Positions 1 through 64,000 of a stretch of 64,000 nt of DNA are shown one piece after another (within the stretch, counting starts at the first letter, position 1; every line of letters begins with the position of its first letter). Origin of the DNA: Candidatus Woesearchaeota archaeon (GTDB taxonomy: Archaea; Nanobdellota; Nanobdellia; Pacearchaeales; GW2011-AR1); contig CAZUTV010000001.1 in NCBI GenBank assembly GCA_964623495.1, forward strand, positions 44,682 through 108,681, in the 5' to 3' direction. The notes under the pieces are model-generated. The model did no database searches, was not told where the DNA came from, and was given only the letters and a program-made list of their open reading frames with translations. Position numbers and translations under genes: made by a program.

Positions 1-2025
1 TTTCTCCTCAGCAAATTAGCATTGCTAACAACAGTTATTGAAGATGCAGCCATAGCAATTTCTGCAATTATTGGATGAAGAATTCCTCCAACAGCTAAAG
101 GAATAGCAACAACATTATAGGCAAAAGCCCAGAACAAGTTTTGTTTTATTTTTGAAAAAGTGGCTTTGCTTAATCTTATAGCAGCAACAACTCCCAACAA
201 AGAGCCTCTCGCTAATACTAAATCTCCTGCTTCTATTGCAATATCTGTTCCTGTTCCCATTGCAATTCCAACATTTGCCTGCTTTAATGCAGGAGCGTCA
301 TTAATTCCATCCCCAATAAATGCAACCATGCCTCTTTTTTGCAGTTCTATTACTTTATTTGCCTTGTCTTCTGGAAGAACATTTGCAATTACTTCTTTAA
401 TTCCAACTTCCTTAGCAATTGCTTTGGCAGTTCTTTCATTGTCTCCTGTAATCATAACTGTTTTATATCCTGCATAATTAAGCATTGAAATCGCTTTCAT
501 TGAGTCATCTTTAACAGCATCAGCAATCCCAATAATCCCAAGAACTTTTTTGTTTTCGGCAACAATTACAGCAGTATATCCAGAATCTTCAAATTCTTCA
601 ATATTCTTTTCAAGACCCTTTAAAAGTATGCCCTTTTCTTTCATTAATGTTGAGTTTCCAATAATAATATTCTTGCTTCCAATCTTTCCTTCAACACCCC
701 GTCCCCTTAAGATTTTGAATGATTTAACTTCTTTGTATCTCTTTAATCCTGCTTTTTGCACAATGGCCTTAGATAACGGATGCTCGCTTAGTTTTTCAAG
801 GCTTCCAGCAATTTCAAGCAAATAAGATTCTTTGACTTTAGAATAAATCTGCCTTACTTCTGGCTTTCCTTTTGTTATTGTTCCTGTTTTATCGAAAACA
901 ACATATTTTATCTCTTTCATTGTCTGGATTGCCTCTCCCTTTCTAATTAAAATTCCTTTTTTAGCTCCCATTCCGCTTCCCACAGTTAAAGCAATAGGAA
1001 CTGCAAGTCCTAAAGCACACGGACAAGCGATTACAAGAACAGAAATTGCAACCCCAATAGACCGCCCTATTTCTCCATTAAAGTACCACCAGCCGAAAAA
1101 TGTCAAAACAGCAACAACAAGTATTGATGGAACAAATATGCTTGTTATGTAATCTGCTGTTTTTTGTATTGGCACTTTTGTTCCTTGCGCTTCTTCAACC
1201 AATTCTATAATATGGGCAAGGAAAGTGTCTTTCCCTACTTTTGTGGTTTTAATATACAATATCCCATCTTGATTTAAGGTAGCTCCAATTACCGGACTTC
1301 CTTTTAATTTGTCAATAGGAAGACTTTCTCCGGTAACCATTGATTCATCAACAGCGCTCTCTCCCCTGACTACTATCCCATCTGTTGGAATCTTTTCCCC
1401 CGGCTTAACAATTAAAACATCTCCAACAACAACTTCTGAAATTGGGATTTCAACTTCTTCTTTGCCTCGCAAAACACGGGCATTTTTAGCTCCAAGTTCA
1501 AGCAGTTTTTTTATTTCTTGAGACGCTCTTCCTCTTGCCTTGGCTTCAATATATTTTCCTGTAATAAATATAGCCATAATCATTGCAGAAACCCCGGAAT
1601 AATCATTAATCTCCATAAAAAAGGTTAGTATTCCAGTTAGGTAAGCAATTATTGTTCCTAAAGAAATTAAAGAGTCCATATTAAAGTAAAATGTAAATAA
1701 CCCCCTAAATCCAGACTTTAAGGTTGAAAAGCCAAATATAAAAACAACAGGAAACCCAAGAATAAGTAAAATAGCAATTAGCCACTCTTCTGGCAAAAAC
1801 ATTAGATCAAAAACTCTCATAAGGACCATTATTATTGCAATAGGAATTGCAAAGATCCAACTGCCGACAAGTTTTCTTTTCCAGCCTCTGATTTCAGAAT
1901 CTTCTGCCGGCTTTGAATGATCATGATTATGGTTCATTCTAAGTTCTGGTTTGGGAATCTTTCTAAAAGGTTCAATTTCGTGATTTTTATTGTTCACTCT
2001 ATCATCTATTCTAAAGTGTTCCATT
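1..2025 (-). CDS. copA: Cu(I)-translocating P1B-type ATPase; 3' end runs past the window edge, which is why no ORF was reported
   Basis: Reverse-strand translation gives [16 protein letters not shown] (phosphorylation DKTGT), [18 protein letters not shown] and a His-rich N-terminus MNHNHDH. The plus-strand ORFs 160-2138 are its antisense. Confidence 0.85.
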
Positions 2026-2034
2026 TGATGTTTC

Positions 2035-2244
2035 TTAATCAATGCTTGTTACTCTGTATCCAACTTTTGCAACAGCTTTCTTTAATTCTTCATCACTTGC
2101 TTTTTCATCAGCTTCAACAAATGCCTTTTTTCCTATAACACTAACGCTGACTTCCTTGACTCCAGAAATCTTTTTCAAGCTTCTTTCAATGTTTGTTGCA
2201 CAGCTAGCACAATGCATTCCTTCTATGTTTATTTTTTTCTTCAT
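2035..2244 (-). CDS. copZ: HMA-domain copper chaperone (CopZ-like)
   Basis: [15 protein letters not shown] metal-binding MxCxxC motif; 69 aa ferredoxin-like HMA length; lies 10 nt upstream of copA. Confidence 0.8.
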
Positions 2245-2261
2245 TTTTTTATTTTATAAAT

Positions 2262-2498
2262 TTATCTTTTGTTGACTTGTTTTACTAACCAAACTACCCC
2301 TAATATGATAAATATCAATATTCCGATATTTGTAATGTAGCTAATTAATTGTCCATAGCCATATCCCCCAGATCCATAGTTCCAGTTCCCCATCATGTTG
2401 CAAATTCCCCAGCCGGAATTTCCTGTCCATGGAATCATTGCTATTGCTAATAAAATTACAGCCCCTAAAACTATCCAAACTATTCTTTGGTCTTTCAT
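2262..2498 (-). CDS. small two-TM protein with Gly/Tyr/Met/Cys-rich extracytoplasmic loop (candidate Cu-binding)
   Basis: TM-loop-TM topology; loop GNSGWGICNMMGNWNYGSGGYGYG; paralogue of 2572-2808. Confidence 0.5.
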   Translation of the reverse strand: MKDQRIVWIVLGAVILLAIAMIPWTGNSGWGICNMMGNWNYGSGGYGYGQLISYITNIGILIFIILGVVWLVKQVNKR

Positions 2499-2571
2499 TT
2501 TAATTTTTTAATTAATCTCCTATTTGAAAACTTTATTGTGAATTGTTGGTTTGGGAACCTTTTCAAAAGGT

Positions 2572-2808
2572 TCATTTTTGGATCTGCTTTACTAGCCAGA
2601 CAATGAATAAAACCGCCAAAACCAAAATAATTATATTAAATATCCATCCAAAAATCCAACCAGCTCCGTATCCATAGTTGCCAGACATCATACCCCACAT
2701 TCCACCAAAGTTGCCATATCCCATCATCCCATATCCAAATCCGCCAAAAAGCAACAAGATTAGGACGACCAAGACAACTATTAGGATAGTGTTATTATCC
2801 TCTTTCAT
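2572..2808 (-). CDS. small two-TM protein with Gly/Tyr/Met-rich loop, paralogue of 2262-2498
   Basis: Loop GGFGYGMMGYGNFGGMWGMMSGNYGYGAGW; same architecture and C-terminal WLVKQ motif. Confidence 0.5.
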   Translation of the reverse strand: MKEDNNTILIVVLVVLILLLFGGFGYGMMGYGNFGGMWGMMSGNYGYGAGWIFGWIFNIIILVLAVLFIVWLVKQIQK

Positions 2809-2809
2809 C

Positions 2810-3178
2810 TTATTTGCTTCCTCCTTTCATGTTATGCAATATGTGTATGCAATACTGCGACATGTGCTTATCAATAAGCTTCATTATTGGCTTTATTGTT
2901 TCTTCATTTAAGGAATAATAAATAAATTTCCCATCTCTTTCTGTTTTCACAAACCCGCATTGCCTTAATCTAGCAAGATCATGGGAAATTGCAGTTTGAT
3001 CCATTTTAAGTTCTCTCATTATTTCGCTAACATTCTTTTTCTCATTTCTCAATAAATTTATAATCTTTAGCCTTGACTCAGAAACCAATGTTCCAAAGAA
3101 GACTTTGTAAGCCCCATAAACTTCATTTTCATGAAACCCTTCTTTATGAACGTGATGTAACATGTTTTTATTAATCAT
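2810..3178 (-). CDS. ArsR/SmtB-family metalloregulator
   Basis: wHTH LKIINLLRNEKKNVSEIMRELKMDQTAISHDLARLRQCGFV. Confidence 0.75.
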   Translation of the reverse strand: MINKNMLHHVHKEGFHENEVYGAYKVFFGTLVSESRLKIINLLRNEKKNVSEIMRELKMDQTAISHDLARLRQCGFVKTERDGKFIYYSLNEETIKPIMKLIDKHMSQYCIHILHNMKGGSK

Positions 3179-3223
3179 ATGATAATCCCATACATATGTA
3201 TTTATAAATGTTTCGGTGTTTGA

Positions 3224-3679
3224 CTAGCCATTTTTTTTGAAAATCCATAAGCCAATAGCTAAAATTATCGCAATAAAGACTTGAATTTCAATTCCCCCAA
3301 AAGGAAGGCTTGCAAACGAAAACCCTATTCCCAAAGCACTAAAAATCATGGGAAACAAGCCAGTAACGCACAAAGGGCACACCCCAACAATTAATCCTCC
3401 CAAAGTTCCAACCCCCGCTGTTGCAACTGCTTTTCTGCATTTTTGCCTTTCTTTATATTTAACAAAAGCCGTTACAGCATTAATGGAAACTAGAATCCCG
3501 ATGACTAGAGTTAAAATTATCGAAATTCCAAGTTTAAGCCAGTTGACTGTGTCCGCATAAATTATAAACGACTTAATAGTGTTGTAAAAACCGCTAAAAA
3601 TAACATTCAAAATTATATAAACAATAAAAATTAAAAAAATCCAATAAATATATGGTTTTTTGAAAATTTTCATAATCAC
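3224..3679 (-). CDS. 4-TM membrane protein with CPLC motif (putative metal/thiol handling)
   Basis: GVCPLCVTG inside a TM helix; hydrophobic profile. Confidence 0.45.
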   Translation of the reverse strand: MIMKIFKKPYIYWIFLIFIVYIILNVIFSGFYNTIKSFIIYADTVNWLKLGISIILTLVIGILVSINAVTAFVKYKERQKCRKAVATAGVGTLGGLIVGVCPLCVTGLFPMIFSALGIGFSFASLPFGGIEIQVFIAIILAIGLWIFKKNG

Positions 3680-4074
3680 TCAACGATCAGCTTTCCAGAA
3701 CCCATTCCCATGGAGCACATAAAGACATAAGTTCCTTTTTCTTCAGGCGTAAATTCTACATAATCTTTTGGTGTTGGCAGTTGTTTGCTGATTCCTAGGG
3801 CCCTTATATTAAAACTTCTATAACATCCGTAAACACTCTTATCTAGGTAAATTCTTACAGGCAAACCGGCCTTTACAGTTACGGTATTAGGGTAATAATT
3901 AAAATTCTGCATGCTTAAGACAATTTCCTGAACATTTCCATCCACTATTCCCCCGTTTCCAGAAGGTTTCAAATCTTCGTTTCCTTGCCCGCTAACAAAA
4001 ATAAAGTATCCTAATACTACCACCGCAATTACCACTATGAAAAGCGTTATCTTCTTCATCCTCCGCAGCCACAC
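3676..4074 (-). CDS. secreted cupredoxin-like domain protein
   Basis: Signal anchor, then beta-rich domain ending FMCSMGMGSGKLIV (Cys/Met ligand pattern of cupredoxin-like Cu proteins). Confidence 0.55.
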   Translation of the reverse strand: MWLRRMKKITLFIVVIAVVVLGYFIFVSGQGNEDLKPSGNGGIVDGNVQEIVLSMQNFNYYPNTVTVKAGLPVRIYLDKSVYGCYRSFNIRALGISKQLPTPKDYVEFTPEEKGTYVFMCSMGMGSGKLIVE

Positions 4075-4526
4075 CCTCCGCCATTCGCCATTCCGCAGCT
4101 TGATCCGGTTTGGGTTTTTTGTTCAACGTAAGCTGGTTTTGTGCCGTCATTCTCCAGAACAGTAAAAGACCCTTGGTACATGTTCATTGAGCATGCTATA
4201 TTGAAAGTTCCTGCTTTATTTGGAGTAAATTCTATTACATTATCTGAGCTAGATAAGCTCTTTCTTATATTAAATGCAGAGATAACAACCGATTTAGAAC
4301 AACCAGGCATTTTGCTTATATCTGCTTCTATTCTTACAGGAGTATCTTTCTTGATTGTTGAAGGACTTAAGATATAGTTTCCTCCTTCGACAGAGAGCTT
4401 GACAATCTGCACATTTTCATTTGCAATAACATTCCCTGTTGTTGCGCTTCCTGAATTTGTGAATACAAATACTGCAGCCACTAAAACAATCATTCCTATT
4501 CCAATAATTGCTGTTTTGTTTTTCAT
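4056..4526 (-). CDS. secreted cupredoxin-like protein with C-terminal Cys/Gly tail
   Basis: Paralogue of 3676-4074 (IACSMNMYQGSFTV); tail SSCGMANGGGCGCGG; overlaps the downstream gene by 19 nt. Confidence 0.55.
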   Translation of the reverse strand: MKNKTAIIGIGMIVLVAAVFVFTNSGSATTGNVIANENVQIVKLSVEGGNYILSPSTIKKDTPVRIEADISKMPGCSKSVVISAFNIRKSLSSSDNVIEFTPNKAGTFNIACSMNMYQGSFTVLENDGTKPAYVEQKTQTGSSCGMANGGGCGCGG

Positions 4527-4593
4527 CTTTTATTTACCTCCTTCTCTTTAAATCTGGTTTCCAATTGATTTAAATGCTTTGATGCAATCAGTT

Positions 4594-5277
4594 TCATCCA
4601 AATAATGCACTCCTTGGTCCAAAAACCATAAGCCAGCTAGTAGCCAAGGTTAACACTAAACTGGTGACTATTGCTATAAAATGATCTTCCTTTACCTGCC
4701 TATCACTTTCTTTGGTTTCTGTAAATATCATGTAATTTAATGAGGCAAGAATCACAGTACATACCCCGAAGATGATAATGCTTGCAATTTTCAGATTGTC
4801 ATTTATTAACATTACTGCAGTCATTGCGCCCATCCAGCCACCCATAAAACCCGCCATTATACCTTCCATGAATCCCATTACTCCACAGCAAGATCCCATC
4901 CAGATTCCAAGGACAATCCCTACAGCCATTCCAAAAACTCCCCCAATAAACATCCCGTTAGTTGCTCCCATGAAATATCCTGCCAAAAACCCGGCTATCA
5001 TTCCAATAGTCATCCCAACCATCATGCCAGACATGCACGCCATTTGCTTATATGCCCTAATCTGTTTTATTGTTGGAATAACGAGCGCATAGCTTAAGAC
5101 CGCAAATAAAAGGTAAAATCCGTATTTAGGAATAAAATTCTCGACATATCTTAATTTAAAATAATAAAATAAGGCAAGGACTATCAGAGATGTAATAAGT
5201 GAGTAAAATATGGTTTTAATTAACTCTCCTTCTACCCTATTTCCATTCAATTCTTTAGTGAATTCTTTAAACGACAT
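4594..5277 (-). CDS. membrane protein with Met/Gly-zipper TM helices
   Basis: CMSGMMVGMTIGMIAGFLAGYFMGATNGMFIGGVFGMAVGIVLGIWMGSCCGVMGFMEGIMAGFMGGWMGAM. Confidence 0.5.
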   Translation of the reverse strand: MSFKEFTKELNGNRVEGELIKTIFYSLITSLIVLALFYYFKLRYVENFIPKYGFYLLFAVLSYALVIPTIKQIRAYKQMACMSGMMVGMTIGMIAGFLAGYFMGATNGMFIGGVFGMAVGIVLGIWMGSCCGVMGFMEGIMAGFMGGWMGAMTAVMLINDNLKIASIIIFGVCTVILASLNYMIFTETKESDRQVKEDHFIAIVTSLVLTLATSWLMVFGPRSALFG

Positions 5278-5329
5278 GATATTATGGCTTTTTATTCATT
5301 TAAATAATTTATGAAGTAACTGGTTTCAA

Positions 5330-5359
5330 GGTATAATAAAATAAAAATAAAATAAAAAA
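5330..5359 (-). terminator. oligo-T terminator downstream of the DsbA-like gene
   Basis: Minus strand reads ATTTTTTATTTTATTTTTATTTTATT immediately after the stop. Confidence 0.35.
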
Positions 5360-6061
5360 TTATTTTGCAAGCTCTGCGTCAATTGCCTGCTTGAATACTT
5401 CGTATGGTTGTGCACCGCTTATGAATGCCCCATTAACAAAAAACCCGGGAGTTCCCTGAACCCCATAGCTTTGCCCGTCAGTCATGTCTTTTCTTATTTC
5501 GCCTGCCATCTGTCCAGAGTCAAGACAGCTGTTGAACTTGCCTATATTGAGCCCTATCTGCTGAGCATAAGCCTTCAAGCTATTCACATCTAATGCTTTC
5601 TGGTTTGTAAAAAGCTTGTCATGCATTTCATAATATTTTCCCTGCTCTCCAGCACACTCCGCAGCTTCTGCTGCTTTTTGAGCATTAGGGTGGAAGCTTA
5701 ATGGAAAGTCTCTGAAAACAATTCTTACTTTTCCGGTATCAACATATTCCTTCTTTATTTGTGGATATGTCTGGCTGAAGTGCCTACCGCAATACGGACA
5801 TTCATAGTCACTGAATTCAACCATTGTTACTTCTGCATCTTTGTTGCCAAGAATGGCGTCGTCATCAATGCTTACCTGAACTTTTGAAGGCTCAGGACTA
5901 GGTACACTATCTCCTGCAACTGCATTGCCTGTCACGCTTCCTCCACTCATTCCAAATCCGCCAGTGAATAGGCTTATGACAAATAATGCTGCAAAAAGGA
6001 AGGTTCCTATCTGCCACATAGTGTGTTTTTTAACAGTTATTGATTCTTCTCTTTGTTCCAT
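5360..6061 (-). CDS. DsbA-like thiol:disulfide oxidoreductase, membrane-anchored
   Basis: Thioredoxin-fold CPYC active site (FSDYECPYCGRHF); N-terminal TM; likely start at internal MWQIG. Confidence 0.75.
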   Translation of the reverse strand: MEQREESITVKKHTMWQIGTFLFAALFVISLFTGGFGMSGGSVTGNAVAGDSVPSPEPSKVQVSIDDDAILGNKDAEVTMVEFSDYECPYCGRHFSQTYPQIKKEYVDTGKVRIVFRDFPLSFHPNAQKAAEAAECAGEQGKYYEMHDKLFTNQKALDVNSLKAYAQQIGLNIGKFNSCLDSGQMAGEIRKDMTDGQSYGVQGTPGFFVNGAFISGAQPYEVFKQAIDAELAK

Positions 6062-6125
6062 CTTTTTTACCTCCTTACATCTTTTTGAATAAAAAGTGTT
6101 CTTGGTTTACCAAGTCCGGACAAAC

Positions 6126-6599
6126 TTAGTCCTTTAGGACTACGATGTTATTCATCCCCCTTCGTTTTCTTTCAATCAACTGCTTGGACTCTAGCTTGTC
6201 AAGAAGTCTCGTCATCTTAACCTTGCCAATTTGAAGTTTTTCCATTACATCTGCCTGAAACATTGCATTTCCTTCTTTAGATAATAAATCAACAACAAGT
6301 TTCTCTTCTTTTTCTAAGCCAGAAATATCAAGCTTCTTCTTCTTTTCTGTAATATTCTTCACAACAATTTTTTCTTTTGGTTTTGAAAACATAATGAATA
6401 AGCCTATAATAACGATAACTCCTATAATTGTTACACTAATCCAAGTCTGAGTTCTTATTGTCCCATACATGCCACAACTCGGGCCGTGCGTGCAGGTTTG
6501 ACTAACTATATCTTTTAATCCAAAATTGAATAAAAGTACAACTGCTAGCATTATTACTGCAATTCCTAAGATTAACCAACCAACTTGTTTATTTTCCAT
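6126..6599 (-). CDS. membrane-tethered winged-helix regulator
   Basis: Two N-terminal TM segments flanking CTHGPSCGMYG, then C-terminal wHTH MTRLLDKLESKQLIERKRRGMNNIVVL. Confidence 0.55.
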   Translation of the reverse strand: MENKQVGWLILGIAVIMLAVVLLFNFGLKDIVSQTCTHGPSCGMYGTIRTQTWISVTIIGVIVIIGLFIMFSKPKEKIVVKNITEKKKKLDISGLEKEEKLVVDLLSKEGNAMFQADVMEKLQIGKVKMTRLLDKLESKQLIERKRRGMNNIVVLKD

Positions 6600-6891
6600 T
6601 TTTTTTGTTTAACCTCTTTAGCAATTCATTCATGTCTCTTTTACTCATTCCGTGAACCATACATCCTTCTTCAATTGTTTCAGCCATGGACATTGGACAT
6701 CCGATACAGTGAAACCCAATATCAAAAAGCAGGTCTGCGGCTTCTGGATTTAGGTACATTATCTCTGCAATCCTTGTGTCTTTAGTAATTTCTTTCTGTA
6801 CGGCAGTGCTTTGTTTAGACATTTTGGGTGAATCCTTAGTTGTCACAACAACATTTATGGCCCTTATTGCAGTTGCAGTCCTCTCCATCAC
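6589..6891 (-). CDS. DUF1858-type redox-disulfide domain protein (start probably at internal MSKQ, 6822)
   Basis: FHCIGCPMSMAETIEEGCMVHG motif. Confidence 0.6.
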   Translation of the reverse strand: MMERTATAIRAINVVVTTKDSPKMSKQSTAVQKEITKDTRIAEIMYLNPEAADLLFDIGFHCIGCPMSMAETIEEGCMVHGMSKRDMNELLKRLNKKNGK

Positions 6892-6940
6892 AGCAGTCTT
6901 TCTCTTTGTCTTTCTTTTGCTTTGGTTTTTTCTTCTCCAT
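6836..6940 (-). CDS. candidate 34-aa Lys-rich / Cys-rich metallothionein-like peptide
   Basis: MEKKKPKQKKDKEKDCCDGEDCNCNKGHKCCCDN; it is an internal-Met sub-ORF of the 71-aa track ORF 6836-7051 and sits between the DUF1858 gene and the ArsR gene. Confidence 0.25.
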   Translation of the reverse strand: MEKKKPKQKKDKEKDCCDGEDCNCNKGHKCCCDN

Positions 6941-7001
6941 CTTTCGTTTCCTTGTTTTTGTAAAATGAGTTATGCGGAATCTCTTGATTCCAAATTTTCC
7001 A

Positions 7002-7307
7002 TTAGTGACATTCGCAATTGCAATTAGGTTTGTTACAACAACATCTTGCATGTTTATCTGTCATCTCAAGCATTGGGATCACTGTTTTACTGAGAGAATA
7101 TATCCTTTCCTTGCCTTTCTGCTTAGAATTGACGATTCTGCATTTTTTTAGGGATGCAAGCGCATGAGAAAGCTTGCTTTGTTCAACTTTAAGCTCCTTT
7201 ACAAGCTCGCTAACATTTTTGTCCTTATTTCTCAAACTAAGAATTATCTCAATCTTTAACGGATTAGCAAGGTTCGTAAAAAATGTACAATAAAAGTGTT
7301 TCTGCAT
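7002..7307 (-). CDS. ArsR/SmtB-family regulator with C-terminal Cys cluster
   Basis: HTH NVSELVKELKVEQSKLSHALASLKKCRIV; tail CCCNKPNCNCECH. Confidence 0.7.
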   Translation of the reverse strand: MQKHFYCTFFTNLANPLKIEIILSLRNKDKNVSELVKELKVEQSKLSHALASLKKCRIVNSKQKGKERIYSLSKTVIPMLEMTDKHARCCCNKPNCNCECH

Positions 7308-7449
7308 ATATGAATCCTAGTTCATATGACTTTATAAATCTTGCGAAGATAAAGTTAAAAAATGAATAAGTAACAACTTTTAATTAAGTACGCCTTTATA
7401 GTTACAACAGTATACAAATATTTATAAATCAAAAAGAAAGAGTATTTTC

Positions 7450-7938
7450 ATGAGTTCAAGCACAGGGTTGATAATTGTTGTTACAATCGCTTTAATTGCC
7501 GTAGTTCTTATAGGCGGCTATTTATTGCTAGGCGATTTTTCAAGTTATGATGAAGATCAAGATTATGTTGCTCCTAGCAATTCTTTCGATCAAGAGCTTT
7601 CTAACCTAAGAGAAGCAAATTTTCAATTGAGCATGCAGCTTAGCAATGCCCAAAACGAAATTAAGAACTTAAAATCTCAGCAAAACCAATACTCTCAAGC
7701 ATCAACCGATGACAGAAAATGCAGCAACCTTGATGATGACTATGATGAAATTAAGGAAGACATAGATGATAAAGAAGAGGATATTGAAGACTTAGAGGAT
7801 GAAATAGACAGGAAAATACTCAATAACGAAACAGTGACTGACTTGCAAAACAGATTAGACAACTTATACGAAGATTTAGATGACCTTGAAAATGATCTTG
7901 ATGACATCAAGGACGATTTAGACAGATATAACTGCTGA
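7450..7938 (+). CDS. N-terminal TM anchor plus acidic coiled-coil protein
   Basis: TM helix, then highly acidic heptad-like region (DDDYDEIKEDIDDKEEDIEDLEDEID). Confidence 0.45.
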   Translation: MSSSTGLIIVVTIALIAVVLIGGYLLLGDFSSYDEDQDYVAPSNSFDQELSNLREANFQLSMQLSNAQNEIKNLKSQQNQYSQASTDDRKCSNLDDDYDEIKEDIDDKEEDIEDLEDEIDRKILNNETVTDLQNRLDNLYEDLDDLENDLDDIKDDLDRYNC

Positions 7939-7941
7939 ATT

Positions 7942-9084
7942 CTAAAAAGAAAATCTTCTTAACTTACTAATTATCTTTTCCAACTTCTCAAGAACAAAAT
8001 CCAATTCTTCTTTTGTAGTATACTTGCTTATACTGATCCTTACGCTTGATGCAATTTCCTTGTCGGTTCGTCCGATTGCCTTTAATACGTGACTTTTGGC
8101 GCCAGTATGCGAACTGCAAGCACTTCCAGTAGATGTATAAATTCCTTCATTCTCTAAATACCCTCCAAGCGCTTCTCCTTCAACTTCTTCAATACATAAA
8201 TTGATATTATTGGCTAGTCTATTTTTTCCAGAAGGGCCGTTTAACTCAACTCTTTCAATTTTCAAGACTTTACTTAAAAAATAATCTCTTAACTCTTCCA
8301 TTCTTTTAACGTCTTTAGAATTAGCAATTTCAACAGCCTTGGCAAACCCAACAATCCCAGAAACATTTTCAGTCCCTGATCTGAAGCCTCTTTCATGTCC
8401 ACCCCCATGGAAAAATGGATCAATTTTGATTCCTTCTCTTATATACAAAGCTCCAACACCCTTAGGACCGTGAATTTTGTGCCCGTTAAGAGTCATTAAG
8501 TCAATATTCATTTTTCTTACATCTATTGGGACCTTAGTAAAGCTCTGGCACGCATCTGTATGGAATAAAACCCCTTTTTTCTTGCAGATTTTTCCAATTT
8601 CTTCAAGATTTTGTATGGTTCCTATCTCATTGTTTCCGTGAATTATTGAAACAAGAAATGTTTTGTCAGTAATTGCCTTTTCAACATCTTTGGGATTAAC
8701 AAAACCCTCTGAATCAACATCTAAATAAGTAACTTTAGCAACATGCTTTTCAAGATATCTGCAAGTGTTCATAACACAATCATGATCGATTTTGGTTGTT
8801 ATTATATGGTTTTTTGAAGGATAATTCGCATAACAAAGTCCTGTAATTGCAAAATTGTTGCTTTCAGTTCCTCCTGATGTAAAAACAATCTCGTTAGCCT
8901 TTGCATTTATTGCTTTGGCAATAATTTTTCTAGAATTCTCTAAAGCCTGTTTAGCTTGTTGCCCAAAAATATGAACACTCGAAGCATTTCCATATTTTTC
9001 ATTAAAGTAAGGAGTCATTTCTCTAAGCACTTGATCATCTACTTTAGTTGTAGCTGCATTGTCTAGATATATTGTCTTGGGCAT
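7942..9084 (-). CDS. cysteine desulfurase (class V aminotransferase, NifS/IscS/SufS-like)
   Basis: PLP-lysine region LNGHKIHGPKGVGALY; SGGTESN; active-site Cys loop TGSACSS. Confidence 0.85.
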   Translation of the reverse strand: MPKTIYLDNAATTKVDDQVLREMTPYFNEKYGNASSVHIFGQQAKQALENSRKIIAKAINAKANEIVFTSGGTESNNFAITGLCYANYPSKNHIITTKIDHDCVMNTCRYLEKHVAKVTYLDVDSEGFVNPKDVEKAITDKTFLVSIIHGNNEIGTIQNLEEIGKICKKKGVLFHTDACQSFTKVPIDVRKMNIDLMTLNGHKIHGPKGVGALYIREGIKIDPFFHGGGHERGFRSGTENVSGIVGFAKAVEIANSKDVKRMEELRDYFLSKVLKIERVELNGPSGKNRLANNINLCIEEVEGEALGGYLENEGIYTSTGSACSSHTGAKSHVLKAIGRTDKEIASSVRISISKYTTKEELDFVLEKLEKIISKLRRFSF

Positions 9085-9187
9085 GATAAATCAAGAAATG
9101 ATTGATATATAAGATTTTCTAGTTACCCCTTCATAAATCCAACACGTCTTAAAAAACCTTAAATACTACCAATTTACTCTCAAAATC

Positions 9188-11797
9188 ATGACTACAATCC
9201 TTCAAGCGCAAAAACACACAGCCAAAGAAACAGAAAAAATCCTTCACCCTCTTGTAAAAGAATGGTTCTTTAATAAATTCAAGGATTTTTCTCTTACCCA
9301 GGAGTACGGAGTTCTAAATATCTGGGAAAGAAAGAATATTCTTATCTCAGCCCCAACAGGAGGAACAAAAACACTTACAGCCTTTTTATCAATACTTAAT
9401 TATTTGGTTATAAAAGCAGAAAAGCACGAGCTAGAAGATAAAATATATGCGGTCTATACTTCCCCCCTTAAAGCATTATCCAATGATATTGCAAAGAATC
9501 TTATTGAACCTCTAGGTGAGATAAATGAATTAGCCAAATCAAAAAGCATTAATCTTCAACAAATTAGAGTCACCCTCAGGACAGGTGACACAACAACAGC
9601 TGAAAGAGCAAAGATGGCTAAGAAATCTCCGCATATCTTTATAACCACCCCCGAATCCCTAGCAATTATCCTCACATCAAAGAACTTTGTTGAAAAACTA
9701 AGAGAAACAGAATTCTGCATTGTTGATGAAATTCATGCCTTAGACAACAAGCGAGGAGCATACTTAAGTTTAACTTTAGAGAGATTAAATGAAGTAGCAA
9801 AAGACTTCCCGTGTAAAATAGGATTAAGTGCGACAATAGCTCCTTTAGAAGAAGTTGCAAAATACTTAGTAGGTATTGCAAAAGATAGAGTTGTTAGTAT
9901 TGCAGAAGTTCCTTTAGATAAAAAAGTAGATGTTCAAGTACTTTCTCCAGCAAAAAACCTTCTTGAAGACATTGGCTTACATCATAAGATGTACGAGTTA
10001 ATCTCTAAATTAATTAAAGAGCATAAAACCACCTTAATTTTTACAAATACGCGATCAGCAACAGAAAGAGTTGTTAACTACCTCAAAGAAAAGTTTCCAA
10101 CAGAATACGGGGATGATAATATTGCCGCCCATCATTCTTCGTTGAGTAAAGGCCATCGATTCAATATAGAAGAACGTTTAAGGCAAGGTAAATTAAATGT
10201 GGTTGTTTGCTCCACTTCTTTAGAGTTGGGTATTGACATCGGGTTTATTGACCTGGTTATAATGCTTGGCTCCCCAAAATCAAGTGCAAGAGCCCTTCAG
10301 AGATTAGGAAGAGCCGGACACAAACTCCACGATACTGCTAAAGGAAGATTCATTATCTTAGACAGAGATGATTTAGTAGAATGTTGCATAATCCAGAAAG
10401 AAATGATTGAAAGAAAAATAAACAAGATATATTTTCCCAGAAACTGTTTAGATGTTCTAAGCCAACAGATATACGGAATGGCCATATACAAAATTTGGGA
10501 TATTGATGAACTTCTAAGTACTATAAGAAAGAGTTATTGCTTTGCAGAACTTGTAAAAAATGACTTTATGGATGTTATAGCTTACTTATCAGGCGAGTAT
10601 GCTTTGGAAGATTCAAGAGTTTATGGAAAAATATGGTATGATAAGGAAACAAAACAAATAGGGAAAAAAGGAAAGTTAGCAAGAGTTTTATATATGACTA
10701 ATATAGGAACAATCCCTGAAGAATCTTTTATAACCGTTAAAATTTCTGGAAGTGAAGAACAAGTTGGGTTTGTAGACGAAGGATTTATGGAAAGAATGAA
10801 AAAAGGAGATGTATTTGTCCTTGGAGGAAAGAAATATATCTATGGTTATACCCGGGGAATGAATTTATATGTTAGGCCGACAGTTAGTAGATCTCCAACC
10901 ATTCCCTCTTGGTTTAGTGAAATGCTTCCTCTTTCATTTGACTCTGCTTTAGAGCTTCAAAAGTTCAGAAAATTAATGTCAGACAAGCTCTTATCTTCGA
11001 GACAGCCCAAGACAAAAACAATAGAATTCATAAAAGAACATTTGTATGTTCCACAAGATACTGCAGAGGCAATATACAATTATTTCTTAGAACAGCACAG
11101 CTTCCTGGAAATTCCAAACGAATCCAAAATCATAATTGAAAAATATACCGATAACAACAAGAGATACCTTATCTTTCATACCTTATATGGCAGAAGAGTA
11201 AATGACGCTTTATCAAGGTCAATTGGTTATCTTATCGGGGTTTATGGCGGAAGAGATATTGAATTGGGAATTAATGATAACGGGTTTTATCTTGCAGGAG
11301 AAAACATGATGCTTAAAAAATCTCTTGAACAATTGAATGAAAAAAATATAGAAAAACTGTTAAAAGAAGCTATAGAAAAAACAGATGTGCTGGCTAGAAG
11401 GTTTAGGCACTGTGCAACACGTTCATTGATGATCCTAAGATCTTACAAAGGATTAAGAAAGACAGTAGGAAAACAGCACATGAAATCCCATTTCCTTTTA
11501 GCTGCAGTAAAAAAGATCACTGGCGAATTTCCAATATTAAGAGAAGCCAGAAGAGAAGTTCTTGAAGACCTAATGGACATTGAAAATGCAAAGCTCGTAT
11601 TGTCTTGGATAAAAAAAGGCAAAGTAGAAGTAGAAATCAAAGAAACAGATCTTCCAAGCCCCTTTGCTCTCAATTTAATCTTGCAAGGCCACAGCGATTT
11701 AATAAAAATAGAAGACAAGCAAGCATTCTTGAAAAGAATGCACGAAATGCACATGAAGAAGATTTTGGGAACTAAAATAATTTCCCAAAACATATAA
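9188..11797 (+). CDS. lhr: Lhr-core type ATP-dependent DEXH helicase
   Basis: APTGGTKTL (Walker A), DEIHAL (DExH), helicase C motifs, about 870 aa with an Lhr-like C-terminal domain. Confidence 0.85.
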   Translation: MTTILQAQKHTAKETEKILHPLVKEWFFNKFKDFSLTQEYGVLNIWERKNILISAPTGGTKTLTAFLSILNYLVIKAEKHELEDKIYAVYTSPLKALSNDIAKNLIEPLGEINELAKSKSINLQQIRVTLRTGDTTTAERAKMAKKSPHIFITTPESLAIILTSKNFVEKLRETEFCIVDEIHALDNKRGAYLSLTLERLNEVAKDFPCKIGLSATIAPLEEVAKYLVGIAKDRVVSIAEVPLDKKVDVQVLSPAKNLLEDIGLHHKMYELISKLIKEHKTTLIFTNTRSATERVVNYLKEKFPTEYGDDNIAAHHSSLSKGHRFNIEERLRQGKLNVVVCSTSLELGIDIGFIDLVIMLGSPKSSARALQRLGRAGHKLHDTAKGRFIILDRDDLVECCIIQKEMIERKINKIYFPRNCLDVLSQQIYGMAIYKIWDIDELLSTIRKSYCFAELVKNDFMDVIAYLSGEYALEDSRVYGKIWYDKETKQIGKKGKLARVLYMTNIGTIPEESFITVKISGSEEQVGFVDEGFMERMKKGDVFVLGGKKYIYGYTRGMNLYVRPTVSRSPTIPSWFSEMLPLSFDSALELQKFRKLMSDKLLSSRQPKTKTIEFIKEHLYVPQDTAEAIYNYFLEQHSFLEIPNESKIIIEKYTDNNKRYLIFHTLYGRRVNDALSRSIGYLIGVYGGRDIELGINDNGFYLAGENMMLKKSLEQLNEKNIEKLLKEAIEKTDVLARRFRHCATRSLMILRSYKGLRKTVGKQHMKSHFLLAAVKKITGEFPILREARREVLEDLMDIENAKLVLSWIKKGKVEVEIKETDLPSPFALNLILQGHSDLIKIEDKQAFLKRMHEMHMKKILGTKIISQNI

Positions 11798-11823
11798 ATA
11801 CATTCTTAACAATAGTTATTACA

Positions 11824-12195
11824 ATGCCCAAACCCAAAACAGTTTCAGAATATATTTCAAAAGCTCCTAAAGAAGTTCAAGTAAGGCTTAGACAGATGCA
11901 GAAAGCAATCAAAGCATCTGCCCCCAAATCACTCGAAGGTATTAAATGGAGCATGATTTCATACTCTTACTCAAGAATTTTAGTTATGTTTGCTTATTTT
12001 AAGAACCATATTGGATTTTTCCCAACCCCAAGCGCAATAAAAACATTTTCAAAAGATCTTAAAAAATATAAAACATCCAAAGGAACAATTCAGTTTCCCA
12101 ATGATAAGCCAATCCCTATAGGATTAATAAAGAAAATTGTAAAGTTCAGAGTAAATGAAAGTAAAGAAAGGGATGTTAAGTGGAAGGGGAAATAA
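11824..12195 (+). CDS. DUF1801 (YdhG-like) domain protein
   Basis: Motif resemblance only. Confidence 0.45.
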   Translation: MPKPKTVSEYISKAPKEVQVRLRQMQKAIKASAPKSLEGIKWSMISYSYSRILVMFAYFKNHIGFFPTPSAIKTFSKDLKKYKTSKGTIQFPNDKPIPIGLIKKIVKFRVNESKERDVKWKGK

Positions 12196-12443
12196 AAATG
12201 CCTCCTTCAAACCTCCCCCACAAACTTCCTTCAGACTTAAGCAAAGCCCTTAATTCTTCAAAACAAGTCAAGGAAAAATGGAATAGTTTAACGCCCCTTG
12301 CTAAAAACGAATGGATATGCTGGGTCATTTCTGTAAAAACACCTGAAACAAGAACAGAACATGTCAGAAGAGTTGTTGAAGATTTAATGAATGGAAAAAG
12401 AAGGCCTTGCTGCTGGGCTGGATGTGTGCATAGGAAGAGATAA
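12180..12443 (+). CDS. YdeI/OmpD-associated family-like small protein
   Basis: KTPETRTEHVRRVVEDLMNGKR motif; overlaps the upstream gene by 16 nt. Confidence 0.45.
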   Translation: MEGEIKMPPSNLPHKLPSDLSKALNSSKQVKEKWNSLTPLAKNEWICWVISVKTPETRTEHVRRVVEDLMNGKRRPCCWAGCVHRKR

Positions 12444-12490
12444 TAAAAAATTACAATAATCTTTAAATAGATTCAGTTTATAAGATAAAT

Positions 12491-12781
12491 ATGAATGATC
12501 AAGAATATTCAATTACTCCAAATTCTCAGTCTTGCTTTGTGGCCACAGTAGTCTATGGAGATATTAATGCTCAAGAATTGGATTTGCTAAGGCACTATAG
12601 AGACAATGTTTTAATGAATACTTTTCTTGGAAGGGCTTTTGTTGATTTATATTATGGTAATGCAGGGGAGAGAATTGCCGAGTTTGTAAAAACTCATGCA
12701 AGGTTTACAATTCCTGCAATAAAGAGAGGACTTGACGGTTTAATAGGAAGACATGCAAAAAGCTTAGTTGATCAAAAATAA
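12491..12781 (+). CDS. small protein with CFVATVVYG...LRHYRD motif
   Basis: Family not confidently identified. Confidence 0.4.
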   Translation: MNDQEYSITPNSQSCFVATVVYGDINAQELDLLRHYRDNVLMNTFLGRAFVDLYYGNAGERIAEFVKTHARFTIPAIKRGLDGLIGRHAKSLVDQK

Positions 12782-12791
12782 ATACTTCTTT

Positions 12792-14330
12792 CTAATTCCT
12801 CACAGTCTCATTAACGATCTCATAAACTTCAGGATATTTGTCTATGTCTGTGATTTCTTCATGCAAAAATTCAAGACCTAGTTCATTGCATGCTCCTTGT
12901 ATGTAATGATTGTTTGCAAAGCTCAAGAACTGGCTTGAGTTTTTTACAATGCCATCTCCTGTTTCTTCTCCCATTGTACACCCAAACCCGATAATATTCT
13001 CTATAGGGAACGCTGGCTGAGGCGAGTTGTCAAGCCTATTTATGAAAATGCTGTCTTTATCCATGTCACTGCATGTTGACCCGTCTCCAAGCAAAGAGCA
13101 ATAGTCTCTGACTTTACCGTCAATTCCGTGATTAGGGATTGTTATAAATATAACTTTTTTAATATTTGAGTCTCCAAAAATCTGTACATATCTTCTGGTT
13201 ACTAATCCCCCCATGCTGTGTGCCACAATAATAACTTTATCTTTTCCTGTTCTGTGCTTTACTGCATCAATTATATCCCTAAGCCTTATCGCGTAAGTGT
13301 CTATACTTTCTGTTTTTGAAGGAACAGTGGTTTCTTCTCCGCTTTCAGTTTTATAAATATCAAAGAAATAGCTGGCGGTCACAGCTACAGGGGCATTAAC
13401 CCTCCCCCATAACCCAGGATCTTCTCTTTCATAATTTGTCACCATGATTCCTGCATCAACATATCCTTCTTGAACAAGCTTGTCTTTAATTTTTGCAAGC
13501 TTATCTAGGCTGTAATCCGCAGGGAGCGCCCGGTTAACGCTATGCCCGTGAAGGAATATCACCGGATAATTTTTACCAGAACAATTAGCATCACAGCATC
13601 TTTCACAGGTTCCATTAAGACAACAAATTCCTGGATCTTGACTAGAAGCATAATTCAAAGTAATAAGCACAGATCTTTTAACTTCTTCTCCTTTTGTATA
13701 GCAAAGTCTGGCTTTCTGGGCTTTGCATCTTACATTAAACAAACTCAGTCTTTGTGATTCGTTTGTTCTTAATCCTTTAAGAAAGTATGTCTGGGTTTTA
13801 GAAAATAAGGGCGTGAGATTAAAACTACCAGAATCAGTGATTACTCCAGAGCTTAAATCTAGAAATTCATACCGGCATTCGGCGGTGCAGATGGGATTCA
13901 TAGAAGCAGAAATCTTAAAGTTAATATCTTTTGCTTCATCGTGGCTAAAAAATAAATCATTTTTGTCTGCAGACAACTTTATCAACAAGTCATTCCCAAT
14001 CAGAAATCTTCCATAAAAGTAAGTTTGAGTTAAGGCAATAATCCCAATCACTGCAATAATAAAGAATAGTGTGAGCAAGGCAACTTTTTTAAATGTTTTA
14101 TTCTGCGGGTTTTTCATATATCTCACAAAACCAGAGAACAAATAGCAAACCACAATTATTGCCGCCGCACAGATATAAGCCCACCATGAGGATTTGAAGT
14201 CCTTAAGGAAATTAAGATAGTTCTGAAGAAGAGAGCCATGCTGGAGAAGCAGAGTTACAAATAGAAAAGACGGCAAAAAGCCAAGAACCAAAAATAATGT
14301 AAACCTTAAAAATTTCGACCCCTTTCCCAC
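12792..14330 (-). CDS. membrane-anchored alpha/beta-hydrolase, lipase-like (PGAP1/DUF676-like)
   Basis: N-terminal TM segments; nucleophile elbow AHSMGG; FLHGH oxyanion region. Confidence 0.65.
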   Translation of the reverse strand: MGKGSKFLRFTLFLVLGFLPSFLFVTLLLQHGSLLQNYLNFLKDFKSSWWAYICAAAIIVVCYLFSGFVRYMKNPQNKTFKKVALLTLFFIIAVIGIIALTQTYFYGRFLIGNDLLIKLSADKNDLFFSHDEAKDINFKISASMNPICTAECRYEFLDLSSGVITDSGSFNLTPLFSKTQTYFLKGLRTNESQRLSLFNVRCKAQKARLCYTKGEEVKRSVLITLNYASSQDPGICCLNGTCERCCDANCSGKNYPVIFLHGHSVNRALPADYSLDKLAKIKDKLVQEGYVDAGIMVTNYEREDPGLWGRVNAPVAVTASYFFDIYKTESGEETTVPSKTESIDTYAIRLRDIIDAVKHRTGKDKVIIVAHSMGGLVTRRYVQIFGDSNIKKVIFITIPNHGIDGKVRDYCSLLGDGSTCSDMDKDSIFINRLDNSPQPAFPIENIIGFGCTMGEETGDGIVKNSSQFLSFANNHYIQGACNELGLEFLHEEITDIDKYPEVYEIVNETVRN

Positions 14331-14459
14331 GTATAGATAAACCTTAGATTATTTAAAAAACTACTCTTTAGCAATCAAAACCCCCAGCATCAAATTTAAT
14401 GGAAAGAATCCCTTTATTTAACCCTAAATCTTATAAACTTCTCTTTCAACTTTACCCCC

Positions 14460-15185
14460 ATGCTAGAATATATCTTCATTGACAAATCATTATTTTTTCC
14501 AAAGCAAGGCATTCTTGCAATTGGAGATCTACATATCGGCTATGAAGCGATGCTAAGGCAGTCTGGCGTTTTGATTCCTGAAAGGCAGGTTAAAGATATT
14601 ATTAATGGGCTAAAGGAAATTTTTGAAAAAATAAAAAAACAAGGCCATGAACTTAAGAAAATAGTCTTCATAGGAGATATTAAACATGCCTTCACTTTTG
14701 AATATGGAGAGAAAAATGAATTTAGAAAAGTGATCGAGTTCCTGGGGGAAAATCTGCCGCAGGAAAACATAATCTTAATCAAAGGAAATCATGATACTAT
14801 CGATTATACTTTTGAAGGTTTAATGAAGTCTTACTACATTGATGGAGAAATTTTATTTTTACACGGCCATAAAAAGATAAAAGAGCTTAATGATAAGAAT
14901 ATTAAAACTATAGTCTTCGGCCATATTCATCCCTCTGTATCATTTGAAGAAGGTGCAAAAAAAGAATCCTATAAGTGTTTTTTAACAGGGAGGTCGAATA
15001 ACAAGGATGTAATAGTTCTTCCTAGTTTTCTCGGATTTGTCGAGGGAACTCCCATAAACGATTACCAAGAAGACTATATTGAGTCTTTTTCCATTATTCC
15101 AAAAAAAGAAATAATGAATTTTAGGGTTCACGCTGTTGGAAAGAATGAAGTATTGAATTTCGGAAAGGTTAAGGACTTTTTATAG
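14460..15185 (+). CDS. metallophosphoesterase (calcineurin-like)
   Basis: GDLHIG, GDIKH, GNHD and GHIHP motifs in the canonical order. Confidence 0.75.
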   Translation: MLEYIFIDKSLFFPKQGILAIGDLHIGYEAMLRQSGVLIPERQVKDIINGLKEIFEKIKKQGHELKKIVFIGDIKHAFTFEYGEKNEFRKVIEFLGENLPQENIILIKGNHDTIDYTFEGLMKSYYIDGEILFLHGHKKIKELNDKNIKTIVFGHIHPSVSFEEGAKKESYKCFLTGRSNNKDVIVLPSFLGFVEGTPINDYQEDYIESFSIIPKKEIMNFRVHAVGKNEVLNFGKVKDFL

Positions 15186-15579
15186 GTCTGTAATACCTTA
15201 TTGTAAATTTTTGCTCTCCAGTAAAGTCTATGCTGCCATATCTTTCATCAACTCTTTGGAAATCATCTCCTTCAACAATGATTGCATTTCCTCCAGAATA
15301 ACACCCCAATCTATGGGTTACTTTTAAAGGATTAACGCTTACAACAACACCCATATGGTTTACCGTGGCATCATTTTCCCAAGAAATTATTGCACCTTCC
15401 TCTGGCTGGCTTAGACTTTCCATTCTCGGAAGAAAGTGTCTTTTGGCTTGCGGGGGGCTGAAATACTCGTCAGAGTCGTTAACCCCCGATAAAAACAAGG
15501 CTGTTCCAATACAATTAGTCGGTGTTTGGTTCTCTATTGCCATAAAAACTCTCTTACTTAGATCTAACATAAAAAACAA
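15169..15579 (-). CDS. hypothetical protein, possibly papain-like (Cys..His) hydrolase
   Basis: NCIGTALF ... NHMGVV pattern only. Confidence 0.3.
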   Translation of the reverse strand: MFFMLDLSKRVFMAIENQTPTNCIGTALFLSGVNDSDEYFSPPQAKRHFLPRMESLSQPEEGAIISWENDATVNHMGVVVSVNPLKVTHRLGCYSGGNAIIVEGDDFQRVDERYGSIDFTGEQKFTIRYYRPIKSP

Positions 15580-15689
15580 CCCTTTAGCAATGTTATAAAC
15601 TTTGCTTTTTTATAAAGTGAAATGCCCGTTTAATTCCTTAAAGATAGTCTTAGAATAAGATTTAAATACAAGTTTTTTCTTTTATACTT

Positions 15690-16553
15690 ATGAGGGGTGC
15701 ATTAATTGCCTTTTTATCTTTAATGTTAATTTCTTTAGCAAGTGCAGACTGCAGTTTAGAGGTCTCTTTGTTAAATCAAGATCCATACCCCGCAGTTCCT
15801 GGAGATTACGTTAAAATAGTTTTTCAAGTAAGCGGGTTATCTAGTCCTAAATGCAACAATGTGGATTTCTGGATAGATAATAGCTACCCCTTTACTTTAG
15901 ACCCAGGAGTAGAAAATAAAATATCTCTAAATTCTGGGACCTACATCCAAGATTACAGTGATGTAATACTCATTCCATACAAGCTAAGAGTGGATAAGGA
16001 AGCTCTTGATGGTAACAATGAAATAAGAGCCTTTTATTCTATATTAGAAGGGCAAAGCATAATCTACACGAGGAAATTCAATATAAGTGTAGAGGAATCA
16101 AAAACAGACTTCGAGGTTTTTATTAAGGATTATGTCGAGGACACAGACAAAATAACTCTTGCAATTCTTAATACTGGAAAAAAAGACGCTAGTGCAGTAA
16201 CTGTTGAAATTCCTGATCAGGAGAACATTCAAATTATAAAAACAGATAAGGTGATCCTCGGGGATTTAGATTCAAAGGAAGATGATACGGTTGCTTTTGA
16301 AGCAACCCCAAGCAAAGGCAACATTAATCTTTCGATTTATTATAATGACGAAGGAGATGAAAGAAGAAAAGTAGATAAAACGGTTCTTTTTAATCCTGAT
16401 TTATTCCCAAAGGTGGAAAAAAAGCAAAAAGTTTCGCCGACTCTCGCTTTCATCATTGGTCTCTTGATTCCCATAATCTTTTTCTATGCTAGAGGAAAGA
16501 TCAGAAAAAGAAGAGAAAGACTCATGAAGAAGCGTGGAATGGTCAAGTTCTAA
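15690..16553 (+). CDS. secreted protein with C-terminal TM anchor and basic tail
   Basis: Signal peptide MRGALIAFLSLMLISLASA; C-terminal TM plus KIRKRRERLMKKR. Confidence 0.5.
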   Translation: MRGALIAFLSLMLISLASADCSLEVSLLNQDPYPAVPGDYVKIVFQVSGLSSPKCNNVDFWIDNSYPFTLDPGVENKISLNSGTYIQDYSDVILIPYKLRVDKEALDGNNEIRAFYSILEGQSIIYTRKFNISVEESKTDFEVFIKDYVEDTDKITLAILNTGKKDASAVTVEIPDQENIQIIKTDKVILGDLDSKEDDTVAFEATPSKGNINLSIYYNDEGDERRKVDKTVLFNPDLFPKVEKKQKVSPTLAFIIGLLIPIIFFYARGKIRKRRERLMKKRGMVKF

Positions 16554-16814
16554 GCTCTTCTATTAATAAAATATGCAGACAATGCACCTATTGCTGTTGC
16601 AGTTCCCAAAGCCCCACCAAGATAGAATTTTTCTTTTTTCCTCTAAACATCACCAATATCACAAAAATCTCCAAAACACATTTTCTGCTCTTCTATTTTA
16701 TCTTGGTAGCCTCTTTCATCTAAATAATTACCTAATCCAAGACCTGCAGGAATTGCTAAGAATCCTCCAACCAATATAACAAGTCCAAATTTTCTTTTTC
16801 TGTCCATCTTAATA

Positions 16815-16885
16815 TGGGCACGGAGGGAATCGAACCCCCATCTCCTGGGCTGGAGCCAGGTAGTCTGCCATTAGCCTACGCACCC
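16815..16885 (-). tRNA. tRNA-Trp (CCA)
   Basis: Cloverleaf on the reverse strand: acceptor GGGTGCG/CGTGCCC, anticodon loop CTCCAGC, T-loop TTCGATT; CCA not encoded. Confidence 0.8.
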
Positions 16886-16932
16886 CTAAAAATAAGAGAA
16901 TTAATTGATTTTTAACTCTATCTGTTGGTGTT

Positions 16933-17307
16933 TTAATTATTCTTCCTTGCCTGCACGCTTAAAATAAGAAACGCATTAATTGCAATTAAATGAAATATGA
17001 GGTTTGTCCAGTTAGTTGTTCCTGTTGTAGCCCATTTTATTGTTACAGTAAAAATAGCAACAATAAGTATTAAGGCAGGGATTAAAGCAGTGTATTTTAT
17101 CTTCCAGTTTGCAATAACAGCCAAACCAGACCCAATTTCACCGATAATTAAAATCCAAGCCCAAACCATTGGCGCCCATGAAAATAGCACTATTTTAGAA
17201 AGCATTTCTGCAACTTTATCTGCATGAGTTACAAAAATCTTAATCAATCCTGCAACGAGCATCAACAATCCAAGCAGTATTCTATTAAGAGTTAATAAGT
17301 TTTTCAT
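16933..17307 (-). CDS. DoxX-family membrane protein
   Basis: 4-TM about 120 aa DoxX-like profile. Confidence 0.6.
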   Translation of the reverse strand: MKNLLTLNRILLGLLMLVAGLIKIFVTHADKVAEMLSKIVLFSWAPMVWAWILIIGEIGSGLAVIANWKIKYTALIPALILIVAIFTVTIKWATTGTTNWTNLIFHLIAINAFLILSVQARKNN

Positions 17308-17348
17308 AAGAAGCTTAACAATGGTTTATTTTTAAAGATTTCTGTGGG

Positions 17349-18026
17349 TTAATTTATTCTCTCTGCTTCTCTTATTTCTTCCTCAGAAATAGAGCAGCCC
17401 TTGAATTTCATGGCATAAAGCAGTGCATCAAGAACAATTCCATTGTCTAATTCAATAAGCCCTTTTTTATATGCAAGATAAACAAGCTCGGTGGATCTTA
17501 TTATTTTAAAGCCTTTAAACATCTTCAGATTATTTTTGTTGGAGATTATGTTTGTGTGCAGTTTATTTTCCAGCAATTTTTCTAAATTCTCCGGTTTTTC
17601 TACAAGCATTCTCATTGTTCTTTCATCGACTGCAATGACACACCCTATTTTTCTTTCCTCAAGCGCTCTTGCAAGGGCAATACAGGAAGCTTCACCAAGA
17701 TCAATCAATTTAAGATGATGGCCCCCAGACTTAAAAGTTGTATTTGCGGTTTCTATAATTCTATTCGTGTCTCTAGAAATTTCCTTATCAGATATATCTA
17801 AAGAAGAAGGCATCTCTAAGACCCCCTCATCAAAAAGTTTTTTTATCTTTAATGCCTCTAACTCAAATCTCTTTATTGTCAAAGGCCTATCAATTACCTC
17901 TCCCTTCACTTCTTTTGTAATAAGGAACTTGCCGTTAAAAATCTCCTTAAGATGTCTTAGCTCATCATACAAGCCATTCATGGCAAAACTTATGAGTGTG
18001 CTTGCATCGAAGATGAGGGCTTTCAT
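17349..18026 (-). CDS. PIN-like domain protein
   Basis: N-terminal LIFDASTLIS and later IAVDERT acidic positions typical of PIN folds. Confidence 0.45.
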   Translation of the reverse strand: MKALIFDASTLISFAMNGLYDELRHLKEIFNGKFLITKEVKGEVIDRPLTIKRFELEALKIKKLFDEGVLEMPSSLDISDKEISRDTNRIIETANTTFKSGGHHLKLIDLGEASCIALARALEERKIGCVIAVDERTMRMLVEKPENLEKLLENKLHTNIISNKNNLKMFKGFKIIRSTELVYLAYKKGLIELDNGIVLDALLYAMKFKGCSISEEEIREAERIN

Positions 18027-18583
18027 TCGAAAAAATCCATCGCAATTTTAATTCTGTTTTTAATTTCCATTGTCTTCCCAAGATTGACGTCTCCAATTCC
18101 TGTCTGGCCAGCATATCCTGCAAGATCCCATAAAGTAATTCCCAATAATTTTGCTGTTTTCTCCATCGAAATTCCGTGCTCGTAAATCCTAGATGCTTTG
18201 TTTATCTGCGCTTTTATAAAAACATCCTGGATATATTTCTTTAATTTTCCAGAAATTCCCCCTATTTTTTTGCTTATTCCCTCAAGATGTTTTCTTAGAT
18301 GTTTTTCATTATTTCTTTCAATTGCTCTTATAGAGTGTTCTATCTGATAAAGTGTGTTTTTGTAAAATTTTTCCCACCCAATTTTTTCCTTGTAGCTTGT
18401 TCTTTCAATTATCTTGCTTAAAGAATAGATTATGACTGCAATTGCAATGTTGTCAGGATCTTGGCTTATAGAAGCTGTGTGGATTGTTTGGTTTGATAAG
18501 TCCTTGAGTTTTATGGCATCGTCTCTTTTCAAAGCCACTAAAGTTTCTTTCAGAATTCTTAATATGTTCTCCCTCTCTTGCAT
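18023..18583 (-). CDS. hypothetical protein with C-terminal HTH
   Basis: ISMEKTAKLLGITLWDLAGY; 4-nt overlap (ATGA) with the downstream gene. Confidence 0.4.
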   Translation of the reverse strand: MQERENILRILKETLVALKRDDAIKLKDLSNQTIHTASISQDPDNIAIAVIIYSLSKIIERTSYKEKIGWEKFYKNTLYQIEHSIRAIERNNEKHLRKHLEGISKKIGGISGKLKKYIQDVFIKAQINKASRIYEHGISMEKTAKLLGITLWDLAGYAGQTGIGDVNLGKTMEIKNRIKIAMDFFE

Positions 18584-18633
18584 TCATTCTTTAGGAAAAA
18601 AGATTATTTAAACCTTAATATCTTCTTCTATTC

Positions 18634-18987
18634 ATGCAACAAGTGATCTTAGATACAAGCTTTATCCTTACCTGCATAAAGCAGAAAATTGATTTTTTTG
18701 AAGAGCTTAGTTTTAAAGGCCTTGAAATATTAATCCCAGACAAAGTCCTGGCAGAATTAGAGGGCTTGGCAAAGCAAAACCCGAGTTCAAAACTAGCACT
18801 AAAAATAATCGGTTCTAATAAGTTTACTGAAATAACTATTAAATCAAAAAAAGTTGACCAAGGAATAATAAATTACGCAAAAGCAAACCCGCCTGTTATT
18901 TTAGCTACTTTGGATGAAGAGATAAAAAAGAGAACAAAAAACCCAAAACTTGTGGTAAGAGGGAGGAAAAAACTGGAGGTTTTGTGA
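18634..18987 (+). CDS. Fcf1/COG1412-like PIN-domain protein
   Basis: VILDTSFIL PIN N-terminus; conserved archaeal neighbourhood immediately upstream of rpoE'. Confidence 0.7.
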   Translation: MQQVILDTSFILTCIKQKIDFFEELSFKGLEILIPDKVLAELEGLAKQNPSSKLALKIIGSNKFTEITIKSKKVDQGIINYAKANPPVILATLDEEIKKRTKNPKLVVRGRKKLEVL

Positions 18988-19034
18988 TTTTTACAGATAA
19001 TAACCTTTAAAAAGCAATTTTTACTAATTTTAAA

Positions 19035-19649
19035 ATGTTCTATATAACCGAAGTTGAGGATTACGTTAGAGTGGAGCCAAGACTTTTTGGCCTGCCTACT
19101 TTAGAATCTGTTGAAAAGCAGCTGAAAGATACTTACGCAGATTATTACGACGAGGAATTAGGAAGAGTTGTTGCTGTAATCGAGATTATGGATGTTGGTG
19201 AAGGGGTAATAATTCCAGGAGACGGTGCAGCCTACTATAGTTCAAAATTCAAGCTTTTAGCATGGAAACCAGAGCTTCAGGAACTTGTTTTCGGCGAAAT
19301 CTCAGAAATTACGAACTTTGGAGCATTCATTAATCTGGGTGTTTTAAAAGGAATGATCCATATAGGACAAACTATGGACGATTACGTGTCTTTCTCAAAG
19401 TCAAATACTCTTCTTGGCAAAGCATCTAAGAGATCCCTTAAATCAGGAGATTTATGCCTTGCAAGAATTGTTGCAATAAGCCATAAAGGCGACGAGCCAA
19501 AAATAGGGCTTACAATGAGGCAGCCAGGCCTTGGGAAAATTGAATGGATAAAAGAAGATCAGATGAAAAAGGAAAGAGAAGCAAAGAAGATGGCAAAAGC
19601 CGAGGAAAAATCTGAAAAAGGAAAGGCCAAAGGAGGAAAGAAAAAATAA
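19035..19649 (+). CDS. rpoE: DNA-directed RNA polymerase subunit E' (Rpo7)
   Basis: Rpb7-like N-domain plus S1 domain (GEISEITNFGAFINLG); Lys/Glu-rich C-terminal tail. Confidence 0.85.
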   Translation: MFYITEVEDYVRVEPRLFGLPTLESVEKQLKDTYADYYDEELGRVVAVIEIMDVGEGVIIPGDGAAYYSSKFKLLAWKPELQELVFGEISEITNFGAFINLGVLKGMIHIGQTMDDYVSFSKSNTLLGKASKRSLKSGDLCLARIVAISHKGDEPKIGLTMRQPGLGKIEWIKEDQMKKEREAKKMAKAEEKSEKGKAKGGKKK

Positions 19650-19650
19650 A

Positions 19651-19842
19651 ATGGCTAAGGAAAAGGCATGCAAAATATGTAATACCCTTTACGAAACAGG
19701 GGATAAGTGCCCAAAATGCGGCTCCAAGGAATTCACAGACGGATTTAAAGGGAGAATAATCTTATTGAATCCTGAAAAGTCCGAAATTGCACCAAAATTA
19801 AAGCTAAAAGACAAAGGGACTTTTGCAATAAAAACAAGATAA
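19651..19842 (+). CDS. spt4: transcription elongation factor Spt4 (RpoE'')
   Basis: Zn ribbon CKIC...CPKC; 63 aa; directly after rpoE'. Confidence 0.8.
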   Translation: MAKEKACKICNTLYETGDKCPKCGSKEFTDGFKGRIILLNPEKSEIAPKLKLKDKGTFAIKTR

Positions 19843-19843
19843 A

Positions 19844-20113
19844 ATGACTGAGTTGAATATAATAAACGAAAAAGAAAACCCGCTATTCAAAAGAAAGGAA
19901 GTTAAGGTGGTTCTTGAGGCAGAAAAAGCATTGAGTAAAGATGAGGCTGCAAAAATTATTGCTAATAGCTTTTCAGCGAAGCCGGAGAGCATTGCAATAA
20001 AAAAAATAAGCGGAAAATTTGGGGTTAATACTTTTAAGATAGATGCAAACCTCTATCATTCAGAGGAAGACAAATTAAAGACAGAACCTAAACCAAAGGA
20101 AAAAAAGAAATAA
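19844..20113 (+). CDS. rps24e: 30S ribosomal protein S24e
   Basis: NPLFKRKEVKVVLEAE S24e signature. Confidence 0.85.
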   Translation: MTELNIINEKENPLFKRKEVKVVLEAEKALSKDEAAKIIANSFSAKPESIAIKKISGKFGVNTFKIDANLYHSEEDKLKTEPKPKEKKK

Positions 20114-20319
20114 TGGCAAAGAAAGGCGAAAAAAAAGGCAAAAAACCGCATAAGAACAAACCTACCAGCAAGAAGTATAAAATGTACAAGATCGAAGGCG
20201 ATAAAATTACAAGAGAAAGAGCTTGCCCTAGGTGCGGGCCAGGAATATTTTTAATGAAGGCAAAAGACAGAGTTTACTGTGGAAAATGCCATTATTCTGA
20301 ATTTGCAAGTAAGAAATAA
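20113..20319 (+). CDS. rps27ae: 30S ribosomal protein S27ae
   Basis: C4 zinc ribbon CPRCGPG...CGKC with Lys-rich N-terminus. Confidence 0.85.
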   Translation: MAKKGEKKGKKPHKNKPTSKKYKMYKIEGDKITRERACPRCGPGIFLMKAKDRVYCGKCHYSEFASKK

Positions 20320-20433
20320 TTATCTCTTGATCAATACAGCCAGCAGCCCTCTTTGGCGTACAATTCTTCTTTCAAATACTCCCACAGTCTCGTTTCCAAT
20401 ATAAAAATCAGCTCCTTGGGCATTTAATTCTCT

Positions 20434-20616
20434 TTATTTTTCAGCTCTTCTTGAAGCAGTAATGTTATATACCCCTCTATAACCTTGTGCAACTTGTGTT
20501 GGGTATAGCTCTTCTGTAGCCTCTCTTATTAGCTCTTTTGTAGTATTAATGTGCCTGTTGCTTTCTCTAAAATAATTGCCAACAGAAATTGCTCCTCGCT
20601 TGTTTCCAGTACTCAT
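20434..20616 (-). CDS. hypothetical small protein
   Basis: ORF only. Confidence 0.3.
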   Translation of the reverse strand: MSTGNKRGAISVGNYFRESNRHINTTKELIREATEELYPTQVAQGYRGVYNITASRRAEK

Positions 20617-20664
20617 TTAAGGATTTGATATTATTACTTTAAAAATGTATCTTGAAAAAATAGT

Positions 20665-21024
20665 CTATTCCTTTACACTATGCCCTAATTCACTCAATTG
20701 AAGCCAAACAAAAACAGAACTAAACAATGAATTTTTAGATATTATAAAATTTTTAATTTCTAAGCAAATTTCATCTTGATTTTTTACTCTTTCAGGATAT
20801 GAATAAGCTTTTATTGTAACTTCTATCTCTGCTATTGGCAACTGATATTTTGGGACAATAACTTGTATGCTAATCTCTTCTGGTTTAAGCTCCCTACTGC
20901 TACCCGTAAGTTTTTTAGCTATAAACTCTCTCAACTCTGGAAGAATGTTCTTTAGTCCCTTGGCTTTATCTTCATTAACTATATTTATTATAACTGATGG
21001 CATAAAAAGATTAGAAGTCCACAA
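20665..21024 (-). CDS. hypothetical protein
   Basis: ORF only. Confidence 0.35.
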   Translation of the reverse strand: MWTSNLFMPSVIINIVNEDKAKGLKNILPELREFIAKKLTGSSRELKPEEISIQVIVPKYQLPIAEIEVTIKAYSYPERVKNQDEICLEIKNFIISKNSLFSSVFVWLQLSELGHSVKE

Positions 21025-21099
21025 CTTAAATGTTTTTCTAAATATGATTGCGAGGGAGCAGATATTAAAGAATAAATGCTTATTCCTCGACTTCTTTTT

Positions 21100-21208
21100 T
21101 GAATATTTTGAGTATAATGTGTAAAATGGGGTTTTAGCTAAACCCTGGGATAGATACTTCAGGACTCAAAAAGTTTCCCGAAGCCTCTATCCTGGGGAAA
21201 AAGAGGTG
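21100..21208 (-). ncRNA. candidate small structured RNA downstream of an orphan TATA-like element
   Basis: Minus strand: long stem CCCAGGATAGA...TCTATCCCAGGG, second hairpin GGGTTTAGCTAAAACCC, then a U-rich tract; no ORF; promoter-like motif at 21227-21245. Confidence 0.25.
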
Positions 21209-21226
21209 ATAAAATATAGATATCTT

Positions 21227-21245
21227 ACTAGTATTTAAACCTTTC
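21227..21245. promoter_or_regulatory. BRE/TATA-like element ACTAGTATTTAAACCTTTC (orphan copy)
   Basis: Near-identical to motifs upstream of the minus-strand genes at 44519 and 51115. Confidence 0.35.
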
Positions 21246-21501
21246 GTTTCTGTAACTATTCTAAAATGACATAAGGTTTTTCACCTGGAGTTACGATAGG
21301 GTGTTTAACTCTTAAGTGTCCTGTGTCTTCTTTAGTGGGACGAACCCTTTATATACTTTTAATATTTAACCACTACATTAATATATATTTAGTAACTACT
21401 CTATTGTTTTATTCTTAATCTTTATAAAACCCTCTTGCTTTTAATCATTACGGAGGAAAGAGGAAACTAAAATTTCCACATCTGTCTTATAGACAATCCA
21501 A

Positions 21502-22389
21502 ATGGGAGAGGAAAACAACATCAAACCCAATATAAAGCAAGACCAAATCCACGATTTATTATTCAACAGAGAAATTGGGTGGCAGGAAATAATCTATGAT
21601 CTAATCAATACAGAACAGTTAGATCCGTGGGATATTAACCTTGTGGTTTTAACTGATGGATATCTGGCAAAAATAAAGGATCTGGAAGAAGCTGATTTCT
21701 TTATCTCAAGTAAGGTTCTTTTAGCAGCCTCACTTTTATTAAGAATCAAATCAGAAATTCTCTTAAATAAGTATCTTAAAAACATTGATGAAATTCTCTT
21801 TGGCAGAGAAGAAAAAAAGAAAGCCGGTTTGGAGAGGATTGAATTAGAGGATGAAATTCCAGAGCTTGTTCCTAGAAGCCCATTGCCAAGATTCAGGAAA
21901 GTAACTCTTCAGGAGCTTATGGATTCTTTGAACCAGGCAATTAACACAGAGAACAGAAGAATAAACAAGGAGATAATAAAGAAGAATGCATTAAGGGAAG
22001 CAGGAATCTCGCTTCCAAAGCGAAGATTTTCCATAAAAGACAAAATCCAGGAGATTTATAACAAACTTTTTACTCACCTTAAGGACGATAGTATAAAGAA
22101 AAAGATAAGCTATACCGAGCTTATTGGAGATGATAAAGAAGAAAAGTTAATAGCTTTCTCCCCACTTTTGCACCTCGAGAATCAAAAGAGGATTTGGCTT
22201 GACCAGGAAAAGCATTTTGATGAAATTTATGTCTGGCTTAAGGAAACCTACTGGAAGCACAATCCAGACCCATTTGCAGACTTAAAGAAAGAACTTGAAG
22301 AAGAAATTGAAAACTTAGATGAAGAAGGAAAAAAGCGTCTTGAAAAAGTTAATGAAGACTTTAAGAGTCCTTTAGGGGATTTTGATTAA
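21502..22389 (+). CDS. scpA: segregation and condensation protein A-like kleisin (ScpA)
   Basis: N-terminal LDPWDINLVVLTDGYL resembles the ScpA N-terminal helix; charged central region; C-terminal winged-helix-like. Confidence 0.6.
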   Translation: MGEENNIKPNIKQDQIHDLLFNREIGWQEIIYDLINTEQLDPWDINLVVLTDGYLAKIKDLEEADFFISSKVLLAASLLLRIKSEILLNKYLKNIDEILFGREEKKKAGLERIELEDEIPELVPRSPLPRFRKVTLQELMDSLNQAINTENRRINKEIIKKNALREAGISLPKRRFSIKDKIQEIYNKLFTHLKDDSIKKKISYTELIGDDKEEKLIAFSPLLHLENQKRIWLDQEKHFDEIYVWLKETYWKHNPDPFADLKKELEEEIENLDEEGKKRLEKVNEDFKSPLGDFD

Positions 22390-22830
22390 TTACTCTGCTA
22401 GTCGGTATAACGCTGTCCTAATTCTCTCTAGTCTTGTTTCTGGAGGCCTGACATCTATTGAATAAACCCATTCTCCAAAATCTTTATCCACATAAATGCT
22501 TGCCCAAAAATCAGGAGTATTTATGGTTAAACTATCTCTTGATCCAAGGTGTCTGTCTCCAGACTCTTTTTGTGCAGAGATTCTATAATCCCGGCCATCA
22601 ATTGTCCTTGAAAATTCTGCTCGGTCATACTCCTTGCTTCCTGTTCTACTAGGTAAAAGCCTACGTGCAAGATAATATAAACTTCTTACCTGCTTATCTT
22701 TTTCCTCTTGTTGAGCCAGCTCTGCTTCTCTTACAGCTCTTAATCGAGCCCTTTTTTCTTTAAATCTGGCTATAAGACCCATGCATTTAGCATAAAATTT
22801 GCGTTTATAAAACCTCTTATTTTCAATCAA
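22390..22830 (-). CDS. hypothetical Arg-rich protein
   Basis: ORF; composition differs from neighbours. Confidence 0.4.
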   Translation of the reverse strand: MIENKRFYKRKFYAKCMGLIARFKEKRARLRAVREAELAQQEEKDKQVRSLYYLARRLLPSRTGSKEYDRAEFSRTIDGRDYRISAQKESGDRHLGSRDSLTINTPDFWASIYVDKDFGEWVYSIDVRPPETRLERIRTALYRLAE

Positions 22831-22860
22831 TCTTAAAAACCCCCATTTCTTCCCCCAACC

Positions 22861-23529
22861 ATGAAACTCGGGGTTTTATTTTCCGGAGGAAAGGATTCAA
22901 CTTATGCAGCATGGCTTGCAAAAAAGCAGGGAAATGAATTGGTATGCTTAATGTCTTTATTCTCTCAAAATCCAGATTCTTTCATGTTTCACACGCCTTC
23001 AATAACCAAGGTTAAAAAACAGGCAGAAGTCATGGGCTTGCCCTTATTAGTTCAGAAGACAAAAGGTGAAAAAGAAAAAGAATTAGCCGACTTAGAGAAA
23101 ATACTCAAAGAAGCAATAAAAAAATACAAAATTCAGGGAGTTGTAAGTGGCGCACTTGCCTCCCAGTATCAGTATGATAGAATCGGAAAGATATGTGAAA
23201 AGCTGGGGATTGAATCATTCACTCCTTTATGGAAAAAAGACGAGTTAGAGTATCTAAATGAATTATTAAAAGCCAAATTCAAAATCATAATTATAGGGGT
23301 TGCAGCCTATCCCCTAGATGAAAAATGGCTTGGAAAAGAAATCAATAGGGATTTTATTGCTAAAGTAATTGACTTAAATAACCGGAATAAAATTCATATT
23401 GCCGGAGAAGGCGGGGAATTTGAGTCTTTCGTCCTTGATTGCCCTTTGTTCAAGAAACCATTAAAGATTAAAGACAAGAAAATTTCGGGCAAAGGCAACT
23501 CTTGGAGAATGGAGATTGAAATAGAGTGA
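22861..23529 (+). CDS. PP-loop ATPase of the MJ0570/Dph6 family (diphthine-ammonia ligase-like)
   Basis: SGGKDS PP-loop; GEGGEFESFVLDCPLFKK matches the Dph6-family EGGEYETFTLDCPLF motif. Confidence 0.75.
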   Translation: MKLGVLFSGGKDSTYAAWLAKKQGNELVCLMSLFSQNPDSFMFHTPSITKVKKQAEVMGLPLLVQKTKGEKEKELADLEKILKEAIKKYKIQGVVSGALASQYQYDRIGKICEKLGIESFTPLWKKDELEYLNELLKAKFKIIIIGVAAYPLDEKWLGKEINRDFIAKVIDLNNRNKIHIAGEGGEFESFVLDCPLFKKPLKIKDKKISGKGNSWRMEIEIE

Positions 23530-23988
23530 TCACCTCTTCAAAGCAAAAAACCATCTAAGATCCTTTTCAAATTCAGTTTTCCAAATTTTTTTGAAATAAG
23601 TTATCTTAAACTTATGGTCTGGAGAGCTCCACGGGTCATACAAATGAATTAATCCTCCTTCTATTTTTCTAATAATAGAATAATGGTCTTCATCTTCTGC
23701 AGGATTATTATAGCAAACAATAATAATCCACTTATTTTTATGCAATTTTTTTAAATCAGAAATCTTTCCCTTCCTTTCTACAAGATAGTTGATCCTGTAT
23801 TTTTCAGCAATCTTTGGGAATTCCTTCTCATGAGTTCCCATAACTTTGTTTGTTCCAAGAAGCCTTGCCATCTGTTTCTCTGTTTTTCTTATTCCGAGCT
23901 TCTCAAAAGCCATCCTCATACACGCAGCCCCGCATGTATAAGCCCTCTCTTGTTTATGGTACGGAAAAACCATGTTAATTATTGGCAA
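23530..23988 (-). CDS. papain-like (peptidase C39-like) cysteine peptidase domain protein
   Basis: YTCGAACMRMA catalytic Cys context and downstream His. Confidence 0.5.
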   Translation of the reverse strand: MPIINMVFPYHKQERAYTCGAACMRMAFEKLGIRKTEKQMARLLGTNKVMGTHEKEFPKIAEKYRINYLVERKGKISDLKKLHKNKWIIIVCYNNPAEDEDHYSIIRKIEGGLIHLYDPWSSPDHKFKITYFKKIWKTEFEKDLRWFFALKR

Positions 23989-24006
23989 GATTAATATAAA
24001 AATCTA

Positions 24007-24077
24007 TGGACCCGCCGAGAATTGAACTCAGGTCTCCTGACTGCCAGCCAGGCATAATACCACTATACTACAGGCCC
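24007..24077 (-). tRNA. tRNA-Ala (GGC)
   Basis: Acceptor with G3:U70 identity pair, anticodon loop CTGGCAG, T-loop TTCAATT. Confidence 0.85.
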
Positions 24078-24156
24078 GTGATGCACATTAAATAAAGATA
24101 TTCACTATTCATAAATTTTACCTAAGCTTTTTAAATTATAAAAAATTGATTCAAAG

Positions 24157-24402
24157 ATGTTAGTCAGTTTAATAAAAAAGGAGATGAATTACGAAATAGT
24201 CGCAGTTCTAGTGTTTATTGCTATCTCTGGATTATATCTTTTCGCTGTGCACGGCCCGGCGTATATAATAGACAACATGTTCCTTTCCATATTCTCTGCA
24301 TCCATAGTAATTCTTCTAACACTTTTAGTTGTAAAGATAATAGAACATGCACATTACAAGACAAAGAGCAAGTATAGTTATGTTGATTGGAGAAAACACT
24401 AA
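24157..24402 (+). CDS. small 2-TM membrane protein
   Basis: ORF plus hydrophobicity. Confidence 0.35.
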   Translation: MLVSLIKKEMNYEIVAVLVFIAISGLYLFAVHGPAYIIDNMFLSIFSASIVILLTLLVVKIIEHAHYKTKSKYSYVDWRKH

Positions 24403-25532
24403 ATTTTTAGTATAGATTCTTTTCCGCTTTTCATGTCCTTAACCATGAACTTTTTTGCTTTTACTTCCTTTTCACCAACGAAGATAACCTTTCCAATATT
24501 GTAAGCATTTGCATATTCAAGGGCCTTGCTTGGCTTTCCATAGTAGATACTTACAGCGCTTCCTTTAGATCTTAATTTGTCCGCAAGTTCAATTGCTTTC
24601 CTATCTTGTTCAAGAGAAACAATAAGATACCTTTCTTTATCTATTTTAAATTTTGATATCAAGGCCAGTCTGTCCAAACCAAAAGAAATTCCGGTACATT
24701 GAACATTATTAAAGATATAACTCCCTCCTGCAACGAGGGTTTCTTTTATTCCCTGAGCTTTAACCTCAAAAACATTTCCATTATAATAGCTTAAACCTCT
24801 AACAACTGTAGGTGAAAATTCGGCTTTTAGCCCATAAAGTCTGCAGTATTCCATTAAACCAAGTATTTCCTTATAAGATTCAAACTTGGAAAAGTATTTT
24901 TCTCCTTTTTTTAAGTTATCAAGAACTTTCTCGGCTTTTAGCTTCTTTAAATTTTCTTTAACTTCTTTTTCTGAGAGCTTGTCTATCTTATCAATTTCCC
25001 TTAAAACCTGGAACTTGTCCTTATCCTTGACCTGATTGTCTTCTAGAATTTCATTCAGTAATTTTCTGTTGTTAATAAGAATTATTGGCTTAATGTCAAG
25101 TTCAACCAATGCTTTATTCACCACTGCCAGAATTTCCGCTTCATCCTTAATACCTGACCCAATTGTATCTATGTCACACTGAATAAACTGCCTAAATCTA
25201 TTGCTAGATATGGGCTCGTCCCTAAAGACTGGCCCTATTTGGTATCTTTTGTAGGGGAGTTTTTTATTCTGCATAAGCCTCTTTAACTGAAAGGTAAATT
25301 CATATCTTAAAGCAAGCTTCCTTTCTCCCTTGTCTTTTAATTTAAAAATATCAGAAACAGCTTCGTCGCTTGCATTTTCTCCTTTGACAAATTCTTCATA
25401 TTCAAGTACAGGGGTCTCTGCAGGCTCAAATCCATATTTTTCAAAACACTCGACCAGGATTTTCCTTATTTTCTCCCTTTTTATGGCCTCTCCACCAGAA
25501 AAATCCCTGAAGCCTTTGACGGGATCAGTCAT
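24399..25532 (-). CDS. hisS: histidyl-tRNA synthetase
   Basis: Class II motifs GFRDFSG, RYEFTFQLKR and YQIGPVFRDE; C-terminal anticodon-binding domain present. Confidence 0.8.
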   Translation of the reverse strand: MTDPVKGFRDFSGGEAIKREKIRKILVECFEKYGFEPAETPVLEYEEFVKGENASDEAVSDIFKLKDKGERKLALRYEFTFQLKRLMQNKKLPYKRYQIGPVFRDEPISSNRFRQFIQCDIDTIGSGIKDEAEILAVVNKALVELDIKPIILINNRKLLNEILEDNQVKDKDKFQVLREIDKIDKLSEKEVKENLKKLKAEKVLDNLKKGEKYFSKFESYKEILGLMEYCRLYGLKAEFSPTVVRGLSYYNGNVFEVKAQGIKETLVAGGSYIFNNVQCTGISFGLDRLALISKFKIDKERYLIVSLEQDRKAIELADKLRSKGSAVSIYYGKPSKALEYANAYNIGKVIFVGEKEVKAKKFMVKDMKSGKESILKI

Positions 25533-25987
25533 TTTGTCTTCACCCAGATCTTTCTTTTGTTTTCACTGTCTCTCTTGATTATTTTAAACCTAAGTTTTTT
25601 CAGAATACTCTCTAGTCTAATCCTTAAATCATCGGTAATTGCGTTTATTTTTTTCAACTTTAATTTATTGAAAGCGTAATCCAGCAGTTCTTTTGTTGTC
25701 TGCGTTGCAATTCCTTTTCCCCTATACTCTGGCAGAATAAATACTGCAAGTTCGTCAAATCCCTTATCATTAAAGATTCCGGCAAATCCAACAAATCTGT
25801 CGTTGTAATAAACAGAAAACTTATGTATCTTCATTCTCCGGGAAACACCCTTTAAGGCTACTATAAAGTACCCTATTACACTCCTGGCAAACTCCTTTCT
25901 GGTTTTAGGGCTCAGCCTTACTTTCAAGAACCTTACATAATCCCCAAACTTAAAGGGTCTTATCTCAATTTTATTTTGTTTTTTCAT
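25529..25987 (-). CDS. GNAT-family N-acetyltransferase
   Basis: RGKGIATQ acetyl-CoA binding motif. Confidence 0.7.
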   Translation of the reverse strand: MKKQNKIEIRPFKFGDYVRFLKVRLSPKTRKEFARSVIGYFIVALKGVSRRMKIHKFSVYYNDRFVGFAGIFNDKGFDELAVFILPEYRGKGIATQTTKELLDYAFNKLKLKKINAITDDLRIRLESILKKLRFKIIKRDSENKRKIWVKTK

Positions 25988-26006
25988 TTTTGTTGCTTGT
26001 CCTTAA

Positions 26007-26903
26007 TTAATTAAGTTTTTTTGAATTTAATAAGGTTTCTTTAGCTGTTAAAAAGCATTCTTCTCCCAATTCTTCTCTATCTCTCACAAATAATAGAACA
26101 TCTCCTCTTCTGCCATAAACTTTTTTGTTTCCATCTTTTCCGATTAATATCCTTTCTTTAAGGATTTCAAAATCGCTAAAATCTCTGGATTTTGTAAATT
26201 TTCCATATTTATTCTTATACTGAAAAATAATTTTAAGGAATCTTTTCTTCTTTAAACGAGTTGTTCTATTTTTTATGGCTCCGGCTAAAGCTAAAAAATC
26301 TATCAATGCTGTTTTTGCCCTAAGCTCAGATTCAGAATCTTTCAAATACCCACACTCAACACAAATTCCAATTTTGTTTTGCAAGTTCATGTAATAATCT
26401 GTCGAACCTGGTTGAAATTCATCCCAGTTCCAGCTAATAATCTTCGGAGGGAGTTGCATAGCAAAACCAAAGCTTTGTGGTTGGCATATAACAAAAGGTA
26501 TTGATTTTGGAGTAAAACTCGCGTGTATATCCAGCATTAAATCAGCTCGATCTAAATAAGGCATTATCTCCCTTGCTAGTCTTCCTTCAAAACTCTTGAA
26601 TATTTCTTTGGGCTGTTTCTTTAAAAAACACCTATTAAGATTATATTCCATAAATCTTTTATTTTGTTTTATGGCTTCAAGATTTGCAATTATGAAAGTT
26701 ACTTTCCCTGCATTAATTTCTAAATTTGGAGCTAATTTTCCTATAACTCTTACGCCACAGACTTCATTTCCGTGTACTCCCCCTAGAACAACTATATTTT
26801 TTCCAGGCAGTCTTCCAAACTTTTCAATAACCTTAATGTTTGACTCTTCATATGGTAAATTAGGGGCCCCATAAGGGCCCCATAATAAATTCTTATCTTT
26901 CAT
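26007..26903 (-). CDS. succinylglutamate desuccinylase / aspartoacylase (AstE/AspA) family zinc hydrolase
   Basis: VLGGVHGNEVCGV zinc-binding motif. Confidence 0.7.
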   Translation of the reverse strand: MKDKNLLWGPYGAPNLPYEESNIKVIEKFGRLPGKNIVVLGGVHGNEVCGVRVIGKLAPNLEINAGKVTFIIANLEAIKQNKRFMEYNLNRCFLKKQPKEIFKSFEGRLAREIMPYLDRADLMLDIHASFTPKSIPFVICQPQSFGFAMQLPPKIISWNWDEFQPGSTDYYMNLQNKIGICVECGYLKDSESELRAKTALIDFLALAGAIKNRTTRLKKKRFLKIIFQYKNKYGKFTKSRDFSDFEILKERILIGKDGNKKVYGRRGDVLLFVRDREELGEECFLTAKETLLNSKKLN

Positions 26904-27411
26904 TTTCTAACGTCCTAGACAAATAAATTCTATCTTTATACTTTGGATCAAAAACTCCTGTGTTTTCAAATCCAAGTTTCCTAAATAGTGCCATTGAGGC
27001 TGTATTCCAGATATCTGTTCTTAGAGTAACTCTTTTCATTCCCTGTTCCCTAGCGACACGCAAGTACTCTTCTCCCAACAAAGAACCAACATTCTTCCTC
27101 CTGTTACTGCCACTTATGGCTATTTCATCCATGTAGCTGGCTTCCAAAGTACTGTCTTCACTCAACCACGGAAATTTTTCTATAGGTAGTCTATATCCCC
27201 CACTAAATCCTGCCAATCCCTTTCCCGCTTCAGCTACAAGAACAATATTGTCCATTTGAGAAAGAGCAAACTCCAAATCTTCTCTTACTTCTTTTGAAGT
27301 CCAAGACTCATTCCAAGGCGGCTCAGAAAAAGCAGATTGATAAACCTTTATAAGCTCAGGCAAATCGCTTTCCTTATAAGTTCTTATTGTTGGAGTGGTG
27401 AATACAACCAC
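26893..27411 (-). CDS. GNAT-family N-acetyltransferase
   Basis: GNAT fold motifs. Confidence 0.7.
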   Translation of the reverse strand: MVVFTTPTIRTYKESDLPELIKVYQSAFSEPPWNESWTSKEVREDLEFALSQMDNIVLVAEAGKGLAGFSGGYRLPIEKFPWLSEDSTLEASYMDEIAISGSNRRKNVGSLLGEEYLRVAREQGMKRVTLRTDIWNTASMALFRKLGFENTGVFDPKYKDRIYLSRTLENER

Positions 27412-27483
27412 GGTTTATTAGACCAGTCATTTTGACCTCCAAAAATTTAATTCAGAAACAAAGCGAGGCTTTGAGCATGCAAG

Positions 27484-27555
27484 GGCGGAAGGAGAGAATC
27501 GAACTCTCGTCTCTCGAGCCACAGTCGAGCGTACTGCCATTATACTACAACCGCC
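27484..27555 (-). tRNA. tRNA-His (GUG) with genomically encoded G-1
   Basis: Anticodon stem CTCGA/TCGAG, loop CTGTGGC; 8-bp acceptor including G-1:C73; two U-U oppositions at the stem base. Confidence 0.8.
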
Positions 27556-27707
27556 ATAATTTACATTAAGTGAAGTTGATATAAAAACATTCTCATTAAA
27601 GTTAAATAAGAAGCGACCGCTAGAAAAATCTTCTTGATTATATGTGCCGACAACCTCGGCTTATTGCTGTCATGAAAATTTTAATTAAATAGCGTATTTA
27701 AACTTAA

Positions 27708-28172
27708 CTAAACCTGATAAACGGTCTTTCTCGTGCAAACATGTTCTTTTCCTCTAGAATCTTTAAAATAAGCAAAAACTTCTATTTTAATGGGTATTGC
27801 TTCGGTATTTATTCCAGAAATGCTTTTAGAAACACTTTCTAAAGGGACTATATTCCCTGAAACATCTATAACCCCGCCGTTTTCTCCAACACCATCATAA
27901 AATATAACTTTTAATCCGGCAATTTCTCCTCCTCCTGCTTTTCTGGTAAAGGTAACTTTACAGGTATAATCTCCACCGCCAAAAACACATCCAGAGATAG
28001 AATTCGCAGTTACATCTATCTCAAGGCAATTGAAAGAGCTACCAGTTGTCTCAACTCCGCCTTGAATAACCTTATGAACCACGGCCCAAACAGTCCCTAT
28101 ATCTACAAGTACAAGAAGAATTATAATAAGGGTTGTTACAACCGTAGACAATCCTCTTTTTTTTGGTCTCAT
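27708..28172 (-). CDS. archaeal type IV pilin-like protein (class III signal peptide)
   Basis: MRPKKRGLSTVVTTLIIILLVLV N-terminus; the track ORF starts further upstream at an unlikely Met. Confidence 0.65.
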   Translation of the reverse strand: MRPKKRGLSTVVTTLIIILLVLVDIGTVWAVVHKVIQGGVETTGSSFNCLEIDVTANSISGCVFGGGDYTCKVTFTRKAGGGEIAGLKVIFYDGVGENGGVIDVSGNIVPLESVSKSISGINTEAIPIKIEVFAYFKDSRGKEHVCTRKTVYQV

Positions 28173-28179
28173 TTTAAGA

Positions 28180-28569
28180 CTAACTATTTTTTCCAAAACA
28201 GATATTGCATTTATTAGAAAATGACTTGTCCTGATTTTGATGGATCTTGCAGAGAGTTTTAGATTTCCTGAACTCAACGCAAAGTTTATAGACAACTTCA
28301 AAAGCATCTTTCTTTTTTTCAATTATTTCCTTGGCTGCTTTCATTATTTTAGTCTCTTGTTCTCTTGGAAACTTAACCTCTGCTCCCCTCTTTGACTTTG
28401 CATAATGGGATATTGTTGCCTCGCTTGTTCCAAAAATCTTAGCTATCTGCTTCTGGCTTAAATTATATTCTTTAATGAATATTTTAGTAAGTTCTCTTCT
28501 TAAGGCAGGAATAAGATACCATACTTCTATTTCCTGTGGCATAAGCTTGTTCATGTAAAAGCAAATCAA
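28180..28569 (-). CDS. HTH transcriptional regulator
   Basis: LSQKQIAKIFGTSEATISHY HTH; 7 nt upstream of the pilin gene. Confidence 0.5.
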   Translation of the reverse strand: MICFYMNKLMPQEIEVWYLIPALRRELTKIFIKEYNLSQKQIAKIFGTSEATISHYAKSKRGAEVKFPREQETKIMKAAKEIIEKKKDAFEVVYKLCVEFRKSKTLCKIHQNQDKSFSNKCNICFGKNS

Positions 28570-28627
28570 CGAGGGTATATAATTCTTTTCCCATAAAGCT
28601 TATAAAGTCTTAACTATTGTTAATTCT

Positions 28628-30013
28628 ATGAAATCGCGAGCTGTTTTTGACACTGCCACTAAAGAAGATTTGAAGTTTAAGGCTCTTCCAGGAATAAGCG
28701 AGGAGCTTGTAAGAATGATTTCAAATGACAAACAGGAGCCAGAATGGATGCTTAACAAAAGGCTTCTGGGGTTAAAGCTCTTCTTTGAAAAGCCCATGCC
28801 TAATTGGGGCCCAGAGCTTGCTGACCTTGATATAAACAAGATTCATCTGTATATGCGGCCAAATGCAGATAGGAACTCGAGAAAGTGGGAAGATGTCCCT
28901 TTAGAAATAAGAGAAACTTATGAAAGACTGGGAATTCCAGAGGCTGAGAAAAAAGCGCTTGCAGGAGTAGGAGCGCAATATGAAAGTGAGGTCATATACC
29001 ATAATTTAAAAGAATCGCTGAAAGAAAAAGGTGTTGTTTTCTTAGATATGGATGAAGCAGTTAAACAATACCCGGACTTGGTTCAAAAGTATTTTATGAC
29101 TAACTGCGTAAACCCAAACCTCCATAAGTTTGCATCGCTTCATGCCGCTGTCTGGAGCGGCGGAACTTTTATATATGTTCCAAAAAACACAAAAGTCGAT
29201 CTTCCTCTTCAGGCTTACTTCAGAATGAACGCAAAAAAAGGCGGACAATTTGAGCACACCTTGATAATAGCAGATGAGGGCAGTGAAGTCCATTATATTG
29301 AGGGGTGTTCTGCCCCCCAGTATTCAGAAAACTCACTCCATGCAGGCTGTGTTGAAATTCATGTTCTAAAAAACGCCAAAGTAAGATACACAAGCATTGA
29401 AAACTGGAGCAAGAATACGTATAACTTAAACACTAAAAGGGCAATTGTGCATGAAGATTCTACTATAGAATGGATTAATGGTAATATGGGGAGCAAAGTC
29501 ACAATGCTTTATCCCTGCAGCGTTCTTGTGGGCAAAAACTCAAGGACAGAATATCTTGGAATCGCTTATGCCGGAAAAGACCAGCATCAAGATACAGGAT
29601 GCAAGGTTTACCATATTGGAGAAAACACAAGTTCTTTGATTGTAAGCAAAGGGATAAGCAAGGGTGGAGGAATAAGTTCTTACAGAGGATTTATAAAAAT
29701 AAATCAAGGGGCAATAAATTCCAAGACCAGTGTTAGATGCGATGGTTTAATGCTGGACAGCGAAAGCAAAGCAACAACCTTTCCCAGCATGGAAGTTGAA
29801 GAAAGCCAGGTGGAAGTGGCGCACGAAGCAGCTGTCGGAAAAATCGGCGAAGACCAGTTATTTTACTTAATGTCAAGAGGATTAAGCGAGGATGAAGCAA
29901 CAAAAATGATAGTCTCTGGTTTCATAGAGCCTGTTGTCAAGCAGCTTCCCTTAGAATATGCTGTAGAATTAAATAGGCTTATTGAGCTAGAAATAGAGAA
30001 TTCGGTATGTTAA
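28628..30013 (+). CDS. sufB: Fe-S cluster assembly protein SufB
   Basis: SufB/SufD beta-helix core (FEHTLIIADEGSEVHYIEGCSAP). Confidence 0.9.
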   Translation: MKSRAVFDTATKEDLKFKALPGISEELVRMISNDKQEPEWMLNKRLLGLKLFFEKPMPNWGPELADLDINKIHLYMRPNADRNSRKWEDVPLEIRETYERLGIPEAEKKALAGVGAQYESEVIYHNLKESLKEKGVVFLDMDEAVKQYPDLVQKYFMTNCVNPNLHKFASLHAAVWSGGTFIYVPKNTKVDLPLQAYFRMNAKKGGQFEHTLIIADEGSEVHYIEGCSAPQYSENSLHAGCVEIHVLKNAKVRYTSIENWSKNTYNLNTKRAIVHEDSTIEWINGNMGSKVTMLYPCSVLVGKNSRTEYLGIAYAGKDQHQDTGCKVYHIGENTSSLIVSKGISKGGGISSYRGFIKINQGAINSKTSVRCDGLMLDSESKATTFPSMEVEESQVEVAHEAAVGKIGEDQLFYLMSRGLSEDEATKMIVSGFIEPVVKQLPLEYAVELNRLIELEIENSVC

Positions 30014-30393
30014 ACAAAATAAATTCAAATCCGCTTCACAGAGAAGAGCTCCTGGATATTTACTCTAAAAGGCCAAATTACGGAGCATTAAATACAAAAA
30101 CCCACGAGGCTTCCCTAAAAAACCCCTCCTGTGATGACACGATAAACCTAGAAATAGAGGTAGAAAAAGGAATTATAAAAAATGCTAAATTTTCAGGACA
30201 AACCTGCCTGATTAGCACAATCTCTGCATCAATTTTAACTGGAAAGATCAAAGGAATGAAAATAGAAGAGGTCTTAAAGCTGGGTAAATCGGATATAGAT
30301 AAATTCCTCGGAACAGAAGTAATTCTCACAAGAGCCGGCTGTGAACTGCTTCCTCTTGAAGCAATTAAGCAAGCATTAAAAAATAAAAAATAA
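30007..30393 (+). CDS. SufU/IscU-like Fe-S scaffold
   Basis: Three Cys at SufU-like positions (NPSCDD, GQTCLIS, RAGCELL). Confidence 0.6.
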   Translation: MLNKINSNPLHREELLDIYSKRPNYGALNTKTHEASLKNPSCDDTINLEIEVEKGIIKNAKFSGQTCLISTISASILTGKIKGMKIEEVLKLGKSDIDKFLGTEVILTRAGCELLPLEAIKQALKNKK

Positions 30394-30394
30394 G

Positions 30395-31135
30395 ATGGCA
30401 TTAAAAATTCAAGGCCTAAAATCAGAAATAGGTGGAAAAGAAATACTTAAAGGAGTTAATCTTGAACTTGAAAAAGGAAAAATCTATGCTTTAATGGGGC
30501 CTAACGGATCAGGAAAGTCAACTCTTGCTAATATTATTATGGGAAATCCCCAATATAAAGTAACCTCTGGAAGAATAATTCTAAATCAACAGGAAATAAC
30601 AAACTTGGCCCCAGACAAAAGGGCAAAGGAAGGCATTTTTATGAGTTTTCAAAACCCAAAAGAGATTCAGGGAGTAACTATCGCTAATCTAATTAAAAGA
30701 GCCTATAATGAGCTAAACCCAAAGAAAACACTCTTTGATGCCAAGGATAAATTGAATTCTTCGCTAAAAGATCTTCATCTAGAAAAATCCTTTTCCGAGA
30801 GGTATGTAAACGAAGGTTTTAGCGGAGGAGAAAAGAAAAAATCAGAGATACTTCAGCTGCTTTCTTTAGACCCCAAAATAGTCATTTTAGATGAAACAGA
30901 TTCTGGGTTGGATATTGATGCATTAAGAACTGTTGCCCAGGGAGTCAATAAATTTTTCAGCAGAGAAAAAACAGTGCTTATTATCTCACACTACAAGAGA
31001 ATATTCAACTTCATAAAACCAGACAAGGTTATTATTATGATTAATGGTAAAATTGCCTTAGAGGGCAACACAGATTTAATAGACCACCTTGAAGAAAAAG
31101 GCTATGGATGGATAACTGAAGAAAATTCAGGATAA
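30395..31135 (+). CDS. sufC: Fe-S cluster assembly ATPase SufC
   Basis: ABC Walker A GPNGSGKST, signature FSGGEKKK, Walker B ILDETDSGLD. Confidence 0.9.
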   Translation: MALKIQGLKSEIGGKEILKGVNLELEKGKIYALMGPNGSGKSTLANIIMGNPQYKVTSGRIILNQQEITNLAPDKRAKEGIFMSFQNPKEIQGVTIANLIKRAYNELNPKKTLFDAKDKLNSSLKDLHLEKSFSERYVNEGFSGGEKKKSEILQLLSLDPKIVILDETDSGLDIDALRTVAQGVNKFFSREKTVLIISHYKRIFNFIKPDKVIIMINGKIALEGNTDLIDHLEEKGYGWITEENSG

Positions 31136-31158
31136 AAAATTGCTAGTTTAAAAAAAGA

Positions 31159-32145
31159 CTAAATAACCCCTTCTTCAAGAAATTTTTCCCAGCTTTTCTC
31201 GCCAAGTCCAACCAATGCTTCTTTGTAGCTTAAAATAGACTTATTGTATTTTGCAAAGTCATCTACAGCAATTCTTGGGCATGCGAGTTCGACAAAGCAG
31301 TCGATGTTTGGAAAATTAGTAAGCTTGTCAATACTTACCTCATTCATTAAGAGAATGACTGCATTTTTTCCTTTTTGTCTGAACTTTTCAAGCAGAATCT
31401 TTGGAGATCCGAAATTCTGTCCGGGCTTAACTTCGATGATTATCCCAATATTCTTGGATGTTTTGAATCTCTCTATAGAAGCAAACCTCTGTTTTATTAT
31501 CTTATCTTTGGCTAGGCCCATTTCTATAACCTCGTCATTATAAACATCGAGCAAAAAAACAGGCTTGTTAACAGATAAGACAGCCCCAAGAGAATGAAAT
31601 CTATTCCCAACAACCACAAAACAATCAACGTTTCCTTGAATTGCCTTCAGCCCAGAATACTGACAGCCAACAATATGCCCTTCATAAGCAACTCTTCCCA
31701 GTTTTTTTGATAGGCTAACTGTCTTTTTATTGCTTTCATAAAATTTAATTATTTTTTCAGCATCATGCCTGTGTTGTATGGAGTAAGAAAGCCCAATTTT
31801 CTTGAATTTCTCCAACTTTTTTAGAGATTTTTTAAGAATTGGCTCTAAATTCAACATATCTTTGACTTCAACATAAATTACAGGGAAATCAGATTTCATG
31901 AATTCAGCATGCCCGAAATGAACAATTAAATCAGCCCCTACTGCCTTTGCCTCGCTCAAGGCCAAAGAACAACCTCCCCAGCAAGTATCACCTGAAAAAA
32001 CAACATCTATTCCTAAGCCTTCAATTTTCTTAGATAAGTCAAAAACCTTGTTTTTTATTCCTTCAGGTAACTGAACCAAAACCCTCTTTGGTTTTCTCTT
32101 ATTTAATTCTCTTATTAAGTTTTCTTCTTCAAAATCTAAAGTCAT
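31159..32145 (-). CDS. dph2: diphthamide synthesis protein Dph2 (archaeal 2-(3-amino-3-carboxypropyl)histidine synthase)
   Basis: Archaeal Dph2 length and three-domain Cys pattern (GDTCWGGC, VGCQYSG, ELACPRIAVD). Confidence 0.7.
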   Translation of the reverse strand: MTLDFEEENLIRELNKRKPKRVLVQLPEGIKNKVFDLSKKIEGLGIDVVFSGDTCWGGCSLALSEAKAVGADLIVHFGHAEFMKSDFPVIYVEVKDMLNLEPILKKSLKKLEKFKKIGLSYSIQHRHDAEKIIKFYESNKKTVSLSKKLGRVAYEGHIVGCQYSGLKAIQGNVDCFVVVGNRFHSLGAVLSVNKPVFLLDVYNDEVIEMGLAKDKIIKQRFASIERFKTSKNIGIIIEVKPGQNFGSPKILLEKFRQKGKNAVILLMNEVSIDKLTNFPNIDCFVELACPRIAVDDFAKYNKSILSYKEALVGLGEKSWEKFLEEGVI

Positions 32146-32199
32146 TTAAATTAACCCCAAACTGCATTTATAAGATTTTCCGATAAAGCAAAAGCTAGC

Positions 32200-32236
32200 T
32201 AAAGAATAAAAATAAGAATAAGGATAAAAAATAAAA
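32200..32236 (-). terminator. oligo-T terminator after pilin gene
   Basis: Minus strand reads TTTTTTATTTTTTATCCTTATTCTTATTTTTATTC. Confidence 0.35.
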
Positions 32237-32238
32237 AA

Positions 32239-32682
32239 CTAAAATGCGTATGTTGCCGGTGGGCTACAAATGTGGTTTTGTCCTGTAGTATCCTTAAAGT
32301 AAGGAGATACTTCGACTGAAGAAGGAGCTATAAGGTCATTAGCAGCAGTTAATGTTTTTGTTTCTAAAGCTCCTACATTTCCGCTAACATCAACAATAGT
32401 GCTAGATGCAGTTCCATTTTTGTATACTACCATCACACCTGAGAGGTCTTCTCCTCCTGCGCTCCTACTAACAATAACTCCTGTAGGATCAGTGGCACCC
32501 CCCGTGATATTTGTTACACTTAAAGCAACCTGAAAGCACTTGGCTCCGTAATCCACGCTTTGTGAACCTCCCTCTACAATTCCCCTAATAACTACCCAGA
32601 TAATCCCTATAGCTACAAGTACAAGAAGAATTATAATAAGGGTTGTTACAACCGTAGACAATCCTCTTTTATTATTAATCAT
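32239..32682 (-). CDS. archaeal type IV pilin-like protein (class III signal peptide), paralogue of 27708-28172
   Basis: MINNKRGLSTVVTTLIIILLVLVAIG. Confidence 0.65.
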   Translation of the reverse strand: MINNKRGLSTVVTTLIIILLVLVAIGIIWVVIRGIVEGGSQSVDYGAKCFQVALSVTNITGGATDPTGVIVSRSAGGEDLSGVMVVYKNGTASSTIVDVSGNVGALETKTLTAANDLIAPSSVEVSPYFKDTTGQNHICSPPATYAF

Positions 32683-32727
32683 CTCAACCTCCTTTCATCA
32701 CCTATTTATTAATATCTATGTTTAATT

Positions 32728-32745
32728 AAGCAAAATCCGATATTT
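32728..32745 (-). promoter_or_regulatory. TATA-box-like element upstream of pilin gene
   Basis: ATATTTAAATGTTTT about 45 nt upstream of the start. Confidence 0.35.
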
Positions 32746-32753
32746 AAATGTTT

Positions 32754-33962
32754 TTATGCTCTATTGAAATTATCCAAAACCTCGAAAAAATCCTTGCTAG
32801 AAATAACTTTATCCACTTCTGTAAGGCCTCTTTGCTCTATAAACTTGGCAAAAGCATCTGGCTTATAGCCTCTTTTCCTTAAAGAAGATATTGTTGGGAG
32901 TTTTTCGTCATCATATCCTGAAAATTCCCCGGATTCTATTAAAGCAGAAATTTTTCTTTTTGACAAAACAAGGTCAGTAAACTTAACTCTTCCAATAAAG
33001 AAAACCCAAGGAAACTTCTTGTGAAATACCTCAAAAACTAGTTTCTGCCTCTCTGCATTATCCCTATGGTCCTTTCCCCTTATTACATGAGTCATACCTA
33101 ACTCCATATCATCCACACTTACAACCAGGTTCATCAAAGGCCAAACTCTGTATTTTTTCTTCTGCAAGGGATGCTCTTTAAGACTTATTCTTGCAAGCGG
33201 AAAATCTCTCATAGCCGGATTTTTATGGGTCATTGAACTTTTGAACCTTAAAACAACCTCGCCTTCCTTGTATCCCGTCTTAGAAAGCATTTTCTTCCAT
33301 CTTTTTACGTTCTCTTCGACATCTAGATGCCTGCACGGGCATTCTGTTTTTGATTCTGAATGATGCCTGAATGCGTCTTGTGAGCAGGTGCATACATAAG
33401 ACTTTCCTTTTTTTATTAATTCTTCAGCGTACTGATAATATGTCTTCATTCTATCAGAGCTATTTATGTACTGGTATACATTCCCAAAAATCCAGTCGCA
33501 GTCTTCTTTTATTTTTTTATAAGAGTCTACCTGTACTGTTGTTGGGTCAGTATCATCAACAATAACATAGAATTTTCCCCCATATTTTTTAATATAAAGA
33601 GAGGAGACTAAATTTGAGATTATGTGCCCGACATGCAGTGGACCAGAAGGCGCTGGCCTGAACCTCATTATAACCCCTGTTTTCTTAACATCTGGAAGTT
33701 CAGGCAAGCCTTCCCTGCTAGTTCTCTCGCTGATAATCTCACGTAATCTCTCAAATTCTTTTTTTTGATTATCTAGCGATAAGGAGTTAATCTCTTTAAC
33801 ACAATCATTAATCTTTGGCATAACCTCCCTAACTTCTTCCTTTTTCAGCCCTTCATTAAATAAAGCACTTATGACACTTCCTGGATTAGCTTTTCCATTA
33901 TAAGCAACTGCATTTTTCAAGGCATAAGCTTTTATTTTTTTAGCTAGGTTTTTAATTGTCAT
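32754..33962 (-). CDS. gltX: glutamyl-tRNA synthetase, archaeal type, lacking the C-terminal anticodon-binding region
   Basis: Archaeal-type N-terminal YALKNAVAYNGKANPG region; class I HVGH; Zn knuckle YVCTCS...CPCRHL; KMSKS-like VLSKR; stops at about 400 aa where archaeal GluRS continues for about 150 aa. Confidence 0.75.
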   Translation of the reverse strand: MTIKNLAKKIKAYALKNAVAYNGKANPGSVISALFNEGLKKEEVREVMPKINDCVKEINSLSLDNQKKEFERLREIISERTSREGLPELPDVKKTGVIMRFRPAPSGPLHVGHIISNLVSSLYIKKYGGKFYVIVDDTDPTTVQVDSYKKIKEDCDWIFGNVYQYINSSDRMKTYYQYAEELIKKGKSYVCTCSQDAFRHHSESKTECPCRHLDVEENVKRWKKMLSKTGYKEGEVVLRFKSSMTHKNPAMRDFPLARISLKEHPLQKKKYRVWPLMNLVVSVDDMELGMTHVIRGKDHRDNAERQKLVFEVFHKKFPWVFFIGRVKFTDLVLSKRKISALIESGEFSGYDDEKLPTISSLRKRGYKPDAFAKFIEQRGLTEVDKVISSKDFFEVLDNFNRA

Positions 33963-34561
33963 TTTTCATTCTCCTTTATCTTCTTCTCAACTCCTTTAAT
34001 GACTTTGGGTCTTATCTTAAACCATTCCTCTTTTAGTAAGCCATAGATATTTTCATCATGAATTTTTCCAGTAGATTTAGCAATAACTGTTTTTCTCTTC
34101 ATGCCCTCGTGTGTAAATCCGAGCTTTTGAGACATTTTATTTGATGCTTTATTCTCAACGAAAGCGGATGTTTCTATCTTTCTCAATTTAAGTTTATTAA
34201 ATGCAAAGTCAAGAACAGGAACTTTAGCTTCTAAGATATATCCCCTTCTCCAATATTTTTTATTGATCCAGGACCCGGTATGGCCTTTTTTGCTCTGGTT
34301 ATCAATTCCGTGTATTGTTGTAACCCCAATAACTTTTTTCTCTGCTTTCAACTCCATAAAGAAGACATACTCTTTTTTGTTCTTTTTCTTTAGCTCCTTA
34401 AGCTTAGAATTTATCCACCACAATGCATCCTTTTTCTTGTAAGGATGCGGAACAACCAAGAGCATTCCCGATACTTCTATCTCTTTAACTCCTTCAACAA
34501 TGTCCTTCCAATCGCTTTTTCTTGGAGGCCTTAAAATAAGTCTCTTTGTTTTTATTATCAT
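33959..34561 (-). CDS. GNAT-family acetyltransferase (RimJ/RimL-like)
   Basis: KRLILRP N-terminus and GNAT motifs. Confidence 0.7.
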   Translation of the reverse strand: MIIKTKRLILRPPRKSDWKDIVEGVKEIEVSGMLLVVPHPYKKKDALWWINSKLKELKKKNKKEYVFFMELKAEKKVIGVTTIHGIDNQSKKGHTGSWINKKYWRRGYILEAKVPVLDFAFNKLKLRKIETSAFVENKASNKMSQKLGFTHEGMKRKTVIAKSTGKIHDENIYGLLKEEWFKIRPKVIKGVEKKIKENEK

Positions 34562-34641
34562 GTCTTAAAGAATAAAGATGGATTAATAAAATTATCTTAA
34601 AGTATATAAAACCTTAAATATTAATTAAGATAATTATAGCA

Positions 34642-34830
34642 ATGGGCGAAGATAAGAAATTGGAAGATAAAGCCAAAGAACCACGATTTAATCCTGATTG
34701 GTCTCCAAACCACCCCCATAATAAGGAAGTTGCTAGAAGATTAGGTTTAACCTATGATCCTTCACTACAAATGTATGTAGATGATGAAGGGTGTCTTATA
34801 AGAGACAGATACGGTCAGCCTTTGGGATAA
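34642..34830 (+). CDS. hypothetical small protein
   Basis: ORF only. Confidence 0.3.
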   Translation: MGEDKKLEDKAKEPRFNPDWSPNHPHNKEVARRLGLTYDPSLQMYVDDEGCLIRDRYGQPLG

Positions 34831-34838
34831 CTTAAAAT

Positions 34839-35228
34839 TTATTCAGAACCAGTAAATCTTGTTCTTTTTTCCAGAAGTTCAACTCTTTGAGTAATGTGAT
34901 AAACCTGATTGCTTAAATCTTCAATTCTATCAGTAAGATCCATAAGCCTCTTTGCAAGTCTTTTCCTTCTCTCTTCAATGCTTGCATTAGGATCATCATA
35001 ATCGCTTGAGCTTGAAGAACCTGATGCAGAAGCCAAATTTCCTAAAAAAGCAAAATCACTTCCAGATTGCTGGGAGGAAGCTGTTGGTTGTAATGCTTTC
35101 CCTTTAGTCTTATTGAATTTCTGCTCGTCATTATAGCTGCTAGCAAGATCCAGCACCTTCTCTTTTTTTCCAAATCCAAGAAAACTCATGAAAAATAAAA
35201 GATAAACTGATTTATAAGTATTTCTCAA
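34839..35228 (-). CDS. hypothetical protein with Ser-rich region and C-terminal coiled coil
   Basis: ORF. Confidence 0.35.
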   Translation of the reverse strand: MRNTYKSVYLLFFMSFLGFGKKEKVLDLASSYNDEQKFNKTKGKALQPTASSQQSGSDFAFLGNLASASGSSSSSDYDDPNASIEERRKRLAKRLMDLTDRIEDLSNQVYHITQRVELLEKRTRFTGSE

Positions 35229-35232
35229 TTAT

Positions 35233-37026
35233 TTAATCTCCAAGGTAACCGCCTTTCTGCAGATTCCAGAGTTTTCTGTACTCTCCAGGCCTTCTAATTA
35301 AATCAAGATGCTTTCCTTCTTGGATTATCTTACCTTCTTTCATAACAATTATCCTGTCTGCATTCATAATGGTTGAAAGCCTATGCGCAATTATTATTGA
35401 AGTTCTTCCTTTAAGCAATTCGCTAAGCGCTTCTTGTATTTTATGCTCGGTTTCTGAGTCTAATGAAGAAGTTGCCTCATCAAGAACAAGAATTTTTTTA
35501 TTTGCTAAAATTGCCCTTGCTATAGAAACTCTCTGTTTTTCTCCTCCAGACAGCTTTACTCCTCTTTCTCCAACAATAGTATTCTCTTTGTAAGGAAATG
35601 CTTTCACAATATCATAAAGCCTGGCAAGTTTTATTGCATTCATGACCTCGCTTCTTGAAGCGTCTGGCTTTGCGAATTTTATGTTATTATAGATTGTATC
35701 ATCAAACAAAAGACATTCCTGGGGAACAATCCCTGTTTCTCCCCTTACCGATTCCTGCTTGAAATCTCTTAAATCTCTCCCATCTATAAGTATCTGCCCG
35801 GAATCAACATCATAAAATCTGTTTAGCAGTTTAACAATTGTTGTTTTCCCAGATCCGGAATGCCCCACAAGGGCAATTTTTTCGTTTTCCTTTATTTTTA
35901 AATTAAAATTCTTCAGCAATTTTCTGTGTCCGTAGCTGAAAGAAACGTCTCTAAATTCAATGACTCCTTTCTGAATATCTATGTTCTTTGCTCCGGGTTT
36001 GTCTTTTATCTCGTTCTCTTTCTTCCCGTATTCAAATAAATCTTGGAAATCGGCCATGGATCTATAAAATCCCCTAATTCCCCCAACAAAGCCAAACATT
36101 GCCCCGACAATCTGGGAATAAACAGTGTAAACAAAAACAAGAGTTCCAAGACTCAATTCTCCGGCCAAAAACTCTTTTATTGGGAAGTAAATTAAGAAAA
36201 ATGTTCCAAGGGTAAGTATAAATGACTGGCCTGCATCAAACCACCTAAAATAACCCCAGTATTTCCATGCAGTGTTTTTTGATTTTAGGGCTTTTTTTTC
36301 ATACTGCGCCTTTACAAGCTGCTCTTTTCCAAGATATTTTACAGAATCTATATTCATAAAAACATCGCTTATCATGCCTTTTTCTCTGTCTTCTGCTTTA
36401 ATAAAATCAAGCTTTGATTTCTGCTGCAATTCTAGTATGTAATAACTATAAATTGTGAATACAATCGTTGTTAAGAGAATTACAATTGCAGGAACGATGC
36501 TGAAATAAGCAAGAGAAAACATCACAACAACTATATTGATAAATAAAGGAATAAAGTTAAACGTGAGGATATCTGTCATATTCTCTACTGCCCCAGCTCC
36601 TCTAATCATCCTAGAAACCATTGACCCGGTTCTGTGTGTTGTATGGAAGTTATGATCCAAATCAACAATATGGTTAAAATACTTCCTCTTTATATCTAAA
36701 ATAATCTTTATATCTAATTTTGCTAGGAAATAGTGTGTAAACCACTTAGAAATAATTCTTACAGCTCTGGCAGTTAGATAAATTATCACTATGACCATCA
36801 GGGTTTTTACAAAAATATCTGCCAGTAAGCTCCCCTCGATGAATCTGGCCCCGTCGTCTATTATTCTCTTGAATAGGAATTTTTCAACAACAGGAAGAGT
36901 CTCTGCAACAAGAGAAACAAACAAAAGCAAAAAGAACAAACCCTTGTACTTGCCCAAGACCTTCCAGTATTCTCTAAGATTATACCTAAAATCTATTTTT
37001 TCTCCGTGTCTTCCTTTCATCTTCAT
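35233..37026 (-). CDS. ABC transporter, fused permease/ATPase (exporter type)
   Basis: 6-TM domain, Walker A GHSGSGKTT, LSGGEKQR signature, Walker B ILVLDEATS. Confidence 0.85.
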   Translation of the reverse strand: MKMKGRHGEKIDFRYNLREYWKVLGKYKGLFFLLLFVSLVAETLPVVEKFLFKRIIDDGARFIEGSLLADIFVKTLMVIVIIYLTARAVRIISKWFTHYFLAKLDIKIILDIKRKYFNHIVDLDHNFHTTHRTGSMVSRMIRGAGAVENMTDILTFNFIPLFINIVVVMFSLAYFSIVPAIVILLTTIVFTIYSYYILELQQKSKLDFIKAEDREKGMISDVFMNIDSVKYLGKEQLVKAQYEKKALKSKNTAWKYWGYFRWFDAGQSFILTLGTFFLIYFPIKEFLAGELSLGTLVFVYTVYSQIVGAMFGFVGGIRGFYRSMADFQDLFEYGKKENEIKDKPGAKNIDIQKGVIEFRDVSFSYGHRKLLKNFNLKIKENEKIALVGHSGSGKTTIVKLLNRFYDVDSGQILIDGRDLRDFKQESVRGETGIVPQECLLFDDTIYNNIKFAKPDASRSEVMNAIKLARLYDIVKAFPYKENTIVGERGVKLSGGEKQRVSIARAILANKKILVLDEATSSLDSETEHKIQEALSELLKGRTSIIIAHRLSTIMNADRIIVMKEGKIIQEGKHLDLIRRPGEYRKLWNLQKGGYLGD

Positions 37027-37261
37027 AAATTTTATATACTTCCAGTACCTTTATTTATAATGAAAAAGCTGACTATCGAGTCAGGTTCGGTATTTGATTA
37101 TAAGGAATCTGATACTGATCAGGACGAACTCGAAGAGCCTTTTCCCGATTCTAAAGAGGAAGAAGACGTTTCTTCCGTTAACTAAAAAACAATTTTTACC
37201 TTATAAACCTTTTTTCCTTAGCATTTTTGGAAAAGCTCATTATCAAAACCTTTTTTAATCT

Positions 37262-37405
37262 CCTCTTCCTTAATTTAACCATGGTTGAATATCGAATCAC
37301 TCAGAGGCATCGAAAAGATTCGACCTCGGTTGCTGGATCGAGAATTTACACGAATAATTCAAAAGGAGTGTGGGTTCGAGCAATAAAAACCCGCCGGAGG
37401 TTTTT
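37262..37405 (+). promoter_or_regulatory. GC-enriched structured leader / candidate cis-regulatory or small RNA element
   Basis: About 45% GC versus about 33% context; hairpins TCGAATC(16 nt loop)GATTCGA and CTCG..CGAG; terminal stem AAAAACC-CGCCGGA-GGTTTTT occludes the GGAGG SD 6 nt before the ATG at 37406. Confidence 0.3.
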
Positions 37406-38818
37406 ATGGTTGAAATAAAGAGTGTGGCAGACATAATAAAAGAAATCTCCCCATACTATAAGGAAAAGGGCGGACCAGAAGCAGAACATAAGCTTGTTTA
37501 TGACTCAAGCTCTGAAACTCTCGAGCCAGTTTACTTTTATATCATTGACTTAATGAATGATCTAGGGTTTAAAATTGAAAAACTAGTTGATAACTTTTCT
37601 TCTTCTGTGGGTTCTGGCCATTTTTCAGAACTTGGCCAAAGAGCAACAATTATGCAGCAGCAAGGAGCAAAAATTCTTGGTGATGTCAATACGGTTCTAA
37701 GATCTGTATTAAATATTGTATACGATTTAAAGGAATTCAGAATAAGACTTCAAACCTACGACGACTTGAAATCAAAAGATAAAAAGAAATCAGAAGGTGC
37801 AAAATACTCGCTAAAACAAATCTGGATGGATAAGGTTGATATTAACAAGGGAAATTCAAGCATAAAGGCAATGGCTCTCGGGCAGGCAGGATTTCAAACT
37901 CTAATAGACGCATTTCTAATTGTTAATGACGAAAAACTTAAGGGGCCTGATGGAAAAGAACTTGATCTGAATGACAGAGTTAAAAGAATAGTCCAGCAGA
38001 GAATTTCAGAATACAATATCTGGATTAAACAATCAGAGATGGAATTAAGAAAAAGATTTGAATTAGAGAAAACCTACCTTAAAAGCCAGGTCAATGCCCT
38101 AAAACTTTACACAAGATGGGCCAAACCCTACTTAAAAGCCGCTTCTCAGCTAGAAACAAAAGACTTTGGGAGAGATCCTGCACTAGTCAAGGTTTTCAAC
38201 ACCCTTCTCCTTGAACTAACACTTCTTGGAGCCAGGGAAATAAAAGTCAAAGAATCTGCCCTTGAAGGGGATCTTCCAAGAGAATTCACTAGAGAAGGAT
38301 TCATAAAGTCCTTGAAGAGAAAATACCATGTGTGTGTTTTGGTTGATTTTGTTTTTAGGGGGATTCCGCAAAGAGCAGGCCAGCAATTCCATTATGTTTT
38401 TGGAGGAAAAGTGGATGTTATTTTTAGAGGTTATGTTTTAAACGATGATGAGATAAATAAGATTAAGGAAGTTTTGGACAAATCAGACCTCTCAACAGCC
38501 CTATCTTTAGTTGAAGGGACCACAGAAGAAAGTCTTTCCCAAATTGAAGAAGAAATAAACTTTTATTTGGAAGAAAGAGATGAAAGTAAAGAAGAGAAGA
38601 GCGATGAGTCAAATCCTTTTCTGGCATTGTTTGGATTCTATAATAAGTCAGATTCAAAGTCTTCTGGAAAGAAAGAAAAGAAAGAGATAATCGTAGCCAA
38701 AGACAGCTGGGTTGAAAAAGCCCATCTCAGAAGGCTTGGGTCTGAAAAAGCAGTAGAAGACGCTTTTAAGGTCTTTGAAACCTACAAAAAGTCCCATGAT
38801 ATGCCTGCGTACACTTAA
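37406..38818 (+). CDS. hypothetical 470-aa largely alpha-helical protein
   Basis: ORF; track start 37370 is GTG inside the structured leader; no recognisable motifs. Confidence 0.5.
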   Translation: MVEIKSVADIIKEISPYYKEKGGPEAEHKLVYDSSSETLEPVYFYIIDLMNDLGFKIEKLVDNFSSSVGSGHFSELGQRATIMQQQGAKILGDVNTVLRSVLNIVYDLKEFRIRLQTYDDLKSKDKKKSEGAKYSLKQIWMDKVDINKGNSSIKAMALGQAGFQTLIDAFLIVNDEKLKGPDGKELDLNDRVKRIVQQRISEYNIWIKQSEMELRKRFELEKTYLKSQVNALKLYTRWAKPYLKAASQLETKDFGRDPALVKVFNTLLLELTLLGAREIKVKESALEGDLPREFTREGFIKSLKRKYHVCVLVDFVFRGIPQRAGQQFHYVFGGKVDVIFRGYVLNDDEINKIKEVLDKSDLSTALSLVEGTTEESLSQIEEEINFYLEERDESKEEKSDESNPFLALFGFYNKSDSKSSGKKEKKEIIVAKDSWVEKAHLRRLGSEKAVEDAFKVFETYKKSHDMPAYT

Positions 38819-38846
38819 TAATAAGCTTTAAAAAGCCAGGTAGTAA

Positions 38847-39263
38847 ATGATTTCTATGGCAACAGAAGCATTAGTGGTTAAACTTTCAGCTCCGTTTAGC
38901 AGACACAGGGGAAACTGCCAGTGTCCAAATTTAATGCCCCTCTGGGAGCAAATGGCTGAAACAGACAGAGCAGAAGCAGAGGCCAGAAGATATGCAGAGC
39001 AGTTTGCAGAGAACCCAGAGAAATACAAAAGAGATGTTATTTTTCAAGATGCGCTTATAAGGAGAAGGAGAAGTTTTGAATTGGCGCTTGAACTATACAG
39101 GGATGTTTTTGCACAAGCCGCAAGATCAAAAGGAATAATTTTTGAATCTGGTGGAAGAGTTGTTGAACCAGACATCATCCAAGAAGGCCAGCAATATACT
39201 ATGAACTGCAGCACTTGCAGAACAGAAATTCCTTTTGTGGAATACGAAGGCTGGAACCAGTAA
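38847..39263 (+). CDS. hypothetical protein with CxC...CxxC
   Basis: ORF; GNCQCP and NCSTCRTE. Confidence 0.4.
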   Translation: MISMATEALVVKLSAPFSRHRGNCQCPNLMPLWEQMAETDRAEAEARRYAEQFAENPEKYKRDVIFQDALIRRRRSFELALELYRDVFAQAARSKGIIFESGGRVVEPDIIQEGQQYTMNCSTCRTEIPFVEYEGWNQ

Positions 39264-39293
39264 TCTTATAAATTCTGATTAATTCTTTGATTT

Positions 39294-39734
39294 ATGTCTA
39301 TGTACAAAAAAAGAGACATTGATGAGAGGTTAAGAAATCTTGGTGCAACTCCCTTATACAAGGAAGGATGGGATTATGCAGTTACCTATAAGGGCGTGAG
39401 AATTCCAGGGATTAAGGTGACTCATCCGGGCAATGAAATTCCTGACGGTGCTGTAAGCAAGCTTGCAAGAGAAATTGCAGACATAGGAAATCTAAATTCA
39501 AATGATGTTAAAAAGGTCTTGAGGGGGATGCGCCCTTCACTTGACACCGGATTAAATTCGGGGATTTTAACCGCTTCATTTGTCTTGATAATGCTTATAA
39601 TTTCAAGAACAAAAATTCTTACGGGCAATGTAATCGGAAATATTCCTTCTTCTGCCTTAAATGGTTTAATAATCTTAGTTGTCTTTATTATTCTTGGATT
39701 GCTCTTATTAAAATTCAGAAGAGATAACTCTTAA
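39294..39734 (+). CDS. hypothetical protein with two C-terminal TM helices
   Basis: ORF plus hydrophobicity. Confidence 0.4.
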   Translation: MSMYKKRDIDERLRNLGATPLYKEGWDYAVTYKGVRIPGIKVTHPGNEIPDGAVSKLAREIADIGNLNSNDVKKVLRGMRPSLDTGLNSGILTASFVLIMLIISRTKILTGNVIGNIPSSALNGLIILVVFIILGLLLLKFRRDNS

Positions 39735-39768
39735 CAAATTTTATATATCTCTTGTTCTTTAGCTTTAT

Positions 39769-40365
39769 ATGGAAAAAACCAGCAAGCCAGCCAAAAAATC
39801 AAGCAAAATTCAAAAAACTCTTGGAAAAGTCAAGTTCAAGGAAATAATCATTCCTCTTGAGAAATCTGAAAAAAAGGAATTAGAACCTCCCAGGAAGGAT
39901 TCTGGCTTGGAGGAAGAAATTATTGAAGCAGAGGAAATAATAGATTCCCGGCAATTTCAGAAATTTTTAACAGCGTCCGGCTCCCCAACCTTAGAAAGTA
40001 TAGGAGGATCCCAGCAGCAAAGAGTAAGATTTGTTAGAAGCGAAAGGTCCGAAAGAGATCTAGATAACGATTCCTTAAAATACGATCAGGGCGGAAAAGA
40101 TTATTTTTCTCCAAATCAGGCAGATCCTGGATCTGGAAAAAGAGATTACTCTATGATAAGCGAAGCTCAGCCTTTAAGAGGAAATGATAATACTAGCAGA
40201 TTTTTGCTAAAGCCTGAAGCGCCAATGTCAGATAGGATAGAAAATCAGGCGCCATATCCTGAGATGGGAAGGCCAATAATGAATCCGGAATTTGCGCAAA
40301 ATAGAACAAAGCTCCCTTTTGAAATGGCCAAGGAAGATAAAAAATATAAAGAAGCTAGATTTTAG
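39769..40365 (+). CDS. hypothetical low-complexity / disordered protein
   Basis: ORF; Lys-rich N-terminus; Pro/Glu/Arg-rich C-terminus. Confidence 0.4.
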   Translation: MEKTSKPAKKSSKIQKTLGKVKFKEIIIPLEKSEKKELEPPRKDSGLEEEIIEAEEIIDSRQFQKFLTASGSPTLESIGGSQQQRVRFVRSERSERDLDNDSLKYDQGGKDYFSPNQADPGSGKRDYSMISEAQPLRGNDNTSRFLLKPEAPMSDRIENQAPYPEMGRPIMNPEFAQNRTKLPFEMAKEDKKYKEARF

Positions 40366-40399
40366 ATAGGTTAATAAATAAAAAATCCGTATTTTGTTT

Positions 40400-42160
40400 A
40401 TGGGAAAAGGGGAATACACAATTAAAAATTTTTATTCTGGAGGATACTCTAGTTTTAGCCCTAGTTATGGAAGTTCTTTTACAGGATATAGGACATCAGC
40501 ACAACATTTGGGTATGGCCACTGATGCAAGAACGGCAAATGTTTTAAAAGAAGTTTCTGAAAATTTATCTGCTGGAGCTAAAACCGTTGAATTAAACCAA
40601 GTTTTTCCGGAAGTTTTTGAATCAATCCCAAAAGATCAATTAAAAGAAGTAAATAGGCTTGCAAAACTAACCGGAGTAGATGTCACACTTCATGCGCCTT
40701 TAGTTGAACCTTCTGGTATGACAAAAGACGGGTTTACAGAAGCAGGAAGAGAATCTGCTGAAAGACAAATGAATCTTGCAATAGAAAGGGGGCACGAAAT
40801 AAATCCTAAAGGAAATGTTAATATAACCTTCCACTCTTCGGTTCTTCTCCCAGGACAGATAAAACCAAAAGGAAGAGAAGTTCCAGAAACATTTGTTATA
40901 AATTCGGAATCGGGCTCGGTACAAAAACTGCCCTTGAAAGAAAGAAAGTTTCCTGGAGAAGCACAGCAGCCAAACATCAAAGAAGAGGTGACTAAGATCA
41001 ATGAAGAGGTTTGGAAGCAGCAACTGACCCATCTGGCCTACAATATAGAAAGAGCAAGTGAACTTATAAGGTCTTCGGGATATCTGGCCCTAACAGCCGA
41101 AGCCGAAGAAAAAGCCGGAGAAAAATTATATCCCCAGGAAAAACAGGCAAAAAACGCCTTTAATGTTGGAACAGCTTTTCTGCAAGATTCTTATAGAGAG
41201 CTTAAAGCCCTTTACGATTTAGCATATAAAAACGCAACCGAAGAAGAAAAAAATATGCTGTTGGATTTAGGAAATAAAATTAAGGAAAGGGTGGAAGTAA
41301 TAAAAAAAGAGCCGGATAGCCGTAAAAGCATAATGTTAAGACAGGAAATTGTTGAAGATGGTCTTGCCACCCTAACCAAGATCTCCATTCCAGAGATATA
41401 CAAATCCCTAAATGATTTTGCCAAAGAAAAAACAACAGAAACATTTGCAAACGCAGCCCTTAATTCATATAAAAAATTCAAAGAAAGCACCCCCATAATA
41501 AGTATTGAAAATCCCCCTGCAGGAGGAGCATTCAGCACAGCAGAGGAATTAAAAGAAATTATAGAAAAATCTAGAGAAAAGTTTGTCAAAAAAGCTGTCG
41601 AGTCAGGAATTTCTGAATCAACTGCAAAAGAGCAGGCTGAAAAAATAATCGGAGCTACATGGGATGTCGGCCACATAAACATGCTTAGGAAATACGGCTA
41701 TGAAGGTAAAGACATTGTAAAAGAATCCGAGAAGATAGCACCCTTCTTAAAACACGTCCATCTTTCTGACAACTTTGGCTTAGAGCACACAGAATTGCCT
41801 ATGGGAATGGGAAATGTACCAATAAAAGAAATAATGGAGAAATTTGACGAAGAGGGCTTCAAAGGAAAAAAAATAATCGAAGCGATGCACTGGTGGCAGC
41901 ATTTTTCTCCTGGCGGAAAAACAAATCCTCCGTTGCAGGTAACTTTAGAGGCTTTTGGGTCTCCAATTTATTCTTCTGAATCCGGGCCTTACTGGAATCA
42001 ATCCCCTGGTCTAATACAAAATTATTATAGTGGTTATGGCCAGTTTCTTCCTGATGTTAACTACCAAACCTTTGGTGCAGGATTCTCACAGCTGCCTGCA
42101 GAACTCGGAGGACAAAGGCCAGGCCAAGGTAGTAGAATGAGCGGAAGAGGAATGGAATAA
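40400..42160 (+). CDS. xylose-isomerase-like TIM-barrel (sugar-phosphate isomerase/AP-endonuclease-2 family) split by a long coiled-coil insert, with Gly/Tyr/Ser-rich termini
   Basis: N-half TVELNQVF...VDVTLHAP; C-half KHVHLSDNFGLEHTELPMGMGNVPIKEI...GKKIIEAMH is the family metal-site motif; about 250-aa helical insert between halves; track start 40394 is TTG. Confidence 0.5.
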   Translation: MGKGEYTIKNFYSGGYSSFSPSYGSSFTGYRTSAQHLGMATDARTANVLKEVSENLSAGAKTVELNQVFPEVFESIPKDQLKEVNRLAKLTGVDVTLHAPLVEPSGMTKDGFTEAGRESAERQMNLAIERGHEINPKGNVNITFHSSVLLPGQIKPKGREVPETFVINSESGSVQKLPLKERKFPGEAQQPNIKEEVTKINEEVWKQQLTHLAYNIERASELIRSSGYLALTAEAEEKAGEKLYPQEKQAKNAFNVGTAFLQDSYRELKALYDLAYKNATEEEKNMLLDLGNKIKERVEVIKKEPDSRKSIMLRQEIVEDGLATLTKISIPEIYKSLNDFAKEKTTETFANAALNSYKKFKESTPIISIENPPAGGAFSTAEELKEIIEKSREKFVKKAVESGISESTAKEQAEKIIGATWDVGHINMLRKYGYEGKDIVKESEKIAPFLKHVHLSDNFGLEHTELPMGMGNVPIKEIMEKFDEEGFKGKKIIEAMHWWQHFSPGGKTNPPLQVTLEAFGSPIYSSESGPYWNQSPGLIQNYYSGYGQFLPDVNYQTFGAGFSQLPAELGGQRPGQGSRMSGRGME

Positions 42161-42206
42161 CAAACAAATTTAAAAACTATATACTCCAACCTATATAATA
42201 AAAAAG

Positions 42207-43196
42207 ATGGTTAAGAAAAAAAGAGGGAAAAAATCAAAGACGATACGAAAGCTTCCTAATTTAGATGATTTAAGCAAGAAAACAGAAAAGGAAAAGACAG
42301 TTGAAAGCCAAGAAAAAAAACCCATTTCTTCAAAAACCTTCAAAAAACCAAAGATTCATCTAAAACAGGAAAAGCCTAAGAAAAATTTAAATCCAAAAAA
42401 CTTTCCAAGTCTGCAGCTTAAGTCAGAGCATGATATTGCAATGGATTTTGCAGTTAAGGTCTATAAGAGATTTGACAAAATTATCAAGTCTGTTGTTCTT
42501 TTTGGCTCGACAGTAAAGCAGTCTGCTGTTGCAGGTTCAGACATTGACATTATAATAATCATAGATGATGTTGCAATAAAATGGGATCAGGAGCTTATTG
42601 CCTGGTACAGGGAAGAGCTCGAGAAAATTTTGCAAGTCAACCCTTATAAGTATGCATTGCACATAAACACAGTCAAGTTAAGCACCTGGTGGGAAGATGT
42701 AAGCAGAGGGGATCCTGTAGTTATAAATGTCTTAAGGCATGGTGAACCGATGCTGGATTATGCAGGATTCTTTGAGCCTTTAAAATATCTTTTGCTACAG
42801 GGAAAAATCCGACCTTCACCGGAAACAATTTACATATCTCTTCAAAGAGCCCCAACCCATTTAGCAAGAAGCAAAGCATCTGTATTGAGTGCAGTAGAAG
42901 GATTGTATTGGGCAATGGTTGATTCAGCTCATGCCGCCTTGATTGCAGCAAATATCCTTCCTCCTTCTCCAGAGCATCTTGCAATTGATTTAAGGGAGCA
43001 GTTTGTAAATGAAGGAAAATTAAACATGAAATATGTTGTCTGGTACAGAGACTTGCTAATGCTCCACAAAAAAATCAATCACGGAGAAATAAGGGACGTT
43101 AAAGGCTCTGATATTGACGCCTGGTATGACAGAACAAAAGAATTCATTGACGTCATGGCAAATTTAGTTAAAAATATTGTTGATAAGCAAGATTAA
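42207..43196 (+). CDS. Pol-beta-superfamily nucleotidyltransferase with C-terminal helical domain and Lys-rich N-terminal extension
   Basis: VLFGSTVKQSAVAGSDIDIIIIIDD (GS...DxD); paralogous to 47163-48968 (shared RPSPE region). Confidence 0.6.
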   Translation: MVKKKRGKKSKTIRKLPNLDDLSKKTEKEKTVESQEKKPISSKTFKKPKIHLKQEKPKKNLNPKNFPSLQLKSEHDIAMDFAVKVYKRFDKIIKSVVLFGSTVKQSAVAGSDIDIIIIIDDVAIKWDQELIAWYREELEKILQVNPYKYALHINTVKLSTWWEDVSRGDPVVINVLRHGEPMLDYAGFFEPLKYLLLQGKIRPSPETIYISLQRAPTHLARSKASVLSAVEGLYWAMVDSAHAALIAANILPPSPEHLAIDLREQFVNEGKLNMKYVVWYRDLLMLHKKINHGEIRDVKGSDIDAWYDRTKEFIDVMANLVKNIVDKQD

Positions 43197-43212
43197 CTAG
43201 AAAAATTTCTTC

Positions 43213-43497
43213 TTATGCCCCGGGGTTGGGCCCATCAGCAGAATAAACTCTACTTGGGAGATCAAAATTTGGTTTTCTTTGGGGGATAAAGACGTATTTT
43301 TCTGGGAGTATTCTTTGATAATTTAATCCATCGTCTCTGTTAACCGAAGTCTGTGTTGGGGTTCTCCAATCTCTTGATATAATCTCCCTATCATAATTAT
43401 TTTGTAAATCACTCACTCCACTCACAACAGAAAGCATAATTAATCCAGACACAAGGTTTTTTCTCATCTTAAAATCCATTTCCTTTTCTGTAATCAA
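43213..43497 (-). CDS. small secreted protein
   Basis: Signal-like N-terminus (internal start MRKNLVSGLIMLSV). Confidence 0.35.
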   Translation of the reverse strand: MITEKEMDFKMRKNLVSGLIMLSVVSGVSDLQNNYDREIISRDWRTPTQTSVNRDDGLNYQRILPEKYVFIPQRKPNFDLPSRVYSADGPNPGA

Positions 43498-43717
43498 ATT
43501 CTCTGATTATATTGAAATTATGTAGGAAAACAAGCCAGACAAAAGCCCATAGAAACAAGTCAAATCTAAGGTTGAAATCCATTCCAATTATTCCATTAAT
43601 TAAGATATAGACTATAAAGAAAAGAGCAACTGCTAATCCAAAATAGTTTACCCATATTGGTCTTTCTCTCATGATTAAATTTTGTTTTGTCATTTTAATT
43701 TCTCCTCGTTGCAGCAT
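43469..43717 (-). CDS. small 2-TM membrane protein
   Basis: ORF plus hydrophobicity. Confidence 0.35.
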   Translation of the reverse strand: MLQRGEIKMTKQNLIMRERPIWVNYFGLAVALFFIVYILINGIIGMDFNLRFDLFLWAFVWLVFLHNFNIIREFDYRKGNGF

Positions 43718-43883
43718 ACAAAGCAGCTAATCCAACAGCAGCAATCCCCCCGTAAACAACTTCTGGCTGTTTGAGGTTATATCTATCATTCCTTCCTTCG
43801 CTTAAGCCATTTGCTAGTGAAAGAACTGCCACTGAAGCAGCAGCTATTGCTCCTATTCTAAAAATGTTTGCTATTGTTTTCAT
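43695..43883 (-). CDS. small 2-TM membrane protein
   Basis: ORF plus hydrophobicity. Confidence 0.35.
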   Translation of the reverse strand: MKTIANIFRIGAIAAASVAVLSLANGLSEGRNDRYNLKQPEVVYGGIAAVGLAALYAATRRN

Positions 43884-43940
43884 TTTTTGTTTTTAGTTTA
43901 TTTAATCTAAATTATAAAAGTTAAAAAATAAAAAATAAAA

Positions 43941-44519
43941 TTAAAGTTTAGATGCTAAGTTCTTAAGCTCTTGCATTCTTGTGGTATCAACTGCATCAGG
44001 TCTTAAAGATTCATAGCTGTATCTGTCAAGTGTCTGCATTACATCCATAACATCCTTGTATCTGGCTATGGTTTCCTTAGCTTCAGCAATTTGGTCATTG
44101 CTGAACAAGCCCTTTGGAGCTTTCTTGTCAGTCATGTACTTTGCTTTGGCATATTTCTCTCTTATAGACTTGATAGTTTCATCATGTCTATTCAATGCGC
44201 CAACAATCTTGTCTCTGTCTCCAGATTCAAGACCTCCTAAAGCAGAGCCATACCAATCAACTAACTCAGAAGGTTTATATTCTCCTCTCTTCTCTTCGAA
44301 TTTAGATGCATAAACTGCTATTGCAGTAGTTACACCATCTTCAGAAGCCTGAGTACCCCTGATAAAACCTTCAGCATCTTCTCCTAAGTTAAGGCCTTTT
44401 GCACCTGCAAGTACTTCTAAAGCACCCGGAGCATATCTTCCGCCATCTTCAGTTGAAGCTAAATAAGCGGCAGCTGCACCATACTGGTATCTTTTAAAGT
44501 CTGTTCTTTGGTCAGGCAT
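43941..44519 (-). CDS. hypothetical soluble protein
   Basis: ORF with a strong promoter-like motif upstream and T-rich terminator downstream. Confidence 0.45.
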   Translation of the reverse strand: MPDQRTDFKRYQYGAAAAYLASTEDGGRYAPGALEVLAGAKGLNLGEDAEGFIRGTQASEDGVTTAIAVYASKFEEKRGEYKPSELVDWYGSALGGLESGDRDKIVGALNRHDETIKSIREKYAKAKYMTDKKAPKGLFSNDQIAEAKETIARYKDVMDVMQTLDRYSYESLRPDAVDTTRMQELKNLASKL

Positions 44520-44579
44520 TTTGTGTTTTTGTTTTTTCCTCCATTATTATGAGTATTTTTCTTAAAATTACCATAAAAC

Positions 44580-44598
44580 ACTAGTATTTAAACCTTTC
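44580..44598 (-). promoter_or_regulatory. BRE/TATA element (GAAAGGTTTAAATACTAGT on minus strand)
   Basis: About 60-80 nt upstream of the start at 44519. Confidence 0.4.
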
Positions 44599-44736
44599 TA
44601 TTTGTAACCACTTACTAATAGGAACAAAACAGAATACTTAAAAAGAGTAATTTTTCTGGTTAATTTTTAAGTCTTTATCAATATTTAAGAAACCATTACT
44701 AATCAGTTTAAAAATTTTTAGAAACCCGTATAATCT

Positions 44737-45282
44737 CTATTGCTTGCCAGAATTATCTTCAAAAACAACCTTTGTATGACACGGAAGCTTTGATCTTATC
44801 TGATTGTATAAATGCCTTACAATACTTACTGCCTTAGGGGTTTGAACAGCAATAAAAAATATTGGACTGCCTCTCTTTACTATAGCTGCTTTTCCAACAG
44901 CTTTTCCAAAAGAAAGCTGCATTCCGGTCTGCATTCTGTCGGCCCCTGCCCCGGTCAACATTTTATTCTCTCTTTGAATATGGTGCGGAAAAGGAATTAC
45001 TCTGAAATAATACTGCCCAGCAAGCTCTTCATCTAGTTTTTTGTTGATAAACTGTCTGCAAGATTCAAGGGCATTGTGCCTCACCTGTGCGTTTTCTGTA
45101 GCAACCATGGATAGTGATAAAGGTAAATTTCCTTTGCCATACAAACCAGAATTTCCCATACTAAACTTCACAATTTTCTGCGGCGGAACCACTTTTATAA
45201 AAGCCTTGCTTTTCTGTTTGCTTATTCTTGTAAAAGGAACAACAGTCTTCTTCGAATATGATAGGGCTTTTCTAAGTGCCAT
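44737..45282 (-). CDS. rpl10e: 50S ribosomal protein L10e (uL16)
   Basis: MALRKA N-terminus, FSMGN, RHNALESCRQ and RENKMLTGAGADRMQTGM L10e signatures. Confidence 0.85.
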   Translation of the reverse strand: MALRKALSYSKKTVVPFTRISKQKSKAFIKVVPPQKIVKFSMGNSGLYGKGNLPLSLSMVATENAQVRHNALESCRQFINKKLDEELAGQYYFRVIPFPHHIQRENKMLTGAGADRMQTGMQLSFGKAVGKAAIVKRGSPIFFIAVQTPKAVSIVRHLYNQIRSKLPCHTKVVFEDNSGKQ

Positions 45283-45558
45283 TTAACACTCTCCCACCAT
45301 TACAGCTGTTCGAATAGCTTGTTTAAACGCCCCTAATGGTGCTACCTGGATATAAGCAATATTTTCCCCTACAGAACCCTCAACAAAAGATGCCAATTCT
45401 CTTCCCTTGACTTCTGCAAATCTTGAAAGAGATGCAATTTGGTGTCTAATAAAAACATCGTATAATCTATCAGAATCTAAAAATTCAGATGCTCTGCTTA
45501 GCATAAAATTTCCCCATTGGCAAATCGAATTATAAGCAAATATCTTTCTATCTATCAT
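45283..45558 (-). CDS. hypothetical protein in ribosomal-protein operon
   Basis: ORF between rpl35ae and rpl10e. Confidence 0.35.
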   Translation of the reverse strand: MIDRKIFAYNSICQWGNFMLSRASEFLDSDRLYDVFIRHQIASLSRFAEVKGRELASFVEGSVGENIAYIQVAPLGAFKQAIRTAVMVGEC

Positions 45559-45869
45559 TTTATCTCCACCTTTGCGTTATGTGCTTTAGCAGATAATGCA
45601 TGCGAGAAATCTTTAATTTCGACGCTTGTTGTCAAAGCCTGGCCAGGCAGTCCTTTTTCAAATATAGCCCTAACAACGCCTTTAGTTCCGTGAGGAGCAG
45701 CTATCTTTCCGTTGATTGCTCTGCCTGCAGAAGATTTCCATTGCACACTCTTGCCTACAAACTTCTCAGCATCCTTTCTTGTTTTAGAACCTTCTATCTC
45801 TATAAGAAAGTGCCTTTCATGAACAGTATGTCTTCCTCTTCTAAATTGAATTACTTTTGCATTTACCAT
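45555..45869 (-). CDS. rpl35ae: 50S ribosomal protein L35Ae
   Basis: IQFRRGRHTVHERHFLIEIEG and HGTKGVVRAIFEKGLP L35Ae signatures. Confidence 0.8.
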   Translation of the reverse strand: MVNAKVIQFRRGRHTVHERHFLIEIEGSKTRKDAEKFVGKSVQWKSSAGRAINGKIAAPHGTKGVVRAIFEKGLPGQALTTSVEIKDFSHALSAKAHNAKVEIK

Positions 45870-45900
45870 TTTATATCGTGCAAAAAATCATTTATAAATC

Positions 45901-46998
45901 TTATCTATTCTCTAAAACAATGATTTCTCGTCCGACAATATTAGATTCCCTATATTCTTTAATTGGAAATCCCTTGACAATTTTAAGCCCGGTATTCTTA
46001 GCTATTTTCTCAAGGTTGCATGAAACCCTGGTTTTTCCGGTTTTTATCAAAGGAAGAGTAAACACAATTCTCCCAGAAACACTTTTCTTAAGATTGTTTA
46101 AAACAGAAACCATTAACCCTTCAAATCCCCTTAACATTTTATTGGCTTCTTCTAAAGAAGGAACATGCCTAAGAACTCTCCCCAAATCAGGTTCTGTAAC
46201 CACACCATCGACTTTGCCTATATCTACTTTCCTAGAGTCACCAGTAATAATAGAATACCTCTCTGAATTAAACCTCTTAAATTTCAAATTTTCCAGACAC
46301 CCTTTGATTGCTTCTTCATCTTTGTCAATTCCTACCACTCTAATCTCCTGCATCAAAGCCTCTATTAGTATCGCTCCTATGCCGCAAAAAGGATCTAATA
46401 AAATCTCTTTTTCTTTGACTAAAGACAGGTTTATCATTATCTTTGCTAGCCTAGGGGAGATAGAAAGCTCTTCTCTTCTTACCGGCTTTTCCATATCTCT
46501 TTCTTCCAGCTCCTTGTAATCACAATTTTGAATAATTCTTCCAAAAAGATCCTCAAAAACAAAAAACTCTTCATTAATTAATCCAGAAGCGATTCTTACC
46601 CTCTCTCCTGACTGCAATTCCATTGAGCCATTAAGGTTTTTTTCTGTTGCCTTTAACTCTTCTTGCTTGAATCTTTTTTTAAGATAGCCTGAAACTTTAT
46701 CATAATTCTTATCTGAGAAATTCCAAAGAACATAATTAAGCTTATTACTGGCCCCGTTGTAAATAACAGCTTTATCTAGCTCAACATCTCTGGTACCACA
46801 TAAACCCTCCCCTATTGCAATAACACCGCCAAGCCTATCGATTGCATTATTCTTTAATTTATTATCAATTTCCACTAAAAAACCATTACTCTTCAAATTA
46901 AAGCCCAGTATTTTATGCCCCTCCTTTTTCAGATAGCAAAAAACTTCCTGCTTTGAAAGCTCGGGATTTCTTCCTAGAATGAACAAGTATTGTGGCAT
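45901..46998 (-). CDS. THUMP-domain tRNA (guanine-N2)-methyltransferase (Trm11/Trm14 family)
   Basis: LDPFCGIGAILIEA SAM-binding motif of the UPF0020 MTase family after an N-terminal THUMP-like region. Confidence 0.7.
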   Translation of the reverse strand: MPQYLFILGRNPELSKQEVFCYLKKEGHKILGFNLKSNGFLVEIDNKLKNNAIDRLGGVIAIGEGLCGTRDVELDKAVIYNGASNKLNYVLWNFSDKNYDKVSGYLKKRFKQEELKATEKNLNGSMELQSGERVRIASGLINEEFFVFEDLFGRIIQNCDYKELEERDMEKPVRREELSISPRLAKIMINLSLVKEKEILLDPFCGIGAILIEALMQEIRVVGIDKDEEAIKGCLENLKFKRFNSERYSIITGDSRKVDIGKVDGVVTEPDLGRVLRHVPSLEEANKMLRGFEGLMVSVLNNLKKSVSGRIVFTLPLIKTGKTRVSCNLEKIAKNTGLKIVKGFPIKEYRESNIVGREIIVLENR

Positions 46999-47162
46999 TT
47001 TGATAATATGATAAGGATAGTATATTCTATTTTAAAAATTATGGGATTAGTATATCCATAGATTAAAGGCATTACAATGAAGATAATTATTGATATTCCT
47101 CAAACTTAGTAGTTAAGTCTATCAAATTAGTATTAACAAATTATCAAAAAATCATTAAACCC

Positions 47163-48968
47163 TTACAAAACAATTTCAAATTCTCCAAACTCTTTTTTTA
47201 TAAGGTCAAATAGTTTAGGATTAACTGCAAGATCTTTCCTTGTCTTTTGGTGCTCCATGGCCTCAGAAACTTCTTTCATATTTGAGGTTTCTATCTTGTC
47301 TGTTATTTTTTTAATTTCATTACCAATAAACAAAAAGCAGTTTCCTCCGGAAATCAAGAGTTCGGCAGTCCTGTCCTTAAAGATTATCTTCATCCTTCCC
47401 TTTTCAACACCCAATAGATCCTTTCTCTGAGAGAAATCAATAAGATCGTTCATAAGGATTGCAGATCCTTTTCTTACATCATCTGCTTTCTGCAGGCTTA
47501 GCTTCGCTTTCTTTGACTCTGTCTTGGCAGCAACTATCTCTTTAAGAATTCTTAGGTGTTGCTGCGTAAACTTGCCTTTCTTAACAAGCTTATTTTCAAA
47601 CTCATGCACAATATCCTGCTGTGAATTCTTTCCAGTAACTATCTTCAAAAGCTCAAAAACATCCTTATACACTTGATCTATGGTTTTTTCCTGCGCCTGC
47701 TTTTCAATCTGATCTCTTAACTCCTTAAGTCTTTTAAGATAATCCTCTGTATCTTTAAGCAGCTTATCAATTTCTTTTCCAGAAACTTCCTTTATCTTCT
47801 CGTGTTCATATCCCTTATAATACTTAATTGTAATCTCTTCAAGAATGTCAATGTATTTTTTTTCAAGCATCTTTTCCTTGTCAACAAAAACCCTCTTCAT
47901 TTCCTTAAAAGTTTCTTTTGTTGTTGGGGGAGGCATCCCATACAGCATTAACAAAGCCTGGCTTGGGGTTATAACACTCCAGTAAATATCCAATAACAGA
48001 ATATCCATTAAAGCCTTCTTAGCTCTCTTAATTGTGTTGTCTCCTGCAGACATGAACATGTCAATAGCTTCTGGAGAAGGTTTAAGCTTCCCCATTTTTA
48101 ATAATGCTTTCCATGGCATAAAGGTAGCTCGATCATAAAGAGGAACTCCGTCTCTTATAAATGTAAAAATAACCGGATGGGCATCCTTGACACTCTCCCA
48201 AAAGTCAGTCAAAAGATAAACTTGGATGTTAAGCATGTTGTTTTTGACTCCTGCAAGAGCAGCAGCCTCTGTCACATACTGGCCGACAATCATGCTCCTA
48301 AGCCTTTCCTTTAATTCAAGTCTTGGCATTCTCTTAACATCAGTATCATTAATGACAACAAAAACATCAACATCAGAGCTTTTTACAGTATCTCCTCTTA
48401 CAAAGCTTCCTGCAATAACGTAGCTTACAACATACTTGTCAAATTTCCTTAAAACAAGGGATTTGTGTATTTCAGCAACTCTTAAGCCTTGAAGTATTCC
48501 GGTATCATGAATTGGAAGAGACATTGCAATGGCGCCGATAAGCTCGAATTTGCTGTCAAAACAGATCTCCCATAAATCCACAGGAGTCTTAATCTGAAGC
48601 CAGATCTTTTGCTTAAGCTTTTCCTGCGTCAATTCAACTTGTTTAATGATTTCCTGCTTTATCTTTGGAATATTCTTAAATTGTTCTTCAGGAACCACCA
48701 TATACAAATGCAGGTATTTTTCAGTTTCCTTAGGAACTTCTTCCTCCTCAATAAAAAACTTAATTGCCTGGTTGTGAAGAATGCTTATGGATTGTGTGAA
48801 AGGATATTTTTTAACAATAAATCCTTTCAACTTATCCAGCTCTTTTCTTGTTTTCTCCATCTCTTTCTGCAGTTTTTCCTGATCGGGAGGCAATATATTT
48901 TTAGAACTATATTTATTATCCAGATTCATTTCAGGAATGTCTTGAGGAGAGTTATCATTCGAGGACAT
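47163..48968 (-). CDS. Pol-beta-superfamily nucleotidyltransferase with N- and C-terminal coiled-coil extensions (paralogue of 42207-43196)
   Basis: VIAGSFVRGDTVKSSDVDVFVVINDTD; shared downstream region PWKALLKMGKLKPSPEAI. Confidence 0.6.
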   Translation of the reverse strand: MSSNDNSPQDIPEMNLDNKYSSKNILPPDQEKLQKEMEKTRKELDKLKGFIVKKYPFTQSISILHNQAIKFFIEEEEVPKETEKYLHLYMVVPEEQFKNIPKIKQEIIKQVELTQEKLKQKIWLQIKTPVDLWEICFDSKFELIGAIAMSLPIHDTGILQGLRVAEIHKSLVLRKFDKYVVSYVIAGSFVRGDTVKSSDVDVFVVINDTDVKRMPRLELKERLRSMIVGQYVTEAAALAGVKNNMLNIQVYLLTDFWESVKDAHPVIFTFIRDGVPLYDRATFMPWKALLKMGKLKPSPEAIDMFMSAGDNTIKRAKKALMDILLLDIYWSVITPSQALLMLYGMPPPTTKETFKEMKRVFVDKEKMLEKKYIDILEEITIKYYKGYEHEKIKEVSGKEIDKLLKDTEDYLKRLKELRDQIEKQAQEKTIDQVYKDVFELLKIVTGKNSQQDIVHEFENKLVKKGKFTQQHLRILKEIVAAKTESKKAKLSLQKADDVRKGSAILMNDLIDFSQRKDLLGVEKGRMKIIFKDRTAELLISGGNCFLFIGNEIKKITDKIETSNMKEVSEAMEHQKTRKDLAVNPKLFDLIKKEFGEFEIVL

Positions 48969-49022
48969 ATTAAAAAAATGAGAGTTATGCTTTTAAATGT
49001 TACTGATAAAAGGTGCAATTCT

Positions 49023-49298
49023 TTATTTTCCCCAGCTCCATCTTGGTTTCTCTCCCTTCTTATAGCATATCCTTATAAGAACAACTGTTAAGAGCAATAT
49101 TGGCAAGATAAATGTAAAGAATACTTCTAAAGCAGAAGAGCTTTCATCAATAGTAAGAGAAAATAAAACTAATGCCAAGACATAAACCCCTACGACTAGC
49201 CATCCCTGCCATTTTACAGGAACCCATCCCCACCCATAAAGCTTTCTTTTAAACCAGTAGCCTTTCGGGTTGTCTTTTAGATATTGGAAGTAGTTCAT
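49023..49298 (-). CDS. small membrane protein
   Basis: ORF plus TM. Confidence 0.35.
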   Translation of the reverse strand: MNYFQYLKDNPKGYWFKRKLYGWGWVPVKWQGWLVVGVYVLALVLFSLTIDESSSALEVFFTFILPILLLTVVLIRICYKKGEKPRWSWGK

Positions 49299-49301
49299 AA
49301 T

Positions 49302-49499
49302 TTACATTCCTAAAAACTTCATTAGATGATATACTACAAAAGCCGGCCAGACTAATGCCTTTAGCACTCCAAGAACTCCATCCCAAAATCCTGCTGCAGT
49401 TGACAAGTTATAAACAAGTGCTCCTACAAAACCCAAGCCGTAAAAAGCTCCCCCACAACCGCCTCCGCAGCCCGCAAATTTATTTTTTGCCATTTTCAT
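49302..49499 (-). CDS. small membrane protein with CGGGCGG motif
   Basis: ORF plus TM. Confidence 0.3.
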   Translation of the reverse strand: MKMAKNKFAGCGGGCGGAFYGLGFVGALVYNLSTAAGFWDGVLGVLKALVWPAFVVYHLMKFLGM

Positions 49500-49549
49500 A
49501 AAGATAACTATATCCCAGAATTTATAAATCTAACATAAATTCAATAATC

Positions 49550-49909
49550 CTAATCTTGAATAAACAAACTATGCAAGAAAATAAAGAGAATTACAAGAAT
49601 GCTTATTGCAATTGACAAATAAATCCAGCCAGATTTATCCTTATTTTTTATTAAAGCCACCATGCCAAATACAAGAGCAATAATCGGCAAGGGAAAAACA
49701 ATAGCCACAGCAACATCCCACCACTTATCCCCATAATCAAGGATATTAAAAATGGGAGCTAAGAATATAGAAATAATAATTGCTACCAAGAAAAAAATAT
49801 TCAATCCAACACTCCACTTACCTAATTTTGTCTTGGGTTTTGTTTTCATGATATTATATAAGTAAATTCTCTTTATAAACATGGCCCTAATCGGAATAAA
49901 ATTCCTCAA
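49550..49909 (-). CDS. 3-TM membrane protein
   Basis: ORF plus TM. Confidence 0.4.
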   Translation of the reverse strand: MRNFIPIRAMFIKRIYLYNIMKTKPKTKLGKWSVGLNIFFLVAIIISIFLAPIFNILDYGDKWWDVAVAIVFPLPIIALVFGMVALIKNKDKSGWIYLSIAISILVILFIFLHSLFIQD

Positions 49910-49919
49910 AGTCCCATTT

Positions 49920-49990
49920 ACTCCGTAAATGGCCCTAAGCAGGATCGAACTGCTGACTACTCGGTGTAAACGAGTCGTTTTGCCACTAGA
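49920..49990 (-). tRNA. tRNA-Val (UAC)
   Basis: Perfect acceptor GGCCCTA/TAGGGCC, anticodon loop TTTACAC, T-arm AGCAG-TTCGATC-CTGCT. Confidence 0.85.
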
Positions 49991-50169
49991 CTATAGGGCC
50001 TGAAAACCTGCGGTTTTCGATCCATGAAGCAACTTCCTTTCTTTGCCTCTGATGGAAGTTTTGATCCCGAAAACCTACAGATGTAAAACATAAAAACACC
50101 TTTTAAAACTTACTAAAACAAGTAAACTGAAAAATCAGAAAAAAATAGAAAAAAGAAAAATAAAAAAGC

Positions 50170-50505
50170 CTAATTTTTAGCAATTGCGAATACGTTCTTT
50201 ATTGCAACTATTATTGTTGCAGGAACAAAAATTGCTAGTAAAGTTTGTAGCATTCCATCCAATCTTGGAACTTGTGCAGTCACAGTTTGTCCAAGTGCAG
50301 AGGCAATAATCAATACAATTCCAGACATAAGGAATGGCTGAACTTCTTTGTCAGCTACATTCAAAAGGCCGATGATTATACCAACAGCAATAAGGATGTA
50401 AAGCCATGTAGGATTCATTACATTAAGCAATCCAAGCAGCAATGCAAGAATTACTCCTATAAGAAATGCCCAGCTTCCAATAAAACTCCCTTTGCCTTTA
50501 GCCAT
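50170..50505 (-). CDS. 3-TM membrane protein
   Basis: ORF plus TM. Confidence 0.4.
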   Translation of the reverse strand: MAKGKGSFIGSWAFLIGVILALLLGLLNVMNPTWLYILIAVGIIIGLLNVADKEVQPFLMSGIVLIIASALGQTVTAQVPRLDGMLQTLLAIFVPATIIVAIKNVFAIAKN

Positions 50506-50629
50506 AGTCCACCTCCTTTCTACCTCTTTAATAATATTCTAATCAAATTTCAGTTTAAATACTTTTTTATTATACTTCCTAAAAGAACAGTAAAACAATT
50601 AGAATAAGAATAAAAAAATAAAAATAAAA

Positions 50630-51115
50630 TTAAGGAACTCTTCCTGAAATTGTTCCGCTTGCCTGCTGTGTTATCCCTCCAGCTCCTGCAGTGAAGTAAA
50701 CAGTAACATCGCCGTTAAACCTGGTGTCTGAAGTTAAAGCGGTTCCGTCGCATGCAACTGTCAAAGCTCCGGTTAAAGTTCCGTCAGCAACAGGACCAAC
50801 ATCTGCAAAGGTATCGGTTGCAGAATTAGTGCATCCTTCAATCTCTATATTTGAGATTGTTACTGCATCGCCAACACCATTCCTAAATTCTATCTGGATA
50901 TTTCCGGGTACTGGAGCAGCAGATATAGCCATACCTTCTGGATCAAATGGCTGGCTTAGAGTAAATCTATTTCCAGCAAGGTTTCCAGGACTTCCTATAA
51001 TATACCATAAAACTCCTACAACAATGATTGCAGCTAAAATTGCCCAACCATAAGTCATAAGAAACTCCATGGCCGCCTGTCCTCTTTTTCTTATCATAAT
51101 CATACCTCCTTTCAT
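50630..51115 (-). CDS. archaeal type IV pilin-like protein (class III signal peptide)
   Basis: IRKRGQAAMEFLMTYGWAILAAIIVVGVL; Gly/Thr-rich beta domain. Confidence 0.6.
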   Translation of the reverse strand: MKGGMIMIRKRGQAAMEFLMTYGWAILAAIIVVGVLWYIIGSPGNLAGNRFTLSQPFDPEGMAISAAPVPGNIQIEFRNGVGDAVTISNIEIEGCTNSATDTFADVGPVADGTLTGALTVACDGTALTSDTRFNGDVTVYFTAGAGGITQQASGTISGRVP

Positions 51116-51159
51116 CAGGTCAAATAAATCTTAACCTCTTATAATTTTATTATGGAAAA

Positions 51160-51177
51160 TTAGTATTTAAACATTTC
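51160..51177 (-). promoter_or_regulatory. BRE/TATA element (GAAATGTTTAAATACTAA on minus strand)
   Basis: About 50 nt upstream of pilin start 51115. Confidence 0.4.
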
Positions 51178-51187
51178 TCCCCATTTA

Positions 51188-52180
51188 CTAAGGAGTTAAT
51201 ATTCTACTAACCTGATATTTAATGTGATGCCTTACTGGTTCTGTGTCATCAATCCTAAACCACGATTGCATTCCAAAAACTCCCGAATGATGTATGTCTA
51301 TTTCTGTAAAATAAATATAATCTATGCAGGATTTTGTCATTACCGGAACGTCCTGTATTCTGAGCTCATCAATATTGACAAAACTCTCAATGCCGTTAGG
51401 ATCCGAAGAAAGATCTCCTTCAAGCCTTTTCAGAAAGCTCGGGGCATAAGTATTCTCCGCATAATATCCTTTATTAACGTGATCTTTTAGATTTGTAACA
51501 TCTCCTAACTCAGTCACATAATTTTCCTCATAAAAAGTTTTAGTTATCTTCCTCGATACTCTCCCTCCAGTATTCACAACAAACAAAGGATCTTCGAACT
51601 CAGTTATTGGAATATATGCAGAGATTACTTGCCTTTTGTCCCACCTAGCAAGACCTTCTTTATCTTCCATCACAAAATCAGAAATAAGGGAGAACTTAAC
51701 ATGCCACGGATCATCCTGGCTTACATTTATTATAGAATTGCTTATGTTAACCCGGACATTAATTTTCGCAGCATTTCTGTTTATAGAATCAAGAACATCT
51801 GCATAAGTCACTCCCTGAATGAGGCTTATATTTGCTTCTCCTTTAACTGTACCATTAAAAAATGCTTCGCTGAAAAAAGTATCTACATCAATATAATCCC
51901 CGGAAACCGCAATCTCGTTCTCTGCTACAAGAAGAATCCTAAACCCAGAAATATAAACTTGTCTTTCTAGATTCTTTTCCATTGAAAAAAGAAAATTATC
52001 CATTGTAGAAACTCTGGTAGTTATAGAATTTTTTTCCTTTACTAGGGAAAATATTTCAAAAGAAGCAAACATAAGCAAAATGAGTAGTATAGCAATTCCC
52101 GTAAAAAATTGGGATTTTTTATTTTGAATTAAATTGAATTTCATCATTTCCATGTCCTCACCTGAACTTCTGTCTCCCAC
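51188..52180 (-). CDS. pilus-locus membrane-anchored hypothetical protein
   Basis: N-terminal TM then extracytoplasmic domain; start may be the internal MKFNL. Confidence 0.45.
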   Translation of the reverse strand: MGDRSSGEDMEMMKFNLIQNKKSQFFTGIAILLILLMFASFEIFSLVKEKNSITTRVSTMDNFLFSMEKNLERQVYISGFRILLVAENEIAVSGDYIDVDTFFSEAFFNGTVKGEANISLIQGVTYADVLDSINRNAAKINVRVNISNSIINVSQDDPWHVKFSLISDFVMEDKEGLARWDKRQVISAYIPITEFEDPLFVVNTGGRVSRKITKTFYEENYVTELGDVTNLKDHVNKGYYAENTYAPSFLKRLEGDLSSDPNGIESFVNIDELRIQDVPVMTKSCIDYIYFTEIDIHHSGVFGMQSWFRIDDTEPVRHHIKYQVSRILTP

Positions 52181-54741
52181 GCAAACGGAATTCCAGAAAC
52201 CTCGACAGAATTTATTGAAAGATCGTTCTCCGAGAACTTAGTTTCAATCTTGCCATTTAAATTAAGATCCATTTCCTGCAAAAGCTTAAAGACAGCATTG
52301 TTAATAGCATCATTTTCATCATAAGACTGTAATGACGAAGTATAAGAGCAACTGCCTGAACCAGAATAATTTGATGGAACTTTAAAAGTAGAGGTGGTCC
52401 CATCTTCAAATTCCACTTCCCATTCACATCCGTTAGCAAATGGAAGTATGGCAGTGTAAGAAGAAATTTCTTTTAAAACCGAGTAAATAACTTTGTTGTA
52501 AGGTGATCCTGCGCTAGCGTTAAAGGGATTCAGACCAACACCCACCCTTACAGAATTATTTCCCACATTAATAAGCGATGGAGGGATATTAACCATATAC
52601 GGATCTCCAAGTTTAGTAAAATTAACCCCATACTCTCCAAGATCAAAAATATTATCCCAGGTTCCGGTCACATTATTATATTTCTCAACCTTGCTCGTCC
52701 ACTTTGATCCAGAATAAGAAACAACCTTTGCGTCATAAGGGGCTGTATCATTTGGAACAAAGAAACTTCCTTGTGAAAGATTATTGTTAAATTCAGGGGT
52801 TTCTGAAACAACAACCAACCCGTATGGAATGCTTTCTTTATAGCTTATATTAATATATGAATCTGGATAAAGCCGCGTATTTATTCCTTCCCCGACAATT
52901 GTTTGTTCTACATAGGCTGCCTGAATAACATCGCTGGCAACCTGCCTATAAATGCTTTCTAGCTGGCTTACATTCACGAAATAATAGTTTCCGTGCCCGC
53001 AATTAGCGATATCTTCCATAACCTGCCGATTAATATTGCTCCCAAATCCAATTGCATAAACTTTTATAGAATAATTATTATATGCTGCACAGGCCGCATT
53101 AACTGCCCATTGTTGATCAAGAGCATCACTTATTCCCCCAGACCAATCACCTCTAGACCCTGAGCCGCTATAATCTGTATAACTATTACAATAATAGGTA
53201 GGTGCTCCATCACTCATAACAACTATCGACCTTGATTTGCTTGAATTTGACTGCGTTGCAAGCATATTTACGGCCCTATTAATACCGCAGCAAATACAGG
53301 TTCCTCCTGTTGCACTCCAAGAATCGACTTCTGCTTTAAGGCTGACATTATTAGTAGAAAGGGCATGCGTGTTTGAAAGAAGGGCGCTTGTGCTGTATGC
53401 TGCAAGACCAACCCTATTAATTGAAGAATTAAGAACAATATCCACAAATAACTTTGTTGCGTTCTTTGATTCCCCGATCTTATCTTCATAAATTCCGCCG
53501 CACTCTCCGCATCTTGTTGCATTATTAACACACCAACCACAACTAGAATTACAGCAAGAACTTCTCCCACAAGTAACCCCGCTGCATGTCGATGCCATGC
53601 TTCCGCTTATATCGTTAGTGGAAATAACATCTGCGGGCAGAGTAACATTAAAAGTATAAGAAGCATTTACAAACCCAACCCTAAAAGGAATGGTTTTGTC
53701 TTCAAGAGTCGAATAATCCAACAAGGAGGATAAATAGGCGTTATCAAGGCTAATATTTACAATTTGCCCGCTGCTATTCCCCTGATAAACAGTTTTATTT
53801 CCTATCATAAAAAATATGTCGTAAGAGCTGTTATAACGAAGTAGAGATTCTATTCTTGTTATTGTAGAGGGAATATAAAAACTATCGTATAAATTTATAA
53901 GCCCATCAATGCCTGGAAAATTTTTTCTCCCGTTAAGATAAGGAACGTTGGAATAAATTATCTTAATAAATCCTCCAGCAACGTAAAGTGTGCCATTGAA
54001 AGATTTAAATTCGAAATAATTGTCTCCACTAACAAAGTTCGAGGAATAAGGAGATAAATCTATTTTATACGGAACATTTGGATTAGGATTAAAAACCCCA
54101 ACATTCACATTATTTATAGATAGATTAAATGGTCTAGAAAAAACTCCTTCGATGTTTCCATCAATAATCTCCCCAGTAATTTTTACAGTTATATTTCCAT
54201 CACCGACATAACCACCAAAATAAAAATAATCTACTTTATTTGCAGAAGACAAAAATGCTCTTGCAGAATAGCCTTTTGTTGCGTTCCCCTGTTGAATCCC
54301 GCTGATTATCTGCCTGGAGGTATAAATTGTATCTGCATCATTATACGGACTTACTTCGGACTTTGCAATCTCGGTGTTTCCAAAATACAATCCGAGGTTT
54401 TTGCTTAGATTCAAGCCATCAAGTATAGAATCGGCAAGCATATTTGCTGCAGCATCGTTATTGGCGTAAAATTCTCCGAGTTGATCAAGAACAGACTGAT
54501 TAAGGTTAGTGATATTTCCAGAAGCAATTAACTGTTTTGCATATGAATTGTCTATTTCTCCGATTTTAATTGAAGAAAGAGAGATTATAAGGTCTTCTTG
54601 CAGATGTGTCTCGTACTGAACTTGAGAATGCTGTGGTTTTATAAAAAGAACGACCCCAAGAATCAGCAGCAGAGCTATCAAAGCATCCACGCTGAAATAG
54701 TAGGCTTTTTTATTTTTTTTAAAATTTAGCATTTTAGTCAT
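52144..54741 (-). CDS. large pilin-like adhesin with von Willebrand factor A domain
   Basis: Class-III-like N-terminus KKAYYFSVDALIALLLILGVVL; MIDAS DISGSM and IVVMSDGAPT; many Cys; about 865 aa. Confidence 0.65.
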   Translation of the reverse strand: MTKMLNFKKNKKAYYFSVDALIALLLILGVVLFIKPQHSQVQYETHLQEDLIISLSSIKIGEIDNSYAKQLIASGNITNLNQSVLDQLGEFYANNDAAANMLADSILDGLNLSKNLGLYFGNTEIAKSEVSPYNDADTIYTSRQIISGIQQGNATKGYSARAFLSSANKVDYFYFGGYVGDGNITVKITGEIIDGNIEGVFSRPFNLSINNVNVGVFNPNPNVPYKIDLSPYSSNFVSGDNYFEFKSFNGTLYVAGGFIKIIYSNVPYLNGRKNFPGIDGLINLYDSFYIPSTITRIESLLRYNSSYDIFFMIGNKTVYQGNSSGQIVNISLDNAYLSSLLDYSTLEDKTIPFRVGFVNASYTFNVTLPADVISTNDISGSMASTCSGVTCGRSSCCNSSCGWCVNNATRCGECGGIYEDKIGESKNATKLFVDIVLNSSINRVGLAAYSTSALLSNTHALSTNNVSLKAEVDSWSATGGTCICCGINRAVNMLATQSNSSKSRSIVVMSDGAPTYYCNSYTDYSGSGSRGDWSGGISDALDQQWAVNAACAAYNNYSIKVYAIGFGSNINRQVMEDIANCGHGNYYFVNVSQLESIYRQVASDVIQAAYVEQTIVGEGINTRLYPDSYINISYKESIPYGLVVVSETPEFNNNLSQGSFFVPNDTAPYDAKVVSYSGSKWTSKVEKYNNVTGTWDNIFDLGEYGVNFTKLGDPYMVNIPPSLINVGNNSVRVGVGLNPFNASAGSPYNKVIYSVLKEISSYTAILPFANGCEWEVEFEDGTTSTFKVPSNYSGSGSCSYTSSLQSYDENDAINNAVFKLLQEMDLNLNGKIETKFSENDLSINSVEVSGIPFAWETEVQVRTWK

Positions 54742-55189
54742 AAAGATAAAGATTAAATTTAGAGGGTTTATTTTTGTAAAGAACAATTCTCGTAACCTGA
54801 ACAAGATTTTCTACTTCTCCTGGGCCGGCTAAACCGACATGACTCTCTGGATTTCCTTGAATTGTCAGATTCTGAATGGTGAAATAAAAATGATTTCTAG
54901 ATCCAACAAAATTCTTCAAGCCAGAATAATTAAGGTATACTTCATCCAGCTTTGATTGATTAACCTGATTTTCATTTAGAATTCCGAATTCCCCTTCGCT
55001 TAGTATAAGATCTGCTGCAAGGTTCCCCTCATAAAAGAGCTCATCTAATTTGTTCTTTGATTGGGACGAGTAATTTACTGCATAAACATAGAGTATAACT
55101 ATCCCGGAGATAAATATTACGCTTGCTATAACCAAGTCAAAACTCCAGGTTTGTGCTCTTTTGTTTTTAATTGAGGTAAACGCTTCCAT
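54734..55189 (-). CDS. minor pilin-like protein (class III signal peptide)
   Basis: KRAQTWSFDLVIASVIFISGIVIL. Confidence 0.55.
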   Translation of the reverse strand: MEAFTSIKNKRAQTWSFDLVIASVIFISGIVILYVYAVNYSSQSKNKLDELFYEGNLAADLILSEGEFGILNENQVNQSKLDEVYLNYSGLKNFVGSRNHFYFTIQNLTIQGNPESHVGLAGPGEVENLVQVTRIVLYKNKPSKFNLYLYD

Positions 55190-55562
55190 TTTGTTTTCTT
55201 ATAAGGTTGTCTCCTTTACTTATGTTCCCAATAACTTCTGGAATTTTATAAGTAAGATGAAAATTATCCAGGCTAGCAAAAAGAAAAGTCTCTGTGATAT
55301 TTATTTTATAATTTTTGCCTAAAATGTTCTCTGGAATTTTAAATGTCCGCGAATAGCCATCAGAAGCTTCTGAAGCTATGCTTATTTCTTCCTGTGCATT
55401 TAGGGCTATATTCTGGAGCAGTATCTTCTCTTTCTCTTGGTTCTTCTCGCTTATATTGCCTTGGATGATGGTAAAAAAAGTGACAAAGAAAAAAAGAACA
55501 AACCCAAAGATTATAGCAAATTCTGCAGCACTCTGCGAGTGCTTCACCCCCTTTTTTATCAT
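55167..55562 (-). CDS. minor pilin-like protein (class III signal peptide)
   Basis: HSQSAAEFAIIFGFVLFFFV. Confidence 0.5.
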   Translation of the reverse strand: MIKKGVKHSQSAAEFAIIFGFVLFFFVTFFTIIQGNISEKNQEKEKILLQNIALNAQEEISIASEASDGYSRTFKIPENILGKNYKINITETFLFASLDNFHLTYKIPEVIGNISKGDNLIRKQNGSVYLN

Positions 55563-55755
55563 AAAAGGATATAGGAATTAAGATATATAAAATTAAGCAT
55601 TTAATTTGCAGAAGCATGGCATCCGAAGATGTCATGTCAAACACGTAAGTGCCCGAACAAGAAAAATCTCCTGCCTTCTGCAGAGATAATAAAATGCTTT
55701 TGTATTTAAATTTTTGGATAATTAGGTTTATATATTTAGATTAGTTATTTATCTT

Positions 55756-56370
55756 ATGGGAAAAGCCATAGACATCATACTGATAATCCTTATAGCAATA
55801 GTGATAATTACAATAGCAGGGGTATTTTTCTTAAACAATAATGCAGATAATTTTTTTGGCATTGACAACGATCAAACCATAAACGACGACCAGGATGTTA
55901 ACGGAGATTTTCCAACCTATCCTGATGAAGAACCAGAAAGTGAACCAAACTCTTCAGGATCAAGCTCTAGCGGAAGCAGTGGAGGCGGTGAAAGCAATCC
56001 GGGAGGAAATATAAATCCAATTACAGGATGTGCTACTTCCTCTATTTCTTACTCAATAGAAGATATAACTATAGAAGAAACCTGCAATTTTTACAATAAT
56101 GAGATATGCACAGATAAAACAGTTACCTGCTCTGCAGAGATTCACAACCTTGACTCAGAATCTGATGGAATATTCAAAGTAATACTTAAATTCATGGAAG
56201 GAGACATGGCAAATGGAATTATTCTTGAATCAAAATCCAGGGAATTTTCTGTTCCTGCAGGACAATTCGAGATATTCATGGAAACAATAAATCTTCTGGG
56301 GGAAGAAGCCGGCAAGCAACTCAACTGCTTTTACAATACCGAAGAACCTCCAAGCACAGACCCGTGTTAG
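55756..56370 (+). CDS. membrane-anchored Cys-rich extracellular protein
   Basis: N-terminal TM; Ser/Gly linker; 8 Cys. Confidence 0.4.
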   Translation: MGKAIDIILIILIAIVIITIAGVFFLNNNADNFFGIDNDQTINDDQDVNGDFPTYPDEEPESEPNSSGSSSSGSSGGGESNPGGNINPITGCATSSISYSIEDITIEETCNFYNNEICTDKTVTCSAEIHNLDSESDGIFKVILKFMEGDMANGIILESKSREFSVPAGQFEIFMETINLLGEEAGKQLNCFYNTEEPPSTDPC

Positions 56371-56822
56371 CTTATTAAAACATAGCTTTGCTTTGCTTCT
56401 AAAGTGATCTTCTTTATTCCAGGCGTGTTTGTAATGCCTCCCTGCAGAGGAACATTACTATTATAGGCTCTTTTATTGGTGGTTGTACTCACCGTCGTTG
56501 TTATAAAGATATAATCTGCATTCACTTCTATACTTTGAACGCCTTCTGGCAGATAAAGACTTATTGTTGTTTTGCTCGGCTCGCCTGCAAAAAAGACATT
56601 TTCTGCAGAGTTAATTACCTGGGTTGCAAAACTCTCTATCTGGTTAAGCCTAATTTGGTCATTAATCCTATTAGAATAGAAAAAAGCAACAGTAAGTATT
56701 GAAAGTATAGCAAAGGTTATGAATCCAACAACAATCAAATATTCAACGCCAACTTGCGAACGTTTGCACGAGGCAATCCAAACGCAGGTGCTGGCGCGAG
56801 TTGAGCCTCTTTTCTTCATCAT
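56367..56822 (-). CDS. pilin-like protein (class III signal peptide)
   Basis: SQVGVEYLIVVGFITFAILSIL. Confidence 0.5.
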   Translation of the reverse strand: MMKKRGSTRASTCVWIASCKRSQVGVEYLIVVGFITFAILSILTVAFFYSNRINDQIRLNQIESFATQVINSAENVFFAGEPSKTTISLYLPEGVQSIEVNADYIFITTTVSTTTNKRAYNSNVPLQGGITNTPGIKKITLEAKQSYVLIS

Positions 56823-56878
56823 TTTTTATTTTTAAAAAGGTTTATTTATTGTAGATACTTGGTTTTAGAAACCTTTTT

Positions 56879-56895
56879 TGAAAAGGTTTATATAA
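56879..56895 (+). promoter_or_regulatory. BRE/TATA element GAAAAGGTTTATATAAC embedded in a palindrome
   Basis: About 50 nt upstream of ATG 56947. Confidence 0.35.
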
Positions 56896-56946
56896 CTACA
56901 CTCCTATTTAGAAATGAAGAATATATAAACATTTTTAATAAACATA

Positions 56947-57443
56947 TGGGGAAAAAAAGGCTGATAATTTTAGGACTCTTTGTCTTGTTATTTTCTGGAA
57001 TAAATCTTTACTTATATTTTAACCAAGGGAATAATTCCTATTCCAAAATTTCCGGATTATTCATGGAAGACTTGCAGGAAGGAATGAACCTTTCAGTAAT
57101 AATCTTTATAGGCCAGTGGGTTTTATTATTGGCTATTGTTTTATTTGCCTACACGAGGTTCCTTAGGCACAAAAGAGAGCAGGAAGAGGTCAAACCTATA
57201 GAATGTAATATTCAGCCCTCTGGAACAGGATCAGAAACAGAATTAGACTGTTTATACAAACTATTGCAGGAAAAAAAGAGATTAAGTATAGACACTATTG
57301 CAAAATCCTTTAATGTTTCAAAAGAAAAAGCATTGGAGTGGGCGAAGATACTGGAGAACAGCGAGCTGGTTACCATAGAATATCCTGCATTCAATGATCC
57401 AGAAGTTAAGATCATAAAAAAAGAGGAAGAATCAAAAGAATAA
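56947..57443 (+). CDS. membrane-tethered winged-helix protein
   Basis: Two TM segments then C-terminal wHTH (RLSIDTIAKSFNVSKEKALEWAKILENSELV); track start 56859 is TTG inside the promoter. Confidence 0.45.
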
Positions 57444-57444
57444 A

Positions 57445-59166
57445 ATGGGTGTTGTAAAAAAACAAGTAAAGAAGGAGGATAAAGAGCTTGAAATTTGGGT
57501 ATCAGAAGCAATAAAAAAAGGTTATAGTCCCCAGCAAATAAAAAAAATTCTTTCAGACCAGAAATACCCTCAGGGGCAGATATCTAAAATCCTCTCAGTG
57601 TACAACAAAATAGAATCAATAATTGCTGCCCCGAAAAAAGTAGAGGTTCAGCCAAAAATACAGGAAGGAAAGGGGAGCATAAGAGAAAGCTACCGTCTTG
57701 AAATTGACGGGGCAAAGATAGACATAGAAATTCAAAAAACCAACGAAGGCCTAGTTTATAATGTAAAGATTCCAAGCATTGATATTGGAACAAAGGCTCT
57801 ATTAGATGAAATAAGAAAAGACCTTATCACTATCACAGCAATTGGCGTTGGCGAAATAATTGACCAAAAATCCGTTTCTAGGATGAAGAATAAATTCATG
57901 AGTGATGCCTCAGACCTAATAAAAGAAAAGCTTCCCAGAATAAAGAAGGAAACAGAAGATTTTCTTATTGGGGTTTTAATGCAGGAAATGCTTGGGCTTG
58001 GAAAAATTGAATTCTTAATCAATGACCCAAATCTTGAAGAAATTGTAATTGTAAACAGCAAGGAAACAAGAGTTTATCATAAAAAATACGGATGGTTACT
58101 AACAAACATAACTCTGGCCTCTGAAGACGAAGTGACAAATTACGCAAACATTATTGCAAGAAGAGTTGGAAGACAGATCAGCATTTTAAACCCTCTTCTA
58201 GATGCGCACGTTGTTACCGGAGATAGAGCCAACGCGGTTTTATATCCTATTTCCACAAAAGGGAATACAATCACAATAAGAAAATTCGCAAGAGATCCCT
58301 GGACAATAATTGATTTAATAGAAAATAAAACCGTCAGCAAAGAAATTGCGGCAATCTTATGGCTGGGAATAGAATACGAGATGAACATCATTTTTTCAGG
58401 CGGAACAGCCTCTGGAAAAACAGTTTTCCTTAATGCATGCATGCCTTTTATTCCTCCAAACCACAGAGTAATTAGTATAGAAGATACAAGAGAGCTAATG
58501 CTGCCAAGATTCCTTTATTGGTGCCCCCTAGTTACAAGAACTCCAAATCCAGAAGGCAAAGGGGAAGTCTCTATGCTAGATTTATTAGTAAACTCTCTTA
58601 GAATGAGGCCGGACAGAATCGTCGTTGGAGAAATCAGAAGGCAAAGAGAGGCAGAGGTTCTTTTTGAGGCAATGCATACCGGACACAGCGTTTACTCCAC
58701 TCTCCATGCAGATACAGCAAGCGAAACAATCAGAAGATTGACAAACCCCCCGATAAATGTCCCTCCTTCAATGCTGAGCAGCGTCAACCTAAATATAGTA
58801 ATGTTCAGGGACAGAAGAAAAGGTTACAGGAGAGTTATTCAGGTTGGAGAGTTTATGGCAGGAAAAGATACATATATAGCAAATCTCATCTACAGATGGG
58901 TTCCGGAAAAAGACCAGTTTGTACAGCACAACAAAAGCCTTTCTTTCTTTGACCAAATAAGCAGAAACACAGGAATGAGCCAGATTGAAATAGACAAGAA
59001 CCTAGAATATAAGAGATCTATTTTTGATTGGCTTATTAAAAATAAAATCCGCGATTTAGAATCTTTCGGAAAAGTGATGAACCTGTATTATACTGATCCA
59101 GAAGAACTTAAATCAATAATAAAAAATAATTTGACAAATAAGATACTGGAAAGAAAGGGGGATTAA
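57445..59166 (+). CDS. FlaI/PilB-like secretion ATPase (archaeal type IV pilus/archaellum assembly ATPase)
   Basis: Walker A FSGGTASGKT, Asp box ISIEDTRELML, Walker B and His box; about 150-aa N-terminal extension. Confidence 0.85.
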   Translation: MGVVKKQVKKEDKELEIWVSEAIKKGYSPQQIKKILSDQKYPQGQISKILSVYNKIESIIAAPKKVEVQPKIQEGKGSIRESYRLEIDGAKIDIEIQKTNEGLVYNVKIPSIDIGTKALLDEIRKDLITITAIGVGEIIDQKSVSRMKNKFMSDASDLIKEKLPRIKKETEDFLIGVLMQEMLGLGKIEFLINDPNLEEIVIVNSKETRVYHKKYGWLLTNITLASEDEVTNYANIIARRVGRQISILNPLLDAHVVTGDRANAVLYPISTKGNTITIRKFARDPWTIIDLIENKTVSKEIAAILWLGIEYEMNIIFSGGTASGKTVFLNACMPFIPPNHRVISIEDTRELMLPRFLYWCPLVTRTPNPEGKGEVSMLDLLVNSLRMRPDRIVVGEIRRQREAEVLFEAMHTGHSVYSTLHADTASETIRRLTNPPINVPPSMLSSVNLNIVMFRDRRKGYRRVIQVGEFMAGKDTYIANLIYRWVPEKDQFVQHNKSLSFFDQISRNTGMSQIEIDKNLEYKRSIFDWLIKNKIRDLESFGKVMNLYYTDPEELKSIIKNNLTNKILERKGD

Positions 59167-59173
59167 TTCTAAG

Positions 59174-60055
59174 ATGAATAGATTTCAGATTCCTTTTACC
59201 CTTGCAGACATAGAGATTCAAAAAAGAAAAAGCAAGAGATTTATAAAATTCGCCAGCGCAAAAAAAACAAAGCTGGATGAATATCTAAAAGCAGCCAATG
59301 TTAATCTTAATAAAAGAGAATATCTTGCAATATGCTACAGAAGATTTTTAATAAACATTATTAGCTTCTCAGTAATAGCCTCCTCTGTTCTTGGAATTTT
59401 AAGGACAAGCCTCTTTCCTGTTTACGGATTCATAATTTCTCTGTTGATATCCGGCCTGGTTTATTTTAATCAGATAAATTATCCAAAAGTATATACCTTA
59501 AACAAACAAAGGGATGTAGACAAAAACCTTATTCCTGTGCTTCAGGATATGATAGTTCAATTAAATTCAGGAGTTCCCATATTCAGAATTCTCTCTAATA
59601 TCTCTGAATCAGATTACGGGGAAGTTAGCGTGGAATTCAAAAAAATAGTAAAGGAGATTAATTCGGGGGTTTCCCAGATTGATGCAATAGAAAAGCACGC
59701 AAAACTTAATACTTCCGAGTATTTCAAAAGAGTTTTGTGGCAGATCAGCAACGGCATGAGGGCTGGAAGCGACATGGAAATTGTCATAAAAGAAGGAATA
59801 AAGAATTTAAGTGACGAACAAGCAATCCAAATCCAGACCTACGGAAATAGGTTAAACCCTTTAATTATGTTTTACATGTTAATTGCAGTTATAATTCCTG
59901 CATTGGGAATAACTTTCCTTATCATTCTTGCATCTCTTCTAGGATTTCCCGAAAAAGTAATTCATCTTATATTTGTAGTTATCTTTGTGATAGTTGTATT
60001 TATGCAGATAATGTTTCTTGGATTAGTCAAATCAAGGAGGCCAAGTTTATTATGA
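59174..60055 (+). CDS. FlaJ/TadC-like membrane protein, single T2SSF domain
   Basis: T2SSF cytoplasmic domain plus 3 TM. Confidence 0.7.
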   Translation: MNRFQIPFTLADIEIQKRKSKRFIKFASAKKTKLDEYLKAANVNLNKREYLAICYRRFLINIISFSVIASSVLGILRTSLFPVYGFIISLLISGLVYFNQINYPKVYTLNKQRDVDKNLIPVLQDMIVQLNSGVPIFRILSNISESDYGEVSVEFKKIVKEINSGVSQIDAIEKHAKLNTSEYFKRVLWQISNGMRAGSDMEIVIKEGIKNLSDEQAIQIQTYGNRLNPLIMFYMLIAVIIPALGITFLIILASLLGFPEKVIHLIFVVIFVIVVFMQIMFLGLVKSRRPSLL

Positions 60056-60149
60056 TAAATAAAGAATATTTTTGTACTAACTTCCATCAGAGGCAACTAA
60101 GGGAAGTTGGCGCGGATGCTGGATTGAAAACCCGCAGGAGGTTTTCAAT

Positions 60150-61112
60150 ATGAATACGCTAAAGTTTTACCCCAGACAATTAAGAGAGTCTTATGAAAAA
60201 AATATTAAAAATGCAGGAATTGAAAATCCTCCTGAAAAGTACCATAACTTTATTTTTTATATAACTCTAATGCTTGCCGTGATTTCAATGGGATTCTTTG
60301 CAATAATAGGGATGACCATATATTTTTCCTTGGTTGTGTTTATCTTCTTGAATGCATTTATCTACTTTAAAATAAGTTTGAAGGCAAGCGCCAGAATAAA
60401 AAAAATGGAAACTATATTTCCGGACGTTATTTCACTAATGGCAAGCAATCTTCGTTCAGGAATGACAATAGATAAATCCTTTCTTTTGGCTGCACGTCCA
60501 GAATTTGATCCCTTGGATAAAGAAATATTAAAAACCGGAAAAGAAATAACTACAGGCCAGGACATAATATTTGCGCTAAAAAGACTTGGGATAAGAGTAA
60601 ACTCTGAGAAAATCTCAAAAGTCGTGACTTTAATAATCTCAGGATTAAGGGCAGGAGGAAATATCTCTGACTTGTTAGACCAAACATCAAAGAACATGAA
60701 AGAAAAAGAGATTATTGAAAAAAAGGCAAGATCAACTATTTTAATGTATGTTATCTTCGTATTTTTTGCAGTTGGGGTGGGAGCGCCAATACTTTTCGGG
60801 TTAAGCTCAATCCTGGTGGAGATTGTTATGGCGTTAACTTCAAAGCTGCCTGAGGCGGCAACCGCAAGTACAAATCTGCCTTTATCATTTAAGGAAATAT
60901 CCATATCTCCAAGTTTTGTCATTTACTTTTCATTATTCTTTATAGCAGTTACAGACCTGATCTCCTGCATAGTAATAGGTTTAGTAAACAAGGGGGAGGG
61001 AAAGGCAGGATTAAGGTATTTCCTACCCTTACTTGCAGTAAGTTATGTTCTGTTCTTTATAATTAGGTCTTTACTGTCAAAGACACTAGTAAGCTCCTTA
61101 TCAGTAATATAG
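60150..61112 (+). CDS. FlaJ/TadB-like membrane protein, single T2SSF domain
   Basis: T2SSF domain plus TM. Confidence 0.7.
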   Translation: MNTLKFYPRQLRESYEKNIKNAGIENPPEKYHNFIFYITLMLAVISMGFFAIIGMTIYFSLVVFIFLNAFIYFKISLKASARIKKMETIFPDVISLMASNLRSGMTIDKSFLLAARPEFDPLDKEILKTGKEITTGQDIIFALKRLGIRVNSEKISKVVTLIISGLRAGGNISDLLDQTSKNMKEKEIIEKKARSTILMYVIFVFFAVGVGAPILFGLSSILVEIVMALTSKLPEAATASTNLPLSFKEISISPSFVIYFSLFFIAVTDLISCIVIGLVNKGEGKAGLRYFLPLLAVSYVLFFIIRSLLSKTLVSSLSVI

Positions 61113-61140
61113 TAGAGTTTAAAAAACTCTTAAACATAGA

Positions 61141-61971
61141 TTGAATATGAAAAAAAAGAGGAAAGAAAAACCTAGAAAAAAATTGCACAAGAAAAAACCC
61201 GTTATTAAAAAGGAAAAGCACAAGAAATCCCGGCATTTTACAAAAGAAGAAAAAATAACCAAGGACACTGTAACGGAAAGAGTTTCTTCCGGAATCCCAA
61301 AGTTTGACCAAATGACTCAGGGGGGCTTTGAAAGAAACTCAATAAATCTGCTTGCCGGCGGCAGTGGCAGTGGAAAAACAATCTTCTCCATACAATTTTT
61401 ATTAGAAGGCGTCAGAAGAGGGGAAAAAGTTCTTTATATCACCTTTGAAGAAAAAAAAGAGGAGTTTTATAGAAATATGAAGAAGTTTGGATGGAATCTT
61501 CAAAAAGCAGAAGACTCGGGAAATTTTATTTTCTTGGAATACTCCCCGGAAAAAGTTAAGATGATGTTGGACGAAGGCGGGGGAACAATAGAAACAACCG
61601 TGTTAAAGTACAACATTTCAAGACTTGTAATTGACAGTGTGACGAGTTTTTCGTTGTTATTTGGGGATGAGCTATCCAAAAGACAGGCTGTTCTTGGATT
61701 GTTTGATATTATAAGGAAATGGAATTGTACGAGCCTCCTCACAATACAGCACAACCCATCCAGCACAATTGACAGAGGAATTTCCCCTGCAGAATTCGAG
61801 GCAGACAGTATCACTCTTCTTTATTATGTTAAAGTTGGAGCAAGAAGAAAAAGATTCTTGGAGGTGTTAAAGATGCGCGGCACAGACCACTCAAAAGAAA
61901 TCCACAATTATATGATAAAGAAGGGAATCCAGATAGGCAGCATTTCTAATGTGAGATTGTTTGACGAGTAA
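61141..61971 (+). CDS. KaiC/FlaH-like RecA-superfamily ATPase with Lys-rich N-terminal extension
   Basis: Walker A LAGGSGSGKT, Walker B LVIDSV. Confidence 0.75.
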   Translation: MNMKKKRKEKPRKKLHKKKPVIKKEKHKKSRHFTKEEKITKDTVTERVSSGIPKFDQMTQGGFERNSINLLAGGSGSGKTIFSIQFLLEGVRRGEKVLYITFEEKKEEFYRNMKKFGWNLQKAEDSGNFIFLEYSPEKVKMMLDEGGGTIETTVLKYNISRLVIDSVTSFSLLFGDELSKRQAVLGLFDIIRKWNCTSLLTIQHNPSSTIDRGISPAEFEADSITLLYYVKVGARRKRFLEVLKMRGTDHSKEIHNYMIKKGIQIGSISNVRLFDE

Positions 61972-61973
61972 TA

Positions 61974-62219
61974 CTAAAAGCTGTAAGTCCCTATTTGGGG
62001 CAGTCTTCTATGAACCACAGTCAAAGAATATACTTGATTTTGTGTGGATTTAATTTCCTGCCTGGAAAAATTAACAATCACTTTTCCATTAGGATCAACA
62101 AATCCATTTTTTACCAATGCCTGAAAAATATAGCCATCTCTACCGGTTAACGGATCTAGGTCCCTTTTAGTCAACCTATGGTCTGCTACTACTTGTACAA
62201 CAACCATATCTATTCCCAT
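61974..62219 (-). CDS. hypothetical small protein (weak)
   Basis: ORF only. Confidence 0.25.
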   Translation of the reverse strand: MGIDMVVVQVVADHRLTKRDLDPLTGRDGYIFQALVKNGFVDPNGKVIVNFSRQEIKSTQNQVYSLTVVHRRLPQIGTYSF

Positions 62220-62264
62220 AGAGATTTTTTCGTTTTAAGGCCTTATAAAGATATCTGGTAAAAA

Positions 62265-62391
62265 TGCGCGGACCGGGAATCGGACCCGGGTCACCTCGTC
62301 TTTGCATTTTTGCTTCTTTGAGCGCCGAACTTTCTTTCTAAAGAAAGTTGGGCATTGGCAACGAGATATTCTACCATTAAACCATCCGCGC
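62265..62391 (-). tRNA. tRNA-Gly (GCC) with about 54-nt intron in the anticodon loop
   Basis: Perfect acceptor GCGCGGA/TCCGCGC and T-arm CCGGG-TCCGATT-CCCGG; anticodon stem TCTCG...CGAGG interrupted after TTGCCA by an insert with an internal hairpin. Confidence 0.7.
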
Positions 62392-62467
62392 TTAAGTCAA
62401 CAAATAAAGGAAAAAATCAACATATTTAAACATATTTCTATTCTAAAAACAATAAAAGAGGCGAAAA

Positions 62468-63322
62468 ATGTTATATCTCCCAATAATAGGTTCTCTGGCT
62501 TTAGCTGCAGGAACCATCCTCCAAAGAACCCTAATAAAGAAAAAGAGTATGGGGATAAAACTCTATCAGTCAGCAGAGTTTCTGGCAATTGCAATTACTT
62601 CCCTGCCCTTCTTGTATTTTATGTGGAAAGTTGATTCAACAGCACTCACAACAGCAAACATCCTTATTTTTGCATTAGTCGTTATTTTCTCATTTATAGC
62701 AAATATTCTCTTGTATTATTCTATGAAGTGGGAAAAAGTAACTCACCTGGAGCCAGCCAAGCTCACCGAATCTCTTTTTGTAGTTGTTCTCGCAGCCATA
62801 TTCAGTTTTATCTTTGGGACTAGCCTTTATGAACGAAATCTTAATGTGATAATCCCGGCATTAATAGCAAGTCTGGCCTTAATTCTCTCCCATGTAAAGA
62901 AACATCATTTAGATTTTAACAGATACATAATCGCTGCAATTTTTGGAAGCTTCTTCTTTGCCTTAGAATTGGTTTTATCAAGACTAATACTGGATTTTTA
63001 CTCTCCCATGAGCTTTTATTTTTTGAGATGCGCTGCAATACTCATTATAAGTATCATAGCCTTCAGGCCCAAACTTGAGAAAATAGAAAACAAGGCAAAA
63101 ATCCATATCCTGGTAATTGGCTTTATCTGGGTTGTCTATAGAATTGTCTTATACTATGGATACATTCACTTGGGAATTATCTTCACCACACTTACAATAA
63201 TGCTTTCCCCAATTCTAATTTATTTCTTCGCACATAAATACCTTAAAGAAAAACTCGAGTGGAGAAACATAGCCGCAGCAGTAGTCATTGTTGCTTGCAT
63301 TATTTATGTTTTAATAGTCTAA
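62468..63322 (+). CDS. EamA/DMT-superfamily 10-TM transporter
   Basis: Two repeated 5-TM halves. Confidence 0.65.
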   Translation: MLYLPIIGSLALAAGTILQRTLIKKKSMGIKLYQSAEFLAIAITSLPFLYFMWKVDSTALTTANILIFALVVIFSFIANILLYYSMKWEKVTHLEPAKLTESLFVVVLAAIFSFIFGTSLYERNLNVIIPALIASLALILSHVKKHHLDFNRYIIAAIFGSFFFALELVLSRLILDFYSPMSFYFLRCAAILIISIIAFRPKLEKIENKAKIHILVIGFIWVVYRIVLYYGYIHLGIIFTTLTIMLSPILIYFFAHKYLKEKLEWRNIAAAVVIVACIIYVLIV

Positions 63323-64000
63323 TCCATCTCCGGCATGCCTCTTGGCATGCTCATACCAGTTTTTCCCCCAGAAGAAGCTATAACATCATCAATTCTTAAA
63401 ATCATGATGGCAACTTCACTTGCAGAATTAATCGCTTGGGTTTTAATCTTTAAAGGCTCAATAATCCTTGACTCAAGAACATTTTCAATCTTCCCTGTAA
63501 AGAGATTCAATCCAAAACTTTTTTCTCCAGAATCGTGCCTCGATTTAAGCTCTGTAAGAACATCGATGGGATCAAGACCGGCATTTTCTGCTAGAGTAGC
63601 CGGAATAAACTCAAGAGAAGAAGCGAATTCCTCTACAGCAAGCTGCTCTCTGCCGCTTAATCCTTGAGAAAATTCTCTTAACCTTTTAGCCAACTCTATC
63701 TCAATAGCCCCCCCTCCAGGCACCACAAGACCGGATTTAATAGAACAGACAACATCTCCAATTCCATCCTTCAATGCTCTTTCAATTTCATCAATAACAT
63801 GATCTGTCCCCCCATGAATTAGGATAGTTAGTGCTTTGGGGTTCTGGCATCCCCTTATATAGGTAAAAGTATCCTCTCCGTGCTTAATTTCCTCAACAAG
63901 CCTAGCAGCACCAAGCTCAAAAGGAGTCAATTCTCCTAGATTGCTAACCATTTTCCCTCCAGTCGCCTTTGCAAGTTTTTCCATATCTGATTTTGCAACT
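63319..64000 (-). CDS. thermosome (group II chaperonin) subunit, C-terminal part; gene continues beyond the window
   Basis: VPGGGAIE near the C-terminus, C-terminal GGMPGMGGM-like tail (RGMPEMD). Confidence 0.85.
   Translation of the reverse strand, partial: VAKSDMEKLAKATGGKMVSNLGELTPFELGAARLVEEIKHGEDTFTYIRGCQNPKALTILIHGGTDHVIDEIERALKDGIGDVVCSIKSGLVVPGGGAIEIELAKRLREFSQGLSGREQLAVEEFASSLEFIPATLAENAGLDPIDVLTELKSRHDSGEKSFGLNLFTGKIENVLESRIIEPLKIKTQAINSASEVAIMILRIDDVIASSGGKTGMSMPRGMPEMD

What the first reader, a model, noticed from the sequence alone, without database searches (positions are those of the whole stretch)
37027..37405. GC-rich structured leader with SD-sequestering hairpin
Segment 37262-37405 is about 45% GC against a context of about 33%, a common hallmark of structural RNA in AT-rich genomes. 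It holds a 7-bp perfect stem with a 16-nt loop (37286-37315), a second short stem, and a terminal hairpin AAAAACC/GGTTTTT. The loop and 3' arm of that hairpin contain the GGAGG Shine-Dalgarno 6 nt before the ATG of the first cluster gene. This looks like a riboswitch expression platform or RNA thermometer. The same intergenic region carries a 42-aa highly acidic ORF, MKKLTIESGSVFDYKESDTDQDELEEPFPDSKEEEDVSSVN.
Basis: seen in the sequence. Interest (0 to 1): 0.55.

Follow-up and report, generated by a model that had tools for sequence, protein, structure and literature searches.

The report
Mobile RNA element supplying ribosome-binding site
The structured "leader" is real, but it is not a gene-specific switch: it is one copy of a small repeated element that has inserted in front of many housekeeping genes, and into tRNA genes, of these tiny (DPANN) archaea. 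Here it separates a formerly leaderless gene from its promoter and supplies a ribosome-binding hairpin in exchange.

Summary
The hairpins and the GGAGG before the ATG exist, with small coordinate and number errors. They belong to a conserved structure that no Rfam family matches. The segment is not a riboswitch. Window 37290-37405 is a composite copy of a 50-80 nt element with three parts: hairpin P1, the linker UGGUUGCUGGAU, and hairpin P2 carrying GGAGG. I found about 85 copies in Woese-/Pace-/Nanoarchaeota contigs, three of them in this window. Both helices covary. About 50 copies end 5-9 nt before the start codon of unrelated housekeeping genes, 11 are tRNA introns in either orientation, and some are tRNA 5' leaders.

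In relatives the downstream 470-aa gene is leaderless: a BRE/TATA motif ends 21-22 nt before the ATG in 45 of 76 loci. In the window that motif is followed 22 nt later by a relic start, ATGGTTGAA (37281-37289). Then comes the element, then the same 9 nt as the true start (37406). This is an insertion with a target-site-like duplication. Two close relatives have the empty site and one has the filled site.

The most likely function is a portable Shine-Dalgarno leader. A uORF from the relic AUG may feed ribosomes to the true AUG, because repeat periods are always 3n+2. How the element moves is unknown. The 41-aa acidic ORF is a separate, probably real, leaderless gene.

The parts
37030..37038 (+). 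TATA box (TTTTATATA) of the small acidic ORF; 21 nt separate it from the ATG, which is leaderless geometry
   Evidence: same geometry in relative L209
37060..37185 (+). Small acidic ORF, 41 aa, a separate transcription unit. It has a positional and weak sequence homolog in L209 (39% identity over 28 aa, pairwise E = 7e-5). No other homolog was found.
37193..37229 (+). Three T5-T7 tracts (37193-37198, 37210-37216, 37224-37229). They are plausible archaeal oligo-T termination signals after the small ORF (inferred).
   Evidence: role inferred from general knowledge of archaeal termination
37245..37259 (+). BRE/TATA promoter motif AAAACCTTTTTTAAT of the 470-aa gene. It is identical to the motif in the empty-site relative L213.
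37281..37289 (+). Relic start ATGGTTGAA (direct repeat 1). It begins 22 nt after the 13-nt motif matched (AAACCTTTTTTAA, 37246-37258), at the modal leaderless position. It is the presumed 5' end of the transcript.
37281..37418 (+). uORF of 45 codons from the relic ATG. It reads through the whole element and the SD hairpin and stops at TAA 37416-37418, 10 nt past the true ATG.
   Evidence: open frame alone is not significant, 7.4% of shuffles
37290..37405 (+). Inserted repeat element, a composite of about 1.5 copies
   Evidence: covariance model R2: 52.1 bits for 37289-37365 plus 22.5 bits for 37384-37405; flanking 9-bp direct repeat
37292..37323 (+). Hairpin P1: 7-bp stem TCGAATC / GATTCGA, 18-nt loop with the conserved CAGAGGCA
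37328..37338 (+). Conserved linker GGTTGCTGGAT, here inside a small hairpin (37325-37342)
37342..37360 (+). Decayed first P2 (GAATT...AATTC), without an SD
   Evidence: alignment
37370..37394 (+). Copy-specific alternative helix GTGGGTT / AACCCGC (-8.0 kcal/mol). It excludes P2 and is not conserved in the family.
37385..37405 (+). Hairpin P2: AAAAACC-CGCCGGA-GGTTTTT, carrying the Shine-Dalgarno GGAGG (37396-37400) 5 nt before the ATG
37406..38818 (+). True 470-aa gene. Its first 9 nt (37406-37414) form direct repeat 2. It is a conserved DPANN protein of unknown function.
60075..60151 (+). Second, clean copy of the element, between two T2SSF genes of a pilus/archaellum-like operon. Its uORF (60052-60153) overlaps the upstream stop (ATGA) and the downstream start (ATGA).
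   Evidence: (81.7 bits)
49997..50064 (-). Third copy, in the 5' leader of tRNA-Val(TAC). P2 is kept but its loop is GCA, with no SD.
   Evidence: 40 bits

Best explanation
SHOWN.
- Window 37290-37405 is a copy of a dispersed, structured 50-80 nt repeat family of DPANN archaea. The family architecture is P1 hairpin, linker UGGWUGCUGGAU, then P2 hairpin with GGAGG.
- The copy lies between the promoter and the coding sequence of a gene that is leaderless in most relatives.
- It is flanked by a 9-bp duplication of the gene's first three codons (ATGGTTGAA).

INFERRED.
- Transcription still starts about 22 nt after the TATA box, at the relic AUG (37281). The mRNA now has a 125-nt leader.
- The element's 3' hairpin provides a Shine-Dalgarno sequence 5 nt before the true AUG. 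Initiation therefore switches from leaderless to SD-dependent, and the element acts as a portable ribosome-binding site.
- P2 pairs 3 of 5 SD bases and should damp free initiation.

MORE SPECULATIVE (about 0.4).
- Ribosomes still load on the 5'-terminal relic AUG and translate the 45-codon uORF through the element, which melts P2.
- They terminate 10 nt past the true AUG and reinitiate there with help from the SD (termination-reinitiation relay).

How the element spreads is unknown. It behaves like a non-autonomous mobile element that makes target duplications. It survives where it is harmless (tRNA introns, tRNA leaders, gene ends) or where it restores a start signal.
For: Family and structure:
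- About 85 copies were found with covariance models R1 and R2.
- P2 and P1 both covary.
- There is no Rfam match.

Insertion:
- The promoter motif ends 21-22 nt before the ATG in 45 of 76 homologous loci. Only the window (147 nt) and L003 (132 nt), the two loci with the element, are far out.
- In the window the motif plus 22 nt lands on ATGGTTGAA, identical to the true start.
- Empty sites in L213 and L211 have the same promoter, and in L211 the same ATGG.TGAAATAAA start. L209 has a filled orthologous site scoring 77.7 bits.
- The same architecture (TATA, 20-22 nt, gene-specific repeat, element, repeat plus gene) occurs at other genes: L089 (10 bp) and L162 (13 bp). Duplicated tRNA ends occur in L121, L173 and L146.

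Function:
- 51 of 75 SD-bearing copies have an ATG 5-9 nt after GGAGG, and about 50 of these open real ORFs.

Relay:
- 36 of 52 ORF-preceding copies have an out-of-frame uORF that runs through P2 and stops between -3 and +30 of the main ATG. In 23 of 52 the stop overlaps the start as UAAUG or AUGA.
- Window copy 2 is a perfect stop/start, uORF, stop/start relay.
- The repeat period of all 9 start-proximal duplicated insertions is 3n+2. Four post-stop insertions give 1, 0, 2, 1.
Against: - No transcript data exist: the start site, leader and uORF translation are all inferred.
- There are no terminal inverted repeats, and no transposase was found among the 20 window ORFs scanned.
- Duplication lengths vary from 9 to 19 bp, which is unusual for a transposase.
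- The metagenome search pattern contained the SD, so the fraction of SD-bearing, ATG-adjacent copies is inflated. SD-less copies exist (window copy 3, L004 6803-6870).
- The hairpin partly sequesters the SD, which sits oddly with highly expressed genes unless something opens it.
- The open frame of this copy's uORF is expected in 7.4% of shuffles.
- Related subfamilies share lengths, so the 3n+2 cases are not fully independent.
- The filled site in L209 could be an independent insertion rather than inheritance.
Confidence: 0.7

Rival explanations
1. Gene-specific riboswitch or RNA thermometer. The leader senses a ligand or temperature and opens or closes the SD hairpin to control the cluster.
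For: - The SD hairpin is conserved and covaries.
- 3 of 5 SD bases are paired. The folding energy is about -7 kcal/mol at 37 C and about -11 kcal/mol at 15 C.
- In this copy an alternative helix, 37370-37376 with 37388-37394 (-8.0 kcal/mol), competes with P2.
Against: - No Rfam hit.
- The element precedes many unrelated housekeeping genes and forms tRNA introns and leaders, so there is no common pathway.
- There is no conserved multi-helix junction, and the P1 and P2 modules occur separately.
- The alternative pairing is not conserved.
- Most orthologs of this gene have no leader at all.
- A non-specific temperature effect on all copies remains possible.
Confidence: 0.08
2. Bulge-helix-bulge intron in the 5' region. 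The splicing endonuclease removes the element between the two direct repeats and regenerates the ancestral leaderless mRNA.
For: - The same element is the intron of 11 tRNA genes, with strict hBHBh' motifs in 4 of them.
- Excision anywhere within the 9-nt repeats would restore the original mRNA exactly.
- There is a precedent: a 46-nt BHB intron in the 5' UTR of Haloferax HVO_1309 (PMC7714728).
Against: - No BHB can be drawn at the boundaries of this copy. For splice sites inside the repeat, the central 4-bp helix would have to be self-complementary, and it is not.
- A scan of 27 mRNA-context copies gave only A/U-rich chance hits with inconsistent positions.
- Conservation of GGAGG at optimal spacing from the ATG, and the 3n+2 rule, argue that the element stays in the mRNA.
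Confidence: 0.05
3. Neutral relic. A selfish repeat landed here and is merely tolerated; the SD and hairpins serve the element's own mobility as DNA hairpins, not translation.
For: - Target-site-like duplications, presence/absence polymorphism, tandem and decayed copies, both orientations in introns, and SD-less copies.
- Covariation is equally expected for DNA hairpins recognised by a transposase.
Against: - After the insertion the gene has lost its leaderless context, so something must direct initiation at 37406, and GGAGG at -5 is the obvious candidate.
- SD-to-ATG spacing is tightly peaked at 7-8 nt.
- The 3n+2 rule holds only for start-proximal copies.
- The element is present at the orthologous site in L209, with a fully different but still paired P1.
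Confidence: 0.15

Closest known systems
Transposing tRNA introns of Thermoproteales (Fujishima et al. 2010, recalled from memory; the topic is reviewed in PMC4090602) and mobile-element-driven tRNA intron gain in Caldiarchaeum (PMC3293823)
   Same: Families of near-identical short sequences occupy introns of different tRNA genes, which implies intron gain by movement of a sequence. The introns are bounded by BHB motifs.
   Different: Here the same sequence also forms mRNA 5' leaders with a Shine-Dalgarno sequence and tRNA 5' leaders. It occurs in both orientations in introns and is flanked by 9-19 bp direct repeats at non-intron sites. The lineage is DPANN.
Bacterial small non-autonomous repeats that carry expression signals or insert into genes: Correia elements (Neisseria), RPE (Rickettsia), REP/BIME (all from general knowledge, not tested here)
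   Same: Short, structured, multi-copy, non-coding elements. Insertions are tolerated next to or inside genes. They can donate promoters, processing sites or reading-frame-compatible sequence.
   Different: This element has no terminal inverted repeats and no fixed TA or fixed-length duplication. It is archaeal, and it donates an SD hairpin to formerly leaderless genes and serves as a tRNA intron.
BHB intron in the 5' UTR of Haloferax volcanii HVO_1309 (PMC7714728)
   Same: An about 46-nt structured insert in an archaeal 5' UTR, related in kind to tRNA introns.
   Different: That one has a verified BHB and is spliced. No BHB was found around the window copy, and that case is a single-gene, vertically conserved one.
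SD-sequestering hairpins and RNA thermometers (fourU, ROSE) and riboswitch expression platforms
   Same: A hairpin ending at the start codon pairs part of the SD.
   Different: The GG of the SD pairs with CC, not with a U4 tract, and GGA sits in the loop. There is no aptamer. The element is shared by dozens of unrelated genes.
Termination-reinitiation coupling at overlapping stop/start codons (AUGA, UAAUG) in archaeal and bacterial operons (general knowledge, e.g. work in Haloferax)
   Same: In 23 of 52 copies the element's uORF stop overlaps the main start. An SD lies just upstream.
   Different: Here the upstream cistron is a short uORF created by the insertion itself and begins at a relic leaderless AUG. 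This is untested.

Membership tests
Known riboswitch / cis-regulatory RNA families (Rfam 15) | Significant match to a curated covariance model | tested here: not met
   No hit at gathering score in the window. There are only noise hits at E of 1 or more in 36900-37550 and 60040-60170.
Riboswitch (generic) | Association with genes of one pathway or one ligand | tested here: not met
   Downstream genes are diverse housekeeping genes, plus tRNA contexts.
Riboswitch (generic) | Conserved alternative pairing between sensor and expression platform | tested here: not met
   The GCNGG:CCCGC pairing is possible only when N = G. In the family N is U > G > A > C. This copy's alternative helix is idiosyncratic.
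RNA thermometer | SD occluded in a weak hairpin that melts in the physiological range | tested here: inconclusive
   P2 pairs 3 of 5 SD bases, with -7 to -10 kcal/mol at 37 C and -11 to -15 kcal/mol at 15 C. Melting behaviour and growth temperatures cannot be tested here.
MITE (miniature inverted-repeat transposable element) | Terminal inverted repeats | tested here: not met
   The ends (TATCGAATC... and ...GGAGGTTTTT) are not complementary. The hairpins are internal modules.
MITE | Target-site duplication flanking the element | tested here: met
   Gene-specific direct repeats of 9-19 bp in the window, L089, L162, L121, L086, L075 and L134. Each is reached by at most 1% of right-flank shuffles. 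The length is not fixed.
MITE | Multi-copy, non-coding, with presence/absence polymorphism at orthologous sites | tested here: met
   About 85 copies. L213 and L211 are empty, while the window and L209 are filled.
MITE | Autonomous partner element with the same ends and a transposase | not tested
   No transposase was found among the 20 window ORFs scanned. Whole genomes were not available.
IS200/IS605-derived or REP-like palindromic elements | Subterminal hairpins, insertion without target duplication, associated Y1 transposase | tested here: not met
   Hairpins near both ends are present, but direct repeats flank the copies. No Y1 transposase was seen, and the search for one was limited.
Archaeal BHB intron | hBHBh' (or relaxed) motif placing both junctions in 3-nt bulges 4 bp apart | tested here: not met
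   Met for tRNA copies L119, L136, L128 and L102. Not met for the window copy or other mRNA-context copies.
Intrinsic terminator / oligo-T attenuator | Hairpin followed by a T-tract conserved as at least T5 | tested here: not met
   The T-run in the 3' arm varies among subfamilies: TTTTT, TTTTC, TTTG, TTTC. The scan found no terminator on the + strand here.

The most novel reading that the evidence does not exclude
A previously undescribed class of archaeal mobile element converts leaderless genes into leadered ones.
- It inserts within the first codons of a gene, or at tRNA 5' ends and anticodon loops, and duplicates the target.
- It keeps the old 5'-terminal AUG as the start of a frame-tuned (3n+2) uORF.
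- It hands ribosomes to the true AUG through its own SD hairpin.
- The same sequence doubles as a spliceable tRNA intron.

A further extension: antisense copies released, and possibly circularised, from tRNA introns could pair with the SD hairpins of the many housekeeping mRNAs that carry the element. That would couple tRNA expression to translation of the translation apparatus.
Probability: 0.3. Interest if true: 0.85.

Novelty: new variant of a known kind. Interest (0 to 1): 0.66.

Why it matters
DPANN archaea are uncultivated, have tiny genomes, and almost nothing is known about how they control gene expression.
- This element gives a concrete, testable picture of how a leaderless gene acquires a Shine-Dalgarno leader in one step.
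- It links the origin of tRNA introns to a mobile sequence that also lives in mRNAs.
- It identifies a conserved RNA structure shared by the 5' ends of many core translation and secretion genes.
- Practically, it explains spurious upstream ORFs and start-codon ambiguities in annotation. Examples are the relic ATG at 37281 and the duplicated MxSYT* mini-ORFs.
- It provides a covariance model with which complete DPANN genomes and metatranscriptomes can be mined.

Tried and rejected
- **Rfam** at gathering score and at E = 10: nothing.
- **tRNA-like reading** of GGGTTCGAGC: ARAGORN finds no tRNA here.
- **BHB intron at this locus:** my scanner recovers the tRNA-intron BHBs but gives only inconsistent A/U-rich hits for mRNA copies.
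- **Conserved anti-sequestor helix:** rejected, the key position does not covary.
- **Conserved uORF peptide:** rejected. The N of CGCNGG gives R/W/G, and subfamilies read P2 in different frames.
- **Oligo-T attenuator:** the T-run is not conserved.
- **Viral origin:** 7 IMG/VR hits are bare 17-mers, not the element.
- **Homologs of the 41-aa ORF:** none in 5.8 billion proteins. Only the syntenic L209 ORF resembles it.
- **Identity of the 470-aa protein:** no Pfam hit, no PDB sequence hit and no PDB fold hit.
- **Transposase in the window:** none among the 20 ORFs scanned.
- **Literature:** no paper in the held library contains the motif or describes such an element in DPANN.
- **GC richness as evidence:** rejected, the segment is only in the top 10% of windows.

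Full report
**Context.** The window is from a DPANN archaeon. Homologs of its proteins are named Nanoarchaeota, Pacearchaeota or Woesearchaeota. Overall GC is 35.7%, and one tRNA carries an intron. The finding lies in the 379-nt divergent spacer between two genes:
- an ABC transporter (35233-37026, minus strand);
- a 470-aa protein (37406-38818, plus strand).

The 470-aa protein has no Pfam domain. It has more than 2,400 homologs at 60-70% identity, all called hypothetical.

**Check of the observation.**
- The three stems and the GGAGG are present, with small corrections.
  - The perfect 7-bp stem is 37292-37298 / 37317-37323, with an 18-nt loop.
  - The second stem is 37325-37331 / 37336-37342.
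  - The last hairpin is 37385-37391 / 37399-37405, with GGAGG at 37396-37400, 5 nt before the ATG at 37406.
- GC of 37262-37405 is 42.4%. About 10% of windows of that size reach this value, so it is not informative.
- The single-sequence fold is marginal, z = -1.88.
- Rfam has nothing here.
- The acidic ORF is 41 aa (37060-37185).

**The leader is a repeated element.**
- The 19-mer of the last hairpin recurs at 60127-60145, directly before another ATG (expected 0.05 matches).
- Aligning that site, the window copy and a similar leader in relative L003 showed a common architecture:
  - a 7-bp hairpin P1 whose stem sequence differs completely between copies, while its loop (AUCRGAGGCAA) is conserved;
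  - a conserved linker UGGWUGCUGGAU;
  - a hairpin P2 (GAAAACC-CGCNGGA-GGUUUUC) that ends 2-6 nt before an ATG.
- Covariance models built from these copies found further copies in 80 genomes carrying the 470-aa gene. With one metagenome pattern scan, the total is about 85 copies.
- P2 is 93.9% paired over 56 distinct copies. Double-sided changes number 51, against 12.3 in shuffles. The four outer pairs, which were not fixed by the search pattern, carry the variation.
- In P1 all seven pairs covary.
- With filters off, the window holds three copies: this one (52.1 plus 22.5 bits; it is a composite with a decayed first P2 and a second intact P2), 60075-60151 (81.7 bits), and 50064-49997 on the minus strand (40 bits).

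**Where copies sit.**
- About 50 copies end just before the start codon of a real ORF. In 51 of 75 SD-bearing copies an ATG follows GGAGG by 5-9 nt, peaking at 7-8.
- The genes are unrelated housekeeping genes: Sec61beta (4 contigs), aEF-1beta, aIF2alpha, ribosomal proteins S3Ae, L44e, S10, L11 and L1, SRP54, RFC, RNase HII, SMC, a CBS protein, and the pilus T2SSF gene.
- Eleven copies are the intron of a tRNA gene: 4 in sense and 7 in antisense orientation. My scanner finds strict BHB motifs in four of them.
- Others are the 5' leader of a tRNA (window tRNA-Val; L141, L150) or sit just after the stop codon of the 470-aa gene.
- This distribution excludes a metabolite riboswitch.

**This copy is an insertion.**
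- In 45 of 76 homologous loci a conserved BRE/TATA motif (AAAC[AC]TTTTTTAA) ends 21-22 nt before the ATG. This is the geometry of a leaderless mRNA.
- Only the window (147 nt) and L003 (132 nt) are far out, and they are the two loci with the element.
- In the window the motif is at 37246-37258. Exactly 22 nt later comes ATGGTTGAA (37281-37289), then the element (37290-37405), then ATGGTTGAA again as the true start.
- Among the closest relatives, L213 and L211 show the empty site: the same promoter, then 20-21 nt, then the ATG (ATGGGTGAAATAAAA in L211).
- L209 shares the ABC-transporter and small-ORF synteny and has a clean copy at the same place. It scores 77.7 bits, was found independently of the search pattern, and has a different but fully paired P1.
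- The same layout (TATA, 20-22 nt, gene-specific repeat, element, repeat plus gene) is seen at other genes in L089 (10 bp) and L162 (13 bp).
- Duplicated tRNA 5' ends or T-loops flank copies in L121, L173 and L146. A duplicated TATA box flanks the copy in L086.
- The element therefore makes, or requires, target-site-like duplications of 9-19 bp.
- It has no terminal inverted repeats. No transposase was seen in the window, and it is not found in viral contigs.

**How it probably works (inferred).**
- After insertion the gene can no longer be translated as a leaderless mRNA from its own AUG. The GGAGG of P2, 5 nt upstream, is the evident replacement.
- P2 pairs three of the five SD bases (-7 to -10 kcal/mol), so free initiation should be damped.
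- A recurrent feature suggests how the hairpin is opened.
  - In 36 of 52 ORF-preceding copies, an out-of-frame uORF begins at or before the element's 5' end, often at the relic or 5'-terminal ATG. It reads through P2 and stops within -3 to +30 of the main ATG.
  - In 23 of 52 the stop overlaps the start as UAAUG or AUGA.
  - In window copy 2, the upstream gene's TGA overlaps the uORF's ATG (60052), and the uORF's TGA overlaps the downstream ATG (60150).
  - In the copy under study the uORF runs 37281-37418 (45 codons). Its openness alone is not significant (7.4% of shuffles).
- The period between the duplicated, gene-specific repeats is 3n+2 in all nine start-proximal cases: 47, 50, 71, 83, 104, 125, 125, 167 and 182. 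In the four copies that lie after a stop codon it is 118, 69, 110 and 70.
- This is what selection for a stop/start hand-over would give. It is the basis for the termination-reinitiation relay that I propose, at moderate confidence.

**Rivals.**
- A BHB intron that restores the leaderless mRNA is attractive, given the tRNA-intron copies and the Haloferax HVO_1309 precedent. But no BHB fits the boundaries here or in other mRNA copies. The conserved SD spacing and the frame rule argue that the element stays in the mRNA.
- A purely neutral relic is possible but leaves the gene without a start signal.
- A general thermometer effect cannot be excluded.

**The small ORF.**
- It has its own TATA box (37030-37038), 21 nt before its ATG, and T-tracts after its stop codon.
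- The gene caller also calls it on an independent assembly.
- It has a syntenic counterpart in L209 with a shared SV(F/I)DYKE(S/N) core (pairwise E = 7e-5) and no other homologs.
- It is most likely a real, lineage-restricted small acidic protein, unrelated to the structured element.

**Novelty.**
- I found no description of this element in Rfam or in the searchable literature.
- Small structured mobile repeats and transposing tRNA introns are known kinds.
- I believe it is new for one element to be a tRNA intron, a tRNA leader and an SD-donating, frame-tuned mRNA leader for formerly leaderless genes.

Noticed in passing
window 37406-40365 (ORFs 37406-38818, 38847-39263, 39294-39734, 39769-40365): Four consecutive genes have no Pfam domain. 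The 470-aa protein has more than 2,400 homologs at 60-70% identity across Woese-/Pace-/Nanoarchaeota, all called 'hypothetical'. Its AlphaFold model (pLDDT 74) shows long helical hairpins plus a beta sheet and matches no PDB fold. It is a highly conserved DPANN core protein of unknown function.
   Followed up: partly
window 60052-60153 (between T2SSF genes 59174-60055 and 60150-61112): A clean copy of the element lies inside a T2SSE-T2SSF-T2SSF-KaiC (pilus/archaellum-like) operon. A 33-codon uORF has an ATG overlapping the upstream stop and a stop overlapping the downstream ATG. The same gene carries the element in metagenome contig L099.
   Followed up: partly
window 49997-50107, minus strand: A copy of the element forms the 5' leader of tRNA-Val(TAC), preceded by a TATA-like GTTTTAAAAGG. 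Its P2 hairpin is kept but has lost the SD (loop GCA).
   Followed up: partly
window 62265-62391, minus strand: tRNA-Gly(GCC) has a 56-nt intron. Rfam finds it but default ARAGORN misses it. The intron hairpin AACTTTCTTT / AAAGAAAGTT followed by GTTCGGCGC resembles P1 plus linker of window copy 2. It may be a decayed copy.
   Followed up: no
L075 2800-2960, L134, L018 5400-5540, L072 4400-4510; decayed in L028, L052: There is a hot spot of element copies right after the stop codon of the 470-aa gene. The gene's last 18 nt (M-x-S-Y-T-stop) are duplicated behind the element as a 5-codon mini-ORF. In L018 the two copies differ at 4 positions, all synonymous. The element's first bases pair with the gene's last codons, and that pairing covaries between loci. 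This is unexplained.
   Followed up: partly
element linker and P2, e.g. window 37328-37338 and 37388-37400: The invariant GCUGGAU and AACC(C)GC.GG strings resemble the 3'-terminal region of archaeal 16S rRNA (...GAACCUGCGGCUGGAUCACCUCC), as I recall it from memory. No 16S gene is in the window, so this was not tested. It could hint at a shared binding protein or be chance.
   Followed up: no
window 28085-28163 and 32595-32673: Two 79-nt stretches are 94% identical, 4.5 kb apart, and lie inside or at the ends of minus-strand ORFs. They may be paralogous gene segments.
   Followed up: no
L059 (labelled Omnitrophota) and L071 (labelled Patescibacteria): Two MAGs labelled as bacterial carry this archaeal gene with the archaeal BRE/TATA promoter. 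This is likely binning contamination.
   Followed up: no
L061 about 5340-5420; L009 580-646: There are other small duplications around the same gene without the element. In L061 the C-terminal about 40 nt are duplicated after the stop codon. L009 has a tandem AAATAAAGAGGAAT repeat forming a 66-nt leader.
   Followed up: no

What the first reader, a model, noticed from the sequence alone, without database searches (positions are those of the whole stretch)
37406..43196. Co-directional six-gene cluster of uncharacterised proteins
Six consecutive plus-strand genes have short intergenic gaps. They are a 470-aa helical protein, a Cys-pair protein, a 2-TM protein, a disordered Lys/Pro-rich protein, a split TIM barrel with low-complexity tails and a Lys-tailed nucleotidyltransferase. 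Only the last two give any family match, and both are atypical. The cluster is preceded by an unusually structured GC-rich leader and followed by three tiny overlapping membrane/secreted genes on the opposite strand. No capsid, terminase, integrase or toxin signatures are present. This looks like a lineage-specific, plausibly co-regulated system, possibly cell envelope or host interaction, or a nucleotide-signalling module built around the nucleotidyltransferase.
Basis: partly seen in the sequence, partly recalled or inferred. Interest (0 to 1): 0.7.

Follow-up and report, generated by a model that had tools for sequence, protein, structure and literature searches.

The report
Conserved unknown gene module of Nanoarchaeia
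Four of the six genes (plus one upstream) form a module of unknown function kept throughout a whole class of tiny symbiotic archaea, built around a protein with no known relatives or fold that is as conserved as ribosomal proteins; the other two genes are strain-specific insertions.

The parts
34839..35189 (-). up129. Small protein with an N-terminal basic/hydrophobic motif (MSFLGFGKKEK) and a C-terminal coiled coil. It is the conserved divergent partner of g1. In this genome an ABC-exporter gene separates it from g1.
   Evidence: A homologue lies divergently upstream of g1 in 64 of 76 Pace-type loci. The same architecture is seen upstream of g1 in Woese-type loci L165, L166, L093, L097, L106 and L128. 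It has no Pfam family above cut-off.
37406..38818 (+). g1. A 470-aa cytoplasmic protein of unknown family and fold. It is the anchor of the module.
38847..39263 (+). g2. A 4-Cys orphan gene inserted between g1 and g4. It is not part of the conserved module.
   Evidence: It is found only in the window's own contig among 164 loci.
39294..39734 (+). g3. A two-TM protein that occurs sporadically as an insertion after g1. It is not part of the conserved module.
   Evidence: Homologues occur in only 4 other loci, three of them directly after g1. TM windows lie at residues 85-145.
39769..40365 (+). g4. An intrinsically disordered protein with short conserved motifs (F-x-E-F, aPVLE, KY, C-terminal PFE..KKYK). 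It always lies immediately upstream of g5.
   Evidence: A family of 56-61 members, one per locus, lies just upstream of g5. It sits between g1 and g5 in 48 of 60 loci. The median g4-to-g5 spacing is 65 nt. Positional analogues of 165-208 aa, most ending in a KKYK-like motif, occur in Woese-type loci.
40400..42160 (+). g5. A metal-dependent xylose-isomerase/EndoIV-superfamily TIM barrel. It has a four-helix insertion of about 135 residues (193-325) and conserved extended N- and C-terminal tails.
42207..43196 (+). g6. A KNTase-like pol-beta nucleotidyltransferase followed by a helical domain. The Lys-rich N-terminal tail (net +17 over 70 aa) is variable in length and absent from Woese-type orthologues.
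   Evidence: PF01909 and PF18765 hits. The GS...DxD...DD motif is conserved. PDB profile hits are weak, to an MNT-like NTase and to kanamycin NTase. It lies within 9 kb of g1 in 45 of 46 Pace-type loci and 7 of 21 Woese-type loci.
43213..43883 (-). Three tiny overlapping ORFs (m1-m3), two of them with TM-like segments. They are strain-specific and not part of the conserved module.
   Evidence: They are found only in the window's own contig.
47163..48968 (-). NT601. A 601-aa paralogue of g6 in the same conserved neighbourhood.
   Evidence: The g6 jackhmmer profile hits NT601 orthologues at 323-351 bits in the sampled rows. PF01909 hit. It is 56-73% identical across loci.

Best explanation
SHOWN. 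The six-gene run is a composite. Its core is an ancient, vertically inherited module of the archaeal class that contains Pacearchaeota and Woesearchaeota. The module is up129 (divergent), g1, g4, g5 and usually g6. In this genome two strain-specific genes (g2, g3) interrupt it between g1 and g4, and an ABC exporter lies between up129 and g1. All conserved members are cytoplasmic. g1 is a novel-fold protein, and the residues invariant across the whole family are aromatic, Pro, Gly or Leu plus one Asp. That pattern suggests a scaffold rather than an enzyme. g4 is a disordered protein carrying short linear motifs. g5 is a TIM-barrel metalloenzyme whose unstructured tails are nearly invariant. g6 is a pol-beta-type nucleotidyltransferase.

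INFERRED (mechanism). The proteins form one cytoplasmic assembly. The conserved tails of g5 and the motifs of g4 dock onto the g1 scaffold. The enzymes act on nucleic-acid ends or lesions: g5 as an EndoIV-like phosphodiesterase and g6 as a 3'-end nucleotidyltransferase. The link to DNA or RNA rests on five points. First, bacterial g1 relatives sit beside SSB, a DnaG-type primase (in one locus), a HerA/FtsK-type ATPase and winged-helix proteins in integrative elements. Second, the g5 barrel belongs to the superfamily that holds EndoIV and UvdE, and it keeps metal-ligand-competent residues at all nine EndoIV ligand positions by motif comparison. Third, its only sequence relative in the PDB, MJ1311, has been listed as the predicted EndoIV homologue of M. 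jannaschii. Fourth, g6 and g4 carry basic tails. Fifth, a conserved NPFxALF motif lies in a disordered g1 linker in both archaeal and bacterial members and resembles clamp-binding motifs.

My confidence that a conserved functional module exists is about 0.85. My confidence in the nucleic-acid mechanism is about 0.3. The score given below is for the whole statement.
For: Module. g5 lies within 5 kb downstream on the same strand in 60 of 63 Pace-type loci. A g4 homologue lies between them in 48 of those 60, g6 is nearby in 45 of 46, and up129 is divergent upstream in 64 of 76. In Woese-type loci g5 is adjacent in 24 of 33, and 13 of those have no L10e within 10 kb, so the adjacency outlives the backbone synteny. 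The g4-to-g5 spacing has a median of 65 nt.

Conservation. g1 is 56-68% identical, g6 60-74%, L10e 57-73% and GluRS 52-76%.

Bacterial context of g1 relatives. The order is integrase, small wHTH-like protein, DUF87/HerA ATPase, coiled-coil protein, then divergently a tandem wHTH protein, the g1-like gene and SSB, followed by primase and RadC in L167.

g6. The catalytic GS/DxD motif is conserved.
Confidence: 0.35

Rival explanations
1. Membrane-associated scaffold or cytoskeleton-like assembly. up129 tethers the assembly to the membrane through its N-terminal basic/hydrophobic motif and coiled coil. g1, with its long helices, polymerises. g4 and the g5 tails attach the enzyme as a cargo or regulator. 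The role would be in cell shape, division or organising contact with the host.
For: up129 has a conserved N-terminal MG(L/F)F(G/S)FFKKK-type motif plus a coiled coil, and it is the most persistent neighbour of g1. It is kept in L165, where g5 is not adjacent. g1 has a 62-residue helix and a helical hairpin, a conserved disordered linker and a terminal helix, an architecture loosely like ESCRT-III/PspA-type polymers. Conservation as high as a ribosomal protein fits a protein with many interaction surfaces. A marginal profile hit to the pore-forming CAMP factor covers the helical hairpin (E=0.0085).
Confidence: 0.2
2. Ordinary metabolism. g5 is a sugar or sugar-phosphate isomerase/epimerase, for example in nucleotide or pentose salvage. 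g1 and g4 are lineage-specific accessory or regulatory subunits. g6 is merely a syntenic neighbour.
Against: Metabolic epimerases do not normally carry a 135-residue helical insertion and about 100 residues of invariant extended tails, nor a dedicated disordered partner gene. The adjacency to a 470-aa scaffold-like protein is unexplained. No other pathway genes are nearby.
Confidence: 0.2
3. No system at all. The genes are unrelated core genes that stay adjacent only because the whole chromosomal region is a slowly rearranging backbone (GluRS ... L10e, L35Ae, methyltransferase).
For: The entire region of about 15 kb is syntenic across Pace-type genomes, including genes with plainly unrelated functions. 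Unrelated genes, some on the opposite strand, are often inserted between g1 and g4 and between g5 and g6.
Against: In Woese-type loci the backbone markers are mostly gone, yet g5 remains next to g1 in 24 of 33 loci. g4 is always glued to g5. Insertions occur at the junctions but never remove the members.
Confidence: 0.12
4. One reading: a nucleotide-signalling or defence module built around the nucleotidyltransferase g6.
For: g6 gives weak hits to MntA, HalB and PADLOC candidate NTase models.
Against: All of those hits are below family cut-offs and cover only the generic NTase core. There is no HEPN, effector or sensor partner. The module sits in the conserved core genome beside ribosomal genes, is present in essentially every related species, and is 60-74% identical. 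That is the opposite of the patchy, fast-evolving pattern of defence systems. There are no CD-NTase or SMODS hits.
Confidence: 0.03

Closest known systems
MJ1311 of Methanocaldococcus jannaschii (PDB 3WQO) and the D-tagatose 3-epimerase-like / xylose-isomerase-like TIM-barrel family (PF01261)
   Different: g5 is twice as long. It has a four-helix insertion (residues 193-325) between barrel strands and conserved non-globular tails of about 33 and 65 residues that MJ1311 lacks. It also has a dedicated disordered partner gene (g4) and an adjacent g1. The function of MJ1311 itself is unsettled: its PDB title calls it epimerase-like, while PMC2770678 lists it as a predicted EndoIV homologue.
Endonuclease IV (Nfo) family of AP endonucleases
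   Different: No sequence-level hit to EndoIV models or PDB chains. Pace-type g5 swaps D229/H231 for H/E. No DNA-binding loops were assessed. Activity is untested.
Kanamycin nucleotidyltransferase / MNT-type minimal pol-beta nucleotidyltransferases (PF01909)
   Same: g6 has the NTase core with the GS...DxD...D motif followed by a helical domain, as in KNTase.
   Different: It scores far below the cut-offs for MntA, ANT(9) and HalB. It has no HEPN partner. It is a highly conserved core gene with a 520-600 aa paralogue (NT601) nearby, and it carries a variable Lys-rich tail.
Module 98 of Castelle et al. 2021 (51 protein families shared by Pacearchaeota and Woesearchaeota, mostly of unknown function)
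   Same: It has the same taxonomic distribution as g1, g4, the g5-type and g6, and it lacks annotation in the same way.
   Different: I could not check that these families are in module 98, because the supplementary table was not read. The paper describes no gene cluster, structure or function for them, and no bacterial relatives.
Uncharacterised bacterial integrative-element module (integrase, small wHTH-like protein, DUF87/HerA-like ATPase, coiled-coil protein, then divergently a tandem wHTH protein, the g1-like gene and SSB)
   Same: It contains full-length g1 homologues (25-35% identity, E down to about 1e-45). They share the motifs LE..YF, SPGSG.F, W.KPYL, FNT..(F/L)E, RG.PE, NPF.ALF and the C-terminal helix.
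   Different: There is no g4, g5, g6 or up129 there. The context is mobile (integrase, IetAS defence neighbours) rather than core-chromosomal. The module matches no PADLOC system apart from generic HerA/mad8 hits.

Membership tests
Xylose isomerase-like TIM barrel (Pfam PF01261, AP_endonuc_2): g5 | Profile match above the curated gathering score | tested here: met
   57.9 bits against a cut-off of 31.1, matched in two stretches because of the insertion. The same domain is found in Woese-type orthologues.
Xylose isomerase-like TIM barrel (Pfam PF01261, AP_endonuc_2): g5 | (beta/alpha)8 barrel fold | tested here: met
Xylose isomerase-like TIM barrel (Pfam PF01261, AP_endonuc_2): g5 | Conserved carboxylate/His metal ligands at the C-terminal ends of the barrel strands | tested here: met
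   E370, D422, H425, H454 and E494 are invariant in 121 sequences and lie at predicted strand ends.
Endonuclease IV (Nfo): g5 | Nine ligands of the trinuclear Zn site (H69, H109, E145, D179, H182, H216, D229, H231, E261 in E. coli) | tested here: inconclusive
   By-eye motif mapping gives H98, H145, E370, D422, H425, H454, H463, E465 and E494. Seven are the same residue type and two are swapped (D to H, H to E). Woese-type g5 keeps D..H. The Nfo sequence was recalled from memory, and hhalign gave no usable alignment.
Endonuclease IV (Nfo): g5 | Sequence-profile membership | tested here: not met
   No EndoIV model in NCBIfam. No EndoIV chain in PDB profile searches at E<=10.
Endonuclease IV (Nfo): g5 | AP-endonuclease / 3'-diesterase activity | not testable with these tools
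   This needs an enzyme assay.
Ketose 3-epimerase (D-tagatose/D-allulose 3-epimerase): g5 | Closest structural neighbours and a single Mn/Co site (Glu, Asp, His, Glu) | tested here: inconclusive
Pol-beta superfamily nucleotidyltransferase (PF01909): g6 | Profile match above cut-off, plus the hG[GS] and DxD motifs and a third acidic residue | tested here: met
   33.7 bits against a cut-off of 21. G100 is invariant, and S101, D112 and D114 are >=90% conserved. D120 and D121 are invariant. One Woese-type paralogue lacks the DxD motif.
MNT-HEPN (MntA/HepT) toxin-antitoxin: g6 | Score at or above the NCBIfam cut-off, and an adjacent HEPN toxin gene | tested here: not met
   23.9 bits against a cut-off of 60. 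No HEPN gene is adjacent in the window or in the loci.
CBASS / CD-NTase-type nucleotide signalling: g6 | CD-NTase/SMODS domain and an effector gene | tested here: not met
   There are no such hits in Pfam, NCBIfam or PADLOC. Only generic candidate NTase models hit (PDC-S09, PDC-M05A).
Any described protein family or fold: g1 | Profile or structural match | tested here: not met
ESCRT-III / PspA / Vipp1 polymers: g1 | Helical-hairpin core fold detectable by structure comparison | tested here: not met
Operon (single co-regulated transcription unit): the six genes | Co-directional genes with short gaps | tested here: met
   Gaps are 28-46 nt.
Operon (single co-regulated transcription unit): the six genes | Adjacency conserved across genomes | tested here: inconclusive
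   g4-g5 are always tight (median 65 nt). g1-g4 are within 200 nt in 36 of 60 loci and g5-g6 within 300 nt in 29 of 58. Opposite-strand insertions occur in some loci, and g2 and g3 are not conserved.
Operon (single co-regulated transcription unit): the six genes | One transcript | not testable with these tools
   TATA-like boxes lie 20-35 nt upstream of g4, g5 and g6, so internal promoters are possible. This needs transcriptomics.

The most novel reading that the evidence does not exclude
g1, g4, g5 and up129 (with g6 as an associate) constitute a previously undescribed cytoplasmic machine that is universal and near-essential in Pace- and Woesearchaeota. It would be built on a protein fold with no known relative, held together by conserved disordered tails and linear motifs. 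It would share ancestry with the core protein of an uncharacterised family of bacterial integrative elements that also carry a HerA-type ATPase and SSB. In other words, it would be either a new kind of DNA-handling apparatus exchanged between mobile elements and DPANN chromosomes, or a new cytoskeleton- or compartment-like scaffold.
Probability: 0.25. Interest if true: 0.8.

Novelty: categorically new. Interest (0 to 1): 0.6.

Why it matters
Pace- and Woesearchaeota are among the most abundant uncultured archaea in groundwater and sediments. Their genomes are tiny, so a 470-aa protein kept at ribosomal-protein levels of identity in at least 528 species genomes, together with a fixed set of partners, is very likely central to how these cells work. 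Yet it has no annotation, no family and no recognisable fold. Defining the real unit (up129, g1, g4, g5, g6) and separating it from the strain-specific insertions turns a vague "hypothetical cluster" into a small set of proteins that can be co-expressed and assayed. The g1 relatives in bacterial integrative elements give an independent functional context, DNA transactions, and raise the question of exchange between mobile elements and DPANN core genomes. If the function proves mundane, such as a scaffolded sugar isomerase, the value shrinks to better annotation of about 2000 protein clusters.

Tried and rejected
(1) Structured RNA leader. Fold z-scores of -0.9 and -1.07 and no Rfam hit. Rejected.

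(2) Provirus or mobile element in the window. There are no PHROGs hits and no relatives of archaeal g1 in IMG/VR. The BFVD fold search gave noise, and the region is core-syntenic. Rejected for the archaeal locus.

(3) Defence system. PADLOC gives only generic NTase hits. Rejected.

(5) CAMP-factor similarity. It is marginal, covers 60 residues, and is not reproduced by Pfam on 22 members. I kept it only as a lead.

(6) hhalign of the g5 barrel profile against E. coli Nfo. Uninformative, because the template was a single sequence.

(7) Barrel-only g5 profile against the PDB. It added nothing beyond MJ1311.

(8) AlphaFold DB Foldseek. The library was unavailable.

(9) Genome and viral scans with the most divergent alignments failed for lack of conserved stretches.

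(10) Bacterial g1-like protein against PLSDB plasmids and INPHARED phages. No match.

(11) Homology between the archaeal partners (up129, d192, g4, g5, g6) and the bacterial partner genes. None found.

(12) Literature. Castelle 2021 notes unannotated families shared by Woese- and Pacearchaeota. Neither that paper nor the other two checked describes this cluster.
Full report
**What is in the sequence.** The window is from an AT-rich archaeon (about 35% GC). It carries an intron-containing tRNA. The best protein hits are to MAGs labelled Nanoarchaeota, Pacearchaeota or Woesearchaeota.

The six plus-strand ORFs are present:
- g1, 37406-38818, 470 aa, with GGAGG 6 nt upstream
- g2, 38847-39263, 138 aa
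- g3, 39294-39734, 146 aa
- g4, 39769-40365, 198 aa
- g5, 40400-42160, 586 aa (588 aa from an upstream TTG)
- g6, 42207-43196, 329 aa

The gaps between them are 28-46 nt. Only g5 (PF01261, split hit) and g6 (PF01909/PF18765) match Pfam or NCBIfam. PHROGs finds nothing, and PADLOC gives only weak generic NTase hits for g6.

The 'structured GC-rich leader' is not supported. GC rises only to 40-47%. Fold energies are within one standard deviation of shuffles (z -0.9 and -1.07). No Rfam family matches.

**The six genes are not one unit.** I fetched the window's own contig, three close relatives, 80 species-representative genome loci (from at least 528 matches) and 80 metagenome loci for a distant subfamily.

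In the Pacearchaeota-type set the gene order is almost invariant. It runs GluRS(-), up129(-), then g1(+), a variable stretch, g4(+), g5(+), a variable stretch, g6(+), and finally d192(-), L10e(-), L35Ae(-), methyltransferase(-) and NT601(-). The counts are:
- g5 lies within 5 kb downstream of g1 on the same strand in 60 of 63 loci.
- A g4 homologue lies between g1 and g5 in 48 of those 60.
- g6 lies within 9 kb in 45 of 46.
- up129 lies divergently upstream in 64 of 76.

g4 first looked unique by tblastn. In fact it belongs to a fast-evolving family of 56-61 members, one per locus, always immediately upstream of g5 with a median spacing of 65 nt. By contrast, g2 occurs only in the window's own contig. 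g3 occurs in four other loci. The three tiny minus-strand genes after g6 occur only in the own contig. The junctions g1|g4 and g5|g6 are insertion hot spots. In other genomes they hold an ABC exporter, minus-strand genes or other small ORFs.

**Is the adjacency more than inherited backbone?** The whole 15-kb region is syntenic, so adjacency alone proves little. The test is the distant subfamily. NCBI names place it in Woesearchaeota, and its g1 is 27-35% identical to the window's.

There the GluRS and up129 profiles mostly find nothing, and L10e appears in only a few loci. Yet a g5 homologue is still within 5 kb downstream on the same strand in 24 of 33 loci with enough sequence. Thirteen of those have no L10e within 10 kb.

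Between g1 and g5 these loci often carry a charged 165-208 aa ORF, in most cases ending in a KKYK-like motif, as g4 does. g6 is nearby in only 7 of 21. A small divergent gene with the up129 architecture recurs in several Woese-type loci, including L165, where g5 is not adjacent. That architecture is an N-terminal MG(L/F)F(G/S)FFKKK-type motif, a disordered middle and a C-terminal coiled coil.

I conclude that g1-(g4)-g5 is a selectively maintained pair or triplet. up129 is a persistent partner of g1. g6 is a looser associate.

**The proteins.**

*g1.* It has more than 2400 homologues in the word-indexed search, the best 120 at 60-71% identity. The exhaustive search finds 563 clusters at 50% identity. 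Across species it is 56-68% identical, the same range as L10e (57-73%) and GluRS (52-76%) in the same loci.

No member matches any Pfam, NCBIfam, PHROG or PADLOC family. The AF2 model has pLDDT 76 and pTM 0.65. It shows:
- a small N-terminal alpha/beta unit;
- a highly conserved but unmodelled loop (residues 65-85, DNFSSSPGSGHFAELGQR);
- a helical hairpin and a 62-residue helix;
- a three-stranded sheet;
- a disordered Lys/Glu linker containing an invariant NPFxAL motif;
- a terminal helix.

They are nevertheless nearly invariant, down to the C-terminal ...GSRMSGxPME. Woese-type proteins keep an aromatic-rich tail ending in VP(L/M)E. Conserved but unfolded tails are what one expects of segments that order on a partner.

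H98, H145, E370, D422, H425, H454, D457, E465 and E494 are invariant. By eye they map onto the nine EndoIV zinc ligands, with two residue-type swaps in Pace-type proteins. This mapping used an Nfo sequence recalled from memory and is not validated. MJ1311 is itself ambiguous. Its PDB title says epimerase-like, while Kiyonari et al. list it as the predicted EndoIV homologue of M. jannaschii.

*g6.* It is a KNTase/MNT-like pol-beta NTase with the catalytic motif conserved and a helical C-terminal domain. Its Lys-rich tail is variable and is absent from Woese-type orthologues. NT601 (47163-48968, minus strand) is a longer paralogue.

None of the conserved members has a TM segment.

**An unexpected relative.** About 19 of the 150 best representative clusters of the g1 family are bacterial in composition. 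In five independent contigs these proteins lie in integrative elements with a recurring layout. The element carries an integrase. On one strand lie a small wHTH-like protein, a DUF87/HerA-like ATPase and a coiled-coil protein of about 150 aa. Divergent from them come a tandem-wHTH protein of about 192-220 aa, the g1-like protein and a small ORF. SSB follows in three of the contigs, with a DnaG-type primase and RadC as well in one of them.

An IetAS defence pair lies next door in two of them. No g4, g5, g6 or up129 homologue is present there. These proteins are absent from sequenced plasmids and phages. The motifs shared with archaeal g1 include the NPFxALF linker motif.

**Mechanism.** What is shown is a conserved, cytoplasmic, multi-gene module built around a non-enzymatic protein of novel fold. 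Its partners are a disordered protein and a metalloenzyme with conserved docking-type tails.

What I infer, with confidence of about 0.3, is an assembly that processes nucleic-acid ends or lesions. The grounds are the bacterial context of g1 (SSB, primase, HerA, wHTH), the EndoIV-superfamily barrel with a possibly multinuclear metal site, the neighbouring 3'-end-type nucleotidyltransferase, the basic tails, and a clamp-binding-like motif.

The main rivals are as follows:
- A membrane-tethered scaffold, based on the up129 N-terminal motif and the long helices of g1.
- Mere backbone synteny.

**Novelty.** Castelle et al. 2021 reported a set of 51 mostly unannotated protein families shared by Pace- and Woesearchaeota. 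g1, g4, g5 and g6 plausibly belong to it. No cluster, structure, partner set or bacterial relatives were described in the papers I could search. Two components belong to known superfamilies as unusual variants. g1, g4, up129 and the module as a whole match no known kind of system. I therefore rate it categorically new, with the caveat that its function is unresolved. Interest is moderate to high.

Noticed in passing
L167 1-21503; L169 340-6233; L170; L171/L172 2816-7180; unnamed JGI contig: The g1 family has a bacterial branch inside integrative elements with a recurring layout. The element carries an integrase. On one strand lie a small wHTH-like protein, a DUF87/HerA-like ATPase and a coiled-coil protein of about 150 aa. 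Divergent from them come a tandem-wHTH protein, the g1-like gene and a small ORF, followed by SSB in L167, L171 and L172, plus primase and RadC in L167. The module matches no PADLOC system beyond generic HerA/mad8 hits, and it lies next to IetAS in L169 and L170.
   Followed up: partly
window 47163-48968 (-): NT601, a 601-aa protein with a pol-beta NTase core, is a paralogue of g6. The g6 profile hits its orthologues at 323-351 bits in the sampled rows. It is 56-73% identical across species and belongs to the same conserved neighbourhood. It is not the CCA-adding enzyme, because Woese-type contigs carry a separate tRNA_NucTransf2 gene.
   Followed up: partly
window 35233-37026 (-): An MsbA-type ABC exporter lies between up129 and g1 here. 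Its orthologues (55-75% identity) occupy different junctions of the same module in other genomes: upstream of g1, between g1 and g4, or between g5 and g6. This is either a loose association with the module or repeated use of the same insertion hot spots.
   Followed up: partly
window 43941-44519 (-): d192 is a 192-aa protein with no family match. It is conserved at this position, between g6 and L10e, in 23 Pace-type loci.
   Followed up: no
window 45283-45558 (-): A 91-aa ORF lies between the L10e and L35Ae genes. It is found only in the window's own contig.
   Followed up: no
window 62265-62391 (-): Rfam finds a 127-nt tRNA match (48.8 bits) that ARAGORN did not call. It probably carries an archaeal intron.
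   Followed up: no
g1 residues 400-412 (window about 38603-38641) and the equivalent positions in bacterial relatives: An invariant (D/S)NPFxAL(F/I)G motif lies in an otherwise disordered Lys/Glu-rich linker. It is conserved from archaeal to bacterial members and loosely resembles PIP-box or beta-clamp-binding motifs.
   Followed up: no
window 39741-39748, 40371-40385, 42177-42200: TATA-box-like AT-rich elements lie 20-35 nt upstream of the g4, g5 and g6 start codons. They could be internal promoters for leaderless transcripts. In a genome of 35% GC they may also be chance.
   Followed up: no
L056 (DATJPO010000017.1) and L067 (JAHYJW010000002.1): Two contigs with the full archaeal synteny (GluRS, up129, g1 ...) are deposited in bins labelled Omnitrophota and Patescibacteria. 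This is probably mis-binning.
   Followed up: no
L002 1-5232: In a related Pacearchaeota genome, an integrase plus about a dozen small ORFs, apparently an integrated element, lies about 5 kb upstream of the module.
   Followed up: no
L157 13030-13833 and 17198-17995: One Woese-type locus has two g6 paralogues flanking g5. One of them has lost the DxD catalytic motif.
   Followed up: no

What the first reader, a model, noticed from the sequence alone, without database searches (positions are those of the whole stretch)
40400..42160. Xylose-isomerase-like TIM barrel split by a ~250-aa coiled-coil insert
The N-terminal about 100 aa and C-terminal about 150 aa carry the two halves of the sugar-phosphate-isomerase / AP-endonuclease-2 barrel. 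The family metal-ligand block HVHLSDN...E...G.G survives in the C-half. The two halves are separated by a long helical, heptad-like insert. The protein is capped by FUS/prion-like low-complexity termini (YSGGYSSFSPSYGSSFTGY at the N-terminus, YYSGYGQFLP...GGQRPGQGSRMSGRGME at the C-terminus). That would be an enzyme fold converted into a scaffold, or an enzyme with a built-in oligomerisation and phase-separation module.
Basis: partly seen in the sequence, partly recalled or inferred. Interest (0 to 1): 0.65.

Follow-up and report, generated by a model that had tools for sequence, protein, structure and literature searches.

The report
Nanoarchaeal metal enzyme with inserted domain
This is a real, single, strongly conserved gene of Pacearchaeota/Woesearchaeota-type archaea: a TIM-barrel metal enzyme that keeps an endonuclease-IV-like set of metal ligands, carries a roughly 190-residue helical domain inserted in one active-site loop, and has conserved tyrosine/glycine docking motifs at both ends; its substrate is unknown.

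Summary
The ORF is real: 40400-42160 on the + strand, 586 aa from the ATG. It is one gene, not two. More than 250 50%-identity clusters and at least 550 species genomes encode the same full-length architecture, and every named one is Pacearchaeota, Woesearchaeota or Nanoarchaeota.

The insert is about 190 aa (a beta-hairpin plus four helices) in the beta4-alpha4 loop. It is the least conserved part of the protein, at 22% pairwise identity. A heptad coiled coil is not shown.

All nine positions that bind the three metals in endonuclease IV hold invariant or chemically equivalent ligands. One pair covaries (H..E or D..H). The barrel is therefore an enzyme, not a dead scaffold.

The termini are rich in G, S, Y and F and are predicted to be disordered. 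They are not generic prion-like sequence. The C-tail is as conserved as the barrel (52%). The tails carry two strict copies and one loose copy of a private motif, [YF]xGG[YF]SxLP.

The gene sits in a conserved cluster with a no-known-fold 470-aa protein, a disordered 200-aa protein and an MNT/HEPN-like nucleotidyltransferase.

The substrate is unknown. A phosphoesterase role is my leading guess. I rate this a new variant of a known kind.

The parts
40400..42160 (+). Whole gene. It is 586 aa from ATG 40400; the mechanical ORF starts at TTG 40394, giving 588 aa. All residue numbers in this report count from 40394. The stop codon is 42158-42160.
   Evidence: Homologues begin MA..GDY, consistent with the ATG start.
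40394..40498 (+). N-terminal extension, aa 1-35. It is G/S/Y/F-rich and predicted disordered (pLDDT below 50). It contains motif copy 1, YSGGYSSFSP, at 40433-40462.
   Evidence: The consensus YQGGYSSLxPxYGxxFTGYR is kept down to 33% identity.
40499..40843 (+). Barrel N-half, aa 36-150, strands beta1 to beta4. Invariant E66 (40589-40591), H100 (40691-40693) and H147 (40832-40834) are here.
   Evidence: Secondary structure. H100 and H147 are 252/252. Pfam stretch. The MJ1311 alignment pairs VVHAP with TLHAP.
40844..41407 (+). Inserted domain in the beta4-alpha4 loop, aa 151-338. It has a beta-hairpin (165-180) and helices 195-240, 247-280, 283-305 and 310-327. It is fast-evolving and variable in length.
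   Evidence: pLDDT mostly above 85; pairwise identity is 0.22-0.29, and H147 to P367 spans 213-294 residues across the family. One search found no 3.5-residue periodicity.
41408..41953 (+). Barrel C-half, aa 339-520, from alpha4 to alpha8. It holds the ligands E372 (41507-41509), D424 (41663-41665), H427 (41672-41674), H456 (41759-41761), H465 (41786-41788), E467 (41792-41794) and E496 (41879-41881).
41954..42157 (+). C-terminal extension, aa 521-588. It is predicted disordered but conserved to the last residue. It holds the loose motif copy YYSGYGQFLP (42023-42052) and the strict copy FGAGFSQLP (42071-42097), followed by ELGGQ...SRMSGRGME.
37406..38818 (+). Conserved upstream partner gene 'B', 470 aa from ATG 37406. 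It has no Pfam or NCBIfam family and no known fold.
39769..40365 (+). Conserved-position gene 'E', about 200 aa. It is K/E-rich and looks disordered from its composition. It carries short conserved motifs (EFxxF, PVLERIA, F.Y..EPKY, and a C-terminal PFE..E.KY..Y[KR]P).
   Evidence: Jackhmmer links 57 of the 75 ORFs found at this position in related loci.
42207..43196 (+). Conserved downstream nucleotidyltransferase. It has a minimal NTase domain plus a helical, HEPN-like C-terminal domain.
   Evidence: PF01909; it lies downstream in 74 of 83 loci; 52-74% identity. PF18737 HEPN matches 4 of 17 members.

Best explanation
The gene encodes one catalytically competent, metal-dependent (beta/alpha)8 enzyme. 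It belongs to the MJ1311/endonuclease-IV corner of the xylose-isomerase-like TIM-barrel superfamily and is specific to the Pacearchaeota/Woesearchaeota (GTDB Nanoarchaeota) lineage.

Shown:
- The two halves form one barrel.
- Every position that ligates the three metals of endonuclease IV carries an invariant or chemically equivalent ligand: H100, H147, E372, D424, H427, H456, [H/D]465, [E/H]467 and E496.
- A domain of about 190 residues (a beta-hairpin plus four helices) is inserted in the beta4-alpha4 loop.
- The N- and C-terminal extensions are conserved and carry two strict copies and one loose copy of the motif [YF]-x-G-G-[YF]-S-x-L-P.
- The gene lies in a conserved same-strand cluster B - E - TIM - nucleotidyltransferase.

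Inferred:
- The enzyme binds a multinuclear (probably trinuclear) metal centre and most likely hydrolyses a phosphoester, rather than isomerising a sugar.
- The inserted domain sits on the catalytic face of the barrel. It acts as a lid, a substrate-selectivity element or a dimer-contact element. This is the same loop that, from my memory of the MJ1311 structure paper, reaches over the partner subunit's metal site.
- The tails act as short linear docking motifs that fold only on binding. The binding partner could be another subunit or the operon partners B or E. They do not act as a prion-like domain.
For: One barrel:
- Pfam E=1.7e-15.
- AlphaFold2 pLDDT 80.6 and pTM 0.78, with eight strands at 39-42, 64-68, 96-100, 143-147, 368-372, 419-424, 452-457 and 492-495.

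Ligands (252 full-length members):
- H100 252/252, H147 252/252, E372 252/252, D424 252/252, H427 248, H456 251, E496 252/252.
- Positions 465 and 467 covary: H,E in 152 members and D,H in 79 members.
- D-x-H at 465-467 is the endonuclease IV D229-R-H231 and MJ1311 D-E-H arrangement in the gapless GxGN[IV] register.
- hhalign pairs WDVGH with IDTCH, HVHLSDN with GMHLNDA, and IIEA with LILET.

Family and lineage:
- At least 1792 close homologues, all 577-606 aa.
- 364 50%-identity clusters at E<=1e-30, nearly all full length.
- At least 550 species genomes, with the best 80 all Pace-, Woese- or Nanoarchaeota. A search from a 36%-identical member gave the same taxa.

Insert: it is variable and fast-evolving but always present.

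Tails:
- The C-tail has 0.52 pairwise identity against 0.54 for the barrel C-half.
- The strict motif occurs in the N-tail of 123/252 members and the C-tail of 143/252 members, never elsewhere, and never in composition-preserving shuffles.
- It is the only place the motif occurs in six frames of the window and of 1.12 Mb of related loci, where all 103 occurrences fall in this gene.

Synteny.
Against: - There is no biochemical evidence, and the closest solved relative (MJ1311) has no known function.
- Sequence similarity to endonuclease IV itself is not significant. hhalign gave E=0.07-0.08, and the N-half was misaligned.
- No NCBIfam endonuclease IV model matched. The only hit was fructoselysine 3-epimerase at E=0.0025, far below its cutoff.
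- The mapping of H100, H147 and E372 onto endonuclease IV H69, H109 and E145 rests on strand order and strand-end position in a predicted model. No residue-level superposition was available.
- The protein is net acidic (median charge -9) and has no basic region. That gives no support for nucleic-acid binding by the insert or the tails.
- The tails are low-confidence in the model, so nothing is known about what they bind.
- The profile similarity between the N-tail and the C-tail is weak (hhalign P=0.038), and the motif was defined after seeing both tails.
Confidence: 0.55

Rival explanations
1. It is what the databases call it: a sugar or sugar-phosphate isomerase/epimerase of the D-tagatose/D-psicose 3-epimerase type. 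It would use a single Mn/Co ion held by the E-D-H-E tetrad, with the insert acting as a substrate lid.
Against: Five further invariant or covarying ligand positions (H100, H147, H427, 465, 467) match the endonuclease IV/MJ1311 pattern. From memory, these are not part of the epimerase site. No epimerase family model reaches its cutoff. The host lineage is described as metabolically minimal (PMC8204110). Yet the gene is conserved at about the level of neighbouring housekeeping genes: in best tblastn segments, 48% against 63% for L10e and 58% for GluRS. It sits among translation genes.
Confidence: 0.17
2. The barrel is mainly a structural module. The insert is an oligomerising coiled coil. The Y/G/S-rich termini drive phase separation or scaffold formation as a FUS-like low-complexity domain.
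For: The tails are 71% G/S/Y/F/Q/N/P, 16-26% aromatic and predicted disordered. There are three aromatic 'sticker' motifs per chain. The insert has long helices. The partner proteins B and E also carry conserved aromatic motifs in low-confidence or low-complexity-looking segments.
Against: The active-site ligands are invariant, so the protein is not a dead scaffold. The tails are conserved in sequence rather than only in composition. The N-tail is only 35 aa. No heptad periodicity was found, and the insert is modelled with high confidence as part of the monomer. The insert is the least conserved region.
Confidence: 0.1
3. It is a protein- or peptide-directed metalloenzyme. Either it modifies its own Tyr/Gly tails or the disordered E protein, in the manner of MNIO/DUF692 enzymes. 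Or it hydrolyses tyrosyl-nucleotide phosphodiesters written by the adjacent nucleotidyltransferase, forming a writer/eraser pair.
Against: The MNIO hits rank below every isomerase and nuclease hit. The MntA match is generic to minimal nucleotidyltransferases. No direct evidence links the tails to the active site.
Confidence: 0.06
4. It is an artefact: two adjacent genes fused by a frameshift, or chance motif matches.
For: None found.
Confidence: 0.01

Closest known systems
MJ1311 of Methanocaldococcus jannaschii (PDB 3WQO, 'D-tagatose 3-epimerase-like protein', function unknown)
   Different: MJ1311 is 293 aa and has no insert and no Tyr/Gly tails. Sequence similarity is significant only for the C-half. 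It has a different lineage and genomic context.
Endonuclease IV (Nfo/Apn1; PDB 1QTW, 3AAM)
   Different: There is no significant sequence similarity and no NCBIfam nfo hit. Endonuclease IV has no insert and no tails. The query is net acidic. DNA-recognition loops could not be assessed. DNA cleavage is untested.
Ketose 3-epimerases and sugar isomerases of Pfam PF01261 (D-tagatose/D-allulose 3-epimerase, IolI, xylose isomerase)
   Same: Same Pfam family and fold. They share the E-D-H-E metal tetrad.
   Different: The query has five extra conserved ligand positions and a 190-aa beta4-alpha4 insert with conserved tails. No equivalog model matches.
FUS-like / prion-like low-complexity domains
   Same: The tails are G/S/Y-rich, aromatic 'sticker'-bearing and predicted disordered.
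   Different: The tails are short (35 and 68 aa). They are conserved position by position across a phylum-level lineage and carry a defined repeated motif. They behave as short linear motifs.

Membership tests
Xylose isomerase-like TIM barrel (Pfam PF01261 AP_endonuc_2) | Match to the family model above its gathering score | tested here: met
   57.9 bits against a 31.1-bit cutoff, E=1.7e-15, in two stretches. All listed homologues carry PF01261.
Xylose isomerase-like TIM barrel (Pfam PF01261 AP_endonuc_2) | A complete (beta/alpha)8 barrel superposable on solved members | tested here: met
   [not shown]
Xylose isomerase-like TIM barrel (Pfam PF01261 AP_endonuc_2) | Metal tetrad Glu-Asp-His-Glu at the ends of strands beta5, beta6, beta7 and beta8 | tested here: met
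   E372, D424, H456 and E496 are present in 251-252 of 252 members.
Endonuclease IV (Nfo) family | Nine ligands of the trinuclear metal site (H69, H109, E145, D179, H182, H216, D229, H231, E261 in E. coli) | tested here: inconclusive
   All nine positions hold invariant or equivalent ligands. The six C-half positions are paired by hhalign and by motif register. The three N-half positions are assigned only from strand order in the model. No residue-level superposition and no metal analysis were available.
Endonuclease IV (Nfo) family | Significant sequence similarity to Nfo or a match to an Nfo family model | tested here: not met
   hhalign gave E=0.07-0.08. No nfo model matched in NCBIfam at E<=0.1. 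I therefore do not file it as an Nfo family member.
Endonuclease IV (Nfo) family | DNA-binding groove and recognition loops; AP-site incision activity | not testable with these tools
   No model coordinates or electrostatics were available. Net charge is -9. An enzyme assay is needed.
MJ1311-like proteins | Significant sequence similarity over the whole barrel | tested here: inconclusive
   [not shown]
Ketose 3-epimerase family | Match to a curated epimerase/isomerase equivalog model | tested here: not met
   The best match is fructoselysine 3-epimerase at 17.4 bits against a 305-bit cutoff.
Canonical coiled coil | Heptad (3.5-residue) hydrophobic periodicity over long helices | tested here: not met
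   The Fourier power of hydrophobic positions shows no dominant 3.5 peak in helices 195-240, 247-280 or 310-327. This was a crude test; no dedicated predictor was available.
Prion-like / FUS-like low-complexity domain | Compositional bias towards G/S/Y/Q/N, with predicted disorder | tested here: met
   Both tails are 71% G/S/Y/F/Q/N/P. The minimum entropy of 2.3 bits lies in the N-tail. pLDDT is below 50.
Prion-like / FUS-like low-complexity domain | Composition is conserved but sequence is not; the domain is typically at least about 60 residues of degenerate repeats | tested here: not met
   Conservation is position-specific and equals that of the barrel. A defined motif is present. The N-tail is 35 aa.

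The most novel reading that the evidence does not exclude
The enzyme is the catalytic core of a multi-protein machine specific to Pacearchaeota and Woesearchaeota. An endonuclease-IV-type trinuclear phosphodiesterase would be tethered through three private aromatic-glycine docking motifs per chain to operon partners. Those partners are a protein with no known fold (B), a conserved disordered protein (E) and an MNT/HEPN-like nucleotidyltransferase. Together they would form a higher-order, possibly condensate-like, assembly. It might carry out nucleic-acid end-healing and tailing, or a tyrosine nucleotidylation/denucleotidylation cycle.
Probability: 0.15. Interest if true: 0.8.

Novelty: new variant of a known kind. 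Interest (0 to 1): 0.55.

Why it matters
Pacearchaeota and Woesearchaeota are among the most widespread uncultured archaea, and most of their lineage-specific proteins have no assigned function (PMC8204110).

This gene is present in at least 550 species genomes. In best local alignments it is conserved at about the level of neighbouring housekeeping genes. It is currently mislabelled, or at best vaguely labelled, as a sugar isomerase.

Recognising it as an MJ1311/endonuclease-IV-type multinuclear metal enzyme gives concrete hypotheses to test. It has a lineage-specific lid domain, private docking motifs and a fixed set of operon partners, one of which has no known fold. That makes it an entry point into a conserved but unknown piece of DPANN cell biology.

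It could also shed light on the unknown function of the MJ1311 family.

It is also a useful caution: compositionally 'prion-like' tails can be strictly conserved linear motifs.

Tried and rejected
- The frameshift/two-gene and chance-match readings are rejected.
- The AFDB50 structure library was not available, so I could not look for the same architecture among predicted structures.
- Sequence-level alignment to E. coli Nfo is not significant and is misaligned in the N-half. The endonuclease IV comparison is therefore structural and motif-level only.
- The MJ1311 structure paper is not in the held library. Its statements are quoted from memory.
- Literature searches for this family in DPANN papers found nothing specific.
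- The nucleotidyltransferase profile against the PDB gave only generic minimal-NTase hits.
- Looking for a PCNA-binding PIP box in the tails by eye found none.
- I considered the C-tail 'ELGGQ' as a ubiquitin/Pup-like processing site and dropped the idea for lack of any support.
- A Pfam scan of 38 ORFs of the window (of the 66 of at least 120 aa) found no canonical nfo or xth gene. The window is only a small part of the genome, so this says little.
- Looking up the source contig through protein B failed.
Full report

The window holds one uninterrupted ORF on the + strand, 40394-42160 (588 codons from a TTG). Public gene callers start it two codons later, at ATG 40400. That gives a 586-aa product named 'sugar phosphate isomerase/epimerase', on a 268-kb contig. 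Residue numbers below count from 40394; the codon positions were checked.

Pfam PF01261 (AP_endonuc_2, 'xylose isomerase-like TIM barrel') matches at E=1.7e-15. The score is 57.9 bits against a 31.1-bit cutoff, in two separate stretches. The only solved protein found by sequence is MJ1311 of Methanocaldococcus jannaschii (3WQO), at E=6e-6 over residues 411-496. The window is archaeal and about 35% G+C. Ribosomal protein L10e lies 2.5 kb downstream.

**2. One gene, one architecture, one lineage**

A word-indexed search found at least 1792 homologues. The best 120 are all 577-606 aa, cover the full length and are 55-70% identical. Where named, they come from Pacearchaeota, Nanoarchaeota or Woesearchaeota.

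An exhaustive profile search of 50%-identity representatives found 869 clusters at E<=1e-3 and 364 at E<=1e-30. Nearly all of the best 150 are full length, at 590-670 aa.

The best 80 all carry Pace-, Woese- or Nanoarchaeota labels, except one short 'Bacillota' MAG contig. That contig has the same archaeal synteny and is probably mis-binned. Searching from a member only 36% identical to the window protein again returned only these taxa.

Alignments down to 33% identity keep the same five-part layout. The frameshift/two-gene and chance-match alternatives are therefore refuted.

**3. Structure**

AlphaFold2 was run on a 121-sequence alignment and gave mean pLDDT 80.6 and pTM 0.78. Confidence is low only for residues 1-35, 523-567 and 575-588.

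The extra material lies between strand beta4 (ending at H147) and the helix that precedes beta5 (339-365), which is the beta4-alpha4 loop on the catalytic face. It consists of a beta-hairpin (165-180) and four helices (195-240, 247-280, 283-305, 310-327), modelled mostly at pLDDT above 85.

H147 to E372 spans 225 residues, against 36 for the equivalent H109 to E145 in E. coli endonuclease IV. The net insert is thus about 190 aa, not 250. In the family, the H147-P367 distance ranges from 213 to 294 residues.

A simple Fourier test found no dominant 3.5-residue hydrophobic periodicity. Weak profile hits to designed antiparallel helical bundles are not significant. 'Helical domain' is supported; 'heptad coiled coil' is not shown.

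**4. The active site is intact and looks like endonuclease IV/MJ1311**

In 252 full-length members the counts are as follows:

| Position | Members with the residue |
|---|---|
| H100 | 252 |
| H147 | 252 |
| E372 | 252 |
| D424 | 252 |
| H427 | 248 |
| H456 | 251 |
| D459 | 252 |
| E496 | 252 |

Positions 465 and 467 covary. They are H and E in 152 members (including the window) and D and H in 79 members.

In the gapless register set by the invariant G-x-G-N-[VI] motif, D465-x-H467 is exactly the D229-R-H231 of E. coli endonuclease IV and the D-E-H of MJ1311. hhalign also pairs WDVGH with IDTCH (D179, H182), HVHLSD with GMHLND (H216) and IIEA with LILET (E261).

H100, H147 and E372 sit at the C-terminal ends of beta3, beta4 and beta5. 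H69, H109 and E145 of endonuclease IV sit in the same places. For these three the equivalence is positional only: the sequence alignment of the N-half to Nfo failed. The HAP motif does align with MJ1311.

From memory of the MJ1311 structure paper (Uechi et al. 2014; not held), MJ1311 keeps all nine endonuclease IV ligands but lacks a DNA groove, and its beta4-alpha4 loop covers the partner subunit's metal site. Kiyonari et al. 2009 list MJ1311 as the predicted endonuclease IV homologue of M. jannaschii (PMC2770678).

The invariance of nine ligand positions, including a compensated swap, argues strongly that the barrel is a working multinuclear metalloenzyme. Ketose epimerases, from memory, need only the E-D-H-E tetrad. 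I therefore favour phosphoester hydrolysis over sugar isomerisation. This is an inference. No family model for either activity matches, and the protein is net acidic with no basic patch by sequence.

**5. The termini**

Both tails are 71% G/S/Y/F/Q/N/P. The N-tail contains the lowest-entropy window of the protein. Both are predicted disordered. The compositional observation is therefore right, but conservation says otherwise about their nature.

Mean pairwise identity by region:

| Region | Pairwise identity |
|---|---|
| N-tail | 0.35 |
| Barrel N-half | 0.48 |
| Hairpin | 0.29 |
| Helical insert | 0.22 |
| Barrel C-half | 0.54 |
| C-tail | 0.52 |

The C-tail is conserved to the last residues...ELGGQ..G.GSR[MF]SGxPME, even at 33-40% overall identity.

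One pattern, [YFW]-x-[GA]-G-[YFW]-[ST]-x-[LFMI]-x(0,1)-P, fits both ends. It occurs in the N-tail of 123/252 members and in the C-tail of 143/252 members. It never occurs elsewhere in the proteins, and never in composition-preserving shuffles.

In the window it occurs only at 40433-40462 (YSGGYSSFSP) and 42071-42097 (FGAGFSQLP), with a looser third copy at 42023-42052 (YYSGYGQFLP). In 1.12 Mb of related loci, all 103 occurrences fall in this gene.

Two caveats apply. The pattern was written after seeing both consensus sequences, and the profile-profile similarity of the tails is weak (P=0.038).

The behaviour fits short linear docking motifs that fold on binding. It does not fit a prion-like domain.

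**6. Genomic context**

Across 83 related loci, a roughly 470-aa protein (B; window 37406-38818) lies upstream on the same strand in about 70. A nucleotidyltransferase (window 42207-43196) lies directly downstream in 74. GluRS, L10e and L35Ae flank the cluster.

Between B and the barrel gene, most loci have one ORF of about 200 aa. These ORFs were invisible to tblastn, but jackhmmer links 57 of 75 of them to the window's ORF 39769-40365 (E). E is a K/E-rich protein that looks disordered from its composition and carries short conserved aromatic motifs.

The nucleotidyltransferase is 52-74% identical across these loci. It has a minimal NTase domain plus a probably HEPN-like helical domain.

In the window, the genes are 28-46 nt apart on one strand. 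Two extra ORFs (38847-39263 and 39294-39734) that were not seen elsewhere sit between B and E.

The barrel gene is thus part of a lineage-wide cluster, B - E - TIM - NTase, of unknown function.

**7. Comparison with what is known, and novelty**

The protein is a bona fide member of the xylose-isomerase-like TIM-barrel superfamily. Its closest relative is MJ1311.

I do not file it as an endonuclease IV family member, because significant sequence similarity and a family-model match were tested and not met. It nevertheless plausibly works like one at the metal centre.

Three things are new relative to every solved or described member:
- the 190-aa beta4-alpha4 domain;
- the conserved motif-bearing tails;
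- the fixed operon partners.

No paper in the searchable library describes the family. Castelle et al. 2021 note a module of 51 mostly unknown families shared by Pacearchaeota and Woesearchaeota. I could not confirm that this family is among them.

Verdict: a real feature and a new variant of a known kind. The 'scaffold' and 'prion-like' interpretations are not supported.

Interest is 0.55. The feature is a lineage-wide, unstudied enzyme module with clear experiments to do. Its fold and probable chemistry are familiar, and its substrate remains a guess.

Noticed in passing
[not shown]
   Followed up: partly
window 39769-40365 (+): A roughly 200-aa K/E-rich ORF sits immediately upstream of the finding. 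tblastn found no relatives, but jackhmmer links it to the ORF at the same position in 57 of 75 related loci. The conserved motifs are EFxxF, PVLERIA, F.Y..EPKY and a C-terminal PFE..E.KY..Y[KR]P. Low complexity could inflate the jackhmmer scores.
   Followed up: partly
window 42207-43196 (+): The downstream nucleotidyltransferase has a Lys-rich N-terminus, a minimal NTase domain and a helical C-domain that hits a HEPN model in 4 of 17 members. It is 52-74% identical across loci in which the barrel protein is only 43-60% identical. It is therefore the most conserved gene of the cluster.
   Followed up: partly
window 38847-39263 and 39294-39734 (+): Two ORFs (138 and 146 aa) lie between B and E. 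The second has hydrophobic, membrane-like segments. Neither has a counterpart in any of the 83 related loci, so this looks like a genome-specific insertion into the conserved cluster.
   Followed up: no
window 41786-41794 (codons 465-467): Two metal-ligand positions covary across the family: H-x-E in 152 members (including this one) and D-x-H in 79 members. This looks like a compensated swap within the putative third metal site.
   Followed up: yes
L033 (DATKUW010000032.1) and protein P0079: One homologue sits on a contig of a MAG labelled 'Bacillota bacterium', and another on a 4-kb contig labelled 'Thermoplasmata archaeon'. L033 shows the same archaeal synteny (B upstream, NTase and L10e downstream). 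These are probably binning errors rather than horizontal transfer.
   Followed up: partly
window 40400-42157 (protein P0485): The window's own protein is in the protein collection, but its 90%-identity cluster is represented by a 39-aa fragment. That is why the homology search returned no hit above 70% identity.
   Followed up: yes
window 43941-44519 (-), 45901-46998 (-), 47163-48968 (-): Downstream synteny is also conserved. A fast-evolving ORF of about 195 aa lies next to L10e. A UPF0020/N6_N4 methyltransferase-like gene and a second, 600-aa NTP_transf_2 protein are found in most related loci.
   Followed up: no
window 52144-54804 (-), 3676-4526 (-), 9188-11797 (+): Other window content includes an 885-aa VWA-domain protein, two adjacent cupredoxin-like ORFs next to a DsbA-like thioredoxin, and an Lhr-type helicase. 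None of these is connected to the finding.
   Followed up: no
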